Of a stretch of DNA of 60,535 bases, positions 1 through 60,535 are shown one piece after another. Source of the stretch: a virus; the IMG/VR virus record IMGVR_UViG_3300045988_170019, positions 1 through 60,535 of that record, one strand, 5' to 3'. Within the stretch, counting starts at the first letter, position 1. The number at the start of each line of letters is the position of its first letter. The notes under the pieces are model-generated. The model ran no database searches and was not told where the DNA came from. It worked only from the letters and a program-made list of their open reading frames with translations. The position numbers and the translations under genes were made by a program.

Positions 1-55
1 AAAAGAAATAGAATAAGTTTTCGTCCGTAGCCAGAGCTGTGCCCAACGCTTCACA
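1..55. repeat. Terminal overlap copy 1 (identical to 60481-60535)
   Basis: aaaagaaatagaataagttttcgtccgtagccagagctgtgcccaacgcttcaca occurs at both ends of the window. Confidence 0.95.
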
Positions 56-199
56 CAGTAGTTTGCCTCTATCATTCACGTAAACGCAATGATGACATAG
101 ACGACCACGCCTCTTGTTTCGTTTAACTACCTAATTCGGGCACCCGTTACCCGAAAAGACTGACATACTGGTTTTTGTATGCTATTTTTATTCTATTTC

Positions 200-223
200 A
201 TTATATGATATGTAATTCTCGCG
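200..223 (-). promoter_or_regulatory. Promoter-motif copy (CGCG-N14-TAWAAT) with no ORF downstream
   Basis: Minus strand reads CGCGAGAATTACATATCATATAAT, followed by GAAA. The next ~290 nt across the circular junction hold no credible ORF. Confidence 0.5.
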
Positions 224-231
224 TGCCCCTC

Positions 232-573
232 TTAAAACTTTCCAAAGAATTCTTCCAAATCGAACCATTTCTCCTCGATAATATTACCGATCTTGGTTAC
301 CGTAGAACCAAAGCCGTTATCCTCGAAGCGAATATACTTTCCAGGAAGGTCCTCCCACTTATCCACACCGACTACCTCCAAAATCTTAGATATCGCTTCC
401 ATGGACTCAGCTCGGAACACTCTTGTCTGAGTAGCAGAATTGAATTCATCAAGCCAACATCCTCCGATGCCACAATCGAAACCGTCTGCACTAATATAAA
501 TCATGAATGTCATAATTCCATGATTTTCTCGTCCAAGCATTGTGGAACGGATTTTTGCATTTTTAATTTTCAT
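232..573 (-). CDS. hypothetical protein (113 aa)
   Basis: Track ORF with a GGGAG SD 5 nt upstream of the ATG. The overlapping plus-strand ORF 175..615 has no SD. Confidence 0.6.
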   Translation of the reverse strand: MKIKNAKIRSTMLGRENHGIMTFMIYISADGFDCGIGGCWLDEFNSATQTRVFRAESMEAISKILEVVGVDKWEDLPGKYIRFEDNGFGSTVTKIGNIIEEKWFDLEEFFGKF

Positions 574-721
574 GGTTTCTCCCTTCTATCGCAGCAAATT
601 CCATATAATAATTAACACCATTGGTCGACCCGACAAGCCTCATCTCAGTCGCTTCTTTAGAAATACATCGATGTCTTTCATCGGTTGTATGAGAGCATTC
701 AGGAAATGAGCATATACTTCT

Positions 722-1456
722 TCAGACATCTGCTTTTTCCTCCTTTCCCGTAATCAGCTCACTGTACGGCAGGCTCTCAATCCAGTCGCAGAAACTATTC
801 CATTCATCAAGTTTATGCCCTTTACGAGATTTATAGATATTCGCCAGAACCTCGTAGTTCAGCATGACGGTGCGTCGCTGGTTGTAAGAGCTCGGCAGGA
901 GCTGGATCATCTGCCACCAATAATCCTTTTTTACACCGATTTTTACAGCTTCAGGATTCAAATAGTCCTCTCGATACTTATTTAATAGATCAATAATTTC
1001 TTTAAGAACATTCAAAGATGTATGGTTCATATGCTCACAACTAAAATCCTCCAGCGTGAATTCCTTATCCGCAATCTTATGCATAGTCGAGCAAGAGTTC
1101 GCAACAGTTCCAACCTTGTAGGTATCGAACTCCTTCCACCAATATAGTGGAGCCGTAATGTCAAGGTACACAGTAATCATCCGCATGAACTTACGATGGT
1201 CTGTACCGGCTTTACTAAGACGAGTCATGAGATCGAGGTCATTCGGACCAACCAGAAAATAATTTGGCGAATTGCACAGCTTATATACCTCACAATTGTC
1301 ACAATTATTGAGTAAGTAAGACGTACATGTATCACATCTGCTGGCAAGAATTGGTCTATAGTTACTATCGCTATTCTCCCAAGAGTTCATCGGATTGCGC
1401 ATGCCTCTAATAGCAGCATCCCAGCCCATAACTTCGGTGTTTTCAATTTTAATCAT
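722..1456 (-). CDS. ThyX (Thy1)-like protein, divergent, with Cys-rich insert
   Basis: The segment LSKAGTDHRKFMRMITVYLDITAPLYWWKEFDTYKVGTVANSCSTMH parallels the ThyX core (H..F.h..f.i.g.SR....q..RHR....qqSqRY), but RHR is replaced by TYK. There is an extra CDTC..CDNC..C cluster. Confidence 0.4.
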   Translation of the reverse strand: MIKIENTEVMGWDAAIRGMRNPMNSWENSDSNYRPILASRCDTCTSYLLNNCDNCEVYKLCNSPNYFLVGPNDLDLMTRLSKAGTDHRKFMRMITVYLDITAPLYWWKEFDTYKVGTVANSCSTMHKIADKEFTLEDFSCEHMNHTSLNVLKEIIDLLNKYREDYLNPEAVKIGVKKDYWWQMIQLLPSSYNQRRTVMLNYEVLANIYKSRKGHKLDEWNSFCDWIESLPYSELITGKEEKADV

Positions 1457-1468
1457 TGCTTTTCTCCT

Positions 1469-1714
1469 TTACTTAGTTGTCAGAACTACACGAGTCGTAT
1501 CAGTGAAATATGTAACACCGTCGATTACAACTTGGATTTGATCTCCGTCGTCATAATCCTTCCAAGATGAAACCTTACCTTCAACACATTTGCCGTTAGG
1601 AAGTTCCACATAGGCATAAGTGTATTTGTATGTAGTGTCGATGATTTGCTTGTTGCATCCGGTCATGATAAATGTCATACCAATTACAAGGATAATAGCC
1701 GTGAGTTTTTTCAT
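1469..1714 (-). CDS. lipoprotein (81 aa)
   Basis: N-terminal signal peptide MKKLTAIILVIGMTFIMTGC with a lipobox Cys. Confidence 0.6.
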   Translation of the reverse strand: MKKLTAIILVIGMTFIMTGCNKQIIDTTYKYTYAYVELPNGKCVEGKVSSWKDYDDGDQIQVVIDGVTYFTDTTRVVLTTK

Positions 1715-1727
1715 ACAATTTCTCCTT

Positions 1728-2144
1728 TTATTTTGATGCAGAATCTTCTTTATTCGAATATTCGATTAAGTCAATATATTGGTAGTCACCAGATACGGCC
1801 CATTGCAACCACGGATCATAAACCATTACTTTACCCATTAACACATCTTCGTTAAAAGAAATGATTTGCTCATATAACAGTTCTGTTGCTACCTGATCTG
1901 AATAATTTAAATTTTCTAGCTGATAAACTAATGCGCTTCTCTTAGCTTGATATTTTTCTAAAACCGTTCCGGACAAGAAATAAGTAACCAGTATTGTGCC
2001 TCCGACAAATGCCATTGAAATAAAGAAAAATAGAAAAAGAACAGTGGTAATAACGAAAACCACATCACCGGCGTAATCCCCTGCAATTTTTGCCAATAAT
2101 AAAAAACCAATACACAAAAATGCTAACAACATAAACATTTTCAT
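1728..2144 (-). CDS. membrane protein (138 aa)
   Basis: Three hydrophobic helices in the N-terminal half. GGAGAAATGAG SD upstream. Confidence 0.55.
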   Translation of the reverse strand: MKMFMLLAFLCIGFLLLAKIAGDYAGDVVFVITTVLFLFFFISMAFVGGTILVTYFLSGTVLEKYQAKRSALVYQLENLNYSDQVATELLYEQIISFNEDVLMGKVMVYDPWLQWAVSGDYQYIDLIEYSNKEDSASK

Positions 2145-2147
2145 AAC

Positions 2148-2300
2148 TCATTTCTCCTTAAAATTAACAGGTTTTTGCGACTGAATATTACCGCCTTCAT
2201 TCAGGCAATCATTGCAAGGGTCTTCGCTCTCCTTTCGTTTGTGGTATTTGCATTTGGGACAATATTTTTCAAAGTCAACAATTTTATACGGGTATTCCAT
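2148..2300 (-). CDS. small zinc-ribbon-like protein (50 aa, below ORF-track cutoff)
   Basis: MEYPYKIVDFEKYCPKCKYH...CNDC. GGAAGGGTGA SD. Fills the gap between two genes on the coding strand. Confidence 0.4.
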   Translation of the reverse strand: MEYPYKIVDFEKYCPKCKYHKRKESEDPCNDCLNEGGNIQSQKPVNFKEK

Positions 2301-2305
2301 AAATA

Positions 2306-2569
2306 TCACCCTTCCTCAGATACTGCTTCATCGAAATTAAAGTGTTCATTCATGCATTTGGCCCGCCAGTATTCAGTCATTTTTCGCTGATGGTTAAGTT
2401 CATCGCCTCGTTTCAGGGCCTTTGCTTCCCAATCCCGGGCATCTCTCGTTTTAATCTCCAGGGCTTTATGCAGTTTACCATTTTCAAGAATCTTATTTCC
2501 GGCATTTAGTCCAATGGTCGTCATGGCTGCCGTAAACCCGATAACAAAACCCGTTAATACTTCAATCAT
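2306..2569 (-). CDS. membrane-anchored protein (87 aa)
   Basis: N-terminal TM helix (VLTGFVIGFTAAMTTIGL). TAATG overlap with the upstream small ORF. Confidence 0.55.
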   Translation of the reverse strand: MIEVLTGFVIGFTAAMTTIGLNAGNKILENGKLHKALEIKTRDARDWEAKALKRGDELNHQRKMTEYWRAKCMNEHFNFDEAVSEEG

Positions 2570-2736
2570 TATTTTTCCTCTTTTCTTTTATAGAAACTAC
2601 AAATATTATCATCCGAGATATAGATGTCAAGCATCCAGTAAATTGACTTTTTAAAACTGCATTTTCCAAAATGGATCAAATCAGGATAATCCTTTATTGG
2701 ATTAAAGTATTCACAATCTTTGCACGAAGCTTTCAT
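2569..2736 (-). CDS. small Cys-rich protein (55 aa, below ORF-track cutoff)
   Basis: MKASCKDCEYF...GKC...ICSF. GAGGAGAAATT SD. Stop overlaps the next start (TAATG). Confidence 0.4.
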   Translation of the reverse strand: MKASCKDCEYFNPIKDYPDLIHFGKCSFKKSIYWMLDIYISDDNICSFYKRKEEK

Positions 2737-2805
2737 AATTTCTCCTCATAAAAATAGGGTATTTATTATTTTTGGTGGGATTCCTTTACCAGATGAATAC
2801 GAATT

Positions 2806-2829
2806 TTCGTTTGTGTCGTAATATCCATC
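2806..2829 (-). repeat. 24-nt exact direct repeat, copy A (immediately 3' of gene 2832..3596)
   Basis: ttcgtttgtgtcgtaatatccatc is identical to 3611-3634. Confidence 0.9.
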
Positions 2830-2831
2830 TT

Positions 2832-3596
2832 TCAATCTACTAAGTAGCCATTTTTAGCGTATTGTTTAAACGTATCATCCAACTGCATATTGAAACGCTC
2901 GCCGATGTCAGCGTCCTTGAATTTACGGATTTTGGCGAGAGCCTTGGCGTAATTGATGTCATGTCCCTCTCCATAGTGCCACAAATCAGGATGACTTCCA
3001 CCCCAATTCATAGAACCGTTGTTGAAAGCTAAACACTCGTGCAAAGGGAAATCACGCGTATTATGCACGATATTAAAGCAGCTTAAATAATTGTTGCCAT
3101 GGGAAAAACCAGTCGATTGGCGCATCATAAAAGCACCACCGCACACTGGCACATAACATTTAACTGAGTTGTAGCTTCGTTCTCCGTCTTGATTCCAAGT
3201 TTCGATGGTAATAAGTACGCCGGAATTCAGATTCGCCCATACATCAAAGATATTGTCTTTATCAATGTCTTCTTTGTATTCATGTGCAAAACCGAGCTCC
3301 TGTAAAATACGAGTCAGTTCTTCATACGGAACAGCCTCTACTTCACCAGTTTTTTCGTTGTATTCCTCGTAGAAGTCATAAGGAACATTCTTCATCATGG
3401 CGAGAATGTAGTTTTCTCTGTTTTCAAAGGAAACCACTTTGCCATATCCTACATGAAGGCTCTTCCAATTTTTGATGATAATAACCTTCCCGTACTCATT
3501 ATAAGAAATGAGCTTACCATTCTTTTTTGACCTCCGGATACGGTAGACGTTATCTGCGCTGATTCCACTCAGGTCAATAGTATTGTTCATATTCAT
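2832..3596 (-). CDS. hypothetical protein (254 aa)
   Basis: Track ORF with a GTGAGGTAAG SD. Flanked by 24-nt direct repeats. Confidence 0.6.
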   Translation of the reverse strand: MNMNNTIDLSGISADNVYRIRRSKKNGKLISYNEYGKVIIIKNWKSLHVGYGKVVSFENRENYILAMMKNVPYDFYEEYNEKTGEVEAVPYEELTRILQELGFAHEYKEDIDKDNIFDVWANLNSGVLITIETWNQDGERSYNSVKCYVPVCGGAFMMRQSTGFSHGNNYLSCFNIVHNTRDFPLHECLAFNNGSMNWGGSHPDLWHYGEGHDINYAKALAKIRKFKDADIGERFNMQLDDTFKQYAKNGYLVD

Positions 3597-3610
3597 GATT
3601 CTTACCTCAC

Positions 3611-3634
3611 TTCGTTTGTGTCGTAATATCCATC
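3611..3634 (-). repeat. 24-nt exact direct repeat, copy B (immediately 5' of the RBS of gene 2832..3596)
   Basis: Identical to 2806-2829. Confidence 0.9.
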
Positions 3635-3700
3635 ATCAACTGGGAAAATCGACAGGCGCAACAAACATCCATATGCCTGTGATACATATAAAATTAAGTG

Positions 3701-3729
3701 ATTTTATTCAAATCACCAAATTTCGTAAA
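3701..3729 (-). promoter_or_regulatory. sigma70-like promoter for gene 2832..3596
   Basis: Minus strand reads TTTACG-17 nt-TAAAAT, directly after a terminator. About 100 nt of leader follows. Confidence 0.4.
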
Positions 3730-3733
3730 TACC

Positions 3734-3768
3734 AAAAAATAAAGACTCTATGTTTTTATAGAGCCTTT
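3734..3768 (-). terminator. intrinsic terminator (conserved hairpin family, variant loop)
   Basis: Minus strand: AAAGGCTCTAT-AAAAAC-ATAGAGTCTTT followed by ATTTTTT. Confidence 0.6.
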
Positions 3769-3775
3769 ATTAGCG

Positions 3776-4051
3776 TTAAAAGATTTTAACTCCTGAAACA
3801 GCACAATAATTTTTGAAATCTACGTAATGTGCATAGTCATCATGTTTAAGCGTGTACTCTAAATCTCGTTTTAAGTTTTTTCGATTATTAACAGCATAAA
3901 CATGCTCAACATCCGGGAATCGTCCCCTCAATGTAATCGCAGTATTTATGATATTTTTAATCGAGATATCTTCCTCATTCAAGAAATACCAGCACAAGAT
4001 TTTATAATTCTTATGCACACCAGCAAATCCATACAAATAAACCTGTTTCAT
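3776..4051 (-). CDS. hypothetical protein (91 aa)
   Basis: Track ORF with an AAAGGAGTGA SD. Preceded by the promoter motif at 4069-4092. Confidence 0.55.
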   Translation of the reverse strand: MKQVYLYGFAGVHKNYKILCWYFLNEEDISIKNIINTAITLRGRFPDVEHVYAVNNRKNLKRDLEYTLKHDDYAHYVDFKNYCAVSGVKIF

Positions 4052-4068
4052 ATAAGGTCACTCCTTTC

Positions 4069-4092
4069 ACTATAGGGTATGACTATTTCGCG
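4069..4092 (-). promoter_or_regulatory. Promoter-motif copy (CGCG-N14-TAWAAT)
   Basis: Minus strand: CGCGAAATAGTCATACCCTATAGT then GAAAGGAG. Overlaps the last codons (YAK*) of the helicase gene. Confidence 0.55.
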
Positions 4093-5312
4093 TAGGAGCG
4101 ATAATCTGTCATTTCATTAAAATCTTTCTTTTCTTTAAGGCATTTCGCAATCCTAATATCAATCGGAGAACGACTCTTTAGATGATAATAGAATAAATCT
4201 TTATAAGGAGTATTCATTCGATCTATCCTCCCCCGTGCCTGCTCTGTAATTTTGTAACTATAATTCTGACTAAAAAATATCATCGTGTCAGTTTTTGTGC
4301 AGTTCCAACCCTCGCAAGATGCATATTGGACTAGATACACCCATTTATCACCGCTGGGGATCGATTCATGCTTATGACCGTTATACTGAGCAATTATTTT
4401 ATCCCCATAATCAAGACCTAAAAGTACATTTAATTCAGGGTCAAAATTATAAAATATAATCGCTCTATCGTGTTTTTTTAAGACTTCAAGCAGCGTATCG
4501 AATCGCGATTGGTCACAGTTTACAAGTCTTCTTGTAATATAATAGAGTTCGGCCACATTAACGATAGGAGCATCCGTGTAAGGATTCCATCGATTTTTCC
4601 AAATAGTTTTGTACTTATATTTATCGTAGTCACAATAAATATCAACATGATGGCTAACGGTATTTCGTTCAAAATCCATCGGCACCAAAATGCTTCGTCG
4701 GTATCGATTTAATATTTCGGTATTAACATAATGGTCAATTTTCGGAAATTGTACTCTTCCATCATAAACGATATGCTTATTGGAAAAATCGGTTTTATTT
4801 TTATAAAATCCATTCGCGATGAATACCGGAATATAATCACTATAACTATCTCCCGGTGTTGCGCTAAGAACAATCCATTCGTTTTTTCTGGCAATTTTCA
4901 GGAATGATTTTACCCAAGCCCCATATCCGGTAACATGGTTTTCATCAAAAATAAAGAAAGCACCGTAGATATTTTGATACTTTTTAATGTTGTTCCAACT
5001 ATCGATTACTACTACATTAGAATATAAATTCGTTTCAGAATCTGTCGAAAGAAGGAAGGGCGCTAATTCTTTTTCCCATTCTAGCGTATTTCGTTTGTGC
5101 GCCGTTGTTATAATATAAAGATTTTTAATTCCAATATCATCTATCGGCATATAGTCAGTTTCTCCGGTTATACTGGAAATATCACCACCATTTTGCAGGT
5201 AGTAGTAACTTAATGCTGTAATGCTTTTGCCAGAACCAACGCCACCGCAAAGGATGCAGCCATTCTTCATTTTTGATAGAGCTTTTAATTGATAATCTCG
5301 AAGCCGTATCAT
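4083..5312 (-). CDS. SF2 (DExH/SNF2-like) DNA helicase
   Basis: DYQ..A (Q motif), GGVGSGKS (motif I), FIFDENH (motif II), LSATPG (motif III), QARGRIDR (motif VI). Confidence 0.75.
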   Translation of the reverse strand: MIRLRDYQLKALSKMKNGCILCGGVGSGKSITALSYYYLQNGGDISSITGETDYMPIDDIGIKNLYIITTAHKRNTLEWEKELAPFLLSTDSETNLYSNVVVIDSWNNIKKYQNIYGAFFIFDENHVTGYGAWVKSFLKIARKNEWIVLSATPGDSYSDYIPVFIANGFYKNKTDFSNKHIVYDGRVQFPKIDHYVNTEILNRYRRSILVPMDFERNTVSHHVDIYCDYDKYKYKTIWKNRWNPYTDAPIVNVAELYYITRRLVNCDQSRFDTLLEVLKKHDRAIIFYNFDPELNVLLGLDYGDKIIAQYNGHKHESIPSGDKWVYLVQYASCEGWNCTKTDTMIFFSQNYSYKITEQARGRIDRMNTPYKDLFYYHLKSRSPIDIRIAKCLKEKKDFNEMTDYRSYAK

Positions 5313-5674
5313 TTTGGCACCTTCCCGGTAATAAATTTATGCGTATTCACAACAGCAACATATCCTTCGTCAGGAAGCGTTGCTTTCGGACCATACCAAA
5401 TCCAAAGGGTTCCGAAAGATTCAGCAAATCCATCTTCCTTTTTGAATTTATCTAAGTATTCGGCTTCGTAATAAGAGCGGATATTCTCAAACACCGATTT
5501 AGATACTTCAACCGCTTTGCAATCAAAAAGAGTATTTTCAGCATAAACTTTCTCGCCAAACCCCAATTGTTTAGCCAGAAATTCATAGAATGCGGTGATA
5601 CCGCAAAAGCATTCATCGGATTCCATTTTTACTTTTACTTTATATTTTGGGGTTTCAAATGTAACTTTAGACAT
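5309..5674 (-). CDS. hypothetical protein (121 aa)
   Basis: Track ORF. 4-nt overlap with the helicase start. Confidence 0.55.
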   Translation of the reverse strand: MSKVTFETPKYKVKVKMESDECFCGITAFYEFLAKQLGFGEKVYAENTLFDCKAVEVSKSVFENIRSYYEAEYLDKFKKEDGFAESFGTLWIWYGPKATLPDEGYVAVVNTHKFITGKVPK

Positions 5675-5847
5675 TAATTATCATCTCCAATCAGAAATAG
5701 AGCCAATACGAATAGTGCCGCAAAAAGTAATATAAACATTTTGGGAACGAATTTAATAACCAAAACGAAGAATGCCGTCATCGCCGGTAAAACAATGCAA
5801 ATAATAAATAGTATTGCAAGAATTAAACAACCCAAGAATTTCTTCAT
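5674..5847 (-). CDS. small membrane protein (57 aa, below ORF-track cutoff)
   Basis: MKKFLGCLILAILFIICIVLPAMTAFFVLVIKFVPKMFILLFAALFVLALFLIGDDN. ATGA overlap with the upstream stop and TAATG overlap with the downstream start. Confidence 0.45.
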   Translation of the reverse strand: MKKFLGCLILAILFIICIVLPAMTAFFVLVIKFVPKMFILLFAALFVLALFLIGDDN

Positions 5848-6716
5848 ACAGGTTTCTCCTTCAGTAATTCATCTGCTTTATGGAGCATAACCCTCATGCG
5901 CCATACGTCGTTAAAAAACATCGGCATAAACCAATAATTATCCAGTTTATCTCCCGTTTTTATCGGGTCAGTAAGGCTATTTCCGATTTTTATGTAACCG
6001 GCAGCCCCAATGATTGAAAGCTGAATATACGCCATAAGTCCAGCAATCGTGTCAATATCCTGACCAACGACAAGAGTGTGATTCTGCCAGATAATGCGCT
6101 CATTTTTGAGTTCATCCGCAATATTCCAGCATTTAGCAATTAATAATGCACCCGATCCGCAGCATTCATCGCAAACGCCAACATAGCCTTTTTCATCAAT
6201 AATCTTCTTAACGTCTCCTCCAGTTAGCATTGCCATTAGCTGACAGACCGAGTAAGGCGTAAAGACTTGACCTTTAGTGTTATCTCCAAAATCCATCATC
6301 ATAAAAAGCTCTCCAAGCACATCCTGCCGTGGATTTTTCGTGATTTCGAGCCATAAAAGAGCCAAAAGGTCTGCAAATTTATTGATATCTTCTTTTTTAT
6401 ATGTTTTAATTCTGTCCATATACATCTTTTCTCGTTCTGCGTAATGAATTCCATCAACGCGATTAGATAACGAGCAAGCCGAAAGTACAATAAAGTCCTC
6501 CCAGACTTGAAAACGATGCTTATAAGGTGCCATCGAATTAAAAGTTTTTTTAAATTCTGCTTTATAGTCTTTTATTGGTTCCTTTTGTTCATAGTTCTGA
6601 TTAGTTTCTTCTTTTTTAACCGGATTTGTACGAACCGGCTTCTTATTTTCACGTTTTTCCGGCACTTCCCATTTTGCAGCAGATGCTAAAACGTCCTTTA
6701 ACGTGAATTTTTTCAT
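5844..6716 (-). CDS. HsdM/N6-adenine-methyltransferase-like protein with degenerate catalytic motif
   Basis: GQVFTPYSV (X motif), VCDECCGSGALL (motif I), VVGQDID, KIGNSL. MPMF (nt 5916-5927) sits where NPPF/Y is expected. Start moved to the ATG after AAGGAGAAAG. Confidence 0.5.
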   Translation of the reverse strand: MKKFTLKDVLASAAKWEVPEKRENKKPVRTNPVKKEETNQNYEQKEPIKDYKAEFKKTFNSMAPYKHRFQVWEDFIVLSACSLSNRVDGIHYAEREKMYMDRIKTYKKEDINKFADLLALLWLEITKNPRQDVLGELFMMMDFGDNTKGQVFTPYSVCQLMAMLTGGDVKKIIDEKGYVGVCDECCGSGALLIAKCWNIADELKNERIIWQNHTLVVGQDIDTIAGLMAYIQLSIIGAAGYIKIGNSLTDPIKTGDKLDNYWFMPMFFNDVWRMRVMLHKADELLKEKPV

Positions 6717-6826
6717 TGCTTTCTCCTTTACTAAAAGGGCTGCTGCCGTAACAACAGGCAAATCCAGGCCATTTACCGGGGTTAATCCCCCAGCACCCTT
6801 AATGTCAGACGATTATGGTAGAGTAT

Positions 6827-7369
6827 TTAGAACGGAAGTTTCGAAAGCTCAGTGCCCTGATCGTCAGATTCATAGTCGGCATATTTCTGAGAGAATCGAT
6901 TTTCTGCCAGAACGATGTACGCTTCTTTAATACGAGCCGAATAGCACATCTTTTCATCAGGCTGCCCCTCGTGCATCAGAGTAGGACGGCCAAGGATCTC
7001 AAGGTCAGCGCTAATAATGTCAGCCGTATCGAGCATTGCGAGGGATTCTGCATTCAGTTTCCGTTTCTTATTGCTTACAATTACCCAAATATCAGGCATA
7101 CTATCGTCATATACCTTAATTTTGAGCTTCAGAGTATAGTATTCCGGCTCAGTAACGTCCGGATTACGACTCATAACCGGTTTAACCAGCCAGCCTTCGC
7201 TAATCAGCTGTTCGGCAAGGTCAAAATCGTCAATGCGAATTGTACAGAAACGGCTACCCTGGGCATTAAATCGGCTCGCACGGCCACCAAAGTTACGCCA
7301 ACCACCAGGAAGAATGGTGGTGTTTTCAATGCTGATATGGCCCCAAGGCATTTTCTTTTCGTTCATCAT
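6827..7369 (-). CDS. putative single-stranded-DNA-binding protein
   Basis: Sits in the replication module. Acidic C-terminal tail ending in an aromatic residue (YADYESDDQGTELSKLPF), as in SSB and gp2.5 tails. No database check was possible. Confidence 0.35.
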   Translation of the reverse strand: MMNEKKMPWGHISIENTTILPGGWRNFGGRASRFNAQGSRFCTIRIDDFDLAEQLISEGWLVKPVMSRNPDVTEPEYYTLKLKIKVYDDSMPDIWVIVSNKKRKLNAESLAMLDTADIISADLEILGRPTLMHEGQPDEKMCYSARIKEAYIVLAENRFSQKYADYESDDQGTELSKLPF

Positions 7370-7388
7370 AATAAATATCTCCTTTAAA

Positions 7389-7733
7389 TTAATAAATTAC
7401 ATGAAACAGACTAAGTGGCATTCCTTTTCCAGATAAATCTTTTACACCAACACTGAACATAAACGGATACATCATCGGAGCAATTCGATTGGTATAATCA
7501 TTTTCTTCAATAGGACTTTTACCATAAGTCAGTTGATAGTAACGGTTTACTTTGTTCCATTTTTCATTTTCATTTGTAATAAGATCTTTAAGCTCTCCGG
7601 TATAACGAACTCCAGTTGCCTTTCGTAAATTCTTGGTTTCAAGAATAAAGAGCTTTTCAAGTTCTCGTTTTATGGTGGGATCACGAATTTTGTACAAAAG
7701 GGTTGTCGCATCAAAAATTTGTTTGGCAGTCAT
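7389..7733 (-). CDS. hypothetical protein (114 aa)
   Basis: Track ORF with an AAAGGAGAATA SD. Confidence 0.55.
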   Translation of the reverse strand: MTAKQIFDATTLLYKIRDPTIKRELEKLFILETKNLRKATGVRYTGELKDLITNENEKWNKVNRYYQLTYGKSPIEENDYTNRIAPMMYPFMFSVGVKDLSGKGMPLSLFHVIY

Positions 7734-7749
7734 CGGTATTCTCCTTTAT

Positions 7750-7780
7750 AAAAAATAAAAGACCCAGTTTTCACTGAGCC
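7750..7780 (-). terminator. hairpin plus U-run directly downstream of a promoter-motif copy
   Basis: Minus strand: GGCTCAGT-GAAA-ACTGGGTC then TTTTATTTTTT. Its first base lies about 7 nt after the -10 element at 7787-7792. Confidence 0.5.
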
Positions 7781-7786
7781 TTTTTC

Positions 7787-7810
7787 GTTATAGAATCTGA
7801 TAATTACGCG
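7787..7810 (-). promoter_or_regulatory. Promoter-motif copy (CGCG-N14-TAWAAT)
   Basis: Minus strand: CGCGTAATTATCAGATTCTATAAC then GAAAAA. Overlaps the stop of the polymerase gene. Confidence 0.45.
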
Positions 7811-10800
7811 ATAATATCGCTGTCACAGTTGCCATCAACGCACATGAAGCAATTCGCGTCGCCATATTTATCAATAGCTTCAATGGCGTCATCAACCAAC
7901 TTTTGATAGTAACGTTTGTCAATACAGTCTTCTTTTTTGAATGCTCGTACCATTTCTGATTCAAGCCATCGGTAACCAGTTGTTCCGGTAACAGCATAAT
8001 TTTTACCGTTTTGAACGCGATACAAAATACCACCGCCACATCCTTCTTTAATTGGACAAAATTGTCCAACTCGTCCTACAAATTTAAGATTGTGGCCTTT
8101 TGCAATATCATCAAGAAGCTCTTTTGGAATTTCTTTTCCAGCTTTTTTAATTTTTGCAGCTTCTTTTTCAAGATTTGCAACTTCTGGATATCCTTCGTTC
8201 ATATCGAGGAAAATATCACCTGCTGTTACATTTTTGGTCTCGCACAAATCCTTAAATTCGATTGGTTCCTTGCTAAATAGTGTCTTAAATACATAGGGCA
8301 CTGCGAATTGTGTTCCTGTAGCGGTCCATTTGTTATCTTTGGTATAAGCAACATATACAGCGTCATTTACAAGGCACATCTTTTTGTATTCGGATTCCAC
8401 TTCAAAGTCATAGCCATATTTCTTACCAAACTCGATAATAAACGCTTCTGTTTCAGGACTTGGATTATCAATTTTAATCGAGTCTGTTTTAATATGAACC
8501 ACATGAATACCTTTTTGTTCAAGCTGGTATTTAAGTTCTGTCATGAACAACGCACCGCGTTTTGCAACAATATTATCCACATTTCGTTCATCCCGGAACA
8601 AATTCGGAAAGTGCGCTGCGGTAAGACCATAAACCGCGTTAATTACGATTTTCAGTGCACCTGCTAAGTTCTTTAGTTCATCATCGGAAGCATCAGCATA
8701 TTCTGCAAAGGCTCCGCCAAATAGTGTTTGAAGAGCTGCTTTATCCCGGTGCTTAATTGCAATACGGACATCAACCAGTTCTTTAAATCGTGCTGTATAC
8801 CGATCGCCAAAGAGATTTAAGGCAATAATACTATGCGGGTGCATTGAGGCAACGTCAAACGTCTTCAAATTGTACCAGATACCATAATCGGCATAGACCT
8901 TACCCCCTTCCCCCAAAATATCACCACGATAGGTCGATTTGCCGTTCGCGAATTCGTATCCTGGAAAATGGTTCCATTCATGATAAACTCCAACGCTGTC
9001 CCCCATTTTATAGCTCATACCAGTTGCAAAATTGGTATAAACAAATTCCTTTTGAGGATTTTTATCTCCCTGGAAAATTAGTTTTCCGGTGAGCTGATTA
9101 TTGGTGTCGTTGGGAGTCCCGTTTGAAATTTTAGCCAAAGAGCAGCGAGCGTGGAAGTCATCCTGAATCTTTTCATAATTAAATAGTGCTTCGGTTGCAA
9201 GTACGTCATTATCACAGTATTCGGCGACTTTAGGCCACAAATCTTCTGGCACAGGTTGGTCCCATGGAAGCCCAAGTTCCTGATGGTGAATTCCAAGAGC
9301 AATCTCCCACTTTTTCAGACTTTGCTTTTTCTTTGCAAAATCATAAATGTCGGTATAGCTCAAATTGTATGCTTCACCAAATTTGGCATTTGGGCTTTTA
9401 TCCACGATGATCTTCCGTGAAAGTTCATAAATCTGTTCCGGCGTATAGCCAATCATGCAAGCATAGATCATATGATTATCGTAATCTCGGTTATTGAACC
9501 CAACCAGACGATAATGAGTAATCATCTGCTCAATTTCTGCCGGTTTTGGATTAATCATTCGAATAACTTTCTTTCCGTCACCAGCCACTTTGTAATTCAC
9601 AAGGAAGAGATTCGGAAATACTTCAACATCATAAAATGCAATCGGAGCTTCTTCCCAAGGTACGGTTTCAGCGGGTTCGTCTGATTTAAAATGCATTTCA
9701 TTTACCAGCGCAATACAAGCATTCGCCTGATGAGTAGAGGATAAAGCAAATGCCTGAATGTCAGGTCGTAAATCGGTCACATCATAGTGCACCCCCTGAG
9801 CGTATGCCTTATCAAGAATGTGCTTAATGTGTTGAATCGAGGGTGTTGTATTCGGATGAATTTCTTTTGCAAGATTTCGCTTGATTGTCGTTCTAATACC
9901 TTTTTCGGTCGTAACGACATTCATATCCAGCATCTTGTCGTCTCCTTTCAATGGAAGTCCCGATGAAATAGTTGCAATCGGTAGGTCGTTGCATTTAGTC
10001 AGCATTCGACGCAGACTTGCATTCCCGGTGTAGACTTTAACCTCAATATCGTCATCATAAATTCTGGAAAGTTTTGTAGGGTCACCAGAATAAATGTAGT
10101 GTAAATGAATTCCTTTTCCGGACTTAGACGTTTCAGCATAAGTTTTCGGCCATTTGCTTGCCGCTACCAAATTCTTTTCAAAACTCTTGAATCCAGATTC
10201 ATCTTTAAGGTCAAAGTCAATTACAATATGATGCGCATCGGGCAATTTAACATAATGTAGCCTATGCGGGTTGAGGTCACGAAGTTTTGTCGTAACATTC
10301 GTCCATTTACTCATCGGCTTGTCGTCTGGGGTTGCATATTGTGCAGGGCAATCCGCTAAAATATCATCCAGAATCGAATGCTGTTCAGTTAATTCAATCC
10401 AGTTTTTTTCGGTAGGGAGATCTTTTTCCGCTTTCCTCCCCCCGTCCTTAACAATAGTAACGTTAAACTTATTTCCATCAAAATTATAGTAATAGCCTTG
10501 TGTCATGCTACCATCCTCGTTTTGATGCCGTTCTTCATAGTCTTTAAAATAATTTTTAAGTTCTTCTTTGAATTGTCGTTTTGGATATGGATAACTTACT
10601 CGTGCCTCATCACAATATTGATTATACATTTCCCATGCTGTTTTTAAGGTCGTACAATTTTCGCGATTAAAGACATAAAACGAATCTTCGACAAAATTAA
10701 AGAAGTCGTTTGATGCCCCCATCATATTAATCGGAACATAATCATCGTAATATTCTGGATCTTCCAAATAAATCTGTTTACAGTGCCAGGCAATCGCTCC

Positions 10801-11763
10801 AAGTTCAAAGTCCATCTTTTTGACAGCTTCATTGTATTTTCGTACCGGAACCTTGTTGCCAGTTGGCGTAACATCAATTAGTCTTCGGATAATACCCGAT
10901 TTTGCATCACTGATTCGTACCGGCTTATTGGTGCCCATAAACAAAAAAGACCGAAATCGATTTGAATACGCAGATTTAAACTTCTCGTTTACAGTCATCA
11001 ATTCATGTGAAACAAGAGAATTTAGTCTTGTATTATCCTCAATCCGGCTCAAATCTCCATCGTGCTGAATAGCAACCAATGGGTTTTGCTTAAAAGATTC
11101 CAGTGCAAACGCATTATTAGGATTTCCCAGCGCTTTTGCATCGAATACCGAGTAATAGCCATCAAACAATTTTTGAATCAGATTTAGTACCGTTGACTTA
11201 CCAGAACCTGGAGGACCATATAGTACCTCAAATTTCTGGATATTTTTCGAATCTCCAGTAACAATTGCTCCAATCGCCCATTCAAGTTTTTTGCGTTCTT
11301 CTGGAGAATACAAAACACTCATTAGGCTGTCATATGCAGAAATATCACCTTCTTCAATCGGATAGTTTAATTTCTTTGTAGCATAATCGGATTTTTTAAT
11401 TTCCTCGTTAGCAAATATCACCCGTTCGTCAAGCATCTGGTAGTTATCCCGGCATTGTCGCTGGCAGTATTTGTGCCATGCATCGATGCTGCCGGTTCTT
11501 GCATTCCACATCCACTTGACGGCGATTTTATCTTCTGGATGCCGTTTTTCTACTTTATCGTATTCATTCTGAAGTTCAGCATCCACCATATTAATAACAT
11601 CTTCTTCGTCCGCAGACCATAGGCCACGTTCCTCAACCCAGACAGCATAAAAATCGCTGCCTCGAATCATAAGATCTTTGGAACGTTTGATTACAAATAT
11701 TGGATATACTTCCCACTCGCCTTTTTTGATCTGCTGAGACGTAACTCTCAGAAAATCAAGCAT
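7804..11763 (-). CDS. SF3 helicase / AEP primase-polymerase / family-B DNA polymerase fusion (1319 aa)
   Basis: SF3 helicase: aa183-190 GPPGSGKS, AIQHDGD, FMGTN. AEP primase: aa513-518 VIDFDL, aa548-556 SGKGIHLHY. PolB: aa711-715 YDVEV (ExoI), NNRDYD (ExoII), YCDNDV (ExoIII), DVASMHPHS (motif A), KIVINAVYG (motif B), IKTDS (motif C). Confidence 0.85.
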   Translation of the reverse strand: MLDFLRVTSQQIKKGEWEVYPIFVIKRSKDLMIRGSDFYAVWVEERGLWSADEEDVINMVDAELQNEYDKVEKRHPEDKIAVKWMWNARTGSIDAWHKYCQRQCRDNYQMLDERVIFANEEIKKSDYATKKLNYPIEEGDISAYDSLMSVLYSPEERKKLEWAIGAIVTGDSKNIQKFEVLYGPPGSGKSTVLNLIQKLFDGYYSVFDAKALGNPNNAFALESFKQNPLVAIQHDGDLSRIEDNTRLNSLVSHELMTVNEKFKSAYSNRFRSFLFMGTNKPVRISDAKSGIIRRLIDVTPTGNKVPVRKYNEAVKKMDFELGAIAWHCKQIYLEDPEYYDDYVPINMMGASNDFFNFVEDSFYVFNRENCTTLKTAWEMYNQYCDEARVSYPYPKRQFKEELKNYFKDYEERHQNEDGSMTQGYYYNFDGNKFNVTIVKDGGRKAEKDLPTEKNWIELTEQHSILDDILADCPAQYATPDDKPMSKWTNVTTKLRDLNPHRLHYVKLPDAHHIVIDFDLKDESGFKSFEKNLVAASKWPKTYAETSKSGKGIHLHYIYSGDPTKLSRIYDDDIEVKVYTGNASLRRMLTKCNDLPIATISSGLPLKGDDKMLDMNVVTTEKGIRTTIKRNLAKEIHPNTTPSIQHIKHILDKAYAQGVHYDVTDLRPDIQAFALSSTHQANACIALVNEMHFKSDEPAETVPWEEAPIAFYDVEVFPNLFLVNYKVAGDGKKVIRMINPKPAEIEQMITHYRLVGFNNRDYDNHMIYACMIGYTPEQIYELSRKIIVDKSPNAKFGEAYNLSYTDIYDFAKKKQSLKKWEIALGIHHQELGLPWDQPVPEDLWPKVAEYCDNDVLATEALFNYEKIQDDFHARCSLAKISNGTPNDTNNQLTGKLIFQGDKNPQKEFVYTNFATGMSYKMGDSVGVYHEWNHFPGYEFANGKSTYRGDILGEGGKVYADYGIWYNLKTFDVASMHPHSIIALNLFGDRYTARFKELVDVRIAIKHRDKAALQTLFGGAFAEYADASDDELKNLAGALKIVINAVYGLTAAHFPNLFRDERNVDNIVAKRGALFMTELKYQLEQKGIHVVHIKTDSIKIDNPSPETEAFIIEFGKKYGYDFEVESEYKKMCLVNDAVYVAYTKDNKWTATGTQFAVPYVFKTLFSKEPIEFKDLCETKNVTAGDIFLDMNEGYPEVANLEKEAAKIKKAGKEIPKELLDDIAKGHNLKFVGRVGQFCPIKEGCGGGILYRVQNGKNYAVTGTTGYRWLESEMVRAFKKEDCIDKRYYQKLVDDAIEAIDKYGDANCFMCVDGNCDSDIIA

Positions 11764-11767
11764 TACA

Positions 11768-12031
11768 TTATTTTTCCTCCTTATGATGCATGCTGCACTG
11801 ACAAGACCGTTCCTCTAATTCCTGAATTTTATTCTGGAGTCGAATCTTATTGAGTTCATTCCCCATGATATAAACCGCAATAGCAAAGCCCATAAAACCG
11901 GTCAGAGTGCCATTACGCCGTACCGCTTTCGCCAGCTGATGCGTAAAATTATCATTTGCTCGCAAAGCACGAGAAATGGCATGAAAACTATTTGCAGCCT
12001 GGCGATTAAACATATCCTGATAGAAGTTCAT
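11768..12031 (-). CDS. small membrane protein (87 aa)
   Basis: Start set at the ATG after AAAGGAGAAC. One TM helix (LTGFMGFAIAVYIMG). Confidence 0.5.
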   Translation of the reverse strand: MNFYQDMFNRQAANSFHAISRALRANDNFTHQLAKAVRRNGTLTGFMGFAIAVYIMGNELNKIRLQNKIQELEERSCQCSMHHKEEK

Positions 12032-12044
12032 AATAAGTTCTCCT

Positions 12045-12578
12045 TTAACCAATTTCGTTTAGGTACCAACACATCTGGTACCAAATTTCTACTGTTCGCA
12101 TATCTTTTGGCGGATTTCGTACAAAAAATAGACCACCTTTCCCTTTTGGGGAATATCGATGGTCCATCCAACGCATTAGAATCGTATCAACAAATGCTTC
12201 ATCATAATTATCGTTAATCATTCCGCCAAGGCCCAAGGTATCAATCATATTCCAAAACCAAAGGCCAGTCCGATTTCCGATATCAGTATTGCACATAATG
12301 GTCTCTTCACATCGCAGACTTAGGGCAATCATCATTTCGAGCACCGAGCAATCTCGGCAGTCAAGAGTATTTGCAATCTCAGCCTGCGTATAGCCAAGTG
12401 CGCTGCCGTATCGATACCGCAAATCGCAGCCATCCGCTGAACGGTTCGAGTCCATTGGAATATCCCAACGGAATGCTATTTCATCCAAATGTCGTAATAG
12501 TCTGGAATAACTATCATTATTTGTAACTTTTTGCACAAGCCAATGATAATACCCATCCCGAATATCTTCTACAGTCAT
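12045..12578 (-). CDS. hypothetical protein (177 aa)
   Basis: Track ORF with a GGGAGGAAGA SD. Confidence 0.6.
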   Translation of the reverse strand: MTVEDIRDGYYHWLVQKVTNNDSYSRLLRHLDEIAFRWDIPMDSNRSADGCDLRYRYGSALGYTQAEIANTLDCRDCSVLEMMIALSLRCEETIMCNTDIGNRTGLWFWNMIDTLGLGGMINDNYDEAFVDTILMRWMDHRYSPKGKGGLFFVRNPPKDMRTVEIWYQMCWYLNEIG

Positions 12579-12590
12579 TCTTCCTCCCCT

Positions 12591-13184
12591 TTAAGGGCGA
12601 CCACTGTTTCGAGCATAGCTGTCCGAGTAATTTTCTTCATCCAACAGAATTTCATAATCCGTTTTCAGTCTATCGTTTCGGACAAATACGGAATCATCTT
12701 CATATTCCCCAAAATGCCCAAGGGATTCAAAACCAATGCTTTGCTGAATCTCAGTGTCGTCCATCATTTCATTATTTTCATCAGCCACAATTTTGTCTGC
12801 ATAGAATGTAAGCGTAATCTTGTCATACTCCTCAATTTCTCCAAATTCTTCGGGAGTAATAATATAAGGTTCATCGCGAGAAGGAACCGACATCGATGAA
12901 TAATCGGCGTAGCCGTGTTTTTCAATTTCAGATTGAATGCTAGAGGTCTCGACCAAAGGCTTATCCTCGCGAGGTTTTTCTACCGCTTCTTTTTTACGGA
13001 ATACCCGTTTTGGTTTTACACCGGCTTCTTCCATGGCAGTATCGTACTCTTTTTTAGCTTCGTCGATTGCTTCATTGGCAATTTTAGTATATTTTTTCTG
13101 GCTTAGATACCATCCAATACCACCACCAATTACCGTTCCAACCAATGCACCAATCAAGATTCCAAGTTTATTCATCATTTTCAT
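12591..13184 (-). CDS. single-pass membrane protein with acidic C-terminal domain (197 aa)
   Basis: Gly-rich N-terminal TM helix (LGILIGALVGTVIGGGIGWYL). Confidence 0.6.
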   Translation of the reverse strand: MKMMNKLGILIGALVGTVIGGGIGWYLSQKKYTKIANEAIDEAKKEYDTAMEEAGVKPKRVFRKKEAVEKPREDKPLVETSSIQSEIEKHGYADYSSMSVPSRDEPYIITPEEFGEIEEYDKITLTFYADKIVADENNEMMDDTEIQQSIGFESLGHFGEYEDDSVFVRNDRLKTDYEILLDEENYSDSYARNSGRP

Positions 13185-13326
13185 CCTCTCGTATCGTTAT
13201 GACGGTTGCTGCTAATCCTGCAAATAAGGCAGAAGTGCTCAACAGCAATCCGCCAACAATATGCCGTTTGCGTTTAGAGTCAAGAATGTAGTCAAGCATT
13301 GCAACGATGTTGTCCAGCCCGTCCAT
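13168..13326 (-). CDS. small membrane protein (52 aa, below cutoff)
   Basis: MDGLDNIVAMLDYILDSKRKRHIVGGLLLSTSALFAGLAATVITIREDENDE. GGAAAGGA SD. Confidence 0.35.
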   Translation of the reverse strand: MDGLDNIVAMLDYILDSKRKRHIVGGLLLSTSALFAGLAATVITIREDENDE

Positions 13327-13429
13327 GTTTTACGTCCTTTCCGCCGGTCAATACAGCTACGCCACCAAAAAAGCAGAGACCAGCCATACCTGCAAATGCG
13401 TAAGAAACGGTTTCCAAAATCTTAGCCAT
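13292..13429 (-). CDS. small membrane protein (45 aa, below cutoff)
   Basis: MAKILETVSYAFAGMAGLCFFGGVAVLTGG... Strong GGGAGGAGGAAG SD. Confidence 0.45.
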   Translation of the reverse strand: MAKILETVSYAFAGMAGLCFFGGVAVLTGGKDVKHGRAGQHRCNA

Positions 13430-13460
13430 AATTCTTCCTCCTCCCAGTAAATATCACCCG

Positions 13461-14387
13461 TTAAATCATGTCGATAATCGGGCCATCAACATTAAAGTCA
13501 AGCAGAATAGAACGTTCGGCACCATTCACAAAGTCACGATTTGCCTTGCGATAACCGTTATAAATACCGAAATCAATAAAGCCATCACACTTCGGCTTCT
13601 TCGGGTCATAAATCCAGCCTACAATCTGACCTTCACGAGTGCGGTCAATACCCAGGCAATCATAAACATCATTCAGGAACAAATAACCCTGAGCTTTCAA
13701 TTTATTATTGCAGTAATTCTGCTGATTGGTCAGGAACAACAAGTTGTAATCGGCAGATTTTTCCCAGTTGGGGTTGTACTCGTCAAAGAATTTGGCATAC
13801 GGAGACCAATTATTGTCAAAGGTTTCCACCAATTTCTTTTCCGTTACCTCCTCACCTTTGTCGTTTGTAGTCTTTTCCTCAATTTCTTCAAGCTTTAGAC
13901 CATATTTAAATTTCTTATCGGCAGCCTCGCCGAGTTCTTTCACGACATTGGCACGATAGTTCTTAAACTCATCACTTACTGCGCAATAAGCACCAACAAG
14001 AGCAATGTGGCGCTTACGCAGGATATTGTGACCAACGCAAATCAGCGCAATAGAAGCAGCACCAACTGCAATACTCGGGCCATAAAGCTTACCGAGTTTT
14101 ACGGCAGTCTGACCAATCAGAATTGCTTTATCCTTCTGAGCATCCTCTTCGCTGTAACGGTCAGCGTAAGTCGGATCAAGAGCAGTGGACTTAATCATGT
14201 CCATTTTATCGTTTGCATCGGTAATGATTTCTTCAACTTTCAGAGTTGCTTTGCATGCCATAACAGCAGCACCAATGCCACAGCCAATACCGGCAATCAC
14301 CATAATTTCAGGGGACGCTTTTTTAACTTTCAGGCCGGTAACTTTAGCGGTGCGCATTACATTTTCAAAAATATTAGCGATTTTCAT
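13461..14387 (-). CDS. membrane protein, paralog A of a 3-member family
   Basis: N-terminal TM pair (IMVIAGIGCGIGAAVMACKAT / SIAVGAASIALICVG) and overall similarity to 16455..17216 and 17765..18523. Confidence 0.6.
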   Translation of the reverse strand: MKIANIFENVMRTAKVTGLKVKKASPEIMVIAGIGCGIGAAVMACKATLKVEEIITDANDKMDMIKSTALDPTYADRYSEEDAQKDKAILIGQTAVKLGKLYGPSIAVGAASIALICVGHNILRKRHIALVGAYCAVSDEFKNYRANVVKELGEAADKKFKYGLKLEEIEEKTTNDKGEEVTEKKLVETFDNNWSPYAKFFDEYNPNWEKSADYNLLFLTNQQNYCNNKLKAQGYLFLNDVYDCLGIDRTREGQIVGWIYDPKKPKCDGFIDFGIYNGYRKANRDFVNGAERSILLDFNVDGPIIDMI

Positions 14388-14631
14388 TTGTGTCATACTC
14401 CTTTACAAAGATGTCTTTTTTATCGTTTAAACTCAGCAGATGATTCAAATACCAAATGGCTTTCTTGATGTCTTCCTCGCCATTTTTGTGTTTTGCCCTG
14501 ACAATATACTTCAGTGCATTCCCTATATCAAATGCCGCTACTCCACTGTATTCCTTCGACACCGCAGCAATAATGTCGATTGCTTCCATCCCATTAAGCT
14601 GATAATGGTCAGGATGATTCACATGTTCCAA
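14374..14631 (-). CDS. DUF3310-like phage protein (85 aa)
   Basis: The pattern HPDHY..G.EAIDII......F..GNALKYI.RA..K......KA.WYL matches my recollection of that family. Confidence 0.45.
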   Translation of the reverse strand: MEHVNHPDHYQLNGMEAIDIIAAVSKEYSGVAAFDIGNALKYIVRAKHKNGEEDIKKAIWYLNHLLSLNDKKDIFVKEYDTNENR

Positions 14632-14641
14632 AATATCACCC

Positions 14642-15289
14642 TCACTTCAATGCCTTACATCTCGGCAAATCGAGAATCCATCCATCACGATCGCGAACAG
14701 CTCTAGCGCCGGAAATATCAGTCCAGCCAAAATCGTTATCCGTTTCTCGAATCAGATCTTCTCGACCGCACATATCATACAAATCAAGTACCGTAACCCA
14801 GCCAAATTCTTCAATACTGACTTCCATGCTTTCCAAAACATTATCTGCATCCATTTTTGTTGGCAGTACGATGTCATCAATCTGGTATCCGCGACGAATT
14901 CGTGCTACAGGCGGGGTTTTGGTACTAGAGTTATCATTTCTGTCGTAATAGGAAGAATACGAGGTATAAGATACTCTCGCGTTACTACTCCGTCTTGGTT
15001 TTGCGTTAGGACCCCAGATTAAAGCCCTACCAGCATCACCAAGAAAACCAATCACACCGGAGAAGCTTTCATCCAGCATTTTCTTTGCTGCCGGAATAAA
15101 AATATTGGTGAAAATGTACTCTTCAATATCTTTTTTATTTTCCAACGCAAACAAAGATTTAATCTGCTGACCAAGAGTTTTCTTTCTGGCTGTTGCACTA
15201 CCAGTAATGACTTTCTCCATTCGTGGTTTTTGCTTTGTGGTTCCGGTTTTCTCTTTATGACTATTGCCGGGAAGATTGTTATAATCCAT
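14642..15289 (-). CDS. hypothetical protein (215 aa)
   Basis: Start moved from the TTG to the ATG after GAGGTA. Confidence 0.6.
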   Translation of the reverse strand: MDYNNLPGNSHKEKTGTTKQKPRMEKVITGSATARKKTLGQQIKSLFALENKKDIEEYIFTNIFIPAAKKMLDESFSGVIGFLGDAGRALIWGPNAKPRRSSNARVSYTSYSSYYDRNDNSSTKTPPVARIRRGYQIDDIVLPTKMDADNVLESMEVSIEEFGWVTVLDLYDMCGREDLIRETDNDFGWTDISGARAVRDRDGWILDLPRCKALK

Positions 15290-15297
15290 ATAGTACC

Positions 15298-15486
15298 TCA
15301 AAGTTTCTTAATGGTTCCAGGCAATCGGATAACTGTGTTTGGCGGAAGTCCCATTTTCTTTTTCCATCGATAAGTTAGATTACTTCGCGCCTTTTTCTCA
15401 CTAATTGCCCAGGTTGTTGTTTTATAATGGCGGTCAATTACTTCATCAAATTGCAGCACCGGCCCTTCATATAAATATTCGTTCAT
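15298..15486 (-). CDS. hypothetical protein (62 aa)
   Basis: Start set at the second ATG for correct SD spacing (TAGAGG). Confidence 0.5.
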   Translation of the reverse strand: MNEYLYEGPVLQFDEVIDRHYKTTTWAISEKKARSNLTYRWKKKMGLPPNTVIRLPGTIKKL

Positions 15487-15518
15487 AAACATCCTCTATT
15501 CGATTTTAATTAAAGGAA

Positions 15519-15773
15519 TTATCGCCTTGCGCTTGGTTCCTGAAAAGAACGCTCATAATAAGATCCATAATATGGACGCTTTCTAGTGGTATCGTCATTC
15601 AAACTTTCAGAGATATATTCAAAAATAACTTTTTTCGTACGTTGCTTAATCTCATAATTGATTGCGTCTTTAACGGCATCGCTTTTCATTACAATTTTTA
15701 CAAGCCCAATTCCACCGACAATGATTCCAACGGCTACACCGGCAGTAAAAGCTCCAAAAGATTTCATAATCAT
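15519..15773 (-). CDS. single-pass membrane protein (84 aa)
   Basis: Gly-rich TM helix FGAFTAGVAVGIIVGGIGLV. Confidence 0.55.
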   Translation of the reverse strand: MIMKSFGAFTAGVAVGIIVGGIGLVKIVMKSDAVKDAINYEIKQRTKKVIFEYISESLNDDTTRKRPYYGSYYERSFQEPSARR

Positions 15774-15785
15774 TCTCCTTTGTAT

Positions 15786-16019
15786 TTATCGTGAAAATAA
15801 ATTCATAATGGCATTCTCTATTCGTTCCATGCTTTCGGTTTGCCATTTTGCATAGTCGTCTACCAAAGCATTTTCACGTTTTATGCATTCATCTCTTGAA
15901 ATTTTGTTTCTTTTTTCTTTCAATTTAAGAATGCAGAGCTTAATTTCCGATTTAACCCATTCAAGTTTATTACCAATTTGGGCCGCAAGATAAACGATGC
16001 AAAAATTGATTAGTTTCAT
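15786..16019 (-). CDS. hypothetical protein (77 aa)
   Basis: Start set at the ATG after GAGGGA. Confidence 0.5.
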   Translation of the reverse strand: MKLINFCIVYLAAQIGNKLEWVKSEIKLCILKLKEKRNKISRDECIKRENALVDDYAKWQTESMERIENAIMNLFSR

Positions 16020-16063
16020 AATTAGTCCCTCACAATTCTTAAGCAATAAAAATATCACCGGAC

Positions 16064-16105
16064 AAAAAAGAAAAAAAGGAAACCCTATGTTTCCATAGAA
16101 TTTCC
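16064..16105 (-). terminator. intrinsic terminator, conserved CTATGGAAACATAG-type hairpin
   Basis: Minus strand: GGAAATTCTATG-GAAA-CATAGGGTTTCC followed by a long T-run. Confidence 0.65.
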
Positions 16106-16120
16106 TTTTGAGTATTCCAA

Positions 16121-16381
16121 TTATTCTTCAGGTTCTTCCTCCTCAGATTCTTCAACAATTTCAGTCTCTTTCCAAGGGAATCGTCCAGAGTGATGTCCGT
16201 CTTTTTGTTTCAGTTTCCTCAAAGCCTCCTTGCCCTTATTAAAAGCAAATCGTCCAATTGTAATACCACCGACAATCGCCAAACCAAGCACAACGAGACC
16301 AGATTTATCATCATTCTTTTCTTCCGTAACCGGAGCAGTCTCTTCAACGATTTCCTCGTTCATAACCTTGTTTTCATCCAT
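16121..16381 (-). CDS. single-pass membrane protein with acidic termini (86 aa)
   Basis: TM helix LVVLGLAIVGGITIG. C-terminus is EESEEEEPEE. Confidence 0.55.
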   Translation of the reverse strand: MDENKVMNEEIVEETAPVTEEKNDDKSGLVVLGLAIVGGITIGRFAFNKGKEALRKLKQKDGHHSGRFPWKETEIVEESEEEEPEE

Positions 16382-16425
16382 AGTAATAATCTCCTTTTAT
16401 AAAAATAATTTTGGATTTTTACTCC

Positions 16426-16449
16426 ATTAAATGGGCTGAATATTTCGCG
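16426..16449 (-). promoter_or_regulatory. Promoter-motif copy (CGCG-N14-TAWAAT)
   Basis: Minus strand: CGCGAAATATTCAGCCCATTTAAT then GGAG. Confidence 0.5.
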
Positions 16450-16454
16450 TATTG

Positions 16455-17216
16455 TTAAAAATTGTCATAGTTGTAGTCAGGACCGTTTGCGTAACTGACT
16501 ACAAGACACGGTTCGTCATTAAGGTCTTTTGCAATTCCGGTAGAAATATCAACCTTCATCAACCCGCCAAAATTAAAGGACCACCCAAGGTCTTCGCCAA
16601 TAGGTAGCTCTTCCAGCCCCAATTCTGTACAGAAAGTGTTAAAGCTGGCTTGACCTTCCGTATTAAGGATGGAATTCACTTCGTTTTCGGCTTTTTTAAT
16701 TGTGTTGACAGAAGACCGAAAATATCTCCCGCTCACAACTTCATAGCACAGCGTGTTGCCACCGGTCGTTGAGATAATCTCTTGTTTTGAAGGAGGATTA
16801 TTCTCAATTTTCTTAGCTGCTACCGTATCCTTAATTTTTTCAAATTGCTTTGGCGTTGTGAGTTCTTCAGCTGTTTCTTTAAAATCCTTCAAATTAGCTT
16901 CAGACAGTGCGTAAGCAGCAACCAATGCAGCATGTCGATGAATGCTCATGCTATTCGCACCAATCAGGCAAATAGTGGAAAGTGCTGCTGTAATAAACGC
17001 CGGTGCATAAACCTTTAAACCGGACTTTACAATTTCAATCTTTTCCGGTTTTCCTGTTTCATATAAAGATTTTCGGACCAATTCGTATTTGGGCGTTGCT
17101 TTATAAACTAGATATCCACTTGTCCAGAATCCGCAAATACCAGCAACCGTCAGGATTGTCGGCATATTTTTCTCCACTTTTTTAGAAAGATTTTTGAGCA
17201 TTGTTTTGCAATTCAT
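16455..17216 (-). CDS. membrane protein, paralog B of a 3-member family
   Basis: Shares TM pair, LCYE..SGRYF.S and LGL...IGEDLGW blocks with 17765..18523 (LCYDCLSGQKFKS, LGLNMVKMGDSIGW). Confidence 0.6.
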   Translation of the reverse strand: MNCKTMLKNLSKKVEKNMPTILTVAGICGFWTSGYLVYKATPKYELVRKSLYETGKPEKIEIVKSGLKVYAPAFITAALSTICLIGANSMSIHRHAALVAAYALSEANLKDFKETAEELTTPKQFEKIKDTVAAKKIENNPPSKQEIISTTGGNTLCYEVVSGRYFRSSVNTIKKAENEVNSILNTEGQASFNTFCTELGLEELPIGEDLGWSFNFGGLMKVDISTGIAKDLNDEPCLVVSYANGPDYNYDNF

Positions 17217-17229
17217 ATCGTTCTCCTTT

Positions 17230-17262
17230 AAAAAGAAAAAAGAGAAAGGGCTTGTTCAGCCC
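17230..17262 (-). terminator. intrinsic terminator
   Basis: Minus strand: GGGCTGAACAAGCCC followed by TTTCTCTTTTTTCTTTTT. Confidence 0.6.
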
Positions 17263-17417
17263 TCGCTCTGTTTATTGAGTTCGTTAAACTTCTTTTCAAC
17301 CAAATCGTTTACTCGTTCTTCCTCCTCCTTTTCATCGATAAATGTCTGCGCTGCTTCCAGCAACAAACCGCCGATAGTTAGGACTCCGCCAAGAATTTTC
17401 AATGTACCAAGTTTCAT
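17256..17417 (-). CDS. small single-pass membrane protein with acidic tail (53 aa, below cutoff)
   Basis: MKLGTLKILGGVLTIGGLLLEAAQTFIDEKEEEER... AAAGGAGTGA SD, own promoter motif and own terminator. Confidence 0.5.
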   Translation of the reverse strand: MKLGTLKILGGVLTIGGLLLEAAQTFIDEKEEEERVNDLVEKKFNELNKQSEG

Positions 17418-17433
17418 TAAAGTCACTCCTTTC

Positions 17434-17457
17434 ACTTAAGGACGTGTTTATTTCGCG
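17434..17457 (-). promoter_or_regulatory. Promoter-motif copy (CGCG-N14-TAWAAT)
   Basis: Minus strand: CGCGAAATAAACACGTCCTTAAGT then GAAAGGAG. Overlaps the NAK* end of the upstream gene. Confidence 0.5.
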
Positions 17458-17777
17458 TTAAGATTTTTATATTTTTTCACACAATATTCTGATGCAAACC
17501 AATCTTCGTTAAAAGGCTCAAATCCGTGCTTTTTCTTAAAATATCTACAAATTGAATTCCATTTCATATTCTGATTTGCGAGAATCTTAATAAAATTCGT
17601 GCTCATACCGTGGTTCATTTCTTTTGCGATATGAATTGCTTCACGGTCCAAATCCTCTGCCAAATTTTGTCCAATTTCGTTCAGCGCTTCCGGTTTATCG
17701 GTGTATCGGCAAGCATCTATCACAGCACTCATATATTTGGCATAATATTCTTTTGATGTCATACTTAATAATCCCAC
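17448..17777 (-). CDS. hypothetical protein (109 aa)
   Basis: Track ORF. 13-nt overlap with the upstream paralog C gene. Confidence 0.55.
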   Translation of the reverse strand: MGLLSMTSKEYYAKYMSAVIDACRYTDKPEALNEIGQNLAEDLDREAIHIAKEMNHGMSTNFIKILANQNMKWNSICRYFKKKHGFEPFNEDWFASEYCVKKYKNLNAK

Positions 17778-18523
17778 TCCATTTTCGGTCTCGGTGTCAC
17801 CTTATAGTCCATCACAAGAATTGGCCGCCCATTATCATCCAGCTGACCAGAAAAACTCAAATCAAGCAGATGGTCAACGGTCCAACCAATCGAATCCCCC
17901 ATTTTTACCATGTTCAGTCCAAGCTGAGAGTAAAATTCGTTCTGGCTTGCAAATCCATCGCCGGAAACAATACACTGATTGATGTCATTCTGAATCCGGC
18001 GAATTGTTTCGCGGTCTGATTTGAATTTTTGCCCGCTCAAACAGTCATAGCACAAAATATCACCGTCTCCGGCCATGATTACATCGTTTTGGCGTACAGG
18101 ATTTTCCTTCGCTACTTTCATTGCACTCTGGTCAACGACCTTCTGTTCATCATCACCAAGAATGGTTTCAGTTGCTTCTCGATAACGCTTAAATGCACTC
18201 TCGCTCAAAGCATATGCACTTGCAATTCCAGCCAGGCGTTTTGCGCTAATTCGGTTCGATGCTACAATGCAGGCAACAGATGCTGCGGTCATTGTAACCG
18301 TTGGAATATAGAGCTTCCACGTTTCTTTTACAACATCGAGTTTTGTCTCAGGTTCTTTTTCTCTCACAATCTCGCAAGCTTTAATCGTAGCTTTTCCACA
18401 CATAACAACACTGCCGATTGCACCTGCTGCCCCACAAATTGTCAAAATCATAGGGGCATTTTTTACGATAGCTTTTTCGGCAATTTTACTAGCAGCTTTG
18501 ATAGAAGCCATATTGAATTTCAT
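17765..18523 (-). CDS. membrane protein, paralog C of a 3-member family
   Basis: See paralogs A and B. AAAGGAGAATATTATC SD. Confidence 0.6.
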   Translation of the reverse strand: MKFNMASIKAASKIAEKAIVKNAPMILTICGAAGAIGSVVMCGKATIKACEIVREKEPETKLDVVKETWKLYIPTVTMTAASVACIVASNRISAKRLAGIASAYALSESAFKRYREATETILGDDEQKVVDQSAMKVAKENPVRQNDVIMAGDGDILCYDCLSGQKFKSDRETIRRIQNDINQCIVSGDGFASQNEFYSQLGLNMVKMGDSIGWTVDHLLDLSFSGQLDDNGRPILVMDYKVTPRPKMEWDY

Positions 18524-18542
18524 GATAATATTCTCCTTTTTA

Positions 18543-18576
18543 TAAAAAGTAAGACCCTATGTTTCCATAGAGTCTT
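18543..18576 (-). terminator. intrinsic terminator, conserved CTATGGAAACATAG hairpin
   Basis: Minus strand: AAGACTCTATG-GAAA-CATAGGGTCTT then ACTTTTTAT. Confidence 0.65.
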
Positions 18577-18586
18577 AAAATAAACC

Positions 18587-18823
18587 TTAGCTTTCTTTAG
18601 ATTCGTCTTCTACTTCTTCAAGACTTGCACAGTTGTTCGGGTCATAAATGATGGTTTCTTCGTCCTCGTCAACCGCTTTATGTCGATTCAGCAGTGCGCC
18701 GGCACAAACACCAGCAAGCAATGCTCCAATCACGATAAAACCAGTTTTACCAAAAGACTTCTTTTTCATTTCATCTTTCTCCTCGCAATCTTCTTCAATT
18801 TTCTTGATTACTTCAGTAGCCAT
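18587..18823 (-). CDS. single-pass membrane protein with acidic termini (78 aa)
   Basis: Start moved to the ATG after AAGGAG. TM helix GFIVIGALLAGVCAGALL. Confidence 0.55.
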   Translation of the reverse strand: MATEVIKKIEEDCEEKDEMKKKSFGKTGFIVIGALLAGVCAGALLNRHKAVDEDEETIIYDPNNCASLEEVEDESKES

Positions 18824-18856
18824 AACATAATCTCCTTTCAAATTGTTAAGGTTTCC

Positions 18857-18880
18857 ATTATATAGCTTGATTATTTCGCG
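18857..18880 (-). promoter_or_regulatory. Promoter-motif copy (CGCG-N14-TAWAAT)
   Basis: Minus strand: CGCGAAATAATCAAGCTATATAAT then GGAAAC. Confidence 0.55.
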
Positions 18881-18914
18881 TAAAAAAAATAAGAGCTATG
18901 CAAGCACCTGAATT

Positions 18915-18953
18915 AGAAAATATAAAAGAAAGAGCCTACGTTATTGCAGACTC
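18915..18953 (-). terminator. intrinsic terminator (hairpin-family variant)
   Basis: Minus strand: GAGTCTGC-AATAAC-GTAGGCTC then TTTCTTTTATATTTT. Confidence 0.5.
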
Positions 18954-18965
18954 AATCTTCGAAGG

Positions 18966-19139
18966 TCACTTCTTCATTTTATTTTCGATAGAATATTTGA
19001 TTTGATTCGCTTTTGTAGCTACCATTTGCCGAACCTCTGGAATGGACAGAGCTGCAATTGCTGTGGATACCACAGGGATTACAATTTGCCCAAGCCAAAG
19101 ACGTGCTTCACGACTAGCTTCAATACGTTTATAACTCAT
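18966..19139 (-). CDS. small membrane protein (57 aa)
   Basis: Start moved to the ATG after TAGGAGG. TM helix LGQIVIPVVSTAIAAL. Confidence 0.5.
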   Translation of the reverse strand: MSYKRIEASREARLWLGQIVIPVVSTAIAALSIPEVRQMVATKANQIKYSIENKMKK

Positions 19140-19168
19140 AATAAATAACCTCCTAAATTTCATTCTTC

Positions 19169-19192
19169 ACTATAGGAGCTGATTATTTCGCG
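19169..19192 (-). promoter_or_regulatory. Promoter-motif copy (CGCG-N14-TAWAAT)
   Basis: Minus strand: CGCGAAATAATCAGCTCCTATAGT then GAAG. Confidence 0.55.
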
Positions 19193-19194
19193 CC

Positions 19195-19226
19195 AAAAAG
19201 AAAAGACTCTGCGAACAGCAAAGTCT
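19195..19226 (-). terminator. intrinsic terminator
   Basis: Minus strand: AGACTTTGC-TGTTC-GCAGAGTCT then TTTCTTTTT. Abuts the next promoter motif. Confidence 0.55.
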
Positions 19227-19247
19227 AATCTTTTTCTAACTGGTTTC

Positions 19248-19370
19248 TTAGAAAATCCACCGCAGGAAATTTCGAATCGCGTTTAACACCCATTTGGCAC
19301 CACAAATAAATGCACCAAACAGAGCGATCAAACCCAATGCAAAAATCACCATAATCAGTAAAAATTCCAT
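19248..19370 (-). CDS. hydrophobic micro-protein (40 aa, below cutoff)
   Basis: MEFLLIMVIFALGLIALFGAFICGAKWVLNAIRNFLRWIF. TATAGGAGG SD, own promoter and own terminator. Confidence 0.45.
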   Translation of the reverse strand: MEFLLIMVIFALGLIALFGAFICGAKWVLNAIRNFLRWIF

Positions 19371-19397
19371 AAGTATAACCTCCTATAATTAGTTTTC

Positions 19398-19421
19398 ATC
19401 ATAGGCAATGATTATTTCGCG
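19398..19421 (-). promoter_or_regulatory. Promoter-motif copy (CGCG-N14-TAWAAT)
   Basis: Minus strand: CGCGAAATAATCATTGCCTATGAT then GAAAAC. Confidence 0.55.
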
Positions 19422-19423
19422 TG

Positions 19424-19456
19424 TAAAAAGCAAGAGCCTATGTTTCCATAAGCTCT
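19424..19456 (-). terminator. intrinsic terminator, conserved hairpin family
   Basis: Minus strand: AGAGCTTATG-GAAA-CATAGGCTCT then TGCTTTTTAC. Confidence 0.6.
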
Positions 19457-19462
19457 ATATTT

Positions 19463-19522
19463 TTAGCAGGGGCCAATCCCCATTAGAAGCACCGCACACG
19501 TTACAATAATCATAATAGACAT
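19463..19522 (-). CDS. 19-aa hydrophobic peptide with dedicated promoter, SD and terminator
   Basis: MSIMIIVTCAVLLMGIGPC. TAGGAGG SD 7 nt upstream. Promoter motif at 19566-19589, terminator at 19424-19456. Confidence 0.35.
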   Translation of the reverse strand: MSIMIIVTCAVLLMGIGPC

Positions 19523-19565
19523 AAGTAGTCCTCCTATATATTAAAACCGTGTAGTTTTATTCTTC

Positions 19566-19589
19566 ATTATAGGAGCTGAATTTTTCGCG
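19566..19589 (-). promoter_or_regulatory. Promoter-motif copy (CGCG-N14-TAWAAT)
   Basis: Minus strand: CGCGAAAAATTCAGCTCCTATAAT then GAAG. Confidence 0.55.
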
Positions 19590-19599
19590 TGTTTTGTTG

Positions 19600-20001
19600 T
19601 CAGATATCTTTTCGGTCAAATACCGTTTCCCATCGTTCCTTTCTCATTGGTTTCATTCTAAGTGCCCACATAAGCTGCCGAACATTTACCGTTGGGTATA
19701 AGCCGCTTTGTTCTATTCCACTCATTTGATTGAAATACTTTTTGAATCCGGGCTGAATGTAGATCTCATCAATAAGCCATGGATCAATTTCAGTCCAATA
19801 AGTGGTCTTCGTTTCAGGGTTAAACCGCTGCTGAATCACCGCTAAACCGTAATCTTTTATTTTATAAAGAGTACATTTTGAGTATAATGGATGATTACAG
19901 GCATAGGTCTTTGCAAACATTGCTTTCCAAAAGTCTGGTTTCTCGTAATAATATCTCATAGTAAATAAAAAATCCCCCTGAACATTTTGCTCAGAGGGCA
20001 T
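19600..20001 (-). CDS. hypothetical protein (up to 133 aa; start uncertain)
   Basis: Track ORF. The first 14 codons overlap a hairpin plus T-run (CCCTCTGA..TCAGGGGG ATTTTTT), so the true start may be Met15 at 19959. Confidence 0.5.
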   Translation of the reverse strand: MPSEQNVQGDFLFTMRYYYEKPDFWKAMFAKTYACNHPLYSKCTLYKIKDYGLAVIQQRFNPETKTTYWTEIDPWLIDEIYIQPGFKKYFNQMSGIEQSGLYPTVNVRQLMWALRMKPMRKERWETVFDRKDI

Positions 20002-20013
20002 AGCGTGAAGTGT

Positions 20014-20865
20014 TTAATTGTTTGTGCTCAATTCCAGTAGCTTCTTGTTAATGTCTAGTTGTGCATTGATATAATATGTCGATTCCGCATCGTTCATGTT
20101 TCCATCATCAAGTGCATCAAACTTATCGCTTACTTCGGATAGTTTGGAAATGTAATCCGTGTAACTTTTCAGCATTTCCGCATCAGGAGAATCGTCGGCC
20201 TGATATTTCTCTATGAATTCTACATATGCATCCATAAACTCCATGTAAGAATCTACAGCCTCTTTAAATTCAGGCCGCATACCATCAACAAGCTCCTCAT
20301 CGTTGGTATCCGAAACCGCCGTATCTGTTGATTCGGTAGAAGTGGCATCCTCGTCCTTATCCCAATTTTTAGAGTTGGAATCAGAATCGATAGAATCCAC
20401 TTGAATCGAGATTTCATAATTTGATGCAAAATAATACAAAGTTAATTCTGTTTCCACATCATCATATGCTCTATAATAGGTATCCGTTTTTTCATAATCA
20501 TTTTGATACCCTGCGTCTCGGCACGCTTTGATGTATGCTTTAAAATCAGATTTAGTAACCTTTCCTATAGTGCAATAGAATTCATCCTCAGATTCATAGC
20601 CCAAACTTCCCCATGTGCTTTTTGGAGTAGGCAATGTTCCACCAATGCCAAATTCTGGCCACTCAAAGTCTTCATAATAATCTGGATACTCAATCGTGCT
20701 GAAGTCAACCACTTCTTCCTCTTCAGACGAACTATCCGCTTCTTCAGAAATCGAGCTAGATGCAGTGTTACTGGTGGTATCTTTTTTCTCTTCTTTTACC
20801 ATAGAACATCCAGACAACGCAATGCAAATAGCCAGAGATGCACTAATCCATGCTAGTTTTTTCAT
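20014..20865 (-). CDS. acidic lipoprotein (283 aa)
   Basis: Signal peptide plus lipobox (LAICIALSGC). Ser/Asp/Glu-rich linkers. Confidence 0.6.
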   Translation of the reverse strand: MKKLAWISASLAICIALSGCSMVKEEKKDTTSNTASSSISEEADSSSEEEEVVDFSTIEYPDYYEDFEWPEFGIGGTLPTPKSTWGSLGYESEDEFYCTIGKVTKSDFKAYIKACRDAGYQNDYEKTDTYYRAYDDVETELTLYYFASNYEISIQVDSIDSDSNSKNWDKDEDATSTESTDTAVSDTNDEELVDGMRPEFKEAVDSYMEFMDAYVEFIEKYQADDSPDAEMLKSYTDYISKLSEVSDKFDALDDGNMNDAESTYYINAQLDINKKLLELSTNN

Positions 20866-20914
20866 TTTCGTACTCCTTTCACCTTAGGGAACTCCTTATC
20901 ATTTAGTATACACC

Positions 20915-20965
20915 GTCAAAAGGAAAAGCTCAAGACTCTATGTTTCCATAAAGTCTCAAGCTTTT
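20915..20965 (-). terminator. intrinsic terminator, extended version of the conserved hairpin
   Basis: Minus strand: AAAAGCTTGAGACTTTATG-GAAA-CATAGAGTCTTGAGCTTTT then CCTTTTG. Confidence 0.65.
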
Positions 20966-20967
20966 AA

Positions 20968-21336
20968 TTACTTTTTAAATCCGATTTTCCTAATGACATT
21001 TTTCACGAAACTCGACGTGATACAATTCGTCTTTTCGAAATTCAAACCCGTAAAGAATGTAGCAAGGACAACCGCAGTATCCACAGCATACATACCAATG
21101 CGCAAACGACGATCTTTCACTCGGGCCTCAGCTTCCTCTGCGTTAGCGTAAGCTTGATTTTCTTTCTCAGCTTTCGCACAAGCAGCATCGCTTTGGGCCT
21201 TTGTGTCTTCAATTCGCACGCGGTACAGTTTGCAGACATTATCTACAGCTTCCGTACGAGCATTCCCGTCCAGATCATTTGTTCGATTAATCTCACTCAT
21301 AATCAGGTCGTTAAGTTTCGTTTCCAAAGTATCCAT
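20968..21336 (-). CDS. hypothetical protein with C-terminal TM helix (122 aa)
   Basis: Start moved to the ATG after TAAGGAGG. Confidence 0.55.
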   Translation of the reverse strand: MDTLETKLNDLIMSEINRTNDLDGNARTEAVDNVCKLYRVRIEDTKAQSDAACAKAEKENQAYANAEEAEARVKDRRLRIGMYAVDTAVVLATFFTGLNFEKTNCITSSFVKNVIRKIGFKK

Positions 21337-21361
21337 GAGAAATACCTCCTTAATAGTATTC

Positions 21362-21385
21362 ATTTAAGGGCTTGATTATTTCGCG
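21362..21385 (-). promoter_or_regulatory. Promoter-motif copy (CGCG-N14-TAWAAT)
   Basis: Minus strand: CGCGAAATAATCAAGCCCTTAAAT then GAATAC. Overlaps the DAK* end of the upstream gene. Confidence 0.55.
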
Positions 21386-21642
21386 TCACCATAATTTTGT
21401 ACTTTAACTGTAAGAAAAACGTTTTCGCCATCCTGCAAATTATCCATAGGGCCTAATGATTCGAGCCAGACGGTCGTATCGCCATCCCGTACGTCAATTC
21501 TGAGATAGCCCGCAATTTTTGTTTTCACTTTGCCATAGTACCAGCCGCCAACAAACCCGATTAGAAAAAATAGTACCAAACCAATACAAATTGCACCGTA
21601 CATTAGCATTCTCCTTTTATTTGTGTTTTTCAGAAAATCCAT
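21376..21642 (-). CDS. single-pass membrane protein (88 aa)
   Basis: TM helix LMYGAICIGLVLFFLIGFVGGWYY. No clear SD at this ATG. Confidence 0.45.
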   Translation of the reverse strand: MDFLKNTNKRRMLMYGAICIGLVLFFLIGFVGGWYYGKVKTKIAGYLRIDVRDGDTTVWLESLGPMDNLQDGENVFLTVKVQNYGDAK

Positions 21643-21697
21643 CCGGGGAATTTTTCAGATATCAATATACATCTCCTTTCCGTCACCTGCGTCATGA

Positions 21698-21735
21698 AAA
21701 TAAAAAGAAAGACCCTATGTTTCCATAGAGCCTTT
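21698..21735 (-). terminator. intrinsic terminator, conserved hairpin family
   Basis: Minus strand: AAAGGCTCTATG-GAAA-CATAGGGTCTTT then CTTTTTATTTT. Confidence 0.65.
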
Positions 21736-21776
21736 ATCTTACTACGTATTTACGAACTTATTAATGTTTGTTTCTT

Positions 21777-21956
21777 CTATTTTTTATTAAATTTTCCTTT
21801 AATTACATACCAAGCCATCATGTTATATCCCATTTTCTCAAGGAATGTTAGATTGTCATAATTATCTTGCGTTCCTTTCTTAAAAGCTGAGTTCCACATC
21901 ATAGCTCCAATAAATCCAATCGGAAAACATACGAAATTTCTAATTTTCAGTAACAT
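21777..21956 (-). CDS. small protein (59 aa, below cutoff)
   Basis: MLLKIRNFVCFPIGFIGAMMWNSAF... AAAGGAGATTTTAT SD, own promoter and own terminator. Confidence 0.45.
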   Translation of the reverse strand: MLLKIRNFVCFPIGFIGAMMWNSAFKKGTQDNYDNLTFLEKMGYNMMAWYVIKGKFNKK

Positions 21957-21988
21957 ATAAAATCTCCTTTCGTAAGCATATAGCTTTC

Positions 21989-22012
21989 ATTTAAGAAGAT
22001 GTTATTTTCGCG
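21989..22012 (-). promoter_or_regulatory. Promoter-motif copy (CGCG-N14-TAWAAT)
   Basis: Minus strand: CGCGAAAATAACATCTTCTTAAAT then GAAAGC. Confidence 0.5.
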
Positions 22013-22048
22013 TAAAAAGAAAAGACTCCATGTTTCCACAGAGCCTTC
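22013..22048 (-). terminator. intrinsic terminator, conserved hairpin family (G-U wobble variant)
   Basis: Minus strand: AAGGCTCTGTG-GAAA-CATGGAGTCTT then TTCTTTTTAC. Confidence 0.55.
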
Positions 22049-22053
22049 TTATT

Positions 22054-22248
22054 TCATACAAGCTTTTTCAGATAAGTCGTCAATCCGTCAAATCTTTTGG
22101 TTTCAACGTTTAGTAACCAAGCAGCAACTTTGTCTTTTACCAAATGCTGGTTAAATGCAAACATAATCAGCTTTTGTGTAATCAGAGAACTGTAAATTGC
22201 ATACTTAATCATAAATACCTCAATTTTTCTTTCAAAAGTATTTAACAT
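22054..22248 (-). CDS. hypothetical protein (64 aa)
   Basis: Track ORF with an AAAGGAGATTAAATT SD. Confidence 0.5.
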   Translation of the reverse strand: MLNTFERKIEVFMIKYAIYSSLITQKLIMFAFNQHLVKDKVAAWLLNVETKRFDGLTTYLKKLV

Positions 22249-22284
22249 AATTTAATCTCCTTTCAAATTCAGCTTATAGCTTTC

Positions 22285-22308
22285 ATTTAAGTGGATGATT
22301 ATTTCGCG
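22285..22308 (-). promoter_or_regulatory. Promoter-motif copy (CGCG-N14-TAWAAT)
   Basis: Minus strand: CGCGAAATAATCATCCACTTAAAT then GAAAGC. Confidence 0.5.
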
Positions 22309-22338
22309 AGAAAACGAAGAGGGTATGTTTCAACCCTC
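22309..22338 (-). terminator. weak terminator-like hairpin
   Basis: Minus strand: GAGGGT-TGAAACAT-ACCCTC then TTCGTTTTCT. The stem includes the stop codon of 22330..22533. Confidence 0.35.
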
Positions 22339-22533
22339 AATACCAAAGATATCATTAAATTTTTGAAGATTTCTTCTTGCGTCAATAATTTTCATTGCCA
22401 AAGCAATGCTTCTATGATGTCCTATCCATATTGCTATCTCGTAAGTTTCAATAGCATATCTCACATCATATTGAAGTTTAATTCTAGTGGCATTAATTTT
22501 ATCTTCGTCAAGAATATAAATCTTTCGTTTCAT
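22330..22533 (-). CDS. hypothetical protein (67 aa)
   Basis: Track ORF with a TGGAGGTGATG SD. Confidence 0.5.
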   Translation of the reverse strand: MKRKIYILDEDKINATRIKLQYDVRYAIETYEIAIWIGHHRSIALAMKIIDARRNLQKFNDIFGIEG

Positions 22534-22547
22534 TTAACATCACCTCC

Positions 22548-22571
22548 ATTATATCCAATGTTATTTTCGCG
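22548..22571 (-). promoter_or_regulatory. Promoter-motif copy (CGCG-N14-TAWAAT)
   Basis: Minus strand: CGCGAAAATAACATTGGATATAAT then GGAGG. Overlaps the ARK* end of the upstream gene. Confidence 0.55.
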
Positions 22572-22980
22572 CATTACTCAAAAGCCAGAAAAACTTCCGG
22601 TAACTCTCGTAGTAATAGTCTTTAGAACAAGGAATATCATATTTGGTCCGCAGCGTAGAATAAGACACTTCCTCCGTAACCGCTTTAAAGATATAATCCG
22701 ATAGTTCGGGATCGGCTTCTTTGCAAAGAGATTTAACCAGACTCATCCTCTCAAAGTAATACATCTTCGCTTCGGTCAATCGTTCGGTCGCATCGCTAAT
22801 CGCCGTGCTCTTTACCCCTGTCAAATTCATGCGTGAACTTTTCTGGTATCCGTCAATTGACCGGTATTCTGTCAGCCACTCAGAGTATTGCAAACAAAAA
22901 TGCTTTAACTCATAATACCGGTGCCTCGAAATCCAATATCGATTCTTCCTGCTCAAATTTGATCGAATGCTTGTGCCCAT
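22561..22980 (-). CDS. putative phage transcription regulator (RinA/ArpU / sigma-70 region-4-like)
   Basis: The blocks RYYELKHFCLQYSEW and the C-terminal YSTLRTKYDIPCSKDYYYESYRKFFWLLS resemble small sigma-like phage activators. Start moved to the ATG after TGGAGGTAAC. Confidence 0.35.
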   Translation of the reverse strand: MGTSIRSNLSRKNRYWISRHRYYELKHFCLQYSEWLTEYRSIDGYQKSSRMNLTGVKSTAISDATERLTEAKMYYFERMSLVKSLCKEADPELSDYIFKAVTEEVSYSTLRTKYDIPCSKDYYYESYRKFFWLLSNARK

Positions 22981-23018
22981 AGTAGTTACCTCCAAAATCT
23001 AATTTAAGATAGTAACTC

Positions 23019-23030
23019 TATTCTAGAATA
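23019..23030. repeat. 12-bp palindrome TATTCTAGAATA, copy 1 (3' flank of the integrase gene)
   Basis: The same palindrome recurs at 24468-24479. Both lie in intergenic DNA bracketing the integrase cassette. Confidence 0.8.
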
Positions 23031-23045
23031 AACCTTCTGCGATTT

Positions 23046-24032
23046 TTAGTGATTTCTGGGTTTATACTTCATATTTTCCAAAGGACTATGGGAAGCGTAC
23101 ATTTCCATCAAATCATCTTCATTAATATCCAAATAGGCTTTTTCGGTAATCACAACACTACTGTGGCCTAAAATCCGGCTGAGGGTATAAATATCACCGC
23201 CGCTTTTCAAGAATCGTTTTGCAAAATTATTCCTGAACATATGCGGATGAACGTTTTTGAGTCCAACCCGTGCTGCGTATTTTCTTATATTAGCTTCTAA
23301 ATTATTAACTTGCAAAGCCTTTCCTTGATTCGTGCAAAACAGATAATCACTTTCGCGGTATCGGTCCTTATAGGTAATCCATCTCTTAATTGTCTTTTCC
23401 ATTTGTGCCGAAAAGAATACGTATCGATCTTTCTTGCCTTTTGTATTTTCGGCTGGAAGCAAAATCGCATTTTTTCTAAAGTCAATGTCTTCCATTTTGA
23501 TTAGCAAGCATTCCCCGCACCGCATACCTGTATCAATTAAAAGTTGAATGATAACCCAATCTCGGTATTCAAAGAACTTGTCCCGCTGTAGGCAGTCCAG
23601 TAGCATTTTAAAGTCTTCGTCGTCGATAAACTCAACTTCTTTTCTTTTTGTCTTAATAAAGTCGCTTCGCTTGATTGGGTTTTTTCGCAAAAATTCTTCT
23701 TCTATACACCAATTAAAGAATGCGTTCAGATTTCGTAAATAATTGTTAATACAACAAGCAGAAATCGGTTTGCCTAAATCTTTTCTATTCTCTGGATAAT
23801 TGGGTTGCGTTTGATTCTTGACCGTGCAAATCGTGTATTTTCCTCTTCGCACAAGACTGTCCAGATAATTACTTATATCCACATGTCGAATGTCTTCCGT
23901 ATTCTTTATTCCGATTGTTTCCAAATACATTCCAAACATTCGTAGGGTTTGATCGTAACTATGCAAAGTCCTTTGCGCTAGTCCTTTACGGTCACAATAA
24001 CTCATATAAGTCTCGACATCACGTGAATACAT
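23046..24032 (-). CDS. int: tyrosine recombinase / phage integrase
   Basis: C-terminal catalytic region: DTGMRCGE (R), HPHMFRNNFA (H.xR), LGHSSVVITEKAYL (H...Y). Start moved to the ATG after TAGGAGG (MYSRDVETY...). Confidence 0.85.
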   Translation of the reverse strand: MYSRDVETYMSYCDRKGLAQRTLHSYDQTLRMFGMYLETIGIKNTEDIRHVDISNYLDSLVRRGKYTICTVKNQTQPNYPENRKDLGKPISACCINNYLRNLNAFFNWCIEEEFLRKNPIKRSDFIKTKRKEVEFIDDEDFKMLLDCLQRDKFFEYRDWVIIQLLIDTGMRCGECLLIKMEDIDFRKNAILLPAENTKGKKDRYVFFSAQMEKTIKRWITYKDRYRESDYLFCTNQGKALQVNNLEANIRKYAARVGLKNVHPHMFRNNFAKRFLKSGGDIYTLSRILGHSSVVITEKAYLDINEDDLMEMYASHSPLENMKYKPRNH

Positions 24033-24146
24033 AATAAAAAACCTCCTATATTTACTGAGCACCAGAACCCAATAAATATAAAAGGTTTGTAGGCTTAGAC
24101 TCGGATTGTTCATAGGTTCGTTTTCGCAAAACCAGGCTAATTCACA

Positions 24147-24329
24147 TCAAATAAACCTATAAACATTTCTATTTATATCGTTAGTACGATGTTTATGCCC
24201 CATTAAAATCTTATCGCTGATCATTGCGATGAACTCGCTGTTCGTGGGTTTTCCTCTCAGGTTGTGGATGGTATAGCCAAAGTAGCTGTTCAGGGTATCC
24301 ACATCGCCGCGGTCCCACAAGCCGCACAT
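24147..24329 (-). pseudogene. GC-rich orphan gene fragment next to integrase (possible attP-borne 3' end of the host target gene)
   Basis: 60-codon ORF without an SD. Its first ~110 nt look about 55% GC against roughly 30-35% GC in the flanks (estimated by eye). Confidence 0.3.
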
Positions 24330-24467
24330 ATCAGGTTAAATTCTCATAACGCAGATCGTACTATTACCGGTCTAAATCTCAAACTTTTTATAACGTATTC
24401 GTAGGTTTAGTGCTCAATTATTGATAGGTTTATTATACCACAATTCGCAAATTTTACAACATGTTTC

Positions 24468-24479
24468 TATTCTAGAATA
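24468..24479. repeat. 12-bp palindrome TATTCTAGAATA, copy 2 (extended form TTCTATTCTAGAATAGAA, 24465-24482)
   Basis: Lies in the 250-nt non-coding stretch between the holin gene and the integrase cassette. Confidence 0.8.
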
Positions 24480-24580
24480 GAAAAAATAAAAGTCCATGTA
24501 ATAATTGCGTCAAGCGTTATCTGTGGGTTCCTCAATTTATAAGGGAATATCACCCAACGCAATATTACATGGACCTAAGT

Positions 24581-24796
24581 TTACTTCTTTTCGCTGTTCA
24601 GAGCTTTGTTATACTGCACGGTACTAATCCCCAGAATCACCCCAAGGAATGTATCGATCGCAGTAATCGTGCCAACAATCTGTTCGCCGTAAGGCAGTCC
24701 CCATACCTGTGCAATCGCAAAATACAGGGTAGCCAAAGCCGGCAGCAGATACTGAGCAATCCACTTCAGAACATCATAGGTTTTGTTATTCATCAT
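24581..24796 (-). CDS. holin (phi LC3 / SPP1-type small holin)
   Basis: 71 aa. KW...YLLPALATLYFAIAQVWGLPYGEQIVGTITAIDTFLGVILGIS gives two TM helices plus a charged tail. It is the last gene of the late operon. Confidence 0.6.
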   Translation of the reverse strand: MMNNKTYDVLKWIAQYLLPALATLYFAIAQVWGLPYGEQIVGTITAIDTFLGVILGISTVQYNKALNSEKK

Positions 24797-24811
24797 TTTT
24801 CATCACTCCTT

Positions 24812-25123
24812 TCAAGCATGCGGATAGTCGTGCATAGGCAATTGTTCAACCTGTTTCATTGCTTTCTTAGCTGTACCATTTCCTTTGTTTGCCGCATATG
24901 GTAGATAAAGATAATCATGCAGATTCTCGTATTCATCTCGCGTAATATAGCCGCGTTTTATAAATTCATCTGCCAAGCTTACAATCCTGTCATGCGCCAA
25001 TCCCATCAGCAGCTTTGTTTTTGCATCGTTTTTGTCGCGGCGTGACTGTAAATAAGTCCAAAAGCCACTTGATGCCAATACACTGCAAACAATGGTTGCC
25101 ACCATCTGTACCCACGATTCCAT
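24812..25123 (-). CDS. membrane protein (103 aa), lysis-cassette associated
   Basis: One N-terminal TM helix (VATIVCSVLASSGFWTYL). Immediately upstream of the holin. Confidence 0.5.
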   Translation of the reverse strand: MESWVQMVATIVCSVLASSGFWTYLQSRRDKNDAKTKLLMGLAHDRIVSLADEFIKRGYITRDEYENLHDYLYLPYAANKGNGTAKKAMKQVEQLPMHDYPHA

Positions 25124-25138
25124 ACTTTTTACCTCCCC

Positions 25139-25519
25139 TTACGCTATTCGATCCAGCTCGTAAGGTATGGACATCCAGGCATTCGCGCCCATTATGGAAT
25201 AAGCGGTTCTAAATATCACCCATCCATAATCAGCGATTAAATTACAAACCCATTCCTCGGCTTCGATCCAATATTCAGGCCGCACCATTCGGTGAATATC
25301 ACCCAACAGCCCATAAGAATATAAAGCAGCATGGCCCAACTCGTGGATAAGAACAGTCATAAACTTCTCCCCTTTTAAGCGGCCAGAAATATAAATCACC
25401 AAATCAGTTGGGTCTGTTGTCGCCAGGGTAAGTTTTCCGGTTCTATCCACAAGTTGGGTGCTGCCTGGGTTTACGATTATTATTCGCCATAAATATCCAT
25501 TCATGGTAAACGTCTTCAT
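25139..25519 (-). CDS. small HExxH zinc-metallopeptidase-like protein (126 aa)
   Basis: VLIHELGHAAL motif. Size and context resemble ImmA/IrrE or SprT-like domains. Confidence 0.45.
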   Translation of the reverse strand: MKTFTMNGYLWRIIIVNPGSTQLVDRTGKLTLATTDPTDLVIYISGRLKGEKFMTVLIHELGHAALYSYGLLGDIHRMVRPEYWIEAEEWVCNLIADYGWVIFRTAYSIMGANAWMSIPYELDRIA

Positions 25520-25541
25520 AAACCGTTTAGACCACCCTGTA

Positions 25542-26144
25542 TTAGGTAGTCATTTCTCCAATTAGGGCTTGCAGGTCGGCTTTCATCTGCTTACGCAGTT
25601 CCGGCTCAGCATTCCCCCAAATTTCTCGCATGGTAGCAACACTGTTTGCAATGTGTTCACGCGCGTGTTTTGTCATGTCTTCCTTATCAGTAGCACTGTT
25701 GGAATCATGATAGTGTCGTTTCGATTCTTTCCACTCCCGGTAAGGTTTGCCGTAACGGTCAATATCCCCATACCGCTCATCATCAAATCGATTTATATTT
25801 GGCGTATAACCCATACGGTATTTTCGTGGGTCAAATTCACCAGATTTCATATCATTCCACCAAGCCGGCATGTTATTATCGGTATTCCAATCGTACATGC
25901 TGGGCTCAGATACGTATCCGTAGCGATCATTGCGTTCTTTCATGGCTTTCACTACAGTTTCATAATAACAAGCCTTTGCGATATAATAATCATGCTGAGC
26001 AAGGTCCTTGATCATGTCAACAACCTTACCTGCTTCGTCTACATCCGAACTTGGCAAACCAGATGAAATGTGAGGAGCCAATTCGGTGATCAGATTTTCC
26101 CGCATTCTGCAAGTATCCTCGCAGCCATATTCTTTTTCACTCAT
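25542..26144 (-). CDS. hypothetical protein (200 aa)
   Basis: Start moved to the ATG after AAAGGAGGAGCAGAA. Confidence 0.55.
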   Translation of the reverse strand: MSEKEYGCEDTCRMRENLITELAPHISSGLPSSDVDEAGKVVDMIKDLAQHDYYIAKACYYETVVKAMKERNDRYGYVSEPSMYDWNTDNNMPAWWNDMKSGEFDPRKYRMGYTPNINRFDDERYGDIDRYGKPYREWKESKRHYHDSNSATDKEDMTKHAREHIANSVATMREIWGNAEPELRKQMKADLQALIGEMTT

Positions 26145-26158
26145 TTCTGCTCCTCCTT

Positions 26159-26560
26159 TCAACAAGTTCTCCGCACAACAAATAGCGGATTTGCACTGAT
26201 GATAACATCTTCAGTACCAGTATTCACAACACTTACCCGGTCATAATCGCAGCATCCGTTATACATCGGATAACTGATACTTACCTCGCCAACCGCATTC
26301 GCGGTAGCAGGCGTATATGTCATTGCCGTATTTGGTACTACTTCACCGTTCAGGGCCAAGGCCAAGGTCACAGCAGTTCCAGCAGTTGCTCCGGTCACAT
26401 TCGCTTTAAAATAAATGTCGTAATTCGAACGCCGACACATTTTTACAGACCCGGTTCCCGACCGGTGGCATTCGCTGCATCCAGTTTTGCTTACATTATT
26501 AAACAAAACCGAATTACCAGTCGTAACCGTCTGTTCAGCGGTGTTGGTTAATCGCATCAT
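26159..26560 (-). CDS. C1q/TNF-like (BclA C-terminal-domain-like) protein, Cys-rich (133 aa)
   Basis: The pattern NSVLFNNV...G.......Y.IYFKANVTG.....VTLALALNGEVVPNT....VSVVN...ANPLFVV is typical of BclA-CTD jelly-rolls. No collagen repeats are present. Confidence 0.4.
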   Translation of the reverse strand: MMRLTNTAEQTVTTGNSVLFNNVSKTGCSECHRSGTGSVKMCRRSNYDIYFKANVTGATAGTAVTLALALNGEVVPNTAMTYTPATANAVGEVSISYPMYNGCCDYDRVSVVNTGTEDVIISANPLFVVRRTC

Positions 26561-26587
26561 ATCGTTTTCCTCCCTTCAAGGAATTAT

Positions 26588-26626
26588 CAAAAATAGGTGG
26601 GAGAACACCTTTCAGCACTCTCCCAC
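26588..26626 (-). terminator. intrinsic terminator
   Basis: Minus strand: GTGGGAGAGTGC-TGAAAG-GTGTTCTCCCAC then CTATTTTTG. Confidence 0.65.
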
Positions 26627-26629
26627 GTT

Positions 26630-26642
26630 CCATTTTGATTTA
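26630..26642 (-). promoter_or_regulatory. Late-junction motif copy (AAATCAAAATGG)
   Basis: Minus strand: TAAATCAAAATGGAA, just after the stop of 26649..27428. Confidence 0.5.
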
Positions 26643-26648
26643 CAGCGC

Positions 26649-27428
26649 TCAACCATTGCAGCAAGTAGGCTGCTGGCAAGGCAGATTACCGGTGCTTCGG
26701 AAGGGATTGTCAACGAGATAAGCCGGAACAGCGGAGGGACGTAGCTGAGAAATCAGATACTGATTCTGTGCCTGCTGACTTGTCGCAAGGGTGCACTGAT
26801 TCAACTGTGTACGCAGCTGGGCAATAATCTCATCCTTATCCGCCATCCGGTTTGCAACCATTTCGTCATGCAATGCTCGATAATTGTTGTTATCATTCTG
26901 CATAATTGCCTGTGTCTGGTTGTTGATCGCAGTCGTAATCGCGCAGGTGTCAGTTGCCATGTTATACATGATTTGTGCCTGCCCCTGCTTATTCTGGCAG
27001 CAGCAATCTGCAAGCTGGGTCTGCAAGGCATTTGCATTCTGCATAGCTGCAATATTATTCGCATTGATCGCCTGCTGCAAACCAAAGTTGCCCTGCATCA
27101 TGTTCATCTGGATACCATTAAAACCGGTCTGCATACCGTTGTTCACAGCATAAAAACCGTCACACAGACCGTTCGAAATACCGTCCAGCTTAGAAATTAC
27201 TGCCTGGGTGTCAAATCCACGCTGAATGTCTGCCTGAGTAGCGGTTGCTTCACGACCGTTATTTCCATAACCGCCGTAACCATAGCCACCAAAACCGCCA
27301 TACATCGCCATCAGCAGAATCAGAATCCACCAACCGTTATTAAAGCCATTGCCGTCATCATTCTGGCGATTGGTAATTGCCGCAATATCAGCCAGACTCG
27401 GACCCATAGTCATACCACCATTAAACAT
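26649..27428 (-). CDS. membrane-anchored Gln/Asn-rich protein with Gly/Tyr tract and Cys clusters (259 aa)
   Basis: WWILILLMAMYGGFGGYGYGGYGNNG (TM helix plus G/Y tract). Long Q/N-rich helical region. Cys clusters CCCQNK and C-terminal CQQPTCC. Start set at the ATG after AAGGAGGAAC. Confidence 0.6.
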   Translation of the reverse strand: MFNGGMTMGPSLADIAAITNRQNDDGNGFNNGWWILILLMAMYGGFGGYGYGGYGNNGREATATQADIQRGFDTQAVISKLDGISNGLCDGFYAVNNGMQTGFNGIQMNMMQGNFGLQQAINANNIAAMQNANALQTQLADCCCQNKQGQAQIMYNMATDTCAITTAINNQTQAIMQNDNNNYRALHDEMVANRMADKDEIIAQLRTQLNQCTLATSQQAQNQYLISQLRPSAVPAYLVDNPFRSTGNLPCQQPTCCNG

Positions 27429-27622
27429 AAAACGTTCCTCCTTCATCAAAAATTGATGTGTAAAAAAATAAATTTCAAACAGCAAAACTTCCAAAGTCAT
27501 CCCCGCGCGCAAAGGGATTTCTCCATCCATTCAGCCATTTGTTGCAAAAAAATAAGACCTGTCCTATCCGGCGTCACATCATACCGGTGGTTACAGGTCT
27601 CTTTTAACATCCTTTTAAAATC

Positions 27623-27832
27623 TTACCCGGAAATATGGAAAAACTGTTTCGCCATCCGCATTCCCTCTTCTTTACTAATTCCGTAACTTTTCAGGATATT
27701 GTTTGCCATTTCTTCCCCACGTTCCGCATCAGCTGTCTGAATCAGAGTGGTGCACTGCTGGATCATCGGGTTATTCGGAAGATTTTGATTCTGACTCATA
27801 AAATTCATAGCAAACTGTTTTGCATCAAACAT
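27623..27832 (-). CDS. hypothetical protein (69 aa)
   Basis: Track ORF with an AAAGGAGGAAC SD. Confidence 0.5.
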   Translation of the reverse strand: MFDAKQFAMNFMSQNQNLPNNPMIQQCTTLIQTADAERGEEMANNILKSYGISKEEGMRMAKQFFHISG

Positions 27833-27851
27833 ACTAAAGTTCCTCCTTTAT

Positions 27852-27865
27852 TCGATTTTGATTTT
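27852..27865 (-). promoter_or_regulatory. Late-junction motif, variant copy (AAAATCAAAATCGA)
   Basis: Minus strand: AAAATCAAAATCGAATAAAGGAGG. Confidence 0.35.
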
Positions 27866-28253
27866 ATTTATTGGGTTCTGCCGGTTCTTCTTTCGGCAGT
27901 TCCTTTTTCTGGTAATTATTTTTGTACGGTTTTCGATAAGGTTTTTCAATCATTCGCTCAATCTTATCGAGCTGTTTTTTCAAATCCTGAATTGTCAGGT
28001 TTTCTTCAGCTTTTTCCGTAATTGCATTGGTTTCTTCCGGTACAAATTTACAGGTGCAAATCATACCATTGGAATTCCACCATTTTGCCCAAACACATTT
28101 CCAGTCAGCCTGTGGGAACAAACTCACATTTCCATCCATCGGGATATCTTGTGGTGTAATGGCGTTTTCGTTCATCACCATTTTTCCAGGAATCACCGGA
28201 ACATTTATCTGACCACTGAATGGATTCTGGTATCGGTTCATCTGCGGGTTCAT
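27864..28253 (-). CDS. hypothetical protein (129 aa)
   Basis: Track ORF directly downstream of the tail-fibre gene. Confidence 0.55.
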   Translation of the reverse strand: MNPQMNRYQNPFSGQINVPVIPGKMVMNENAITPQDIPMDGNVSLFPQADWKCVWAKWWNSNGMICTCKFVPEETNAITEKAEENLTIQDLKKQLDKIERMIEKPYRKPYKNNYQKKELPKEEPAEPNK

Positions 28254-28269
28254 AATGTGTCACTCTCCC

Positions 28270-30237
28270 TTACCTAGTTCCGCTTGCCCTGATGTAATAT
28301 TCATCTTTTACGTTACTAATTGTAACAGAATCATAGCTTACACCATCAATTGTAGTCTTTCCAACCACATTGCTTGTAACATCTGTTCCACTTGAACCTC
28401 CTCGTTTAACGGTAATGCTAACTGAGGTATATCCTTTGTCTGGTTCATACGCTTGAACGAATGTATCGCCATCCCAAGCGTAGTTAGCATGCACGCTGTC
28501 GTCAACACACCCTGTTGTCTGTTTCGTTGAACAACTACTGTATGTTAATTTCATCCAGTGCCACATAGCGCCAGTACCGGTAATTTCAACCTTCCCTGTA
28601 ATTTTTGGAATATCGATTGTCGCAGAAATATAAGTCCGAACGCCATAAGATCCAGTAGAATACGTTACAACATCATGGGTAATATCGGTTCCGCCCATTT
28701 TTACCGTTAATGCCTTTAATTTATAATCCCCGCTCCGAGTAACTGTTGCGGTATAATGAGCATCAGCTTCCACGCTCGTTGCGTTATTCGAGGTCGTACA
28801 ATTTGTCAAGTTATTTACTACATCATAATTGCTTAACGTATAACCATTTGCGGTAATATAAACATTAAATGTAACACTAGGGATATTGATCTTATTTCCG
28901 CTCACGTATTTGTTTGTAACATCAGTTCCGGTAGAACTTCCTTCGTGTACTGTAATTGTAACGGCATTATATCCGCTAGTGGGAGTTACCGTGCATTCGT
29001 AGCTAGATCCCCTTTTAATAACACTTGTCGTATTGGATAGGGTTACCCCACGAGTTGTTGCAACAATCTGGAAAGTTTGGTATACATTTACGGTAATTAC
29101 AACATTATCCGTAACTTTGTTAATCGTAACTTTCTTTCCGCTCAACGCCGTCGATGTAATGTCCCTTCCTCCCATCTTTACAGTTGCCGATTCAAATCCA
29201 TAATTTGCGTATGAGATTTGAATAGTGGCTGAGTACGATTCACCCGAATTTACAGTAGTAGTCTTACTTGGAATACTGCTTTCACTATAATTTGTCGTGA
29301 TGGTATATTTTTTCAATTCATTAAATTTCGCAGTCAAAGTAATATTGCTTGTTACCTTATCAGTCTTAAAATTCCATTTTGAATTTCCGTTATACCATCC
29401 ATCAAATATATATCCGTCTTTGGTTGGGGTGGCCGGTTCACTTGCGTACCCTCCGGCAGCAACGGTCTGGCTGGGAATTCCACTTACCCCGCTAAAACTT
29501 ACGGTGTAAGTAGTCTCTCGCACACCATTTGCGGTAATCGCAACATTTCCTGTTACTTTGCTGATTGTCACCTTATTACCACTCACAGAGCTTGTTGTAA
29601 TGTCCGTTCCGCCCATCTTAACAATAAAACTAACAGAAGAATATCCGGAATTTGGCGTATATGTTGCAGTGAACGAATCATTTTTATTCACTGCTGAAAT
29701 GTTTGATGAACTGGTACAATTTGTGCATGATTGCGTAATACCATACGTTTCTGGTGTACTTCCACCATCAACCAAACTTTCCAACCGTTTTACTTTTGCT
29801 TGCAGAGTTCCAATATCATTTTCGTAGCTGGAATAATTTACTCCTGTTGAGCTCGATTCTTTACTTACCCCTCGACGCACTATAATTTCTGTGCACCAAA
29901 TTCCAAGAGTATTTCCGTCGGAATCATACAAAATCGGCTGGACCAGTGCCATTCCACTTTTAGCGCTAATGTCTTCGATTAACCGGATCGTAACGGTATT
30001 GCCACTAATTTCATAAGCTGAACTGCCATCTGGCAACTGCGAATAAACGCCACTTGTTTTGTCTGCTTTTTCATAAGCAATCCGTAAGCTAACACCTGAC
30101 GGAATTTCATAACTCAATCCGTCAGCGTATAATCGGTAACAAATCGCCCGCGAATTAGCATCTCCCTGCATGCAAGCCCAGGTAGGTGGAACTTCCAGCC
30201 GTACAAGATCAACATTAAACGTTTTCGTAACAACCAT
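28270..30237 (-). CDS. BppU-like baseplate/tail-fibre protein with tandem Ig-like repeats
   Basis: N-terminus (VDLVRLEVPP..MQGDANSR.ICYRLY) looks like a BppU N-terminal domain. Five ~80-aa repeats (..TYTP.SGY..V...VKMGG.DIT...SG.KVTI..VTGNV.ITA.G). One Listeria/Bacteroides-type repeat (DGYIFDGWYNG..W.F..D.VT.NITLTAKF). Confidence 0.65.
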   Translation of the reverse strand: MVVTKTFNVDLVRLEVPPTWACMQGDANSRAICYRLYADGLSYEIPSGVSLRIAYEKADKTSGVYSQLPDGSSAYEISGNTVTIRLIEDISAKSGMALVQPILYDSDGNTLGIWCTEIIVRRGVSKESSSTGVNYSSYENDIGTLQAKVKRLESLVDGGSTPETYGITQSCTNCTSSSNISAVNKNDSFTATYTPNSGYSSVSFIVKMGGTDITTSSVSGNKVTISKVTGNVAITANGVRETTYTVSFSGVSGIPSQTVAAGGYASEPATPTKDGYIFDGWYNGNSKWNFKTDKVTSNITLTAKFNELKKYTITTNYSESSIPSKTTTVNSGESYSATIQISYANYGFESATVKMGGRDITSTALSGKKVTINKVTDNVVITVNVYQTFQIVATTRGVTLSNTTSVIKRGSSYECTVTPTSGYNAVTITVHEGSSTGTDVTNKYVSGNKINIPSVTFNVYITANGYTLSNYDVVNNLTNCTTSNNATSVEADAHYTATVTRSGDYKLKALTVKMGGTDITHDVVTYSTGSYGVRTYISATIDIPKITGKVEITGTGAMWHWMKLTYSSCSTKQTTGCVDDSVHANYAWDGDTFVQAYEPDKGYTSVSITVKRGGSSGTDVTSNVVGKTTIDGVSYDSVTISNVKDEYYIRASGTR

Positions 30238-31743
30238 TTAACCACCCCACTTTCCAACACCAATGATTGCTTCTGTAATTGTCTTTTCCGGCTCACCAAC
30301 GCCAATTTCGGTATAATACCGTCCAATCGGATTATATACAGTTTTTGTTACTCGCACCTTCTGGTCAGTACCGGTATAAATACTCTTCGCTCTTACCCGA
30401 TCCCCAAGACGCAATGTTTTTGCTTCTTCACTATCTGGGTCTAACACAACAGTAAAATTGATCGTGTTTTCTACCGCATCTTTTTGCAGTGGTGTCATTA
30501 CTTTTCGTGCATAAGCATAAAGTTTATCTCCGTCAGGCTTAGAATCAAAAGCATCAGAAGCATCAATAATCATCGGTTTCGAGTAATCATATTTTGTATT
30601 GATAACCGCTTCATCCATATGGTCCACATATACTTTTTTGTCATACCCGCTGGTAGAGCTGTCTATCCGCGTACCAACTGTGTCGCTGGTTCCAAGCCAA
30701 TACCCATCTTTCCAATCACCGGTCAATGGTATCTCTTCGCCAGTCGTTCCGTTGCCTTTATATAGTTTTACGCTGTCGGTGTTCACCTGATCTGTATTCG
30801 TGCTGATTGCAACGTTCAGATTTTTGGTTGGTGTAAATGTCAAAACCTGATACCCATAACCAATCGTAGCGATTCGTTCACCCGTTGCCCATTCCGCACC
30901 ACTATCCAAATCAAGCTGCACCAAAACACTATCCTGTGCATCCCAGCCACCGGTAATCACAGTATATTGCTGCCCAGCAACCAACTGCGGTGTTCCGATC
31001 CATTTACCGCTATGATGGTATTTGTACCCATACCAATAAGCAAAACCACCGGTAAAATAATCACTTAATTTTGCTGTATCTTTTACGTCCACAGCATTGC
31101 GTCGGTCATCAAATACAAAATCCGTATCACTGCCCATTTGCCGGTAAACAAGCAATTTCTCATTGTCCCAGTCAAATTCGAGTCCGTCATACAAATCCAT
31201 CAATCCAGTATCGGTATCATACAAGATATTGTATAGGGATTTTGTGAATGTATGCAAAAACTCTTTGCCATCCTGGTAATTACTTAAATCGCTCATTACT
31301 TCATAGCTAAAAGCATTTCGCCTGGTTCCTGGTAACGTGCTGGCGGCAATGTTAATCAGCGCCTGTGTCAAGCCGTAAGTTGAACCTTGCAGCCGCTCTA
31401 CACCGGTCCCTTCAATCGCCAGGGATTCTTTGTCGTAACCAATATGGGTGCATCGTACCGAGACAAGCTCCCCTTCGGCTTTTGATTTTTCTGCAATCCG
31501 GAATTTTTGCAGCGTTCCGCCATAATATGGCTCCGCAACAATAATCGACCGGAATTTCAATTCATCAAATAGCTCTCCATTATAAGGGTAATCAAACGTC
31601 AACTCGTAAGTTCCACCACGCTTATCCTTATAATTCAACTCTCTCGTTACTCGCACATTAATGGCATCGCTCAATACGCCGTTTGCATTATTGGCTACAA
31701 ATTCCTTATCGGTATCTCCGTCCAGGTAAATTTTAAGCATCAT
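30238..31743 (-). CDS. tail-associated (Tal-like) minor structural protein
   Basis: Position after Dit. N-terminus MLKIYLDGD.. is typical of siphovirus tail endopeptidase/Tal N-domains. ATGA overlap with the Dit stop. Confidence 0.6.
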   Translation of the reverse strand: MMLKIYLDGDTDKEFVANNANGVLSDAINVRVTRELNYKDKRGGTYELTFDYPYNGELFDELKFRSIIVAEPYYGGTLQKFRIAEKSKAEGELVSVRCTHIGYDKESLAIEGTGVERLQGSTYGLTQALINIAASTLPGTRRNAFSYEVMSDLSNYQDGKEFLHTFTKSLYNILYDTDTGLMDLYDGLEFDWDNEKLLVYRQMGSDTDFVFDDRRNAVDVKDTAKLSDYFTGGFAYWYGYKYHHSGKWIGTPQLVAGQQYTVITGGWDAQDSVLVQLDLDSGAEWATGERIATIGYGYQVLTFTPTKNLNVAISTNTDQVNTDSVKLYKGNGTTGEEIPLTGDWKDGYWLGTSDTVGTRIDSSTSGYDKKVYVDHMDEAVINTKYDYSKPMIIDASDAFDSKPDGDKLYAYARKVMTPLQKDAVENTINFTVVLDPDSEEAKTLRLGDRVRAKSIYTGTDQKVRVTKTVYNPIGRYYTEIGVGEPEKTITEAIIGVGKWGG

Positions 31744-32528
31744 AGCCGCCACCACCTCGGTATTACTTCCATTTTGCTAATACCCAACTGCTCAGTTCCA
31801 TCTTTTTCAAATCGGAAACTATTCTCACCCTTTCCAAAAAACGGAAATGTTGTAGCAGTTGTTCTCGTGTTCAGCCACTGTTTTTCGCCATACAACCACT
31901 GGTACATTGTTTCTTTTTCGCAGTCAATCTCAATCCAATCGTTGGCAATATCTCGCAACGTAATGTCAAAATCGCTCTGGAGGTTATTTGCCGTCCATTT
32001 CAAAATCGCATTACCGCCGCCGGTTGAATAAAGTCGGATAATTGGCTTTGCTGGGTATGGCGTCGGATTATAAAAACGATATTCAATCGCTTCGTTATCC
32101 CTTACATCATAGCTAATCGTCTTTTCGCCAATTTTCAGATATCGTTCCGGCTTACAGTCAAATGTCAACGTTGCCCTTGCACCATGGTCTAAAATATTCG
32201 TGATATTCCCGGACTCGTTAAACATTGCCATTCGGTAATGCTCCGGATCATAGCTGTCTTCCAGCCGGCAATATCCAGTCCCTGCATGGCAGAAATCGGA
32301 AATCCGGTCTGCGAGTTCCCAAAATCTATATTTTTTATCGGCAACAGCCACGTCATAATTTCGCTCAACGTTCCCGAAAGAATCATAAGCGTACGTAACA
32401 ATATCTCCATTACGTCCGGTAACGTGCGTTTTGCCATAATCTCTTTGGGGCATACTGGTATCTGGGAAATGCTCCACAACAATCCCATAATCGGCGCTGC
32501 TCACACCGTTAAAAACAATCACTCCCAT
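31740..32528 (-). CDS. distal tail protein (Dit)
   Basis: Immediately follows the tape measure. N-terminus is MGVIVFNGVSSADYGIVVEHFPD. Confidence 0.6.
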   Translation of the reverse strand: MGVIVFNGVSSADYGIVVEHFPDTSMPQRDYGKTHVTGRNGDIVTYAYDSFGNVERNYDVAVADKKYRFWELADRISDFCHAGTGYCRLEDSYDPEHYRMAMFNESGNITNILDHGARATLTFDCKPERYLKIGEKTISYDVRDNEAIEYRFYNPTPYPAKPIIRLYSTGGGNAILKWTANNLQSDFDITLRDIANDWIEIDCEKETMYQWLYGEKQWLNTRTTATTFPFFGKGENSFRFEKDGTEQLGISKMEVIPRWWRL

Positions 32529-32547
32529 TGTGGAGCACTCCTTTCAT

Positions 32548-35500
32548 TTATCCTCTGCTGGTATCTCGTCCAATCTGCCGCACAATCTTGCTTACCGCCT
32601 TATTGGCAACAGCTTCCGGGTCCGGATTGGTAATGTCAAACTTGTTATTCATTGTAACCGGCGGGTTATCGCGCAGTGCCTTCAACTCATTCGCTACCTT
32701 TTCCAATCCATTTTGATTTTCATTAGCCTTCTTGGCGTCCATACTGGCAGCCGCAGAACTTACATAAGCATAAGCGGTATCAAGCCGCAAACCCGTATTC
32801 ATTCCGGTCGTCATGCCGTTCAACTGTGCAACACCATTTTTTACAGCATCCAAGTCCACAATTGGGCGGATAATCGGTGTCAGATCAATTCCGTCAAACA
32901 TCCCTCGGATTCCATAAATACTATTTTGTGCAGCATTTACAGTTTCACTCGCGGTTCGTTTAGCAGCTTCTTTTGCCACTCGCCCATACTTCAGTATGCC
33001 TTCTGCCAGTCCTTTATCGGTTTGCATACCAATCCAGGCAAATTTTTTACTGGGGCTGTGTACATCAAGGGTATCACAAGCCGCACGGTATGCTTCCAAA
33101 GCAATGTTACTTGCTGCCGTAATAGCATCCATCTTGGCATCTTTCATACCTTTAACAAATCCAGCAATCACATAGCTGCCAGCATTTGCAAAATCGTCAT
33201 ACCGATTACTCATAGCAGTAATCATCTCATCGCAAACACTGCTGATGTATTTGCCAAAGTCTTCTTTACGGCTATTCAAATATTCAATGGCCGCATTCAA
33301 CATCCCTTCAAAAGCCTGAATCACAACCGTCTGGTCTGTACCAATTTGTGTTGCCATATCTCCAATAATGTTGGTAATCGTCTGCTGTGCAGTCAATGTA
33401 ACATTAGGCGCTTTATTTGTAATCCCAAGCATCAGCCTGTCAATCATCGTTTCGCCGGTCTTTTGCATGTTGGAATAAAGCAACTCCAGATTGTTGTACA
33501 TGCTGTCATCAACGCTGAACAAATCTTGCATAGCTTGGCCCATGGTCCAAAGCTGACTTACATTTTTGCCGTCCAACAGGTCAACAATGTCAACAAGTCC
33601 TTTTATGCCGTTTATTGCAAACATCAACTTTTTGGGGTCCATGTTACAAATGTTATTATAATATATTTTAAAATTTGCACCAAAATCGGCCAAGTTCTTG
33701 CCAAATGTTCCGATGTTGTTATCACCGCTAAACAAACTAACCAATCCGCCAGAATTGGGAATTGCATTTGAAAGTTCAATAATAGTATTTGCCGCAGCAC
33801 TAGACCCAGCCAAACGGTCTTCAGTAATTCCTTCAATATAACTAGCATATTGAGCAAAATTCTCGCCAAATATCGCCAACTGTGAACCAAAAGTATCAAG
33901 ATTCTGATTACCAACGAGTGACTGCAAAAAGCCACCACTTCTATTTATAGCATCAGCAAAATCAGTAATGGTCTTTGCCGCCGCACTTGTCGCAGTAACA
34001 ACCTCCGTATCAATTCCGGCTACGGATTCTGCATAGGTTGCAAAATATCCACCAAAACTCGCTAGCCCTTGCCCGAAGCTATCCAGGTTTTTAGAGCCGA
34101 AAAATTCTTGCAGCATTCCTCCGGTAGCTGGTATCTTCGTAGCAAACTCTGCTACAGTGTCCATAGCATCGGTCAGTTTCGTTACCTTATTTACGTCGGT
34201 AATGCTCACGCTCTTCATGTTCGTACTAAGGGCATCGAAGCCAAGGCTAATCTGGTTCAAAGCATCTTTAAACCATTCATATCCATTTTGATTGTTCAGC
34301 CCGCTCAATGCATTGCCGATCTGAGCCGCTCCCAACGTGGTAACTAAATCGACCAAATTTTTAACGCCATCGATTTTACTGCTGTCCACTTTGTCCAGCA
34401 TATCAATAAAATTCGCAGAGTTTTTGGCAAAAGCACTCAGGTTTTCACCAATTCGGCCAAATCCATCCGTCAGTCCGGCACTGAAATTACCAATAAAACC
34501 ACCAATAGCAGAACCAAGATGGTCCATAAAATTGACAAAGCGGTCCATATTGGCCCCATCTTCGTCCACATATTGCAGAACAAAGCCAATACCTTCCATC
34601 GCTCCAGCCATAACGGTCATAAACGCGGTCATATTTGCAGCGGCATTAAGAGCACCAGTAAATGGAATATTATTCAGTATTACCATTGCACCACTCATTG
34701 CAAGCAATAGCAAACTTAAACTCTCAGCAATCGGTAATAATCGACTGGTATTTTTAATTTTGTCTTGCATAACATAGAGTAAATATCCCAGCGCCGCAAC
34801 AGCAGCAGTAATCAACACAAGTCCAGCTTTTGATTTTCCCGCAAACTGGCTCATGCCCATCACAATACCAAGGCAAACCATTAGCTTACTCAAAGCATTA
34901 GTTGCATTATCCAGCTCTTCAGAATCCATCAAACTCATCGCAAACATTACTGCCGCAATTCCGGCAACAACAACGCCGATAGATAGGATTACTTTCTCAC
35001 TTCCCTTTGCAAACTGACTCACAGCCATCATGCCACTTAATAGTCCAGTAATAACTGTCAAACAAGCAAGTGCGTTTCCAAGTTTGCTTTGATCGAGCGC
35101 AGTCAATATTGCTACTGATCCAGCTACCAAAAGTAAACTGGCACTCATCGCGGCAATACCACCGCCGGCTTTAAGCATATTATCCCCGGCGAATTTACTA
35201 AAATACATAAAGGCATCAAACAAACCGCTTACTGCTGCAACAAATGCCGTTCCAATCACAACATCTTCTGGATTCAATTCGCTCAACTGCCGGAATGCTT
35301 CCAAAATAACCAATAGACTGGCACTCATCATCAAAATTGCAGCGCCACCTTTACTCGCATTCGGACCAACTTTTCCACTAGCGGCCATTAAACCCGCAAA
35401 AGTTCCAAATACAATAACAAAACTTGAAAGATTTTCTTTAATACTTGTTAAATCAAGAGCAGCAATCTCTTCAAACAAACTAATGAAATATTTTAATCCA

Positions 35501-38500
35501 AAAGAAAGAGCCAAAATGCTTAAAGCTCCGCCAACACTTCCTTTTCCAGCCAAACTTGCTGTAATGGCAAGCGTACCCATTAAAAGCGCTATTTTCTTTA
35601 TACTATTCGTTAGATCGTCGATATTATATTTTTCCAAACCATTTAAGCTACTTAGCACAATTTTAAGTGCCAACGCAGTTGCAATTAACTGGAGCGCCGT
35701 TCCGGTACTTCCTGCACCAATAAATTTATTTATAGAATTTAGTCCAGCCATAAACGCTACTAAAGCCCCAGAAATAGCACCAAGTACAGATATTCGTTTT
35801 AATAGGGTTTCACCTTCTAAACCTTCTAAATCTTTTAAGGCTTTAACAATCATTAAAACGGATGCGCTCAAAGCAACAACGGTTAAACCGAACCCTTTCG
35901 GATTTGCAATTCTTCCCGTTTTTTCCAAAATTCCCATTGTTGCAATAAGTGCGGTCAATCCAAGAGCCAAACTGCTTAAAGCCGAAACAGATGTAAGTAA
36001 TTTATTTTGGTCAACAAACGTCAACGCAATCAAACTGCCTGCTAAAATTGCAATAGCGCCAGCGATCTTTAACAGGTTTCCTGCCATTATTTGCTTTTGG
36101 TATGCTACAAGCACATTTTTAAATTCCCGCAAAACACCAATAGCAGTATCTTTAACGCTATCAGTTGCCTTACCTACTTTACCAAATACAATGCTCAAGT
36201 CGTACAATGTTTTCAGCACACCACCGCTTACCAAAATTCCAATAAATTTAGTAAGCCCAAATTTGCTAATTTTTGTATTTGCGGTGCTAAAAAGTCCGCC
36301 TAAAAACTCGTCTGCCGCTTTTTTAGCTTCTTCAAATTTGTTTTTTGCCAGTCCGATCGTGTTATCAATATTTGTTTTAAATCCGGTTAAATTTCCAGTA
36401 AATTGTTCCCATTTCTGATTTAAAGTATCAAGGGCCTGTCCGCCGCTAATTTTTAAATTCTCAAACAGCTGAATAATATCGTCAAAAGTAATTCCGTCAG
36501 TGCTTGTCAATTTTTCAAAAAATTCTTCTAATGCCGGGCTAAACTCGTCGATCAGCTCTTTTCCAGTTTTTAGCCCTTCCTGGAATATTTCACTTAACTT
36601 TTTAAATCCATTTTGAACGGTGGGCAGCTCTTTAAAACTGTTAAACCATTTCTTTCCAGTCTCAACGGCAAGTCTCAGAATATTTCGTACTGCATTAATG
36701 CTTTTTTGCAAAACTTGGTGTTCTGTCGCCAAGCTTTTCACCTTGGTAATACCATTTACCAAAAAGCCCGTACCCTTATCAATCACCGCATTCAGTTTAG
36801 TATTGGTATTCAGCCACTCCCGCAGCCCAACAATGTGGTTCCCAATATTGCTGGTGTAATCCAACATATTCAGATTCACATCGCCAATCAAAGCGTTCAA
36901 GACTTTAAGCCCGCTTTTTGTTAATTTAGTTACCGCATCCTTTACAATACCCAAAACACTGGATAACCCTTTTAGGGTCTGCTTCAATTTATCAGCATTA
37001 TCATCGCTTAAAACCAGCTTTTCGCTCAGCTTCTCAATTCGCTGCATAAGTTTATAAACTTGGTCGGCGGTAACCGGCGGGAACACATCATCCCAACTTC
37101 CCTTTACAATGTCCATCTGCTGCTTTACCATCTGCAACGCATTAGCAGCACTCTGGATCATCAGTTCCCGTCCGCTCGGTCTGTCAAGTTCAGCTATCAA
37201 CTCGTTTAGCGGCGTTCCGGTCTCTTCAGCCTGCTTTGCCAATTCCTGCAAAGCTTTCGACTGCTCATCAGTAACGCCAACGGCTTTTAACTGCTCTTCA
37301 GTCAAGTCTTCAACGGTCAACTTGGTTCCAGCTAAAACTTTATTTACCATTCCCTGGATTTGGGCGTAGTCGTATCCGGCTTCTTCCAGCGCCTTCTTTC
37401 GGGCAGCACCGTTTCCGTAGTTGCCTTTAATAACCTTTGTTGCCAAATCGTTAAATTCGGCCAGTTTATCATTTACACTTTCTGTGCTTGTAACAACCTC
37501 GCCATTATATTTAGCCAACGTCTCCTTGACCAAATCAACGGTAAGCCATCCTTTTTTTAGTGTTGCCTGAAAGTCTCCCTCCTGGGCAATCATTTCATCA
37601 ATCGCAACACCGTGTGCTTTTGCGGTTTGGGTTACAGCCTCACGGAACGCATCTCCGCCAATTCCATTTTGAAATAATTTACTCCAGGCCGTTTCATCAA
37701 TCGATGCCGTATTAGCGGCAAAAACTTCTTCCAAAAAGTTATTTCGGTCTTCCGCTCCGCCAGCAAAAATATCATAAAGATCATTTGCTAAATCGGTCCA
37801 CATATTCTTGGCTTCTTCATAATTACCAAAAATAATTTCAAACGTATTGGCCCATCCGGTGCTCACTGCATCCTTCACGGAATTAATCGCATCCGTAAAC
37901 GTCTTTGCTTCCTGTGCTGCCTTAAAAGCTCGCTCACCAAGGTTCATGGTTTCGCCATTTACCTGCTCCATTGCCTGCGCACAGGTCAATCCCTTTTCGG
38001 TAGCAACAGTATAAACTTGATCAGCATATTCTCCGTATTTATTTAACGTTTTCAGCAGTACGTCACTTGTAAACCAGGCTTCAGACAAAGTGGAGGCGAA
38101 ATTCTCAACCGTAACAGCGGTACCATTTGCTGTTTTGCCCTGTGCATTCAATTCGCCAAGAGCTTTTGCGGTCTCAATCGCCGTTTCCTTAAATTCCTTG
38201 GTGGCCATGTTAGCATTTTCAACGCTCTTCCAATCCATCAATTTAACAGCGCCAACACCGATCGCCTGGCTCAGGTTATACATGGCACGGCTTGCTTCGT
38301 TTACACCCTGTCCGCTAATGGCCGCCCAGTTGGCAATACCCTCCATTGCAGTAACACTGGTATCCAGATCAATGCCCATAGAGGTAAATTTACCGATATT
38401 AGCAATCATATCAGTAAAGTTATAGCTGGTCTCATCCGTAAACCAATTTAGCTTCGCCAGCTTCTCACTAACGGAATCAATGCTTTCCCCTGTAGCATTT

Positions 38501-38871
38501 ACAATAGTCTGAACTGAGGTCGTCTTTTGTTCATATTTCCCAAATCCTTCCGCAATCTGGTCCAGGCTCAAAGATTTTACCAGGTTTTCGCCGGTTGTAA
38601 TCGCCTGGTTGGTAATTCGCTGCAAAGCAGTAATGCCCATAATTTCAAGGGCTGTAAACTTCTGCTGTACAGCCTCAATTCCGCTGGCAACGCCATCCAG
38701 GCTAAAATTTTTACCAGCATCACTCAAAGCGGTCAAGTTTTTTGCACTTTCTCGCAAATCCAGGCTTTTGTCCAGTTTATCCAGTGTTTCAATACTTTGT
38801 TTTGCTCCGCGTTCAAACTGACCATTGTCAAATTGCATTTCTACAATTCGCTGATCGATACTTGTGCTCAT
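32548..38871 (-). CDS. tape measure protein (about 2107 aa)
   Basis: Very long Ala/Gly/Leu-rich helical protein with a central block of hydrophobic helices. Sits between the chaperones and Dit. Start set at the ATGA overlap with the upstream stop. Confidence 0.85.
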   Translation of the reverse strand: MSTSIDQRIVEMQFDNGQFERGAKQSIETLDKLDKSLDLRESAKNLTALSDAGKNFSLDGVASGIEAVQQKFTALEIMGITALQRITNQAITTGENLVKSLSLDQIAEGFGKYEQKTTSVQTIVNATGESIDSVSEKLAKLNWFTDETSYNFTDMIANIGKFTSMGIDLDTSVTAMEGIANWAAISGQGVNEASRAMYNLSQAIGVGAVKLMDWKSVENANMATKEFKETAIETAKALGELNAQGKTANGTAVTVENFASTLSEAWFTSDVLLKTLNKYGEYADQVYTVATEKGLTCAQAMEQVNGETMNLGERAFKAAQEAKTFTDAINSVKDAVSTGWANTFEIIFGNYEEAKNMWTDLANDLYDIFAGGAEDRNNFLEEVFAANTASIDETAWSKLFQNGIGGDAFREAVTQTAKAHGVAIDEMIAQEGDFQATLKKGWLTVDLVKETLAKYNGEVVTSTESVNDKLAEFNDLATKVIKGNYGNGAARKKALEEAGYDYAQIQGMVNKVLAGTKLTVEDLTEEQLKAVGVTDEQSKALQELAKQAEETGTPLNELIAELDRPSGRELMIQSAANALQMVKQQMDIVKGSWDDVFPPVTADQVYKLMQRIEKLSEKLVLSDDNADKLKQTLKGLSSVLGIVKDAVTKLTKSGLKVLNALIGDVNLNMLDYTSNIGNHIVGLREWLNTNTKLNAVIDKGTGFLVNGITKVKSLATEHQVLQKSINAVRNILRLAVETGKKWFNSFKELPTVQNGFKKLSEIFQEGLKTGKELIDEFSPALEEFFEKLTSTDGITFDDIIQLFENLKISGGQALDTLNQKWEQFTGNLTGFKTNIDNTIGLAKNKFEEAKKAADEFLGGLFSTANTKISKFGLTKFIGILVSGGVLKTLYDLSIVFGKVGKATDSVKDTAIGVLREFKNVLVAYQKQIMAGNLLKIAGAIAILAGSLIALTFVDQNKLLTSVSALSSLALGLTALIATMGILEKTGRIANPKGFGLTVVALSASVLMIVKALKDLEGLEGETLLKRISVLGAISGALVAFMAGLNSINKFIGAGSTGTALQLIATALALKIVLSSLNGLEKYNIDDLTNSIKKIALLMGTLAITASLAGKGSVGGALSILALSFGLKYFISLFEEIAALDLTSIKENLSSFVIVFGTFAGLMAASGKVGPNASKGGAAILMMSASLLVILEAFRQLSELNPEDVVIGTAFVAAVSGLFDAFMYFSKFAGDNMLKAGGGIAAMSASLLLVAGSVAILTALDQSKLGNALACLTVITGLLSGMMAVSQFAKGSEKVILSIGVVVAGIAAVMFAMSLMDSEELDNATNALSKLMVCLGIVMGMSQFAGKSKAGLVLITAAVAALGYLLYVMQDKIKNTSRLLPIAESLSLLLLAMSGAMVILNNIPFTGALNAAANMTAFMTVMAGAMEGIGFVLQYVDEDGANMDRFVNFMDHLGSAIGGFIGNFSAGLTDGFGRIGENLSAFAKNSANFIDMLDKVDSSKIDGVKNLVDLVTTLGAAQIGNALSGLNNQNGYEWFKDALNQISLGFDALSTNMKSVSITDVNKVTKLTDAMDTVAEFATKIPATGGMLQEFFGSKNLDSFGQGLASFGGYFATYAESVAGIDTEVVTATSAAAKTITDFADAINRSGGFLQSLVGNQNLDTFGSQLAIFGENFAQYASYIEGITEDRLAGSSAAANTIIELSNAIPNSGGLVSLFSGDNNIGTFGKNLADFGANFKIYYNNICNMDPKKLMFAINGIKGLVDIVDLLDGKNVSQLWTMGQAMQDLFSVDDSMYNNLELLYSNMQKTGETMIDRLMLGITNKAPNVTLTAQQTITNIIGDMATQIGTDQTVVIQAFEGMLNAAIEYLNSRKEDFGKYISSVCDEMITAMSNRYDDFANAGSYVIAGFVKGMKDAKMDAITAASNIALEAYRAACDTLDVHSPSKKFAWIGMQTDKGLAEGILKYGRVAKEAAKRTASETVNAAQNSIYGIRGMFDGIDLTPIIRPIVDLDAVKNGVAQLNGMTTGMNTGLRLDTAYAYVSSAAASMDAKKANENQNGLEKVANELKALRDNPPVTMNNKFDITNPDPEAVANKAVSKIVRQIGRDTSRG

Positions 38872-39245
38872 TCCTTCACCACCTCTTGCCATGCCTCATC
38901 CGCCATTTTTTCAAACACCGGCCGCAGCGCAGGGTTAATATAATCAATTCCTTGCACATATCCGCCATTTCTTGTTCCATGCCCGTATTGCAGCAGTAAG
39001 GCAACACTAACTCCATGGTTCAAGTTTGTATTGTTAAATCCAATCGTATAGCCGGTTTGGGTCTGTTCAATTTCATATTCCCAACTTCCAGCTGTTTTTC
39101 CGGTGTCTTTTGGCGTTGCTGCACTCAGGGCATCCACACCCCGTTGTCCATATTTCTTCAAAACGTCCCGGTAATTCCGGCGCACAATTCGTTCCAAGAA
39201 GTTTCTTGTCTTTTTCAAATCCCCTCTATGCCGTATTACCACCAT
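38868..39245 (-). CDS. HK97 gp10-like tail-component protein
   Basis: DALSAATPKDTGKTAGSW resembles the gp10-family A..P..TG.L..S block. Start ATG lies inside a late-junction motif. Confidence 0.35.
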   Translation of the reverse strand: MVVIRHRGDLKKTRNFLERIVRRNYRDVLKKYGQRGVDALSAATPKDTGKTAGSWEYEIEQTQTGYTIGFNNTNLNHGVSVALLLQYGHGTRNGGYVQGIDYINPALRPVFEKMADEAWQEVVKE

Positions 39246-39255
39246 TTTGATTTTT
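39242..39255 (-). promoter_or_regulatory. Late-junction motif copy (AAATCAAAATGG)
   Basis: Minus strand: GAGGAAAAATCAAAATGGTG. Its ATG is the start codon of 38868..39245. Confidence 0.5.
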
Positions 39256-39257
39256 CC

Positions 39258-39887
39258 TCACCGATATTCCGCTTTATATAGTCCCGTACTCACAAGCCCC
39301 AGTTCATTTGCCAAATCGTAAAACTTCATCGCATCTCCGCTGCTGACCGGTCCAATCGTCAATAGCTGCATCGTTCGGTTTGCTGTAGGCGCACTTTCTC
39401 GTTTCACGCTTACATAACTCCCTAACCGGTTCTTGGGTACCTTGCTGGTAAAATCATCGTCCAACCAATTCAACGGATGGACTCTCTGGCCTTTGTACCG
39501 CACTTCAAAGTGCAAATGCGGCCCGTAGCAATTCCCCGTCTGCCCGCTGTAGCCAATCAGGTCTCCCTCTTTTACTTTCTGACCTTTCGTTACCACAATT
39601 TTGCTCAAATGAGCGTACAAAGTTTCCAAGTTTCCGCCTTTATAAGCATCATGGCTGAGTTTTACCATATTGCCGTAACTATTGGTATTTCCTTGGGTTA
39701 CTTTACCATTCCAGTGGTAACAAATGCTAACCATTCCATCCTCGGCAGCATAAACAGGGGTTCCAACCGGCGTGTCGCCAAAATCAATAGCCCGGTGCAA
39801 AATTCCACTGTTATACCACCAGCCAGCGCTGATTACATGCTTTTTCAGCGGCCAACTCAGCAACACATCACCATTACTCAGTCTCAT
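39258..39887 (-). CDS. M23-family peptidoglycan metallopeptidase
   Basis: HRAIDF, GYSGQTGNCYGPHLHFEV and related blocks match the M23 H.xxD / HxH signature. Confidence 0.8.
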   Translation of the reverse strand: MRLSNGDVLLSWPLKKHVISAGWWYNSGILHRAIDFGDTPVGTPVYAAEDGMVSICYHWNGKVTQGNTNSYGNMVKLSHDAYKGGNLETLYAHLSKIVVTKGQKVKEGDLIGYSGQTGNCYGPHLHFEVRYKGQRVHPLNWLDDDFTSKVPKNRLGSYVSVKRESAPTANRTMQLLTIGPVSSGDAMKFYDLANELGLVSTGLYKAEYR

Positions 39888-39913
39888 TTTTCCACTCCTT
39901 TTCTAAAGGGGAA

Positions 39914-40456
39914 TCAACCCTTTGTATGCAGCATTGCTTTTCTCTTCTCGTTCAGTTCCCGGTTCTGCCTCAAAATTTCATTCTGGCTCATTTTCTTCTT
40001 CGGCGCGTTCTCCAGGTTACAAGTCTTAATCAGCGCGATTAACCGGTTTAAATGCCAATATTCAGCTTCCCAGTTAATGTTCAGCGCGGTCATGTAATAA
40101 TAAAGCAGCTCGCTTGTGATCCGTTTTTGCTGGATTTTTCCTTTATGCCGGTCGTTTTTAAAAACGCTTGCAGTCATCGGGTCATCAATATATAAATTAA
40201 TCCGCCGCAGTTCATCCATTGGTAAAGCGCCGATAATCGTTACATCATCGGGTTCTACTTGGCACATGCATCGGATATAATCCAACGTTTCTTCAATTGA
40301 TTTTTCTTTTCCATCAAAAAACGGTTTTTTCCATTTTGATTCCCACTTAGAAAGGGAGACAAGGTTATGCTCCAAAATCAACTCCGTTTCCGGAACATCA
40401 ACAAACGTTTCACCATTCCATGCCCCTTCAATTTTTGGAATCTTTACTTTAAGCAT
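39914..40456 (-). CDS. tail assembly chaperone-like protein (Gp15-like)
   Basis: Lies between the major tail protein and the tape measure. LSKWESKW.KPF...ITSELLYYYM..LNINWE.EYWHLNRLIALI pattern. Confidence 0.45.
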   Translation of the reverse strand: MLKVKIPKIEGAWNGETFVDVPETELILEHNLVSLSKWESKWKKPFFDGKEKSIEETLDYIRCMCQVEPDDVTIIGALPMDELRRINLYIDDPMTASVFKNDRHKGKIQQKRITSELLYYYMTALNINWEAEYWHLNRLIALIKTCNLENAPKKKMSQNEILRQNRELNEKRKAMLHTKG

Positions 40457-40476
40457 TCCTTGTCCACCTCTTTTAA

Positions 40477-40905
40477 TTAACTCTGCGCAGGCAGTACAAT
40501 CGTGTTATTTTCGCCCTTCTTGGCATTGCGTTCCTCAGTGCGCTTCGTAACATCGGCCAACACATCATTAATAAACTCAGCCGAATAATTGGCATCGGTC
40601 ATAAAACGCAGCATCAATTCGTTATAAGCTTCAGTCTGCATAAACGCTTCGCTCAGCTCCTCACTCTTAATAAAACGTCTGCCATCAGGACTCTTCTCAC
40701 CATAACTTTTTGCAATCAAATCGTGGAAGCACGCCATGATCTGCTTGTTATCATTACTCTTCACAATTCGTTCAAGCATTTCTTTCATGCCACCATCCAC
40801 TCCATACTGGAGTGCGGTCAGTTCCGCTTCATTCAGATTAAAAAAGAAATCCTCAGTTCTGGTCACATTGTTATAGTCCGTGTAAGTAATTGTCTCTTTA
40901 CGCAT
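40477..40905 (-). CDS. tail assembly chaperone-like protein
   Basis: Small acidic protein directly after the major tail protein. Confidence 0.4.
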   Translation of the reverse strand: MRKETITYTDYNNVTRTEDFFFNLNEAELTALQYGVDGGMKEMLERIVKSNDNKQIMACFHDLIAKSYGEKSPDGRRFIKSEELSEAFMQTEAYNELMLRFMTDANYSAEFINDVLADVTKRTEERNAKKGENNTIVLPAQS

Positions 40906-40930
40906 GTGTTTATTCTCCTTTCAAAAAACT

Positions 40931-40945
40931 CCATTTTGATTTTTT
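40931..40945 (-). promoter_or_regulatory. Late-junction motif copy (AAATCAAAATGG)
   Basis: Minus strand: TGATAAAAAATCAAAATGGAG, between the major tail stop and the next SD. Confidence 0.5.
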
Positions 40946-40946
40946 A

Positions 40947-41615
40947 TCAGCCGCCGGAAGTCATCAAAGTCTTCACTTCATCCGGCAAGGGCAGTCGGGC
41001 AGCCGCAGTGCTAGAACCATACAAAATTGTTTCCAGAGCGGTCAGTTTAACCTTATCCGCCGTCCGGCTGTCAATGGTAATCAGGCTGGTCGGCTTAAAG
41101 CCCGCAACATTAACCGGGTTCGTGGTGTACTCCCAGCTAAACTGCACTGCATCGGGGTTATCGTTCTGGGTATCATAGCTGCGCTCGCTGGGGCTTGCCG
41201 TAGCGCCATATACCAGGTGCAGCTTGTATCCATCATCACTCTCGGTGCTGGTGTCGTTACCGATCTCGGTACGGTAGCAAAGGCCAAAAGTCTTGCGCTC
41301 CTGCTGGGCAACATGCACACCCTTTACTAGTTCACCGTTACCGTCACACTGGTTCCATTCGTCCGGGTAGGTATAAGCCTCGATCGTGCCACCAATTTCC
41401 TCGGTACTGCGCAGAGAAGCATATTTAATGTTATCCGCATAAATTGCATTCTCCTCAGCGCCACTGGGGGTTTCGGTCACATTGGTCAAACCATTCCAGG
41501 CAACACCATTGTCATATTTACCTTCATCGCTCAGTACGTACAGAACACCCTTGCTTACACCACTTTCATAAAAGTGCTCACCGGTCTTATCCCATTCCAA
41601 AGCTTGAGTCGCCAT
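40947..41615 (-). CDS. major tail protein
   Basis: 222 aa. Position matches, and the N-terminus MATQALEWDKTGEHFYESGVSKGVLYV resembles phi13-type major tail proteins. Confidence 0.6.
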   Translation of the reverse strand: MATQALEWDKTGEHFYESGVSKGVLYVLSDEGKYDNGVAWNGLTNVTETPSGAEENAIYADNIKYASLRSTEEIGGTIEAYTYPDEWNQCDGNGELVKGVHVAQQERKTFGLCYRTEIGNDTSTESDDGYKLHLVYGATASPSERSYDTQNDNPDAVQFSWEYTTNPVNVAGFKPTSLITIDSRTADKVKLTALETILYGSSTAAARLPLPDEVKTLMTSGG

Positions 41616-41629
41616 ATTCTATTCCTCCT

Positions 41630-41956
41630 CTAGTAATAAATTGTAAAAACATCATGGTGCAGCGTATCTGCCACATAATGCCGGTCGTAGCTGCAATAAG
41701 GCAGCGTCAACATTTTTGTAATAACCTCATCACAATCCGGATTCTTGCTGATATAAGTCACTTGATATCGCTGTTTAAATCGGTATGTCTTGTTATCGGC
41801 AAATAACTGGTTTCCGTTATCCCGGCTGTAAACAAAGCATGGATATTTCATCACAGTATTGGTCGGCGGTTGAAAATACACCCTGCAAGTTGAGCCGGAA
41901 TATGGGCATGCCAAAAATGTTGCCAACTGTTTTTGCAAATCAATTCGCGTTCCCAT
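41630..41956 (-). CDS. head-tail joining / tail completion protein
   Basis: Assigned by position between the capsid and major tail genes. Start moved from the TTG to the ATG. Confidence 0.4.
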   Translation of the reverse strand: MGTRIDLQKQLATFLACPYSGSTCRVYFQPPTNTVMKYPCFVYSRDNGNQLFADNKTYRFKQRYQVTYISKNPDCDEVITKMLTLPYCSYDRHYVADTLHHDVFTIYY

Positions 41957-42266
41957 CTTGGTATAGCCCCCCAATCGTCAGCTCAAGCCGCGGGTAATTC
42001 AGCTCAACATCACTGATTTGCCATTTATTGCCGTTAAATTCCACATACCTCATGTCTGCAAAATTCTCAAAAGCAAAGGCATCCGCTACAATGCTCAAAC
42101 TGTTCTGGATTGTAATGCTGTAATTCACTTCATTTGGCGTGTCGAGCCTGCGTTTTCTCCGCACCCAATCACCGTAATATTGCCGCACAGTGATCTTTTC
42201 TTCCCAAACCCCTGGCGCAGTTTCCTCCATCACCTGGTAACCGATTTCACCAAAAAACTTGCGCAT
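41940..42266 (-). CDS. head-tail adaptor protein
   Basis: Assigned by position immediately after the capsid gene. Confidence 0.4.
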   Translation of the reverse strand: MRKFFGEIGYQVMEETAPGVWEEKITVRQYYGDWVRRKRRLDTPNEVNYSITIQNSLSIVADAFAFENFADMRYVEFNGNKWQISDVELNYPRLELTIGGLYQDGNAN

Positions 42267-42284
42267 TCCCCTGGCTCCTCACTT

Positions 42285-42298
42285 CCATTTTGATTTTT
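42285..42298 (-). promoter_or_regulatory. Late-junction motif copy (AAATCAAAATGG)
   Basis: Minus strand: CCAAAAATCAAAATGGAAGTGAGGAG, between the capsid stop and the next gene. Confidence 0.5.
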
Positions 42299-42327
42299 GG
42301 TTAGTCTTAATTAACCAAAAGGCAAAC

Positions 42328-44115
42328 TTATTCAGTGGTAACGCTCTTCTTCGTCTCAAATACGATTGCGGACTTCGGAACGGTAAGTGCACCACTGCAA
42401 CGGGTCTCAATCAGATACTTGTACTGGTTGTAGTCAATATCGAAATCGTCAAACATGTTCACGCTACCGCCCTTGTCTGCACCAACGCTGTAGTCTGCCA
42501 GATTGACCATAATCCCGTAAAGAGTATAGGTATCGGTGGTCTTTCCAGCGGTAGTGCTGCGGGTCAAACCTTCCATCTGGGGCACAGTAATAATACTGCT
42601 CACACGCATAGCGGTTGCCAGGTCGTTTACGCTACTATAAATCCGGCGACCATTCTTATCTTTCAGCAGCAACATTTCAGCAAGCACATCCTCGGTTGTA
42701 AACAGAACCGGGTTGCCGCTGCCTTTGTACTCCTTACGGGCACGGATGGCATCATCCATCATATTCTCAGCAGTAGCAGCGGCAGTTGCACCTTCGGTAA
42801 TTTCGCGCTTAATGGTAAACAGAACATCATCGGTCCAAATCGGGCGAATATGCTGCTCCTGAATCTTGTCATCGCTGCTGGGGTCACGGCCGTCACCAAT
42901 CAGGATAGCGCGTGCCAGTTCCTCTTCCAGCTTACCGCGCATCTCGTTCTTAATCCACGCAACAACGTCGAAACCGGTAATGTCCAGAACATCGTCACGG
43001 TCCAGTTTCTGCTTCTTATAAACGGTCTGGGGGTCAGTGGTACGTTTTGCCAGGGTAATAACCTCTTCTACCTTCTTCTTACCCTTGGTATAGCCTCGTG
43101 CACGTGCTTCATCCGCAGTAATGTCTGCAAAGCTGGTCTTTACGCGGCTGAACGGCAAGTGCTTAACACCGTTCATAACCTTTCCAACCCAGGTCTGGTC
43201 GCGGTCAATAAATTTGGGCGGATTGTTCAGTTCCTTGTATTCCGGGAACAAAGCATCAATCCCGTCAATCCCATAATTTGCCTTGTGGCTCAAAAAGTCC
43301 TCGCAAGCTTCTTTCAGGGTCAGTCGGCCTTTCTTGGCAGTGTCAAAAATGGTTTCAATGTCGCTGTGGGTCAGTACATCTTCATGCTGGGCACTGCCCT
43401 TATCAAAAATATTTTCTTTCATATTGCCATCCTCCTCATCATTGTGTTTCGCTTCATCGTTATTTTTTGCAGCATCTACTGCTACCGCAATCGCAGCATA
43501 GGCAACCTTCTTCTGGCGGTCCGTCATACTGTCAAACACATCCTGCACGGTTTCCTCATCTTCAGGTTTCTTTGCTTCTTCTGCGGGTTTTTCTTCACTA
43601 GGTTTTTCCTCTGCCGGCTTTGTGTCATCATGCTCCAAGCTTTCGCAAAAAGCAGTATTTTCATCAGCACAGCAAATGAAAGCCGCATCTTCACTCTCTT
43701 CACCATGTAGCAATTCCGGTTCAATGCCTGCTTTTGGATTTGCGCCGGCCAATACCAGGCTCACTTCCCGAATCATACCGTGCTGCACATTACCAGAACG
43801 CCGGTCACCTTTGTACTGCAATTTATTTGCGTAAATACTAAAAGAGGTAATATCCTGATTTTTTACCAACTCTTTAGCAGTCTTACCATTCTTGGTATCA
43901 TTAAATTTGCAGTAGGTATACATGCCTTCCGGTCTTGCTTCCAATAGCGCATGGCCCAACACATCTGCCGGATCATCATGGTTGTGGTTCCAAATCAGGG
44001 GAACCGTCGCACCATCCTGGTCAGCAAAAGCGCCATGCATAATCGTTCGGCCATCGCCGCACAACACACCGTACTGTGTCGCCCAACCATGACAATCATA
44101 ATTTTCTTTTGCCAT
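42328..44115 (-). CDS. prohead protease (HK97/S78-type) - scaffold linker - HK97-fold major capsid protein fusion
   Basis: N-terminal protease: VPLIWNHNHDD..VLGH...REVSLVLAGANP. Acidic/Lys-rich linker: PAEEKPSEEKPAEEAKKPEDEE. C-terminal ~330 aa is capsid-like. Confidence 0.75.
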   Translation of the reverse strand: MAKENYDCHGWATQYGVLCGDGRTIMHGAFADQDGATVPLIWNHNHDDPADVLGHALLEARPEGMYTYCKFNDTKNGKTAKELVKNQDITSFSIYANKLQYKGDRRSGNVQHGMIREVSLVLAGANPKAGIEPELLHGEESEDAAFICCADENTAFCESLEHDDTKPAEEKPSEEKPAEEAKKPEDEETVQDVFDSMTDRQKKVAYAAIAVAVDAAKNNDEAKHNDEEDGNMKENIFDKGSAQHEDVLTHSDIETIFDTAKKGRLTLKEACEDFLSHKANYGIDGIDALFPEYKELNNPPKFIDRDQTWVGKVMNGVKHLPFSRVKTSFADITADEARARGYTKGKKKVEEVITLAKRTTDPQTVYKKQKLDRDDVLDITGFDVVAWIKNEMRGKLEEELARAILIGDGRDPSSDDKIQEQHIRPIWTDDVLFTIKREITEGATAAATAENMMDDAIRARKEYKGSGNPVLFTTEDVLAEMLLLKDKNGRRIYSSVNDLATAMRVSSIITVPQMEGLTRSTTAGKTTDTYTLYGIMVNLADYSVGADKGGSVNMFDDFDIDYNQYKYLIETRCSGALTVPKSAIVFETKKSVTTE

Positions 44116-44125
44116 TTTGATTTTT
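44112..44125 (-). promoter_or_regulatory. Late-junction motif copy (AAATCAAAATGG)
   Basis: Minus strand: GGAGTAAAAATCAAAATGGCA. Its ATG is the capsid-fusion start codon. Confidence 0.5.
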
Positions 44126-45356
44126 ACTCCTCTCCCTTATCTTCAGTTGGTACAGGTTGTTGATTGCTCAAATCTTGCTTTGCCTCCGCAATGTTACTAT
44201 TTCGCAATTCATCCGCTTTAGGATCATCAGAAGGCTTCATACCAATCGTCTGGCGAATTTCGTTGGACGTCATGATCTCATTACGGGTAAATTTATCAGC
44301 AATTTCAGCAATGTCGTTCACCGGTACCAATTTAAACGGATCGCGGAAATATAGCAGCGTCTGGCGTTGACTTCTGGCAGTCTTACTCAAAAATTTCCGC
44401 TTCATCTCATCGGTAATGGCAGCCATAATCGGCTCAACGGTCCTACTGTAATAATTCAGCATTGTCTTATCATCAGCAGTTCCATCCAAAATTCCTTGGG
44501 TAATGCCAAGCTGGGCAAAGGCCAAATTGGTCAAATACTCAATCTGCTTCAGCAAATTATTGTCAAGGCTCCGGTTCAACTGGATTACTTTTTCTGTACC
44601 ATCAGCATAAGCAACACCATATTTACTGTTTGCCAACTGGTTTTCAAGCTCGTCTCGCCGTGCATTTGCCTGTCGTTTACGGGTCTCACTCTTCACGACA
44701 TATGGCAGTTGAATAATCAAATCGAGCTTGCCGGAACTTGCCTCTTCGTCCACAGCATCCAGCAAATACAACTTTCTAATCAATCTCTGCATTGTACTAT
44801 TTGGCGCATTCATAACGGCATAAAACGGATTTTCAATAATAGCAACCGTCTTTTTCGGTACCACCAATTCTTCCCGTTTTCCGGTTGTTTCGTTATAAAC
44901 TTCAACCCGCACATCACTTGGGTACCATTCCAGAATCCTTCCGGTTCGCATATTCGTAATGTCGTAACCAGCTGTAGCATCAGGATTTAAAGTAGTCTCC
45001 ACCGGCACAATCGCCACACAACCTTCATCCAACATACTCATCACAATATCCTGCTTAAAGGCACGTCCAGTCTGGTCAATGTTGGCATTTAGATTCAAAC
45101 ATTCATTTAACCCGCTCTCAATCTTCTCCTTGTATCGGTCATTTTTGTCTAACCGAACGTGATAAATGTCAATTGCAGCGCAGTCTGCACCAATTCTGTT
45201 GTAAATGGAATTGATGATCGTTCGTTCATTTCCGCTGATAATCCTGTGCCGGTCTGGCCTGATACTGTATCCCGGTCCACTCTTCCAATAATTTACCGGG
45301 GGATCGCGGTTCATAAATGCATTCCAAGCGTGTTTTAACCGGTCCCCAAATCGCAT
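44124..45356 (-). CDS. portal protein
   Basis: 410 aa directly upstream of the protease-capsid gene. C-terminal FTRNEIMTSNEIRQTIGMKPSDDPKADEL is typical of HK97-family portals. Start set at the ATG after GGAGGAAGAG. Confidence 0.6.
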   Translation of the reverse strand: MRFGDRLKHAWNAFMNRDPPVNYWKSGPGYSIRPDRHRIISGNERTIINSIYNRIGADCAAIDIYHVRLDKNDRYKEKIESGLNECLNLNANIDQTGRAFKQDIVMSMLDEGCVAIVPVETTLNPDATAGYDITNMRTGRILEWYPSDVRVEVYNETTGKREELVVPKKTVAIIENPFYAVMNAPNSTMQRLIRKLYLLDAVDEEASSGKLDLIIQLPYVVKSETRKRQANARRDELENQLANSKYGVAYADGTEKVIQLNRSLDNNLLKQIEYLTNLAFAQLGITQGILDGTADDKTMLNYYSRTVEPIMAAITDEMKRKFLSKTARSQRQTLLYFRDPFKLVPVNDIAEIADKFTRNEIMTSNEIRQTIGMKPSDDPKADELRNSNIAEAKQDLSNQQPVPTEDKGEE

Positions 45357-45419
45357 CTCTTCCTCCAAACCCCCACCTCCCTTCAAAACAAAAAAATTCC
45401 CAGATCAAAGCATCACGCT

Positions 45420-45557
45420 TCAAACTGGGCAATCCATTTTGATTTTTATTTTACTTCTGTTTTTTTTTTCTGGTTCTTTACCAATTTCTTTGCCGGCCGT
45501 AATCACATGCTGCGCCAATAGCCACCCAAAACATACCTCTCCATTTTTCAGCCCCAT
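45420..45557 (-). CDS. small basic protein (45 aa, shorter than the track ORF)
   Basis: AAGGAGGATAAAG SD before the internal ATG (MGLKNGEVCFGW...). Confidence 0.35.
   Translation of the reverse strand: MGLKNGEVCFGWLLAQHVITAGKEIGKEPEKKNRSKIKIKMDCPV
45434..45447 (-). promoter_or_regulatory. Late-junction motif copy (AAATCAAAATGG)
   Basis: Minus strand: AAAATAAAAATCAAAATGGAT, about 80 nt upstream of the portal start. Confidence 0.5.
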
Positions 45558-45568
45558 CTTTATCCTCC

Positions 45569-46222
45569 TTATTTTGTCCTCTTCCATATCCATACCGATA
45601 AATAAGGCGGCATGTTGTTGTGGGCTGCCCCGGAACCGCCGGAGGCGACTGTTACGGTTTTGGATTCCCAGTTCGGAATACCCCAACCACTTGATTGCGT
45701 TTGGACATACGCATCCGCAGAGCTTCCGGTTTTGGAGCGTATTACGTTGCTTCCGTTGGCCACAGACAGCGAATAATTCGGTAGCTCGCTTTGTGTAAGC
45801 TTATGGGTAATTTCGCCCCCAGTGCTACCTGCGGGATAACTACTAGAAGCGCCAAGCAAAAAGCGTTCAGAAATTCTTTCCCAAGTACCGCCAAACAAAG
45901 TCGCCGGGCTTGTACTGCTTACGCTCATGTAAATGCTGCCAACCGGCCAGGCTGCAAGTTTTGCTTCCGCGATGGCCGCCTTCACCGCCGCCGGCGTTGC
46001 CGCAACACCACCATTGGTCGAACTCGTTGAACTGGTCGAATCACTTAATTTCACACCACCCAGGGTTGAACTGGTAGCGGCAGGCAGCGTATAGGTACTG
46101 GAGGAGGCCGGTGTCATATAGATCTGGTTGCTGTTCAGCGTTCCTTCGCGCTTAGCATTATCATACTGGGCTTGCGTCAGGTAGTTAATTATCAAACTGT
46201 CCAGCTTTGTATCAGTTGCCAT
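45569..46222 (-). CDS. fibre protein with tail-collar-like C-terminal domain
   Basis: TLGGVKLSDS...AATPAAVKAA fibre repeat followed by WPVGSIYMS...FGGTWERI..RFLLG...GSTGGE.THKLT..ELP. Confidence 0.55.
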   Translation of the reverse strand: MATDTKLDSLIINYLTQAQYDNAKREGTLNSNQIYMTPASSSTYTLPAATSSTLGGVKLSDSTSSTSSTNGGVAATPAAVKAAIAEAKLAAWPVGSIYMSVSSTSPATLFGGTWERISERFLLGASSSYPAGSTGGEITHKLTQSELPNYSLSVANGSNVIRSKTGSSADAYVQTQSSGWGIPNWESKTVTVASGGSGAAHNNMPPYLSVWIWKRTK

Positions 46223-46224
46223 AA

Positions 46225-46899
46225 TCAAATACCTCTCGTTACAATCGCGCTGATCGCAGTCAGTCCGCTCGGCAGGCCGGAGAGCTTACCGTTGCTGATG
46301 CTTAGGCTCAGACTGGTGCTGCTTGGGCTGCCGTACAGGGCGCTCTTGTAATACTTGTCACCCGCAAACGCGATCAGGCTCGTAGTCTGCTGGCCCCAGC
46401 TGCTTTGGCTGGTCATTGTGCCGTAGCCCCAGATCTTGATCGTGCCGCTGCTGGTCTTAAAATTCACACTGGGCGAAGTCGATGTCACATGATACGCTTC
46501 CACATTATTGTTTCCACTGCTTCCGCCACTACTGCTCCCGGCATAAGTTCCCGCCACACCAAAAATGCTTACGCCGCTTTTGATGTTTCCAGCCACAAGG
46601 TTTGCATCACCTTTAATGGTCTGCGCCCCGTTCAAATACTGGTTTGCAGCAATCGTCTGGTTACTGGTACCTGGCGTATAAGTCGCAGCACTCTTTTTCG
46701 TTACGCCGCTCCCCACATAAGTTTTCGATACTGCATTTACTGTAACCTGGCTCAAACCGTCATAGCCATTGTCTGCCTTGATCGTCTGTGCGCTTTCACT
46801 GGGGCTAACCGTCTTACTCTGTAAAACAGCGCCGCTGGCACCACCGGTCACAAAACCTCCCTGCATGTCAACGGCATTGCTGCCTAAATACACACCCAT
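46225..46899 (-). CDS. fibre-like protein, paralog family member
   Basis: Blocks shared with 47220..47807: Q.I..D.GYDGLSQVTV.A...TYV and GNIKSGVSIFGVAGT. Start moved to the ATG after GGTGGTGA. Confidence 0.5.
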   Translation of the reverse strand: MGVYLGSNAVDMQGGFVTGGASGAVLQSKTVSPSESAQTIKADNGYDGLSQVTVNAVSKTYVGSGVTKKSAATYTPGTSNQTIAANQYLNGAQTIKGDANLVAGNIKSGVSIFGVAGTYAGSSSGGSSGNNNVEAYHVTSTSPSVNFKTSSGTIKIWGYGTMTSQSSWGQQTTSLIAFAGDKYYKSALYGSPSSTSLSLSISNGKLSGLPSGLTAISAIVTRGI

Positions 46900-46906
46900 A
46901 CAACTA

Positions 46907-47218
46907 TCACCACCTTCTGAGCGTAACATTTGATGCGCCAACACTGGCTGCCGTTATATTAATGGTTTTTGCGCTGCTGCCATCCCATGCGCCCTGACTG
47001 GTTCCGTTCAGTTTGATGGTCAGACTGTTATTTAGTTTTTCGGCGCTCGTTGCGGAGCCGCCCGCATTGTTGGAACCGGCATAATTTGTGGTTCCAGTGA
47101 CTTTGTCCCCTGTGGCATTGTGGGCAGTTACCCCTTTCGGCAGGTCGGCAGCCTGCACCGTATCACCGGTCAGATCGAGAACAACTTCATCATTGATAAC
47201 AACCTTGTTGACTGCCAT
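46907..47218 (-). CDS. fibre-like protein, short paralog
   Basis: N-terminus MAVNKVVINDEVVLDLTGDTV...GVTAHNATGDKVTGT parallels 47220..47807. Confidence 0.5.
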   Translation of the reverse strand: MAVNKVVINDEVVLDLTGDTVQAADLPKGVTAHNATGDKVTGTTNYAGSNNAGGSATSAEKLNNSLTIKLNGTSQGAWDGSSAKTINITAASVGASNVTLRRW

Positions 47219-47219
47219 A

Positions 47220-47807
47220 TCAGCCTCCGATCGTCAGGGTTTGCCCGCCTGCGGCGTTATCAACGTATGTGGCCGGGATCGCCGCCACGGTGACCTGCGA
47301 CAGGCAATTATAGTCATCGTCGGGTAAAATGGTCTGTTGCTCGAAAGACGGCGTGACACTCTTGGCCTGCGGTTTCATGCCTTCGCTGCCACTCATCGAA
47401 CCGACAATGCCCAAAACTGTGATGCCCTCACGAATATTTGTCGCTACGAGTTTTGCCTGCTCGGTGGGATCAATTTCAGCTGTGCCGCTACCATCGTGAA
47501 AACCCATAGGAATCGTATATTTGCCCTTAACGGTAGTGATTTTCCCGGATACCGACCCGTTATTGGGCATCGTACCTGTAAGCTTCGCGCCCCGTGCATA
47601 GAAAGTTTTACCCTTCAGAACCTCAGCAACTGCCGCCGTTGCATCGCTGGAATCCACGTCCTTGGTGCTGGTACCAACGATAGGGGCACCAGACTTATCA
47701 TGAGCAGTGATACCTTCAGCCAGCTTGTCCGGTGTTACCGTATCGGCTGTCAAGTCCAGCTTGGTCTCTTTACCTACAATCACTTTATTAATATATTTAT
47801 TCGCCAT
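47220..47807 (-). CDS. fibre-like protein, paralog family member
   Basis: MANKYINKVIVGKETKLDLTADTV..GITAHDKSGAPIVGT. Repeated L.G.....G.K..GT blocks. Confidence 0.5.
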   Translation of the reverse strand: MANKYINKVIVGKETKLDLTADTVTPDKLAEGITAHDKSGAPIVGTSTKDVDSSDATAAVAEVLKGKTFYARGAKLTGTMPNNGSVSGKITTVKGKYTIPMGFHDGSGTAEIDPTEQAKLVATNIREGITVLGIVGSMSGSEGMKPQAKSVTPSFEQQTILPDDDYNCLSQVTVAAIPATYVDNAAGGQTLTIGG

Positions 47808-48069
47808 AATACTCATCTCCTAAAATCAATGTTGTACCGTAATTGTTGGACACCTCGTATTGCGGTATCCGTTTAATAGTAACATCTTTCTGCATTAGTC
47901 TTTGCGCAGTAAGCAGGATTTGTTCACTGAATCGTGGAATCACATCATATGGTCCACTATACTCAGCTGCACCAACAACCGCAGTACCTGTGGTATTTAC
48001 TCTTACCGGTGCTCCGCTAACAACACGCACCGATACGATACTCTGTGGCCCCACGCGAACTCGTATCAT
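47797..48069 (-). CDS. hypothetical protein (90 aa) of the fibre-like cluster
   Basis: Track ORF, translationally coupled to its neighbours. Confidence 0.5.
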   Translation of the reverse strand: MIRVRVGPQSIVSVRVVSGAPVRVNTTGTAVVGAAEYSGPYDVIPRFSEQILLTAQRLMQKDVTIKRIPQYEVSNNYGTTLILGDEYYGE

Positions 48070-48389
48070 GTGCCATCAACCTCCTGGAATAAAGTTGGAC
48101 TCATCTTAATTGGAATAATCTCGGTCTGGGGTTGATCAGAACTGTTTTTTAGCGTAATACGCGTATCCATATATAGCATCCTATTAGGTTCAAATTTATA
48201 GGTTTCTTCTTGCGTCCATGGTATAAGAACAGTATTTTCTTTTCGTTCACAATCATTTGGATACGTATTAATCTTTACCGCCGCGCTATTAATGCGTTTC
48301 TCCTGTTTAAAAACAAATTCAATTTTTTCAACAGTATCTAGGTCTATATCAAATTCAACAAGAAGAATAAAACGCGTTCCTTGTTTCAT
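48066..48389 (-). CDS. hypothetical protein (107 aa)
   Basis: Track ORF with a GAGGGAGGAATAAAAAC SD. Confidence 0.5.
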   Translation of the reverse strand: MKQGTRFILLVEFDIDLDTVEKIEFVFKQEKRINSAAVKINTYPNDCERKENTVLIPWTQEETYKFEPNRMLYMDTRITLKNSSDQPQTEIIPIKMSPTLFQEVDGT

Positions 48390-48410
48390 ATTGTTTTTAT
48401 TCCTCCCTCA

Positions 48411-50153
48411 TCATTCAAATGATTCTTTGTTTAATTTATACGCAACAAAAGCGTCCATCAATGCCGCAACAGCATCAATTTTTGCTTCATATCGCTTTTT
48501 TAGTAACTTACGGTTACCATTCGTATCCTCAATCGTAATGCAGTTACCCATCGTAAACGTCATCATTTCTTCATCAAATAATAACATTCTTTCTTCAGCC
48601 AACTTTTTAAGCTCTCCCAATGGTACACTTTCTGTTCTTGCACCCTGAACAACTTTCTCTATGCCGAACGGACCATTTTCATTCGCCCAACGTTCCATAA
48701 ATTCTTTGGCGTTGTACTGGTCATAACCAACACACACTATGTCATATTCCATACTTTCAATGTGCCGATCCAAATCTTCGTACACAAGGCTCAAATCCAA
48801 AATTGCCCCATCCATTACGATAAGGCTACCTTCGTCCAAAAATTCTTGGTATTTATTTCGCATGGCCAAGGGCAACTTATCCAATGTTAAACTCGAAATA
48901 TAATTTCTCGTCTTAACACCAAATCGTTCTCCGCCCAATGGAAACAAAAATGTAAAAGCACAAAAGTCATTTCCCTGGCTCAAGTCAACCCCAAGACTGG
49001 AACTCATACCAGTAAAATCTTGCTTTCCGTGCGGCAGCGTTTCTTCATAGGTAAAGAAGTAAGTATACCCTTCCATTGGCAATCCAAAACGCTTTGCCAA
49101 AATATCATTTCTGGCACTCGGATTTTTTTCTGCGCGCTCCACATCCAGCTGATAAGTTTCATAGGTTACAGTTTTTCCAAGATTCGGATTTGCTTTTAAC
49201 CACATTTCCGGCCGGGCGACTTCATCTACGCTATCAAGCTTATACCACCAAATTCCAACATGGGGGTTGATGTACTCTCCTTTCAGGATTTTCATCAATT
49301 CCATTTTGATCGTATCACCACTGCCGTTTCGCACTGTACCTTCACTAGACGTTGCTACAATCAAATAATCAGGGTTCTTGCTTGCACCCTGCTCAATTGC
49401 GCCAATTACATCTTCTCGGATATCGCCGCTTAGCCATTCGTCAACTGTAGCGATCTTACAGCGCAATCCCTGCAATTTGTTAATGCTCATCGGCCGCACT
49501 TCCAAAAGGCTTCCGGTCAACATGTTTTCAATACCTTTTTTCGTACTTACCAATTTAGGTCGATTTGCACGGTTACCCGTTGTATTCTGCAAATTGCCGG
49601 CGGTTAAAAACTTAAACAGAGGTCCTCTACTTCGTGTAATTGCCGTTCGCAGCGGGCTCATGATTTCATCAGCCTGTCGCATAGTTGGCGCTGTTGTAAT
49701 CTGGTGCGTTGTGCTCATATCAATGTTCTCATAATAGCTTTGTATAAAACTATCAAACAAACTCTTAGCAGCGCCACGCCCAACAATTAAATACAGCTTA
49801 TTTACTAAGCGCTTCTTTAACCGTTTTAACTCGAAATGACCTTCCCCATATTCATCAGGTACAAATACCTGTCTGTCAACAAAGTAATACCAGCCAAAGA
49901 TATGTTCGCCCCAAAGCTTAAAACTATCCAATAGTGTTACATCGGAACCATCAGTTAAAGTAAGTTCTCCTTCACAGTATTTAATCCAGCCTTCAACAGC
50001 ATCTTCATCATAATAAATACCCGGATTTGCAATCAAATCATCGATCAGGTTCATTTCCATGCTGATCTCTTTGCAAACCGGTATTTCGCCTCTCATTACA
50101 GCCTCACGGAACCGGCCGTAATATTTCGGCACAGCCGTATTCGATAATGCCAT
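48411..50153 (-). CDS. terL: terminase large subunit
   Basis: 580 aa. N-terminal ATPase region (LIVGRGAAKS, Walker A-like) and C-terminal nuclease region. Overall Terminase_1-like layout, adjacent to HNH and terS. Confidence 0.8.
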   Translation of the reverse strand: MALSNTAVPKYYGRFREAVMRGEIPVCKEISMEMNLIDDLIANPGIYYDEDAVEGWIKYCEGELTLTDGSDVTLLDSFKLWGEHIFGWYYFVDRQVFVPDEYGEGHFELKRLKKRLVNKLYLIVGRGAAKSLFDSFIQSYYENIDMSTTHQITTAPTMRQADEIMSPLRTAITRSRGPLFKFLTAGNLQNTTGNRANRPKLVSTKKGIENMLTGSLLEVRPMSINKLQGLRCKIATVDEWLSGDIREDVIGAIEQGASKNPDYLIVATSSEGTVRNGSGDTIKMELMKILKGEYINPHVGIWWYKLDSVDEVARPEMWLKANPNLGKTVTYETYQLDVERAEKNPSARNDILAKRFGLPMEGYTYFFTYEETLPHGKQDFTGMSSSLGVDLSQGNDFCAFTFLFPLGGERFGVKTRNYISSLTLDKLPLAMRNKYQEFLDEGSLIVMDGAILDLSLVYEDLDRHIESMEYDIVCVGYDQYNAKEFMERWANENGPFGIEKVVQGARTESVPLGELKKLAEERMLLFDEEMMTFTMGNCITIEDTNGNRKLLKKRYEAKIDAVAALMDAFVAYKLNKESFE

Positions 50154-50235
50154 AATGTATCTTCTCCGTCTTCTTAATCAAAATCGGCCAAACTATAAAA
50201 TAAAATGACCATTCGCCAAAAATAAAATCTTTTAA

Positions 50236-50670
50236 TTAGTTTTTACTTTCCAAAAGCTTCTGAACCTTATCAATGCTTGTATATAAATTTGAGGCAGTGT
50301 TAATCAAATCGCTTGCTTTTTTACCCCATTTGATTGTACTATCAACAATTTGTTCGCCTTTGCTTACCTGCTTCGGAATAAGGTCTTTTACCTGTTTTTC
50401 CATCAAAAGCCGTTTATAAGCGTCACTGAATTCCTTGTCGTCAAACAGATCTTTATACCTATACAATTCTTTTGCATTATGCCCCTGCATTACCTGTTTT
50501 TTCTTAGCATCAATCTCTTCTCGCGTGGCATATCTAGTATGCCCTTCTTCTCCACGCCGTCGCACTTTTCCGGCGCTGGTCCAGGTTCCATCTTTATTCT
50601 GATATCGCCGTTGCCCCCATTTCATTCCGGGGATACCCCAATGCCACATCTCGCAATTGTAATTCGGCAT
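50236..50670 (-). CDS. hypothetical protein (144 aa) with N-terminal HWG.PGMKWG motif
   Basis: MWHWGIPGMKWGQRRYQNKDGTW. A related motif is at the N-terminus of 52392..55196. Start ATG lies within a late-motif variant. Confidence 0.55.
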   Translation of the reverse strand: MPNYNCEMWHWGIPGMKWGQRRYQNKDGTWTSAGKVRRRGEEGHTRYATREEIDAKKKQVMQGHNAKELYRYKDLFDDKEFSDAYKRLLMEKQVKDLIPKQVSKGEQIVDSTIKWGKKASDLINTASNLYTSIDKVQKLLESKN

Positions 50671-50680
50671 TTTGATTATT
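50667..50680 (-). promoter_or_regulatory. Late-junction motif, variant copy (AATAATCAAAATGC)
   Basis: Minus strand: GGAGGTGAATAATCAAAATGCCG. Its ATG is the start codon of 50236..50670. Confidence 0.35.
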
Positions 50681-50687
50681 CACCTCC

Positions 50688-51026
50688 TTAGTCTTTTGGG
50701 TCAACACTAACGTTAATCCGCCATTCAAGTTCACTCAACAATCTGTTTGCCGAATCAATCAAAGCCGAACTCTGCGGCGGGTCAAACAGCATTTTTACTT
50801 TTAGTGTCACCCAGCTTTTTACAAAATTAAGTCTTGGGTCATCACCCATAAAATCAGTCCATGTCTGGGTATTATCGGTAACTTCAAATCCTTCATCCGG
50901 TCCAACGCCCAGTTGGTGCAAAATGCTAAATGCTGTATTTGTATGCGTAATAATGTCTACATCAAACACAGTATAATCTTGGTCAATACCAATCATCTTT
51001 TTTACGCTATTCAGGATAGATTCCAT
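50688..51026 (-). CDS. gp6-like head-tail connector / DNA-packaging protein
   Basis: The pattern ILNSVKKMIGIDQDYTVFDVDIITHTNTAFSILHQLGV resembles the Phage_connect_1 family. Start set after GAGGTGAG. Confidence 0.35.
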   Translation of the reverse strand: MESILNSVKKMIGIDQDYTVFDVDIITHTNTAFSILHQLGVGPDEGFEVTDNTQTWTDFMGDDPRLNFVKSWVTLKVKMLFDPPQSSALIDSANRLLSELEWRINVSVDPKD

Positions 51027-51031
51027 TTTTC

Positions 51032-51448
51032 TCACCTCTTCCATGGGCAGGTATCATTTACGCTGCGCTCCAATACCGGTTTTCGCAGTAAATCTTGATT
51101 CCCATAGGTAATCGCGTTATGGGTATTGTGGCTTACCGTAATTAGATACTCAGGGTTTAACAAAAATTCACTTTTCCCCAAAATGTCTTCTTTTGTCAAT
51201 GGATTCATATGGTGCACAATCGGTCGCTTTGGAATTTCGTATCCAACAACTCCCATATCGCAGCATTGATCACGCCATATTACCCGGTCCCGCAGTTCTC
51301 GCCATTCTTTAGTTTTATAAAAAACTTGGTTTAAATATCGATCCCACCCAAATGTTTCATCGCCGACAATTCCATCAAGCCGCAAATATTCAAACCGCTC
51401 CTCAAAACTTTTAAATTTGCAAAGTTCGGTATAACTTCTAATCTTCAT
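51032..51448 (-). CDS. HNH endonuclease (start uncertain, 51448-51526)
   Basis: D.G.....IVHHMNP.....NP..L..VSHNTHNAI matches an HNH core. Adjacent to the terminase genes, as in cos-type HK97-like phages. Confidence 0.6.
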   Translation of the reverse strand: MKIRSYTELCKFKSFEERFEYLRLDGIVGDETFGWDRYLNQVFYKTKEWRELRDRVIWRDQCCDMGVVGYEIPKRPIVHHMNPLTKEDILGKSEFLLNPEYLITVSHNTHNAITYGNQDLLRKPVLERSVNDTCPWKR

Positions 51449-51764
51449 CATCATGATACCCGGCATAAACCTTAAATACGTTGATTGCATTCCGTACCAT
51501 TTCGTCGGTCTGGGTTGCGCTTTCAATATTTTTAGTTTTTGCTTCCGCTAATTTCTGCTGTGTTTTTAGCATTTCAAGTTCAAGCTTTGCCTGGGCAGTT
51601 CCAAGCTTCAAATAATGTGTAATTACCTGACTACTGGCCGTATGGTTCATCAGCTGCTCTTCAGCACAATCCATCGCTAATGCAATCAACTGCTTTTCTC
51701 GTGCTTCCGGGCTTCTTGCTCTTCGCATCACCGGTTTCTCTCCAGTAGATGCACGTCTTGCCAT
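51438..51764 (-). CDS. terS: putative terminase small subunit
   Basis: 108-aa basic/helical protein (SPEAREKQLIALAMDCAEEQLMNHTASSQVITHYLKLGT). It is the first gene after the structured non-coding region and lies upstream of HNH and terL. Confidence 0.45.
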   Translation of the reverse strand: MARRASTGEKPVMRRARSPEAREKQLIALAMDCAEEQLMNHTASSQVITHYLKLGTAQAKLELEMLKTQQKLAEAKTKNIESATQTDEMVRNAINVFKVYAGYHDDED

Positions 51765-52058
51765 ACTTTACCACTCCTTTCTGGATTTAGTGAGAGAGTT
51801 TTTGCAGGGAATAAGGGTACTTCTCGAAAGGAGAATAAAAAGAGAAGTGTAGCCGTACCTTATTTCGTTACCCTTATTCCCTCCAAATACCCCCTCACAG
51901 CGCCGTAAATATCATCGGATTCAGCGTATCTCCCATAAACAACCAAAATCCGGTTCATGCTGAGGAATCAACTTCCCCAAAAATCACCCTCCGGAGATTT
52001 TTCAAAGATCGGCGCGATGAAGGGAGGGGGTGATATTTTTTAGACCCCCCTATATCCT
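51765..52058. promoter_or_regulatory. 294-nt structured non-coding region upstream of terS (candidate cos/pac region and/or late promoter)
   Basis: Largest non-coding gap in the late region. Contains the 75-nt inverted repeat and a second one (ATCACCCTCC at 51984-51993 / GGAGGGGGTGAT at 52023-52034). Confidence 0.45.
51807..51881. repeat. 75-nt nested inverted repeat (13-bp perfect outer arms GGGAATAAGGGTA / TACCCTTATTCCC)
   Basis: Outer arms at 51807-51819 and 51869-51881. Inner arms CTTCTC/GAGAAG at 51820-51825 and 51842-51847. An extra ATAAGGTAC half-site is present. Confidence 0.85.
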
Positions 52059-52373
52059 TTACGAACTAACATCAGATGAAACCAATTCATTTTTCTTATT
52101 TTTATCTGACACTTTTACATAAATTCCCATAAAATCTGTGTTTAAGATCTCGTTAATTGCTGTTTCAATGTTTTCTTCAATTTCTTCATCACTCAGCTCA
52201 TCATCATTTGTACTCAAGCCAAGTGCATCAAGCGTTCTTGCAAGCAAACCGCAAGAATTGTAGCCCTTTTGAATATCAAACATGAACCAAGGAACGAATT
52301 GCTCGAATGGGTCATAAGGATTATCATAAGTCGTTAAACTATAACGAATTAGAGAAGACTTTTCTTCTTTCAT
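52059..52373 (-). CDS. hypothetical acidic protein (104 aa)
   Basis: Track ORF with an AAAGGAGTGAATTC SD. Confidence 0.5.
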   Translation of the reverse strand: MKEEKSSLIRYSLTTYDNPYDPFEQFVPWFMFDIQKGYNSCGLLARTLDALGLSTNDDELSDEEIEENIETAINEILNTDFMGIYVKVSDKNKKNELVSSDVSS

Positions 52374-52391
52374 TTCAAGAATTCACTCCTT

Positions 52392-55196
52392 TCATTTCAA
52401 ATATTTACTTACTGTAGATGCCGAAATATTAAGACTTTCTGCAATTTCAGTTGTTGAATAACCAGACGCAGCACGAGCTTTAATCAAGTTAATCTTTGCC
52501 TGACTTAATTCGGCGCTTTGTCTTGGTGTTGCACGAGCACGAAGTTCATCGATGTCCATGTTATCAATGATTTTTCTTAAAACGTTCTCACTAATAGCAC
52601 CCGCCTGAATCGCTTCCCATTCACGATCAGTCATTTTAATAGGGGTACGCTTGGCCCCTACCTGAGTCCGGGCCCGTACAAGGGCCTGCTGGGATACCTT
52701 CTTTAGCATCTTTTTACTACTATTCTCAGCCAGTGATGGGTCTTCTGCTACCTTAGCCTTAACCTCATTATTAGCAAGGATCTGTGCCCGACGTTCTTTA
52801 GGACGATTAGCTTCTGACACTGCAAGTTTAGCCATAAGAGTGTCCACCTCATCCTTATAAGCTGCCTTAGCTGATGCCTTATATTCGATCTTACCCGCAT
52901 TCAGCATATCTTTTCGTGCTCGATTTGCAAGCGATTTCATATGGTTTGCATAATCAGCATAAGCCTGCTCCTGCTTGGTATTCATATCCGATACCAGAGT
53001 ATACGCATCTTTGGCCTCGGCCATCCTGGTAGAAGGCTGAGTTCTCATCTTAACCTTACCGGTCTCTACCCATTCGCCAGTGGTCTTATCTTTCTTTTTC
53101 TCGTTATAGTAGAGATCTTTTGTTACAGTCCAATACTGTTCGCCAGTTTCTGGATCAATCTTGGCTGAACCCTGACGCTTGGGAACGCTGACTTCACTCT
53201 TCGCAAGACTAAGCAAAGTAGAAGCACCTTCATGATATCTGCCATTTTCATCAATAGTACCTTGATATTTACGTTTTAAGGCAGCAATACCATTCTCTTC
53301 TTCACTGCGCTTGTAATCAAGATGATGCTTCTCGGCATCAATAACAACCATTGAATGTCTAACAGCACGAGCCAATTCGTCGTCTGTAGCGCCTTTCAAC
53401 GTCATATCGGTAATCAAGTTAGAAATAACGCCCATCTGTTTCTGAGTGTCTTTCATCACTTTCATACCCTCACGTTCAGGGTAGGCCATCTTAGGGTCAA
53501 ACCAAGAACCATCAGAATTCTTAAGACCTTTCAGTGGTTCTTTAGAAAGAATTTTAATCTTTCCGCCTGTAGGAATGACCATAACAGTATCGCCGTCAAA
53601 GTCTGCGCCAGACAATCGTTCTGCAACTTTAGAGCTAATACCAACCGCATCTAAAGGATTCGCACCGAGAACCCGTTTACCTTCCGGATTCTTATTATTC
53701 ACTTTTAGTACCGGAATCTCAAAGATGCCGCCATGAGGAAAGCGAACAAGCGCAACACTTTCACCATCTTTATAGTTGGGTGCATAAACTTCATTATCGC
53801 CAATACTGGTAAGCGGTACGATAACTTGATAACGCTGTCTCGGTAATGCAGCAGCCTTCAAAGTAACAGCATCTTTATCACAACCATCGGCAAACTTCTT
53901 CAAAAGAACTTTTTTAATAGTTGGATTTGTAAGTGCATTGATTTCTGCTAATTCCTCATCGGCAGCGGCTTTAGTCAAATTAAGCTGTTTATGAATCAAC
54001 TGGATGCTCTGTTTTCCCAAAAACTGCGATGGCAATCGTTTAGACCATTCGCCCCAATCACCTTCGGCTTTACATTTGTTAATGAGAGATAGAGACTGTT
54101 TTTTACCAGTAACACCGTCAACATAATCGCCTTTGGGATCATCGTAAAAAGACTGACCACCATGTTCTTTGATTAAAGCACCAAATGGATTATCCCGATC
54201 AATCTCACCATCGGGTTTGGTTTTTACCGGTTTCAAAACTTCACGCCAAGTTTTATTGGAAGACTTATTAGTATTAAAAATAACGTCAACCCCATCCGGC
54301 ATATCATCCGAATAAACGGCCATACCTTTCAAATACCGGTCTCCACCAACCATAATACGAACCTGAGCATAATTGGATTCGCCAAGATTCAAATCCTTTA
54401 CGCCGCGACGAAGCTCAATCACACCATCTTTTTCAAGACCGCCTTCTTCAGCATACCGAATTTTCAAACGTTTTGGGTCCATACTGGACGGATATTCGAA
54501 AGGCTTATGAAATGTCTCGCCATCATCATACGAAACCGCATAATCTGAGACGGCTCCAATTTTAGAAACGTCATAGATATCGCTTTTCTCAGTACCAGGC
54601 TTGCACAAAAGCTTCAATGTAGTTTTCTGATTTGGATTTGTAACCTGATTTAGTCGTCTTTTTTCGGTTAAATATCCATCAACTTCCAACTGATACAAAG
54701 CTTCATCCAGTTTATTTCTTGAAACACCCAATTCCCGTTCAACGCCAGGCCCAACATCCACAATACCTTTTTCATCCACAATTTCTTTCAGCTTTTTCGC
54801 CGTTGTAACAGCAGCTCTAGTCCTTGCTTCCGAATTTTCATTGAGTAAACTTCGAATCGTAGATTCATTCAAACCGCCCATTGCTTTACCAATATCAGCA
54901 TTACTCAGACCATCTTCTTTTAGACTCCGAGCACGGTCAATCTGCCAAATTCGGGATTGATTTTTTGCATAAGCAATCTGAGGTCTAAGTTTTGTCGTAG
55001 TAGTGCCCATTGCTTCAGCAATCTCAACTTCAGAAAGTCCCTGATTCTGATATTCATAATATCGACTCAAAATTGTACCGGTTCTTTGATACGGGTTTTC
55101 GCCACTGCCCCATGGATATCTACCAGAATGTCTCGGCGTGCCATAATGGGCTAATTCTTCAATTTCCTCTAAGGATGGTTTAACGCGGTATTGCAT
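52392..55196 (-). CDS. YonO/RdRP-like double-psi-beta-barrel RNA polymerase homolog with HTH-like segments (934 aa)
   Basis: aa484-494 VRFPHGGIFEI, aa529-536 SGADFDGD (DFDGD at nt 53589-53603) and aa617-624 VVIDAEKH match the R.P.H / ADFDGD / VD..K pattern of beta'-type and RdRP/YonO-type catalytic barrels. HTH-like segments at aa52-75, aa96-120 and aa912-934. Confidence 0.55.
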   Translation of the reverse strand: MQYRVKPSLEEIEELAHYGTPRHSGRYPWGSGENPYQRTGTILSRYYEYQNQGLSEVEIAEAMGTTTTKLRPQIAYAKNQSRIWQIDRARSLKEDGLSNADIGKAMGGLNESTIRSLLNENSEARTRAAVTTAKKLKEIVDEKGIVDVGPGVERELGVSRNKLDEALYQLEVDGYLTEKRRLNQVTNPNQKTTLKLLCKPGTEKSDIYDVSKIGAVSDYAVSYDDGETFHKPFEYPSSMDPKRLKIRYAEEGGLEKDGVIELRRGVKDLNLGESNYAQVRIMVGGDRYLKGMAVYSDDMPDGVDVIFNTNKSSNKTWREVLKPVKTKPDGEIDRDNPFGALIKEHGGQSFYDDPKGDYVDGVTGKKQSLSLINKCKAEGDWGEWSKRLPSQFLGKQSIQLIHKQLNLTKAAADEELAEINALTNPTIKKVLLKKFADGCDKDAVTLKAAALPRQRYQVIVPLTSIGDNEVYAPNYKDGESVALVRFPHGGIFEIPVLKVNNKNPEGKRVLGANPLDAVGISSKVAERLSGADFDGDTVMVIPTGGKIKILSKEPLKGLKNSDGSWFDPKMAYPEREGMKVMKDTQKQMGVISNLITDMTLKGATDDELARAVRHSMVVIDAEKHHLDYKRSEEENGIAALKRKYQGTIDENGRYHEGASTLLSLAKSEVSVPKRQGSAKIDPETGEQYWTVTKDLYYNEKKKDKTTGEWVETGKVKMRTQPSTRMAEAKDAYTLVSDMNTKQEQAYADYANHMKSLANRARKDMLNAGKIEYKASAKAAYKDEVDTLMAKLAVSEANRPKERRAQILANNEVKAKVAEDPSLAENSSKKMLKKVSQQALVRARTQVGAKRTPIKMTDREWEAIQAGAISENVLRKIIDNMDIDELRARATPRQSAELSQAKINLIKARAASGYSTTEIAESLNISASTVSKYLK

Positions 55197-55198
55197 AA

Positions 55199-55849
55199 TT
55201 AAGCCTCCGATTTTTTAATTTCTTCTACCAGATTGACGCCAGCAACAATTTTATCCATAACGGGGCGAATATCATCCAACGTTGGATTGATTGCAATTAC
55301 ATCCTCAGACTGATAAATCCGCAACTCAAAATCAAGTTTATTCAAATCCAGTTTCATTCGCTTGATGTCGTTTTCATACTCCAAACAAAAAAGAGCAGCG
55401 TAAATCAATAGCTGCTCCATATGGGCCGGTGTCGTCCCTGTTTTTAAATCATGAATTCTAACTCGATTCTGATAAAATGAAATTGCATCTGTTGTACCAA
55501 AACAAGTCGGGGCGTAATACAAAACTTGTTCTGGAGACATTCGGTAACTGATCGCGTCGTTCACATAATTCCGAAAATTCCCGAACAGATCATCAACGTT
55601 AAATACCCCCCTAGGTACTCCGTGAGATAGCAAATGATAAGTAAGCAGTTTTGAATCCGACTTTGACAGCTTCATATGATTCTCAATTAATCCCGCTGCC
55701 AATTCGTGCAGATACGTCCCAACCGCTTGGGTATAGCTGCTTTTATATTTGGCAATCATTTGGTCATCCGTATAATTCAACCAATGATATTTGCTTGCGC
55801 CCAAAAAGGCATGTTCACCGACTAACTTGGAATGATCGTGCCAAATCAT
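55199..55849 (-). CDS. PD-(D/E)XK (Cas4/RecB-like) nuclease
   Basis: GASKYH...TDAISF....VRIHDLKTG.....EQLLIYAAL matches the D..(D/E)xK plus QxxxY layout. Confidence 0.55.
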   Translation of the reverse strand: MIWHDHSKLVGEHAFLGASKYHWLNYTDDQMIAKYKSSYTQAVGTYLHELAAGLIENHMKLSKSDSKLLTYHLLSHGVPRGVFNVDDLFGNFRNYVNDAISYRMSPEQVLYYAPTCFGTTDAISFYQNRVRIHDLKTGTTPAHMEQLLIYAALFCLEYENDIKRMKLDLNKLDFELRIYQSEDVIAINPTLDDIRPVMDKIVAGVNLVEEIKKSEA

Positions 55850-56120
55850 CTAAAACCTCCATCATGTTTTCAGGGTAAACAAATCTTCCAACAGACATTT
55901 TGTCTGCCTGCAAAATATAAAAGTCCTGATTTGGTTGATGACTCGCTTTTTCACTCTGCTTAATCTCCAGTACCGCCCAACGATCTTTATACAAAACCGT
56001 TAAATCTGGAAATCCCTGAATATAATTGGGATCATTCTTCAAAACAATCGCTCCAGGAAACCGTTTCTTAATTTCCCGTATAAGTTTTGCTTGAAACGCC
56101 GATTCCTTCATGTTGAGCAT
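55815..56120 (-). CDS. VRR-NUC-type nuclease (101 aa)
   Basis: ESAFQAKLI..I...P......N....QGFPDLTVLY..RWAVLEIKQ......NQ. Confidence 0.55.
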   Translation of the reverse strand: MLNMKESAFQAKLIREIKKRFPGAIVLKNDPNYIQGFPDLTVLYKDRWAVLEIKQSEKASHQPNQDFYILQADKMSVGRFVYPENMMEVLDDLARSFQVSR

Positions 56121-56130
56121 TCTCCTTTAT

Positions 56131-56186
56131 GCAAAAAGCAAGAGAATATGTCCAATAGCAAAAGTCGCCATTGTATCTATTCTCTT
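56131..56186 (-). terminator. long-loop hairpin plus U-run immediately downstream of a promoter-motif copy
   Basis: Minus strand: AAGAGAATA-(29 nt)-TATTCTCTT then GCTTTTTGC. The predicted start site falls inside the 5' arm. Confidence 0.4.
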
Positions 56187-56187
56187 C

Positions 56188-56211
56188 ATAAAAGAGCATG
56201 AAATTTTCGCG
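56188..56211 (-). promoter_or_regulatory. Promoter-motif copy (CGCG-N14-TAWAAT, weak -10)
   Basis: Minus strand: CGCGAAAATTTCATGCTCTTTTAT then GAAG. Confidence 0.4.
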
Positions 56212-56236
56212 TGCTTTTATTTTCTACCAAATCAGG

Positions 56237-56276
56237 ATATAAAAATAAGCCCATGTACATTTCTGCACACAGGCTT
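56237..56276 (-). terminator. intrinsic terminator
   Basis: Minus strand: AAGCCTGTGTGCAGAAATGTACATGGGCTT then ATTTTTATAT. Confidence 0.6.
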
Positions 56277-56302
56277 AAAAACCATTTGTTTAATTTTAAA
56301 GA

Positions 56303-56650
56303 TTACTCCCAGTCTTCATCATCACGATATGTACTACCATACTCATCGTTGAAATCGTCTTCATAGGTTGCTTCCACACTAGGATAACCATAACCCTCAT
56401 CGGCTTCTTCGTCCGTAATGGAATACTTGCAAACCGGGCATTCGTAGTATCCCTCCGGTTTATGGTCACAAAGCATATGGCAATCCGGACAATACTGAAG
56501 TCCTGTAGGAAGATGATCCTTTGCGCTACATCTTTTGATCTCAACAACACCATCAGGACCATCAAAGACATCAACTTTGTGATTTCCGCCATCCGTGTAA
56601 CCACCGACACGCTTAACCGGTTTCTTCTTGCCAAAATTAAACAATCCCAT
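56303..56650 (-). CDS. zinc-ribbon protein (115 aa)
   Basis: CPDCHMLC...CPVCKY, with an acidic C-terminus. Confidence 0.55.
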   Translation of the reverse strand: MGLFNFGKKKPVKRVGGYTDGGNHKVDVFDGPDGVVEIKRCSAKDHLPTGLQYCPDCHMLCDHKPEGYYECPVCKYSITDEEADEGYGYPSVEATYEDDFNDEYGSTYRDDEDWE

Positions 56651-56683
56651 TAATTGAAGCCTCCTTTATCTTTAAGTGATTAT

Positions 56684-56712
56684 ACTATACCACATCACCC
56701 GGGAGGCCGCAA
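56684..56712 (-). promoter_or_regulatory. canonical sigma70-type promoter
   Basis: Minus strand: TTGCGG-17 nt-TATAGT (with TG just upstream of the -10), 25 nt before the AAAGGAGG SD of 56303..56650. No CGCG motif. Confidence 0.5.
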
Positions 56713-56768
56713 GAAAGAAAATTTGCTATTACATAAAAATCTGCCTCACGATCTTATTTGCCATGAGC

Positions 56769-57212
56769 TTAATCAAAATCTAATCGGTCATACCCCTGAT
56801 AGAAGAAATACGAAACCGGAACGTGCAGCGCATTTGCAATTTTAGCTACTGTAACTATACTTGGCATTTGTGTTCCGGTCAAATATCTTGATATCATACA
56901 TGGCGTAATCCCGGCTTCTTCAGCCAAACCTTTTCCATTTTGAGAATCTTCTTGAATTGCCGCTTTTAACTGAAACATAAACCATTTTTTAATTTGTTCG
57001 TCAGTCATGTGCTCTGGATCAGCAGGTGCACGTCTAATCGCTCCAGTGTATTGGTTGAAGATATAAACAATACCATCCGAAATAAAAGCGTAGTCTGTTC
57101 CCGAATTTATACTCAATCGTTTATAGTCCGTAAGCTTTGCAAATTTTTGAGGATAGAATAATTCGAGATTCCGCAAAAAGTTCGAGTCCCAATATGCATC
57201 ATGCTCTTTCAT
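56769..57212 (-). CDS. XRE-family HTH transcriptional regulator (HTH at the C-terminus)
   Basis: GKGLAEEAGITPCMISRYLTGTQMPSIVTVAKIANALHVPVSYFF. Confidence 0.65.
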   Translation of the reverse strand: MKEHDAYWDSNFLRNLELFYPQKFAKLTDYKRLSINSGTDYAFISDGIVYIFNQYTGAIRRAPADPEHMTDEQIKKWFMFQLKAAIQEDSQNGKGLAEEAGITPCMISRYLTGTQMPSIVTVAKIANALHVPVSYFFYQGYDRLDFD

Positions 57213-57239
57213 AAAAATTAGCTCTCCTTTAAAAAATTC

Positions 57240-57255
57240 AAAAAAAAAAAAAAAA
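57240..57255. repeat. A16 homopolymer (T16 on the coding strand) in the 5' leader of the XRE gene
   Basis: Sixteen consecutive A residues between the promoter motif at 57281-57304 and the SD of 56769..57212. Confidence 0.9.
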
Positions 57256-57280
57256 CGATTTTATATTAATATATACCAAT

Positions 57281-57304
57281 ATTATCTAAGTAGATAATTT
57301 CGCG
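57281..57304 (-). promoter_or_regulatory. Promoter-motif copy (CGCG-N14-TAWAAT)
   Basis: Minus strand: CGCGAAATTATCTACTTAGATAAT. Confidence 0.5.
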
Positions 57305-57325
57305 CATATTTAATAAAAATGGCAA

Positions 57326-57412
57326 TTTTTTTATTTTTTCTGAATTTTTAGCCATTTTTGACCGATTTTTGCCCAAAATTAGCCATTTTTAATAAAAATC
57401 AGATGATTTTTT
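57326..57412. repeat. Helically phased T5-7 tracts with AGCCATTTTT direct repeats (intrinsically bent DNA)
   Basis: T-tracts start at 57326, 57334, 57345, 57355, 57366, 57386 and 57407. AGCCATTTTT occurs twice (57350-57359 and 57381-57390). Confidence 0.7.
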
Positions 57413-57654
57413 CACCGCCAAGTCTTTCCGCTCTTTTTGTCAGTGAGCACAATTCTTTCTTCAATTTTGAATTCTGCGAGTTCGCAAATGTAAAAAATTG
57501 TTCCCAAAAGCTTCTTAAATCGGATTTCATCATCTTTTTCCATGTTATTAAAAGCCTCAAAAGGAGTCAAATCCGTATACCCGAGACTATTTTTTCTCGG
57601 ATTTTCACTCGTTTTCCAAGCACTTTTCTCAGAATCAAAGGTCGATTTTTTCAT
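57412..57654 (-). CDS. hypothetical protein (80 aa)
   Basis: Track ORF. The C-terminal EERIVLTDKKSGKTWR resembles small proteins of Firmicutes mobile elements (from memory only). Confidence 0.5.
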   Translation of the reverse strand: MKKSTFDSEKSAWKTSENPRKNSLGYTDLTPFEAFNNMEKDDEIRFKKLLGTIFYICELAEFKIEERIVLTDKKSGKTWR

Positions 57655-57871
57655 TTTCTCCTCCTTTATTCATAAAAATTTTAGAGTAAATTTGCTTCAA
57701 AAGAGCGATTTCTGGGTATAAAAGAAGCCCTCCAACCGTCAAAATTGCAGGGCAGCCAATAAAAATAAAGGCTAAAAGTTTCAAAATATAGATACAATTT
57801 TCATCAAATACAGTCATTTTAAAGTGATTTAAACCTCTCTTTGCACGCGGAATTTGGGAATAAAATGCCAT
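57635..57871 (-). CDS. membrane protein (78 aa)
   Basis: Hydrophobic core ILKLLAFIFIGCPAILTVGGLLLY. TAATG junction with mazG. Confidence 0.45.
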   Translation of the reverse strand: MAFYSQIPRAKRGLNHFKMTVFDENCIYILKLLAFIFIGCPAILTVGGLLLYPEIALLKQIYSKIFMNKGGENEKIDL

Positions 57872-58203
57872 TAAATATCTCCCTCTTTTCGATGTAAACT
57901 TTTATCGGCTTCAAACCCATCCGGATAGCGATTTTTGAGTTTATCAACATTCATCTGACAAATATCATCAAGCTCCCAACCGTGGGCAGTACAATATTCC
58001 GCGATAAACCACATTAAATCTCCGAGTTCTTTTTTCGCATGTTCTTCATTAAATTCATGTCCCTGATAAGTTTTCTGATAAATCCCATGAAGCTCACCAA
58101 TTTCTGAAACCATACCGTGAAGAGCATGTTTTCCCTGCTCCTTCCAGGTCAGATCATGATTCATAGTACGGTAAGCAAGGTTCTGATATTCAACAATTTC
58201 CAT
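57871..58203 (-). CDS. mazG: MazG-like nucleoside triphosphate pyrophosphohydrolase
   Basis: YQ..A.RT........L.HG..G..SEIGEL........E...ELGDLMWFIAE......G..L....Q.N..KL..RYP.GF. Confidence 0.75.
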   Translation of the reverse strand: MEIVEYQNLAYRTMNHDLTWKEQGKHALHGMVSEIGELHGIYQKTYQGHEFNEEHAKKELGDLMWFIAEYCTAHGWELDDICQMNVDKLKNRYPDGFEADKSLHRKEGDI

Positions 58204-58206
58204 AAT

Positions 58207-58437
58207 TTAATCCTCCAAAATAGTAACACAGTCATGCGTAATTTCCGGTGCATAGCGGTACCTAGCAACGCTCAACTTAACGTTCGAATACTTTGCCAAC
58301 GAACGTATTTGACGCTCTCCTAGTGGCTGATAGAGCATGTAGCGGACGCCTTTACATCCATCTTTTGTAACAATATCATCCGCTTCAAAAATTCCATCAG
58401 GAACGATTTTTAAAAGCTTTGTGAATGTTAGTTTCAT
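58207..58437 (-). CDS. hypothetical protein (76 aa)
   Basis: Start moved to the ATG after GGAGAAAT. Confidence 0.5.
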   Translation of the reverse strand: MKLTFTKLLKIVPDGIFEADDIVTKDGCKGVRYMLYQPLGERQIRSLAKYSNVKLSVARYRYAPEITHDCVTILED

Positions 58438-58441
58438 CGAT

Positions 58442-58651
58442 TTATTTCTCCGTTCTCGGATAAAAATACTTGTCTCTAACAGCCGTAATTCGGAATTCAT
58501 AATAAGATGTGACATTATTAGCGTTATACACTAGCTCGCTAAGAGAAATCCTGTCACCCAAATACTCGCCGATGAAATGATCCAATTCTTCTTTCATATG
58601 TTCGTTCAAAATATCAACGATTAATTGACAGGTTTGTTCCGTATTAGCCAT
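58442..58651 (-). CDS. hypothetical protein (69 aa)
   Basis: Track ORF, coupled to its neighbours. Confidence 0.5.
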   Translation of the reverse strand: MANTEQTCQLIVDILNEHMKEELDHFIGEYLGDRISLSELVYNANNVTSYYEFRITAVRDKYFYPRTEK

Positions 58652-58913
58652 TTTCTATCTCCTCGTATGTTTCCGTAAAGATATCGGGTTTGCAAGAATA
58701 ATACTCTCCATGAACACCTTGAATAATGTAGTCGCCAACTTCTGCGTCTATATCCCCTTCTAGTGTTTCGATAAATAACCTTGTAATGCCAAAAGTGTTT
58801 TCGTATAAAGTAAGAGGTTGCTCTTTAACAAATTCGGCAATTTCATCAAAATTATATCCAGTCCATTTTACCGCACGGATAACGATTGGTCTTTTTACGT
58901 ATCGTTTAATCAT
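58644..58913 (-). CDS. small phage protein, paralog of the N-domain of 59193..59708
   Basis: KRYVKRPIVIRAVKWTG.N.DEI.EFV...TLEGD..A.VGDYIIQGVHGEYYSCKPDIFTETYEEI versus KTFVKKPVQVQTVQWTGDNDEEIKEFV...[37 protein letters not shown]. Confidence 0.55.
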   Translation of the reverse strand: MIKRYVKRPIVIRAVKWTGYNFDEIAEFVKEQPLTLYENTFGITRLFIETLEGDIDAEVGDYIIQGVHGEYYSCKPDIFTETYEEIENG

Positions 58914-59166
58914 TTGATTCTCCTTTCCAAATAAGAGGCTGCCCATTTTCATTAACCATCACAGTAAGACCCCCGCTATAACCGCCAGTGTGCCAAAAAT
59001 ACATTACGTTGGTTTCCGAGTCTACATAAATTACATTTAAAAAATCAGCGTAGACTTTACGAAATCGTCCGTTATTTTCGTTATTTTCATATTCAGTATT
59101 AAAGTTTCTGCCAGAGCAGCCTGAAAGAATAATTGCCAAGGCCAACATAATCGCTAGTTTCTTCAT
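58906..59166 (-). CDS. lipoprotein (86 aa)
   Basis: MKKLAIMLALAIILSGC lipobox. Confidence 0.55.
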   Translation of the reverse strand: MKKLAIMLALAIILSGCSGRNFNTEYENNENNGRFRKVYADFLNVIYVDSETNVMYFWHTGGYSGGLTVMVNENGQPLIWKGESND

Positions 59167-59192
59167 TATTTATCCTCCATAATAAGTTCAGA

Positions 59193-59708
59193 TTAACCGA
59201 TATCGTAAATGCCAGCAACGGCACCCATAGTAGGGATCTGCTCTATGCTATAATGGACATTATCTAGCTTCTCTCCGCTTTCGTCCGTTACATGAATCCG
59301 ACCACAGCCGTCTCCGTCGACCCATACAAGTAGATTTCTGCTTGCTCCAACGTTTCCAAGATACTCCATATGTCTAAGGAGCCTAAGTACAGTAGCAACA
59401 TCCTCTTCTCTGCCTCTAATAGTTATTGTTCGTTCAGTCATTAGATTCACCTCCGTATATGTCTTTTCAAAAATATCAGGCTTGCACGGATAGAATTCTC
59501 CTTTAATGCCACGGATGATCCAATCGCCTACAAGAGCATGATGATCACCTTCGAGTGTGTGAATGATGAGATCGGGTTTAATACCAGGGGTGCGAACGCG
59601 AATTATATCGCATTCTTTGCCGACAAACTCTTTAATTTCTTCATCATTATCACCAGTCCATTGAACTGTCTGGACTTGGACGGGCTTCTTGACAAACGTT
59701 TTAACCAT
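59193..59708 (-). CDS. two-domain protein: duplicated small-phage-protein domain plus C-terminal domain (171 aa)
   Basis: Start set after the terminator at 59751-59784. The N-domain is paralogous to 58644..58913. Confidence 0.5.
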   Translation of the reverse strand: MVKTFVKKPVQVQTVQWTGDNDEEIKEFVGKECDIIRVRTPGIKPDLIIHTLEGDHHALVGDWIIRGIKGEFYPCKPDIFEKTYTEVNLMTERTITIRGREEDVATVLRLLRHMEYLGNVGASRNLLVWVDGDGCGRIHVTDESGEKLDNVHYSIEQIPTMGAVAGIYDIG

Positions 59709-59750
59709 TCGACATACCTGCCTTATCGATTTTATTTTGTGTGTTGAAAC

Positions 59751-59784
59751 ATAAAAGAGAAAAGGCTCAGCATAACGCTGAGCC
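59751..59784 (-). terminator. intrinsic terminator
   Basis: Minus strand: GGCTCAGCG-TTAT-GCTGAGCC then TTTTCTCTTTTATG. Confidence 0.65.
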
Positions 59785-59791
59785 CCCTCTC

Positions 59792-59980
59792 TCAATAAGT
59801 ATAATATTTAAATCTTTTATTTTGTTTAAACGCTATTTTTGCTCGGATAGCCTGGATTAATCCATCAGCATAAAATTCTAGTCGATATTTTTTATTATCT
59901 TCTAGAAAATCAATGCCTTCTCCTATTTTCTTCCAGTCTCTTCCGTACTTAATCGTTTTAACAATATATTGTCTTGCCAT
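59792..59980 (-). CDS. hypothetical protein (62 aa)
   Basis: Start moved to the ATG after AAAGGAGGAATATATTT (MARQYIV...). The 5' extension in the track ORF contains the promoter motif. Confidence 0.5.
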   Translation of the reverse strand: MARQYIVKTIKYGRDWKKIGEGIDFLEDNKKYRLEFYADGLIQAIRAKIAFKQNKRFKYYTY

Positions 59981-60001
59981 AAATATATTCCTCCTTTCTT
60001 C

Positions 60002-60025
60002 GTTAAAGGGATTGATTTTTACGCG
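60002..60025 (-). promoter_or_regulatory. Promoter-motif copy (CGCG-N14-TAWAAT)
   Basis: Minus strand: CGCGTAAAAATCAATCCCTTTAAC then GAAG. Confidence 0.45.
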
Positions 60026-60160
60026 TTTTCGCATACAAATAAAAAATAGGACACCATTTCGGTTTTCACGGGCTTCGTTTCCTAAAACCAAGCTACATAT
60101 CAATAGTAGCCCTACTCCCCCGCTCGGAAGGCATGGTGGATAGTCTCTATAGGTTCATTT

Positions 60161-60202
60161 CAAAAAAAATTAAAAGCCCTAGTATATTTCAACCAGGGCT
60201 TT
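60161..60202 (-). terminator. intrinsic terminator
   Basis: Minus strand: AAAGCCCTGG-TTGAAATATA-CTAGGGCTTT then TAATTTTTTTTG. Confidence 0.65.
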
Positions 60203-60206
60203 AATC

Positions 60207-60389
60207 TCATTTAGTAATATCGTATCCTCTTCTAGCGTAAATATTAACAAGTTTCATTACATGCTTCTTATTAAATTCCTCTGCTTGTTCATCGCTTCTC
60301 AAACCTAAAGCGTGTAAAGCATTATGAATATCAATTAAATTCGCATAATAATGAGTTGCCATAATAAGTACCATCTTTTCGATTGACAT
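60207..60389 (-). CDS. hypothetical protein (60 aa); likely first early gene
   Basis: Start moved to the ATG after AAAGGAGTGATTATC (MSIEKMV...). Promoter motif 17 nt upstream of the SD. Confidence 0.5.
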   Translation of the reverse strand: MSIEKMVLIMATHYYANLIDIHNALHALGLRSDEQAEEFNKKHVMKLVNIYARRGYDITK

Positions 60390-60405
60390 GATAATCACTC
60401 CTTTC

Positions 60406-60429
60406 ATTATAGGCACTGCATTTTTCGCG
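60406..60429 (-). promoter_or_regulatory. Promoter-motif copy (CGCG-N14-TAWAAT)
   Basis: Minus strand: CGCGAAAAATGCAGTGCCTATAAT then GAAAGGAG. Confidence 0.55.
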
Positions 60430-60480
60430 AATATATATTTTTGAAATGTTTCCCCACTAGTCATGCTTGAAATATAAAAA

Positions 60481-60535
60481 AAAAGAAATAGAATAAGTTT
60501 TCGTCCGTAGCCAGAGCTGTGCCCAACGCTTCACA
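60481..60535. repeat. Terminal overlap copy 2 (identical to 1-55)
   Basis: Exact 55-nt identity with the start of the window. Confidence 0.95.

Follow-up and report, generated by a model that had tools for sequence, protein, structure and literature searches.

A rigidly spaced promoter-like motif in a phage genome and a phage-encoded RNA polymerase homolog that may read it

In phage T4, the MotA box lies just upstream of the promoter hexamer at a fixed distance, and in mycobacteriophage L5 the stoperators are asymmetric, numerous and laid out in a single orientation. Phage RNA polymerases that serve promoters of their own have also been described. The P23-45 enzyme gp64 recognises promoters of its own and uses them to transcribe early and middle genes (PMC10770324), and for YonO a single promoter serves a long late operon (PMC5467207).

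The window discussed here is the whole 60,535-nucleotide stretch of IMG/VR virus record IMGVR_UViG_3300045988_170019, in which an initial annotation had described 17 copies of a promoter-like motif and proposed that a dedicated phage-encoded factor reads them. Such a reader appears, from sequence comparison, to be the best explanation of the motif.

Motif copies and their genomic setting

All 17 copies were found where the initial annotation had placed them, each on the minus strand.

200-223, minus strand: motif copy (CGCGAGAATTACA-TATCA-TATAAT(GAAA)) heading a non-coding stretch, not an ORF
4069-4092, minus strand: motif copy overlapping the helicase stop codon (gene at 4083-5312)
7787-7810, minus strand: motif copy overlapping the primase/polymerase stop codon; hairpin and T-run (7784-7757) directly after
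16426-16449, minus strand: motif copy at the head of a long unit toward the primase/polymerase gene
17434-17457, minus strand: motif copy overlapping the upstream stop codon; ribosome-binding site abuts the hexamer, ATG 16 nt on
18857-18880, minus strand: motif copy, exact match to the initial consensus
19169-19192, minus strand: motif copy adjoining the downstream side of terminator-like hairpin 19226-19204
19398-19421, minus strand: motif copy adjoining the downstream side of terminator-like hairpin 19456-19433
19566-19589, minus strand: motif copy, exact match to the initial consensus
21362-21385, minus strand: motif copy; overlaps the ORF 21376-21642 stop codon
21989-22012, minus strand: motif copy adjoining the downstream side of terminator-like hairpin 22049-22020
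22285-22308, minus strand: motif copy adjoining the downstream side of terminator-like hairpin 22338-22319
22548-22571, minus strand: motif copy, exact match to the initial consensus; overlaps the stop codon of a 144-aa gene
56188-56211, minus strand: variant copy at the head of the endonuclease-exonuclease-polymerase operon; hexamer TTTTAT followed by GAAGAGA
57281-57304, minus strand: copy deviating most from the others (CGCGAAATTATCT-ACTTA-GATAAT-ATTG); XRE gene downstream
60002-60025, minus strand: motif copy, ATG 21 nt past the hexamer
60406-60429, minus strand: motif copy; ribosome-binding site abuts the hexamer, ATG 16 nt on
24486-24509, minus strand: degenerate candidate copy (CGCAATTATTACA-TGGAC-TTTTAT) of uncertain status; a 60-aa ORF and the integrase gene lie downstream

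The initial consensus describes the 17 copies only approximately, as each lies within 0-2 mismatches of it but just three match it exactly. Conservation extends over 28 nt, CGCGAAAWWWWCA-nnYCM-TWTAAT-GAAR, with C1, G2, C3, G4, A7 and C12 invariant and A13 and G25 each present in 16 of 17 copies. As had been claimed, the spacing is constant across all copies, the bases where a -35 element would sit are not conserved (<0.5 bit per base), and positions 16-18 read YCC, not the TGn of an extended -10.

Both a mismatch search with shuffles and a position weight matrix (PWM) scan placed the motif far above chance. With up to three mismatches allowed, the window held 19 matches against 1.78 +/- 1.38 expected, a number reached by none of 100 shuffled controls; the two additional matches, each with three mismatches (30331-30354, minus strand; 60342-60365, plus strand), look like chance. 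The PWM, made from the motif copies and used with a cut-off of 15 bits, returned 17 sites on the minus strand and none on the plus strand, the runner-up candidates scoring at most 10.8 bits.

The ends of the window overlap by 55 nt, leaving 60,480 unique bases, and the assembly is therefore circular. Thus, the two motif clusters form one contiguous arc, from 22571 through position 1 to 56188, which spans 26.9 kb of early and middle genes on the 60,480-bp circle. The late operon has no motif copies.

Within this arc the motif is placed after terminator-like hairpins and before the SD-ATG, which is where a promoter must be. The start codon follows the end of the hexamer by 14-67 nt, so that the 15-60 nt given initially was near the mark. 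Five copies do reach into the preceding gene, overlapping the stop codons of ORFs that end at 4083, 7804, 17448, 21376 and 22561. In the copies at 22548, 4069, 17434 and 60406, hexamer and ribosome-binding site are separated by 0-3 nt; at 22548-22571, a GGAGG site runs from the first base past the hexamer with the ATG 14 nt on, and at 4069-4092 the site GAAAGGAG abuts the hexamer with the ATG 17 nt on. The copy at 200-223 indeed lacks a downstream ORF, and is followed instead by a structured stretch in which the first 12 nt past the hexamer pair with the 12 nt preceding a U9 run.

1-199, continuing across the circular junction to 60476, minus strand: predicted non-coding RNA of ~204 nt, from copy 200-223

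Conservation and candidate readers

Comparison with related phages, which the initial annotation had suggested as a check, recovered the same architecture and spacing, C(G/A)C(G/A)-N7-CA-N5-TATAAT-like-Pu over 28 nt, in every polymerase-bearing relative examined (Faecalibacterium, Arthrobacter, Gordonia, Streptomyces and Lactococcus phages, gut contigs and prophages), with 8-14 copies per genome, nearly all on the coding strand. FP_oengus carries 13-14 copies, Arthrobacter phage Circum 9, Gordonia phage Tanis 12-13, Streptomyces phage Rima 13 and Lactococcus phage CHPC971 ~11. Among 76 sites from six phages, C12 and a purine at position 25 occur in all 76, A13 in 74, and C1 and T24 in 73 each. 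Similarly, the strict pattern is found in 68 of 80 IMG/VR loci, with none on the opposite strand, and 27 bacterial-genome loci gave 62 matches on the polymerase strand versus 1 on the other. The motif is AT-rich throughout phage genomes of 34-60% GC, and no matches came from FP_Brigit, phiC31 or Tuc2009, unrelated phages that infect the same genera as the relatives. Judged by these comparisons, the motif follows the phage lineage and not the host. This phage (integrase at 23046-24113) and FP_oengus are temperate; most motif-bearing relatives are lytic actinophages with no annotated integrase.

Because the motif is conserved in phages of both Actinobacteria and Firmicutes, its reader should be conserved too. 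Three candidates had been named initially, of which the polymerase homolog is present in every relative and the other two fail this comparison. Among five relatives, only FP_oengus has a counterpart of the 144-aa protein (22561-22995), which had been described as sigma-region-4-like and has no match to a sigma or HTH family; the XRE protein (56769-57212) occurs in none of the five. Among the non-structural genes common to all relatives, that of the 934-aa polymerase homolog alone has transcription-related or DNA-binding domains.

52392-55196, minus strand: 934-aa single-chain RNA polymerase homolog, proposed reader of the motif
55199-55849, minus strand: Cas4/RecB-like exonuclease, co-oriented, immediately upstream of the polymerase gene
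55815-56120, minus strand: endonuclease, co-oriented, upstream of the polymerase gene
56133-56187, minus strand: polymerase operon leader; hairpin (5' arm is the conserved GAAGAGA start), then T-run

The 934-aa protein retains an intact and invariant GADFDGD catalytic loop (residues 530-536), and has two N-terminal HTHs (~residues 45-120) and a C-terminal sigma-70-region-4-like HTH (~residues 897-934), where HTH_23 and Sigma70_r4_2 match over Pfam cut-offs. It matches PHROG 4291 over its full length, and Koert et al. reported an HHpred value of 95.7% to the RdRP family. Its structure model is poor (mean pLDDT 59.8, pTM 0.35); a Foldseek search with it ranked RDR2, Rpb1 and beta' at the top, with no fold match at E <= 0.001.

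Synteny of the endonuclease-exonuclease-polymerase trio holds throughout the actinophage and FP_oengus relatives examined. The copy at 56188-56211 is the best conserved among relatives and always lies ~0.9-1.0 kb upstream of the polymerase gene. Further, the leader layout of hairpin and T-run is common to 17 of 19 diverse relatives, and the stem starts 1-4 nt past the hexamer in 17 of the 19. Full-length homologs of the primase/polymerase (252) and of the polymerase (250) come from essentially the same records; there is no relative without the polymerase, and co-occurrence therefore cannot separate it from other lineage-wide genes. No clean pattern of covariation was found linking HTH residues to promoter bases.

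Proposed promoter of the phage polymerase

It seems rather likely, on sequence evidence, that the motif copies serve as promoters for a single-subunit two-barrel RNA polymerase encoded by this gut phage itself, and that transcripts begin with the conserved G after the hexamer. The promoter would be a 28-nt element, from about -24 to +4, used by the 934-aa protein. The built-in HTH domain(s) would read the duplex boxes CGCG(A/T)AA (-24 to -18) and (T)ACA (-15 to -12), about one helical turn apart, DNA would open at the AT-rich hexamer (-6 to -1), and RNA would start at the conserved purine directly past it. The rigid spacing would follow from the reader and the catalytic centre sharing one polypeptide. 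The initial view of a promoter-like element stands; its placing of CGCG at -30 to -27 becomes -24 to -21 if the start abuts the hexamer.

Two promoter classes may be distinguished. A strong class, with hexamer TATAAT, TTAAAT or TATAGT and then GAAA, would head short early and middle units. A variant class, with TTTTAT, then GAAGAGAGA, then the leader hairpin and T-run, would head the endonuclease-exonuclease-polymerase operon and probably also drive, by read-through, the terminator-poor late genes downstream. If so, polymerase synthesis would be self-reinforcing. The first polymerase molecules could come from virion delivery, leaky host transcription or read-through; no convincing host-type promoter was found for the polymerase operon, which is itself headed by the motif.

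Alternative explanations and related systems

A less likely reading, and the strongest of the alternatives, is that host sigma-A RNA polymerase uses the hexamer as its -10, while a phage protein at CGCG...ACA (the 934-aa protein through its HTH domains, or some other factor) replaces the -35 contact, making the promoters activator-dependent or subject to 'sigma appropriation' as at T4 middle promoters. In the window and in actinophages, the hexamer equals or approaches the universal -10 consensus of sigma-A: TATAAT or a sequence one mismatch away is found in most copies of this phage and of the Arthrobacter, Gordonia and Streptomyces phages. At least some copies could therefore be open to host RNA polymerase. 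The conserved box directly upstream, at a fixed distance, is MotA-box-like, and expression of the early genes and the polymerase operon could begin directly upon infection, with no pre-existing phage polymerase. However, the motif is not what sigma-A needs, as noted initially: the -35 is missing, the '-11 A' needed by sigma-70-family factors is often absent, and ribosome-binding sites come directly after the hexamer. An A occupies the '-11' position in 10 of 17 copies here, 55 of 76 family-wide and 0 of 13 in FP_oengus, so that it is missing from seven copies in the window, from every FP_oengus copy (CTTTAT) and from the conserved polymerase-operon copy (TTTTAT). A start 6-8 nt past the hexamer would cut the ribosome-binding site from the mRNA in 4-5 copies, the bases just past the hexamer (Pu-R-A) are conserved as in an initially transcribed sequence, and the motif sequence is kept across hosts from two phyla. 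Sigma-70-type sites showed no enrichment anywhere in the window. Moreover, the sole conserved candidate activator has an intact polymerase catalytic loop. Since the sequence context puts the start directly past the hexamer and GADFDGD is intact, the TATAAT-like block probably does not serve as a sigma -10 in any sense, and transcription is probably carried out by the polymerase homolog itself, not by host RNA polymerase with the homolog as accessory factor.

It is quite improbable that the motif is an operator at which a phage repressor silences the early region of the prophage over ordinary promoters, by analogy with the stoperators of L5. The temperate lifestyle of this phage and FP_oengus, the many asymmetric sites in one orientation and the XRE-type gene adjoining two copies would suit it, whereas the mostly lytic relatives and the absence of the XRE protein from the five relatives compared would not. 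Further, the conserved block takes in the hexamer and following bases at fixed spacing, the short gaps between terminator and ribosome-binding site hold nothing else promoter-like, and the late operon lacks copies although stoperators occur there too. Least credible is an RNA-level 5'-UTR signal for processing, stability or translation, resembling the start-associated sequences of Cluster K mycobacteriophages: strict strand specificity, start codons always shortly downstream and the whole short leader conserved in Gordonia and Streptomyces phages (GAGACCCCTAYGAAAGGA) would accord with it, but many copies directly follow hairpin-plus-T-run terminators, so that upstream transcripts would often stop before them, five lie partly within coding sequence, the upstream half lacks self-complementarity, and start-codon distance varies while internal spacing does not.

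The pairing of this promoter with the phage polymerase appears to be previously undescribed, and the same pair is carried by relatives infecting two bacterial phyla, Actinobacteria and Firmicutes. With its own promoters for early and middle genes, the proposed system would resemble that of P23-45 gp64, a single-subunit two-barrel polymerase, and YonO offers a precedent for a single promoter driving a long late operon.

Recurrence of the element in the window and in related phages

All genes of the window lie on the minus strand, and so do all seventeen copies of the promoter-like element described in the initial annotation, every one of which was recovered with the consensus proposed there and with 0-2 mismatches. 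When up to three mismatches were allowed, 19 matches were found against 1.78 +/- 1.38 expected, a number reached in no shuffle, and three copies match the consensus exactly (0.00 expected by chance). Alignment of the 17 copies revealed 28 conserved nucleotides, CGCGAAAWWWWCA-nnYCM-TWTAAT-GAAR, with zero length variation, as the claim of rigid spacing implied. C1, G2, C3, G4, A7 and C12 are invariant, and G25, the base just after the TATAAT-like hexamer (positions 19-24), is present in 16/17. A position weight matrix (PWM) derived from these copies gave 17 minus-strand matches of at least 15 bits and 0 on the plus strand, with the next-best candidates at 10.8 bits or less. Five copies do lie inside the end of the upstream open reading frame, as had been noted, and overlap its stop codon (ORF ends 4083, 7804, 17448, 21376 and 22561).

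The two ends of the window (1-55 and 60481-60535) are identical over 55 nt, so the assembly is circular and has 60,480 unique bases. The two clusters of copies are therefore parts of one contiguous 26.9-kb arc that starts at 22571, passes position 1 and stops at 56188. The late genes and the integrase gene had been described as free of the element; this holds for the remaining 33.6 kb as far as true copies are concerned, but one degenerate candidate is present at 24486-24509 (-). Adjoining it, at 24432-24459 (-), is a good host-type extended -10 candidate (TTGTAA-16-TG-TATAAT), with a 60-aa ORF and then the integrase gene downstream; the lysogeny genes may thus be those left to host RNA polymerase.

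The gene order of the window is that of FP_oengus and, circularly permuted, that of a large group of Arthrobacter, Gordonia, Streptomyces, Rhodococcus, Microbacterium and Curtobacterium phages together with 1706-like Lactococcus phages. Koert et al. (bioRxiv 10.1101/842583) have described this group as an Actinobacteria/Firmicutes 'supercluster'. The common order begins with small early genes, DUF6353 paralogs, primase/polymerase and helicase, and continues with endonuclease, Cas4-like exonuclease, a large helix-turn-helix (HTH) protein, terminase and structural genes. The 1319-aa protein (7804-11763), whose closest sequenced relative is in Faecalibacterium phage FP_oengus (56% identity), was dropped as a candidate RNA polymerase since it is a DNA primase/polymerase-helicase. 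A search for near-identical DNA among sequenced phages found none; prophage relatives occur in Lachnospiraceae, Ruminococcus, Oscillospiraceae and other Clostridia, the best match being only 62% identical. The DUF6353 family is kept in all relatives examined, and its three paralogous members in the window are:

13461-14396, minus strand, DUF6353 protein
16455-17216, minus strand, DUF6353 protein
17765-18523, minus strand, DUF6353 protein

Just after the large HTH protein gene, which encodes an RNA polymerase homolog of 934 aa, and a small conserved gene comes an intergenic stretch of 295 bp (51764-52059) that contains G-run and C-run repeats. In actinophage relatives the physical genome ends lie at the matching place, so this stretch may be a cos/pac region.

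The initial annotation had called for enrichment and fixed spacing to be sought in related phages, and the element recurs in all five that were compared, with identical spacing and with copies in matching syntenic places.

Form of the element in five related phages (phage; number of copies; sequence)
FP_oengus; 13-14 copies; CGCGAAAAAWWCA-N5-CTTTAT-GGAR
Arthrobacter phage Circum; 9 copies; CGCGTAAATTACA-N5-TATAAT-GA
Gordonia phage Tanis; 12-13 copies; CGCAGAAATTACA-CGTCC-TATAAT-GAGACCCCTAYGAAAGGA
Streptomyces phage Rima; 13 copies; CGCAWRWWTTACA-NGNCC-TATART-GAGACC
Lactococcus phage CHPC971; about 11 copies; CACAWGTTTTACA-N5-TATAGT-AGAAAG

With the PWM and with lineage-specific patterns, the non-coding strand of these five phages proved free of copies; a looser generic pattern matched the opposite strand once in Circum and once in the window. 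Among 76 sites from the six phages, C12 occurs in 76/76, A13 in 74, C1 and T24 in 73 each and T21 in 72, and position 25 is always a purine. In Tanis and Rima the entire leader is conserved (GAGACCCCTAYGAAAGGA, 6-8 nt and ATG, in this order), so that promoter, 5' UTR and ribosome-binding site form a repeated cassette of ~50 nt.

Similar results were obtained with larger sets of sequences. The strict pattern was found in 68 of 80 IMG/VR loci whose polymerase is 55-99% identical to that of the window, with 0 matches on the opposite strand, and nearly every one of the 80 has a copy reading CGCGAAAAAWACA-TNCYC-TTTTAT-GARG ~0.9-1.0 kb upstream of the polymerase gene, in a position that is syntenic with 56211-56188 of the window. 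In 27 loci from bacterial genomes, 62 matches have the orientation of the polymerase gene and a single one has the opposite orientation. In 119 IMG/VR fragments retrieved by the motif alone, a supercluster marker gene is present in 83, matches are divided 238 vs 0 by strand, and none of the fragments has copies on both strands. A strand-specific, multi-copy motif thus co-occurs with the phage polymerase gene, and no close relative lacks that gene: relatives without it were sought in the phage collection and none was found, the full-length primase/polymerase and polymerase homologs belonging to the same records. Since polymerase-less relatives were not available, unrelated phages of the same host genera served as the comparison set, and the motif is absent from FP_Brigit, phiC31 and Tuc2009, and also from SPbeta (40-90 kb). 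At the same time, this AT-rich sequence is kept in phage genomes of 34-60% GC. Its presence in relatives across this GC range and its absence from unrelated phages of the same hosts indicate that the motif is tracking phage lineage, not host.

Start site and recognition of the element

The observation that the element has no -35 hexamer and no TG-extended -10 was confirmed: would-be -35 positions carry less than 0.5 bit each, and positions 16-18 read YCC, not TGn. The last position of the hexamer is T in 15/17 copies. The '-11' position, where a sigma -10 would have its essential A, is A in 10/17 copies here, in 55/76 sites family-wide and in 0/13 in FP_oengus (CTTTAT); this A is likewise missing from the conserved polymerase-operon hexamer TTTTAT. 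Sigma-70-type sites are not enriched in any part of the window (36, 60, 40 and 46 found against 30.1, 53.7, 38.1 and 41.9 expected, respectively).

The three bases after the hexamer are conserved as Pu-R-A and resemble an initially transcribed sequence. In the copies beginning at 22548, 4069, 17434 and 60406, the ribosome-binding site starts 0-3 nt past the hexamer and the start codon is 14-17 nt away, so a sigma-type start 6-8 nt downstream would cut the ribosome-binding site off. Further, the leader of the polymerase operon has a stem that begins 1-4 nt past the hexamer in 17/19 diverse relatives, and in the RNA predicted from copy 200-223 (see below) the pairing likewise begins at the G next to the hexamer. 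The conserved Pu-R-A, the abutting ribosome-binding sites and the 5' stems together point to position 25 as +1. The predicted element would span -24 to +4, with the size and layout of a T7-class promoter, and we think that the hexamer is not a sigma -10.

Conservation across two phyla calls for a conserved reader, for which the options are the sigma-A holoenzyme of the host, which is universal, and a phage protein that is itself conserved. Three phage proteins had been proposed for this role:

22561-22995, minus strand, 144-aa protein
52392-55196, minus strand, 934-aa HTH-bearing RNA polymerase homolog
56769-57212, minus strand, XRE protein

Comparison with the five relatives narrowed this proposal to one of the three. 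The 144-aa protein, which has no match to a sigma or HTH family, is shared with FP_oengus only, and the XRE protein with 0/5, whereas the 934-aa protein is present in all five at 40-47% identity. Its sequence GADFDGD (G530-D536) is invariant in 24 homologs and six distant phages and corresponds to the metal-binding loop of two-barrel RNA polymerases, the DxDGD loop of the beta'-type double-psi beta-barrel. It also matches PHROG 4291 ('RNA-dependent RNA polymerase') over its full length, while the Pfam RdRP match is weak. No T7 RNAP family match was found in this protein, nor a T7-like polymerase among 26 window proteins scanned (Pfam or PHROGs), and the polymerase had no significant match in the PDB by either sequence or profile search. 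An AF2 model of low confidence (mean pLDDT 59.8) was compared by Foldseek, which ranked plant RDR2 at the top (E 9e-3, prob 0.90 and 0.98) with no match at E <=0.001; Rpb1, bacterial beta' and crAss-like phage gp66 followed, proteins of the expected kind but all weaker than E 0.001.

The C-terminal HTH of the 934-aa protein exceeds the Pfam cut-offs for HTH_23 and Sigma70_r4_2 (the latter 30.1 vs 25.7 bits), with generic HTH families scoring equal to Sigma70_r4_2. No sigma region 2 is detectable in the protein. Two more HTHs lie near its N terminus, as Koert et al. likewise found, and are preceded by the peptide HYG..R.SGRYPWGSG (residues ~17-32; window 55100-55150 (-)), which is invariant in all homologs of both phyla. 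Covariation between promoter bases and HTH residues has no statistical power, since position 4 is G or A within single genomes and CACA occurs only in the Lactococcus clade.

On this evidence, the phage polymerase probably reads the motif. The principal alternative, in which host sigma-A acts with a phage activator bound at CGCG...ACA, would account for the hexamer being so often TATAAT and would solve the start-up problem; it is possible but clearly less likely, since the FP_oengus and TTTTAT copies are poorly explained by it and the abutting ribosome-binding sites speak against it. Readings of the motif as a repressor operator or as an RNA-level signal both fit poorly with its distribution and context.

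Operons, terminators and leader RNAs

The early region (16-22.4 kb) contains 29 terminator-like hairpins against 13.5 expected. About ten early hairpins on the minus strand (16074-22338) have the common loop TATGGAAACATAGGG (the GGAAACAT-loop hairpins), with near-identical stem and loop …CTCTATGGAAACATAGGGTCTT…, and several of these directly precede a motif copy. After the hairpins 18577-18550, 17264-17246, 16109-16074 and 21735-21708, an SD-ATG follows directly with no room for a promoter, so the transcribing enzyme must read through at some rate. In the late region, terminator-like sites are below chance (13 vs 18.9) and the motif does not occur; the nearest promoter upstream is the TTTTAT variant at 56211-56188, which has a terminator before it (56277-56246) and a hairpin with a T-run after it. 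This variant would drive the endonuclease-exonuclease-polymerase operon and would also serve the late genes through read-through, an arrangement similar to that of YonO, which works from a single promoter (PMC5467207). The first polymerase molecules could possibly come from virion delivery, leaky host transcription or read-through.

The hairpin and T-run right after the polymerase-operon promoter lie at 56133-56187 (-), with the conserved GAAGAGAGA start as the 5' arm. The inner hairpin of this leader varies and the outer stem is kept in 17/19 diverse relatives; the structure could be an attenuator or a 5' stabiliser. Copy 7787-7810 is also directly followed by a terminator-like hairpin and T-run (7757-7784 (-)), ahead of a 114-aa gene (7389-7733), and a run of 16 T at 57230-57280 (-) separates the deviant copy 57281-57304 from the XRE gene.

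Copy 200-223 has no ORF downstream and is followed by a predicted RNA of ~204 nt, extending over 1-199 (-) and across the circular junction to 60476. If the G next to the hexamer is taken as its first base, the initial 12 nt of this RNA pair with the 12 nt that precede a U9 run (MFE -56.6, z -3.2). It is found only in relatives with a polymerase at least 97% identical (loci L121, L123 and L126), and an Rfam scan of the whole window, this RNA included, gave no matches.

Implications and comparison with known systems

The same protein family, HTH-containing and DxDGD-bearing, was named a putative polymerase signature gene by Koert et al., spanning Streptomyces BI, Arthrobacter, Gordonia, Rhodococcus and Lactococcus 1706-like phages and FP_oengus; promoters and transcription are absent from the text of that report (bioRxiv 10.1101/842583). 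The papers on the Arthrobacter phages and the F. prausnitzii phages mention neither promoters nor RNA polymerase. Literature searches with motif strings and for YonO-like or two-barrel actinophage polymerases found such promoters undescribed in the sources covered, most subscription journals lying outside the search. The present analysis adds the promoter motif and its proposed link to the polymerase family, that is, a candidate phage polymerase/promoter pair whose enzyme is an uncharacterised two-barrel polymerase carrying HTH domains fused in cis.

A broader and more tentative reading, which we consider possible but somewhat less likely than not to be correct in full, is that of a lineage-wide, host-independent transcription module, in which a two-barrel polymerase with cis-fused sigma-4-like HTHs uses its own 28-nt promoter in siphoviruses that infect Actinobacteria and Firmicutes, abundant phages of the human gut among them. 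The module may be kept almost base for base in both phyla. Its enzyme may drive early and middle genes and, via a variant self-activating promoter, late genes, and may ignore or read through host-type terminators. If true, such autonomy could explain both how these phages crossed phylum boundaries and why their GC content stays far below that of their hosts. Gram-positive bacteria would then have an orthogonal, T7-like expression system of their own, which could supply parts for gut bacteria too.

Polymerase/promoter pairs such as that of T7 are a known kind (N4, phiKZ, AR9 and P23-45 also belong to this functional class), but the 934-aa family, which is represented in no fewer than 250 sequenced phages and by thousands of proteins from metagenomes, has neither a characterised activity nor a known promoter. 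The motif offers a concrete 28-bp target for the purified protein. Confirmation would show in what way a minimal relative of cellular RNA polymerases can recognise promoters without sigma, a question left open by the work on YonO, and would improve annotation in hundreds of genomes that label the polymerase gene only 'helix-turn-helix DNA-binding protein'.

Several known systems resemble parts of this arrangement. L5-type stoperators are asymmetric repressor sites in early and late operons of a temperate phage; the present motif, unlike these, has no copies in the 33.6-kb late arc and is also found in lytic relatives without an annotated integrase. T4 middle promoters (MotA box, sigma-70 -10 and AsiA), the model closest to the idea in the initial annotation, are similar in that a conserved box read by a phage DNA-binding protein takes the place of the -35 and is set a short, constant distance from a hexamer resembling a -10. 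However, the T4 system needs host sigma-70 and an intact -10, whereas many of the present copies lack the '-11 A' and transcription seems to start right next to the hexamer; no MotA- or AsiA-like annotation was found among the 26 window proteins scanned (Pfam or PHROGs). Region 4 of sigma-70 and ECF sigma factors, like the C-terminal HTH of the polymerase, would bind duplex DNA upstream of the melted region, but sigma is a dissociable subunit and the HTH is covalently attached.

YonO of SPbeta is, like the present enzyme, a single chain of ~100 kDa and distant kin of multisubunit polymerases, and its gene is found directly upstream of the late structural operon. YonO transcribes this operon as one long unit starting near a non-coding RNA (PMC5467207). 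Its promoter sequence was undefined as of 2017 (PMC5467207), and a scan of SPbeta 40-90 kb, covering the YonO promoter region, found no copy of the motif. BLASTP of YonO against the 934-aa protein gave no significant alignment; the loop of YonO reads DNDGD, its C terminus carries a zinc ribbon where the 934-aa protein has HTHs, and YonO is a late-gene enzyme with a single known promoter. The closest functional precedent is gp64, the non-virion RNA polymerase of the Thermus phage P23-45 (PMC10770324). Its promoters are GC-rich and differ in sequence from those here, HTH fusion appears nowhere in the text of that paper, and a virion polymerase fused to the tape measure protein makes gp64 (PMC10770324), whereas none of that style is evident in the window. 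The 934-aa protein has no detectable sequence similarity to solved chains, gp64 entries included.

The promoters of T7, T3 and SP6, like those here, are contiguous conserved blocks of 23-28 nt with rigid internal spacing and an AT-rich end, immediately beyond which the purine at the start and the initially transcribed sequence are both conserved. They also occur in many copies in a single orientation, are served by a phage-encoded polymerase and commonly give short 5' transcript hairpins. The T7 enzyme is of the Pol I type, unlike the two-barrel enzyme with its GADFDGD loop, in which the appended HTH domains probably do the recognition. T7-type promoters serve only middle and late genes, whereas those described here lie before early and middle genes and the polymerase's own operon.

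Follow-up and report, generated by a model that had tools for sequence, protein, structure and literature searches.

Results

Organization of the polymerase locus

The locus contains an open reading frame of 934 aa with an ATG start (52392..55196, minus strand), whose product is a single-chain relative of the cellular RNA polymerase catalytic core, fused to predicted DNA-binding domains. It was found in a window (the whole stretch of DNA analysed, 60,535 nucleotides) representing the circular 60,480-bp genome of a temperate phage related to Lachnospiraceae prophages. An earlier note on this DNA had described the phage as temperate and the gene as standing at the head of the late block, and both descriptions hold. 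A tyrosine integrase is encoded at 23046-24113 and relatives sit in the chromosomes of cultured Lachnospiraceae; on the circular map, the polymerase gene is the last of the final early/middle operon, just ahead of a cos-like site and a late block of about 25 kb. The phage also has a primase-polymerase of 1319 aa, a helicase and an SSB, and no tRNA genes were found in it. The features of the locus are as follows.

56178..56211, minus strand: promoter-like motif CGCGAAAATTTCA-TGCTC-TTTTAT-GAAGAG, upstream of the endonuclease-exonuclease-polymerase operon
56140..56186, minus strand: leader hairpin followed by a U-rich tract, attenuator-like, between the promoter-like motif and the endonuclease start
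55815-56120, minus strand: VRR-NUC-like endonuclease (phrog_93, E = 6.6e-11), in the same operon, upstream of the polymerase
55199-55849, minus strand: Cas4/RecB-like exonuclease (phrog_3953, E = 2.2e-59), in the same operon, upstream of the polymerase
52392..55196, minus strand: coding sequence of the two-barrel RNA polymerase homolog (phrog_4291, E = 0 over the full length; AlphaFold2 model with Foldseek matches to QDE-1, RDR2 and P74 gp62)
52059..52373, minus strand: 104-aa acidic partner ORF (phrog_4303, E = 1.4e-27), always directly downstream of the polymerase homolog
51985..52053, minus strand: conserved non-coding block AGGGGGG-N12-CACCCCCT..ATCGCGCCGATCTTTGAAAAATCTCCGGAGGG, from the sequence and its alignment with relatives

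The order endonuclease-exonuclease-polymerase is repeated in FP_oengus and Mudcat, and in Bing, Gravy and Camille the exonuclease lies directly upstream of the polymerase homolog. In Lactococcus P162, an endolysin and other ORFs intervene between these genes. Orthologs of the small partner from Firmicutes prophages, FP_oengus, Lactococcus P162 and actinophages share an invariant TT.DNP..P...W..FD signature. The AGGGGGG block is kept in 11 of 12 aligned gaps (the window and 11 relatives, L063 being the one that lacks it), and the physical genome ends of actinophage relatives fall at its position. This block is probably cos, although it may alternatively be read as a late promoter. The position of the polymerase beside cos/terminase is kept in every lineage examined.

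Such a neighbourhood raises the question of whether the protein serves DNA replication, recombination or packaging instead, for instance by supplying the phage DNA polymerase and the neighbouring nucleases with RNA primers or R-loops close to cos. The operon shared with the two nuclease genes and the constant adjacency to the cos-like site speak for such a role, as does the occurrence of two-barrel cores in a DNA polymerase, archaeal PolD (mentioned in PMC10770324). We nevertheless hold it decidedly unlikely: the phage already has its own primase-polymerase, helicase and SSB, multiple HTHs of the sequence-specific type suit promoter binding, and the characterised phage single-chain two-barrel enzymes YonO, P23-45 gp64 and gp96 are transcriptases (PMC5467207, PMC10770324), as crAss-like phage gp66 is also reported to be.

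A widespread family under incomplete or probably misleading names

Residues 10-934 of the protein match positions 7-906 of the 909-position profile of phrog_4291 ('RNA-dependent RNA polymerase') with E = 0 and 1194 bits. Several RefSeq phages annotate the family with that same name, and most databases give only 'HTH DNA-binding domain protein' or a LuxR/CsgD-type regulator; the first label is probably misleading and the HTH label is incomplete. The novelty suggested by the earlier note did not stand, since the family is already PHROG 4291, is annotated in RefSeq, and had been described by Koert et al. (bioRxiv 10.1101/842583) as having an RdRP-like core, a DxDGD loop and HTHs at either end. 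Our literature search found no biochemical or genetic experiment on any PHROG 4291 member.

A family profile search recovered at least 1,096 clusters at 50% identity (E <= 1e-30). Relatives are encoded in prophages of 310 GTDB species-representative genomes, including abundant gut Lachnospiraceae, and in 250 cultured-phage records; more than 200 cultured actinophages carry one. The closest database neighbour is 97% identical and the next ones about 65%. When the 15.5 kb surrounding the gene were compared by Megablast with 50,697 phage records, nothing matched; thus, the phage has no close cultured relative at the DNA level. The supercluster of Koert et al. comprises the actinophage clusters AM, AU, AW, DJ, CC, EL and BI, the Lactococcus 1706-like phages and Faecalibacterium FP_oengus. 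Our protein resembles its 'HTH domain-containing putative RNA polymerase' in its 39-50% identity to 249 phage records, in alignments spanning 98-100% of the length, in carrying the same motifs and HTHs at both ends, and in the synteny of endonuclease, exonuclease, polymerase, small ORF and cos/terminase. Unlike that supercluster, it belongs to a temperate lineage with an integrase, kin to prophages in the chromosomes of Lachnospiraceae and other Clostridia, and this lineage has its own CGCG promoter-like motif.

Predicted fold and active site

Searching PDB chains with the protein and with the family profile matched only the HTH ends and nothing in the core (a phage beta' came up at E = 1.2, not significant). 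Because the fold could not be proven by sequence alone, structure prediction was needed. The AlphaFold2 model of the 934-aa protein (pLDDT 75.6, pTM 0.62) gave 15 Foldseek matches in the PDB with E <= 1e-4, all of them single-chain two-barrel polymerases at probability 1.00: QDE-1 (1.5e-8), maize and Arabidopsis RDR2 (2.5e-6 to 1e-4) and P74 gp62 (4.8e-6). A weaker tier at E = 0.01-0.1 comprised Pol IV NRPD1, bacterial beta' and Rpb1, and no unrelated fold competed in this search. In BFVD, the matches included phage proteins named 'RNA dependent RNA polymerase' and a 616-residue protein, uncharacterized, from Thermus virus P23-45 (A7XX94). Structure prediction was the check that the earlier note had proposed for its central claim, a single-chain double-psi-beta-barrel polymerase homolog of the YonO/QDE-1 kind with HTH modules, and the claim passed it, the predicted structure matching QDE-1, RDR2 and phage gp62 and then beta'/Rpb1. 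According to the model, both catalytic double-psi beta-barrels lie on one polypeptide in the order beta-like then beta'-like, which is also the order in QDE-1, YonO and the Thermus phage gp64/gp62. The elements of the core are listed below.

54264..54467, minus strand: first (beta-subunit-like) double-psi barrel, residues 244-311, with D257, D268, R280 and K290 (model strands E244-308)
53571..53831, minus strand: second (beta'-like) double-psi barrel, residues 456-542, with R485-x-P487-H488 and the metal loop (model strands E456-542)
53589..53603, minus strand: DFDGD with D532/D534/D536, predicted Mg-binding triad, read from the sequence and invariant in the family
53325..53384, minus strand: helix 605-624 (ELARAVRHSMVVIDAEKH) with invariant D620, K623 and H624 (model helix, within the Pfam RdRP match)

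The ORF and every motif quoted in the earlier note were recovered at their coordinates. SGADFDGDTVMVIP is present, with DFDGD (nt 53589-53603) at residues 532-536; the R.P.LH-type block VRFPHGGIFEIPVLKV spans residues 484-499 on the upstream side, with 47 aa from R485 to D532; VVIDAEKHH spans residues 617-625, 81 aa downstream; and the three HTH-like strings occupy residues 54-70, 97-118 and 913-934. Conservation was evaluated in 149 relatives, each representing one cluster at 50% identity and sharing 41-59% identity with the query. The residues R485, P487, S529-G-A-D532, D534, G535, D536, D620, K623 and H624 are each found in 149/149, and so are R280 and K290; D257 and H488 are kept in 147/149 and D268 in 143/149. 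The quoted motifs are thus not a product of chance.

In the second barrel, ADFDGD (residues 531-536) lies inside the beta-rich segment 456-542, and this barrel is collinear with LRSPH...DNDGD of YonO (pairwise E = 6e-4). The invariant R485/P487 pair precedes D532 at a spacing comparable with that of Rpb1 (R446/P448) and Qde1 (R962/P964), in which an invariant R-x-P stands about 45 residues ahead of the aspartate triad (PMC2919709). The beta-type barrel of Qde1 has the acidic D709 and the invariant basic R738 and K743 (PMC2919709). In our protein, hhalign places R280 and K290 on R266 and K271 of YonO in a weak alignment (E = 0.028), and the acidic candidate for the metal site is either D257 or D268. 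R280, K290, R485, P487, D532, D534, D536 and, as one of the two acidic candidates, D257 would correspond to the eight residues that Ruprich-Robert & Thuriaux listed as invariant in all two-barrel RNAPs (PMC2919709). Helix 605-624 is a candidate bridge-helix-like element.

Could the protein be a catalytically inert HTH regulator that merely keeps a polymerase-like scaffold? This is what the HTH or LuxR/CsgD-type annotation of most databases would imply. All metal-binding and basic active-site residues are nevertheless retained in 149/149 representatives at 41-59% identity, which is unexpected for a dead enzyme, and we give this explanation hardly any credence.

Predicted DNA-binding modules at both ends

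Besides the barrels, the protein carries the following segments.

55101..55148, minus strand: N-terminal peptide HYG..R.SGRYPWGSG, residues 17-32, invariant and predicted disordered
54987..55073, minus strand: HTH-1, residues ~42-70 (helices H42-51, H56-62 and H67-94; weak Sigma70_r4/r3 and phrog_7061 matches)
54819..54944, minus strand: HTH-2, residues ~85-126 (HTH_23/Sigma70_r4_2 matches; confident model, pLDDT 84)
54597..54749, minus strand: winged-helix-like module, residues ~150-200 (helices and a beta-hairpin in both models)
52395..52508, minus strand: C-terminal HTH, residues 897-934, sigma region 4/LuxR-like (Pfam)

The C-terminal HTH is significant and the two N-terminal HTHs and the winged helix are supported; the HTH-like segments reported in the earlier note are real. 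YonO lacks Pfam HTHs and has an invariant C-terminal four-cysteine cluster instead. In Pfam, the C-terminal HTH matches HTH_23 (E = 4.4e-8) and Sigma70_r4_2 (E = 3.9e-7), and also HTH_7 and GerE, all above or near their cut-offs; the generic HTH_23, HTH_7 and GerE fit it as well as Sigma70_r4_2 does. HTH-1 matches Sigma70_r3 with E = 4.3e-5 in Lactococcus P162 and E = 0.049 in the query protein. HTH-2 was detected in all nine members scanned and exceeded the gathering score in one (L008, Sigma70_r4_2, 32.2 bits). The winged-helix module gave a GntR-like match of E = 8e-4, under the Pfam cut-off. A fold search with the N-terminal HTH/winged-helix module found nothing significant, the best matches being TFIIE-alpha/TFE winged helices (E = 0.15-1), and a sigma or TFE kinship of this module was dropped because the search gave no significant neighbour. 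In the N-terminal peptide, G19, S24, G25 and R26 are kept in 149/149 representatives; residues 1-39 have a pLDDT of about 30 in the AlphaFold2 model, and the peptide is possibly a docking motif.

Comparison with other single-chain polymerases

YonO of the Bacillus prophage SPbeta, a DNA-dependent RNAP, reads the late genes of that prophage as a single operon (Forrest et al. 2017, PMC5467207). Like YonO, our protein is a single chain of ~100 kDa in which the two barrels follow one another in the same order and at similar spacing, its R-x-P-H ... DxDGD and VR...KG motifs are collinear with those of YonO, and its gene precedes the terminase, portal and structural genes in the genome of a temperate siphovirus. 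Unlike YonO, it has a small partner gene, nuclease neighbours and a cos-adjacent position, all three missing in YonO. BLASTP against YonO found nothing significant, and SPbeta was absent among the tblastn matches at E <= 10. With hhalign, E was 0.02 when the full alignments were compared, 0.008 when the comparison was confined to the two-barrel core and 6e-4 when only the second barrel was used, with probabilities of 2-29%. Orthology was thus rejected on the BLASTP null, the full-length hhalign value (E = 0.022) and the different terminal domains, and PHROG 4291 is a sister family of YonO.

The best structural matches, QDE-1 and RDR2 (PDB 2J7N, 7Y7T, 7W82, 7ROZ), reach E = 1.5e-8 to 1e-4 over up to ~800-950 aligned columns and share the DxDGD loop and the Pfam RdRP region, although at 10-13% identity and TM-scores of only about 0.25-0.30. 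They are eukaryotic, RNA-templated polymerases of RNA silencing and their matches lack attached HTH Pfam domains. Could the phage protein then be a true RNA-dependent RNA polymerase, copying or extending phage or host RNAs, for example in regulation or counter-defence? That RNA-dependent enzymes are its closest solved structures counts against a DNA-templated reading, and the PHROG and RefSeq name and the match to Pfam RdRP (PF05183) point the same way; this match covers residues 523-624 with 15.5 bits (E = 0.0072), below the gathering threshold of 23.8 bits, a few relatives carry it as a precomputed match, and Koert et al. reported 95.7% by HHpred for the family alignment (bioRxiv 10.1101/842583). 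However, the name comes from the Pfam family, with no assay behind it, and the 'RNA-dependent' label is most likely a carry-over of it. Furthermore, YonO, which Iyer et al. placed with the same bipartite RdRP domain, is strictly DNA-dependent (PMC2919709, PMC5467207), the PDB holds QDE-1 complexes with DNA templates (7y7r, 7y7s, 7y7t), and the fused HTHs point to double-stranded DNA. An RNA template is, in our judgement, very improbable.

The nearest solved phage enzyme is P74-26 gp62/P23-45 gp64 (PDB 8F5M; E = 4.8e-6, 555 columns). P23-45 gp64, a close homolog of P74 gp62, is a single-chain two-barrel RNAP of a lytic, thermophilic siphovirus; it reads its own promoter class and transcribes the early genes and part of the middle ones (Chaban et al. 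2024, PMC10770324). These non-virion RNAPs are much smaller (592-616 aa), and HTH domains are not reported for them.

Transcription signals around the gene

Two families of conserved transcription-like signals exist in this genome, as the earlier note had claimed. The leader hairpin has an MFE of -22.8 kcal/mol (z = -5.3; 0/200 shuffles as good), and relatives show an equivalent inverted repeat and T-run in the leader. The promoter-like CGCG motif occurs 16 times, always between genes and on the coding strand; every copy stands 10-35 nt ahead of an SD and ATG and lacks a TTGACA-like -35. A stricter pattern search gave 8 matches where 0.88 would be expected. In front of the polymerase operon, the motif occupies the same site in about 45 of 80 relatives, with 51 matches on the gene strand and 0 on the opposite one. 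The plus strand of the motif was also considered as a T7 promoter core (TTCACTATAGGAG) and set aside as a coincidence, for it runs opposite to every gene and the phage encodes no T7-type polymerase.

These copies, and their fixed place ahead of the polymerase operon, would fit an enzyme that reads the motif CGCGAAATAATCA-N5-CYTWWAATGAA through sigma-like HTHs on the CGCG box and transcribes the early/middle replication operons, not the late block. The three or four predicted DNA-binding modules speak in the same sense, and so does the scan of 10 unannotated early ORFs, among which there was no phage sigma factor or antiterminator. We find this reading unlikely, and the link that the earlier note drew between the enzyme and non-canonical signals was not upheld. 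The motif includes a canonical -10 of the TATAAT type, normally spaced from the start, alternates with hairpin-plus-U intrinsic terminators, which are signals of bacterial RNAP, and is absent from the late block. One copy precedes the polymerase's own operon, a bootstrapping problem for a prophage. In FP_oengus, Lactococcus P162 and Mudcat, whose distant family members have these HTHs too, the flanks contain neither the CGCG motif nor an analogous repeated element, and FP_oengus has ordinary sigma70-like promoters at the same place (TTGCAA-N17-TACGAT); the motif was thus rejected as a universal companion of the enzyme. A box near -25/-30 combined with a -10 is the architecture of activator-dependent host promoters, such as the MotA-dependent middle promoters of phage T4. 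The motif looks like a host-polymerase signal and, with the link unsupported, the 'self-contained transcription system' of the earlier note is still hypothetical.

On the coding strand, the early part contains 12 strong terminators as well as the 16 promoter-like motifs; from about 52 kb to the terminator at 26626 we found no signal of either kind, and no late promoter was identified in the late block. Because the polymerase gene is followed by the late genes with no terminator in between, host polymerase could, on circular or prophage DNA, read through from the promoter at 56211 into the late block.

Discussion

What, then, might this enzyme do? We consider it probable that the protein is an active late transcriptase, a PHROG 4291 member combining a two-barrel core with HTH modules; its genomic position suggests, by analogy, a YonO-like function. 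The enzyme would be made from the last early/middle operon, together with the endonuclease, the exonuclease and the 104-aa partner, and would act as an RNA polymerase that needs Mg and a DNA template. Its task would then be to read the adjacent packaging, head and tail block of ~25 kb as one long unit, as YonO does with the SPbeta late operon, with the HTH and winged-helix modules, perhaps together with the small partner, replacing a sigma factor. More tentatively, and as a possibility on which we would not rely, the protein may be a one-polypeptide 'holoenzyme', with initiation-factor-like modules at both ends of the two-barrel core, an obligatory acidic partner of ~85 aa and its own sigma-free promoter recognition, in charge of late or of all phage-specific transcription. 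If true, this would answer a question raised by YonO, namely whether such enzymes find promoters unaided.

Single-chain RNA polymerases with two barrels are taken to model the ancestor from which all cellular RNA polymerases descend, and few have been studied: YonO, gp66 of crAss-like phage, and gp64 and gp96 of P23-45. PHROG 4291 is far more widespread than these and is the family whose catalytic core carries fused, predicted DNA-binding modules, which makes it convenient for understanding how a minimal polymerase finds its promoters. Tractable hosts are at hand in phages of Arthrobacter, Gordonia, Streptomyces and Lactococcus, and in prophages of Hungatella hathewayi WAL-18680 and [Ruminococcus] torques ATCC 27756.

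A conserved polymerase homolog with a predicted two-barrel fold

The polymerase homolog matches PHROG 4291 ('RNA-dependent RNA polymerase') over its full length (E = 0). An earlier note had taken it, from the sequence alone, for a single-chain RNA polymerase of the double-psi-beta-barrel type with HTH segments, and every string quoted in its support is present in the protein:

52392-55196, minus strand: ORF of the polymerase homolog, 934 aa
Residues 484-499: VRFPHGGIFEIPVLKV
Residues 532-536 (nt 53589-53603): DFDGD, within SGADFDGDTVMVIP
Residues 617-625: VVIDAEKHH
Residues 54-70, 97-118 and 913-934: three HTH-like segments

These resemblances are not due to chance. R280, K290, R485, P487, S529-G-A-D532, D534, G535, D536, D620, K623 and H624 are kept when diverse relatives are aligned, and each occurs in 149/149 cluster representatives (clusters at 50% identity), although these share only 41-59% identity with the query.

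Pfam placed RdRP (PF05183) below threshold, with 15.5 bits over residues 523-624 where the cut-off is 23.8, and sequence searches against solved structures gave no match for the core; a structure-prediction test was therefore run. An AlphaFold2 model built from a 22-sequence alignment (mean pLDDT 75.6, pTM 0.62) was searched against the PDB, where all 15 matches with E ≤ 1e-4 (probability 1.00) were single-chain two-barrel RNA polymerases and no competing unrelated fold was found among the matches.

PDB matches of the model
Neurospora and Thielavia QDE-1: E = 1.5e-8 to 5e-7
Maize and Arabidopsis RDR2: E = 2.5e-6 to 1e-4
Thermus phage P74-26 gp62: E = 4.8e-6
Next, Pol IV NRPD1, bacterial beta' and eukaryotic Rpb1/RPA1: E = 0.01-0.1

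In a viral structure library, the model matched A7XX94 of Thermus virus P23-45, a 616-residue protein that is uncharacterized, as well as phage proteins that bear the name 'RNA dependent RNA polymerase'. The identification made in the earlier note is thus supported by the very test that its author had proposed, structure prediction followed by a fold search.

Two beta-rich modules of the model (residues 244-308 and 456-542) both hold residues from the list of eight that are invariant in all two-barrel polymerases (Ruprich-Robert & Thuriaux 2010, PMC2919709). The match of R485, P487, D532, D534 and D536 to these invariants is unambiguous; R280 and K290 align with R266 and K271 of YonO, the single-chain DNA-dependent RNA polymerase of Bacillus prophage SPbeta, in a sub-profile comparison (E = 0.028), and for the acidic residue of barrel 1 there are two candidates, D257 and D268. 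The protein almost certainly has the two-barrel RNA polymerase fold. We predict with good confidence that it is an active polymerase, and consider it fairly probable that it performs DNA-templated transcription.

An invariant N-terminal peptide, HYG..R.SGRYPWGSG (residues 17-32, nt 55101-55148), is predicted by AlphaFold to be disordered. Its G19, S24, G25 and R26 are each present in 149/149 representatives, and the peptide may serve in docking or targeting.

DNA-binding modules and comparison with YonO

The significant Pfam part of the protein is the C-terminal HTH alone (HTH_23, E = 4.4e-8; Sigma70_r4_2, E = 3.9e-7), which is solid. A scan of the first 235 residues in nine diverse family members detected HTH-2 (about residues 85-126) in 9/9, above gathering scores in one, together with a GntR-like winged helix (residues 155-181, E = 8e-4) and, weakly, HTH-1 (about residues 42-70). 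Modelled separately, residues 36-232 gave a confident structure (pLDDT 84.1, pTM 0.75) in which a winged helix comes after two HTH units. This model had no significant neighbour in a PDB search, its best matches being TFIIE-alpha/TFE winged helices (E = 0.15-1), a weak lead.

How close is this protein to YonO? BLASTP against YonO, taken from SPbeta, gave nothing significant, and SPbeta was missing from the tblastn matches even at E ≤ 10. Profile-profile comparison of the two families yielded one collinear match, on the R-x-P-H...DxDGD segment. Its E-value was 0.022 when the complete alignments were compared, 0.008 (323 columns) with the entire two-barrel core and 6e-4 with only the second barrel. 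Barrel order and spacing are also alike, and the two proteins are related at the superfamily level, but orthology to YonO is rejected. YonO has no Pfam HTH and carries instead an invariant C-terminal four-cysteine cluster; the earlier note was therefore correct that the HTHs set the two apart.

A large and previously predicted family

Full-length homologs with 39-50% identity were found by tblastn in 249/250 matching phage records (Arthrobacter 95, Gordonia 55, Streptomyces 54, Lactococcus 13, as well as gut siphoviruses and Faecalibacterium FP_oengus), where they are mostly annotated 'HTH DNA-binding domain protein' and in some cases 'RNA-dependent RNA polymerase'. The family is very large, with at least 8,000 matches in a word-indexed search, at least 1,096 clusters at 50% identity in a profile search (E ≤ 1e-30) and 310 GTDB species representatives encoding a relative. 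A few JGI records call the homologs 'structural protein'.

Koert et al. (bioRxiv 10.1101/842583) had already described this same protein: they named it a signature gene for a supercluster of actinophages, Lactococcus 1706 and Faecalibacterium phages, with an HHpred match of 95.68% to PF05183, HTH domains at both ends, a DxDGD loop, a RecB exonuclease and a 'conserved hypothetical protein' as neighbours and relatives in Firmicutes prophages, and concluded that it 'could potentially have RNA polymerase activity'. Earlier still, Ruprich-Robert & Thuriaux had described YonO-like proteins from five firmicute phages; the paper on Lactococcus phage 1706 is among their references. Our finding is a rediscovery of a published computational prediction, in a family for which we found no experimental work in the literature.

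Eight relatives (L018, L051, L055, L056, L065, L068, L072 and L080) come from bins labelled Parabacteroides, Tannerellaceae, Bacteroidaceae, Collinsella, Muribaculum or Kiritimatiellae. They lie on phage-sized contigs, and mis-binned phage contigs are more likely than a real host range beyond Bacillota.

Genome organization and the polymerase operon

The window ends in an exact 55-nt direct repeat (1-55 = 60481-60535), and is therefore a circular assembly of a 60,480-bp genome. The minus strand holds all genes and every long ORF.

Gene order in the direction of transcription (minus strand)
About 22.6 kb down to 1, then 60.5 down to 56.3 kb: early/replication genes (primase-polymerase, helicase, SSB, MazG)
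Next: operon of VRR-NUC-like endonuclease, Cas4/RecB-like exonuclease, polymerase homolog and 104-aa ORF (52059-52373)
Next: 295-nt gap (51764-52059), after the 104-aa ORF
Next: phrog_4259, HNH, TerL, portal, protease-capsid, tail and tape-measure genes
23046-24113, last: tyrosine integrase

A temperate lifestyle is supported by the integrase and by relatives embedded in scaffolds of the chromosomes of cultured bacteria (Hungatella hathewayi, [Ruminococcus] torques, Blautia faecis, Cuneatibacter and Enterocloster).

The order exonuclease, polymerase, small ORF is shared by FP_oengus, Mudcat, Bing, Gravy and Camille, and the endonuclease precedes it in those whose flank on that side was examined. 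In Lactococcus P162 the polymerase and the small ORF remain paired at the right end, with other genes between exonuclease and polymerase. Where the phage record is linear, the genes of this group come last, before the right genome end. The acidic 104-aa product (phrog_4303) is always encoded directly downstream of the polymerase homolog, and its orthologs, which occur in Firmicutes prophages, FP_oengus, Lactococcus P162 and actinophages, have the invariant pattern TT.DNP..P...W..FD...L.R in common. This product is a candidate for an accessory subunit or for a modulator of host RNAP.

The gap before the packaging genes holds two conserved non-coding blocks:

51985-52053 and 51825-51836, minus strand: G-run/C-run hairpin with ATCGCG(G/C)CG(G/A)TC and CCGG(A/G)GGG, then TTCTCCTTTCG

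These blocks lie where cultured relatives have physical genome ends. When the gap was aligned with those of 11 relatives, a G-run/C-run block of about 75 nt (AGGGGGG...CACCCCCT..ATCGCGGCGGTC...CCGGGGG), at the right-genome-end position, was kept in 11/12. The conserved block is probably a cos site.

Transcription signals and the possible role of the polymerase homolog

The motif CGCGAAATAATCA-N5-CYTWWAATGAA (CGCG motif) has 16 intergenic copies, on the coding strand only and in the early/replication part only. It combines a TATAAT-like -10 with an invariant CGCG box and lacks a -35; a stricter pattern gave 8 matches against 0.88 expected. Many copies directly follow near-identical intrinsic terminators, forming repeated terminator-promoter cassettes.

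CGCG motif copies and associated hairpins
60429, 60025, 56211, 22571, 22308, 22012, 21385, 19589, 19421, 19192, 18880, 17457, 16449, 7810, 4092 and, weak, 57304, minus strand: first bases of the motif
3733-3767, 7748-7782, 16070-16104, 18542-18576, 19423-19457, 20923-20957, 21700-21734 and 22013-22047, coding strand: terminator hairpins (AAGACTCTATGGAAACATAGGGTCTT and T-run)
56140-56186, minus strand: leader hairpin and U-tract (-22.8 kcal/mol, z = -5.3)

The last copy in transcription order, at 56211, lies just after a terminator and ahead of the operon with the polymerase gene. Between it and the SD of the next gene stands the strong leader hairpin, which could control this operon, either as a site of attenuation/antitermination or as a 5' stabiliser. 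A similar hairpin and U-tract separates promoter-like motif and SD at 7748-7784, and the leader hairpin is kept in relatives, apparently with compensatory changes.

Across 80 related prophage loci the motif was found 51 times on the gene strand and 0 on the other, with exactly one operon-proximal copy in about 45/80. It is missing from FP_oengus, Lactococcus P162 and Mudcat; FP_oengus has TTGCAA-N17-TACGAT promoters at the same place. Because of this absence, the canonical -10 hexamer and the bacterial-type terminators, we infer a lineage-specific host-RNAP promoter, probably activator-dependent, rather than the promoter of the polymerase homolog. The homolog and the motifs are confirmed as observations. 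As for the self-contained phage transcription system proposed in the earlier note, its two signal families exist, but the motif reads as a host promoter and is absent from three phages that encode a homolog; the system as a whole is a hypothesis against which part of the evidence speaks.

On the reverse strand, the motif (e.g. 19158-19192, plus strand, TTCACTATAGGAG) resembles the T7 promoter core. A T7-type promoter was rejected, as its direction would be opposite to that of every gene and the phage has no T7-type polymerase; the likeness is probably coincidence.

From about 52 kb to a terminator at 26626 we found no CGCG motif and no strong terminator, and therefore the packaging/head/tail block looks like one unit of about 25 kb. 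YonO is a processive DNA-dependent RNA polymerase which reads the late genes of SPbeta as a single operon from one start, with an undefined promoter (PMC5467207); yonO, too, lies upstream of the terminase and portal genes. By analogy, the last early/middle operon would supply the polymerase homolog, which would go on to transcribe the neighbouring late block; the fused HTH and winged-helix modules of the homolog, and possibly the 104-aa partner, would direct it to DNA. Specific transcription of the late genes is a tentative proposal, to which we give somewhat less than an even chance. The main caveat is that host RNAP may read through from the 56211 promoter into the late genes, which nothing would stop on circular or prophage DNA.

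Other features of the gene blocks

Three phrog_2152 paralogs of unknown function (13461-14396, 16455-17216 and 17765-18523, minus strand; E = 1e-55 to 5e-80) sit in the motif-rich early part, with CGCG motif copies 16449 and 17457 between them. The 2114-aa tape-measure protein (32548-38892, minus strand) has an internal endolysin-like segment (phrog_7698, residues 472-522). The 595-aa head protein (42328-44115, minus strand) may be a fusion of protease and capsid, since it matches a head-maturation protease family (E = 5.5e-212) as well as families of major head proteins. Finally, CCATTTTGATTTTT is repeated at 26608, 32704, 39242, 40931, 42285, 44112, 45430 and 49279 (plus-strand coordinates); its coding-strand form, AAAAATCAAAATGG, is a conserved spacer plus ATG at late-gene starts, which suggests a uniform translation-initiation context for the late block.
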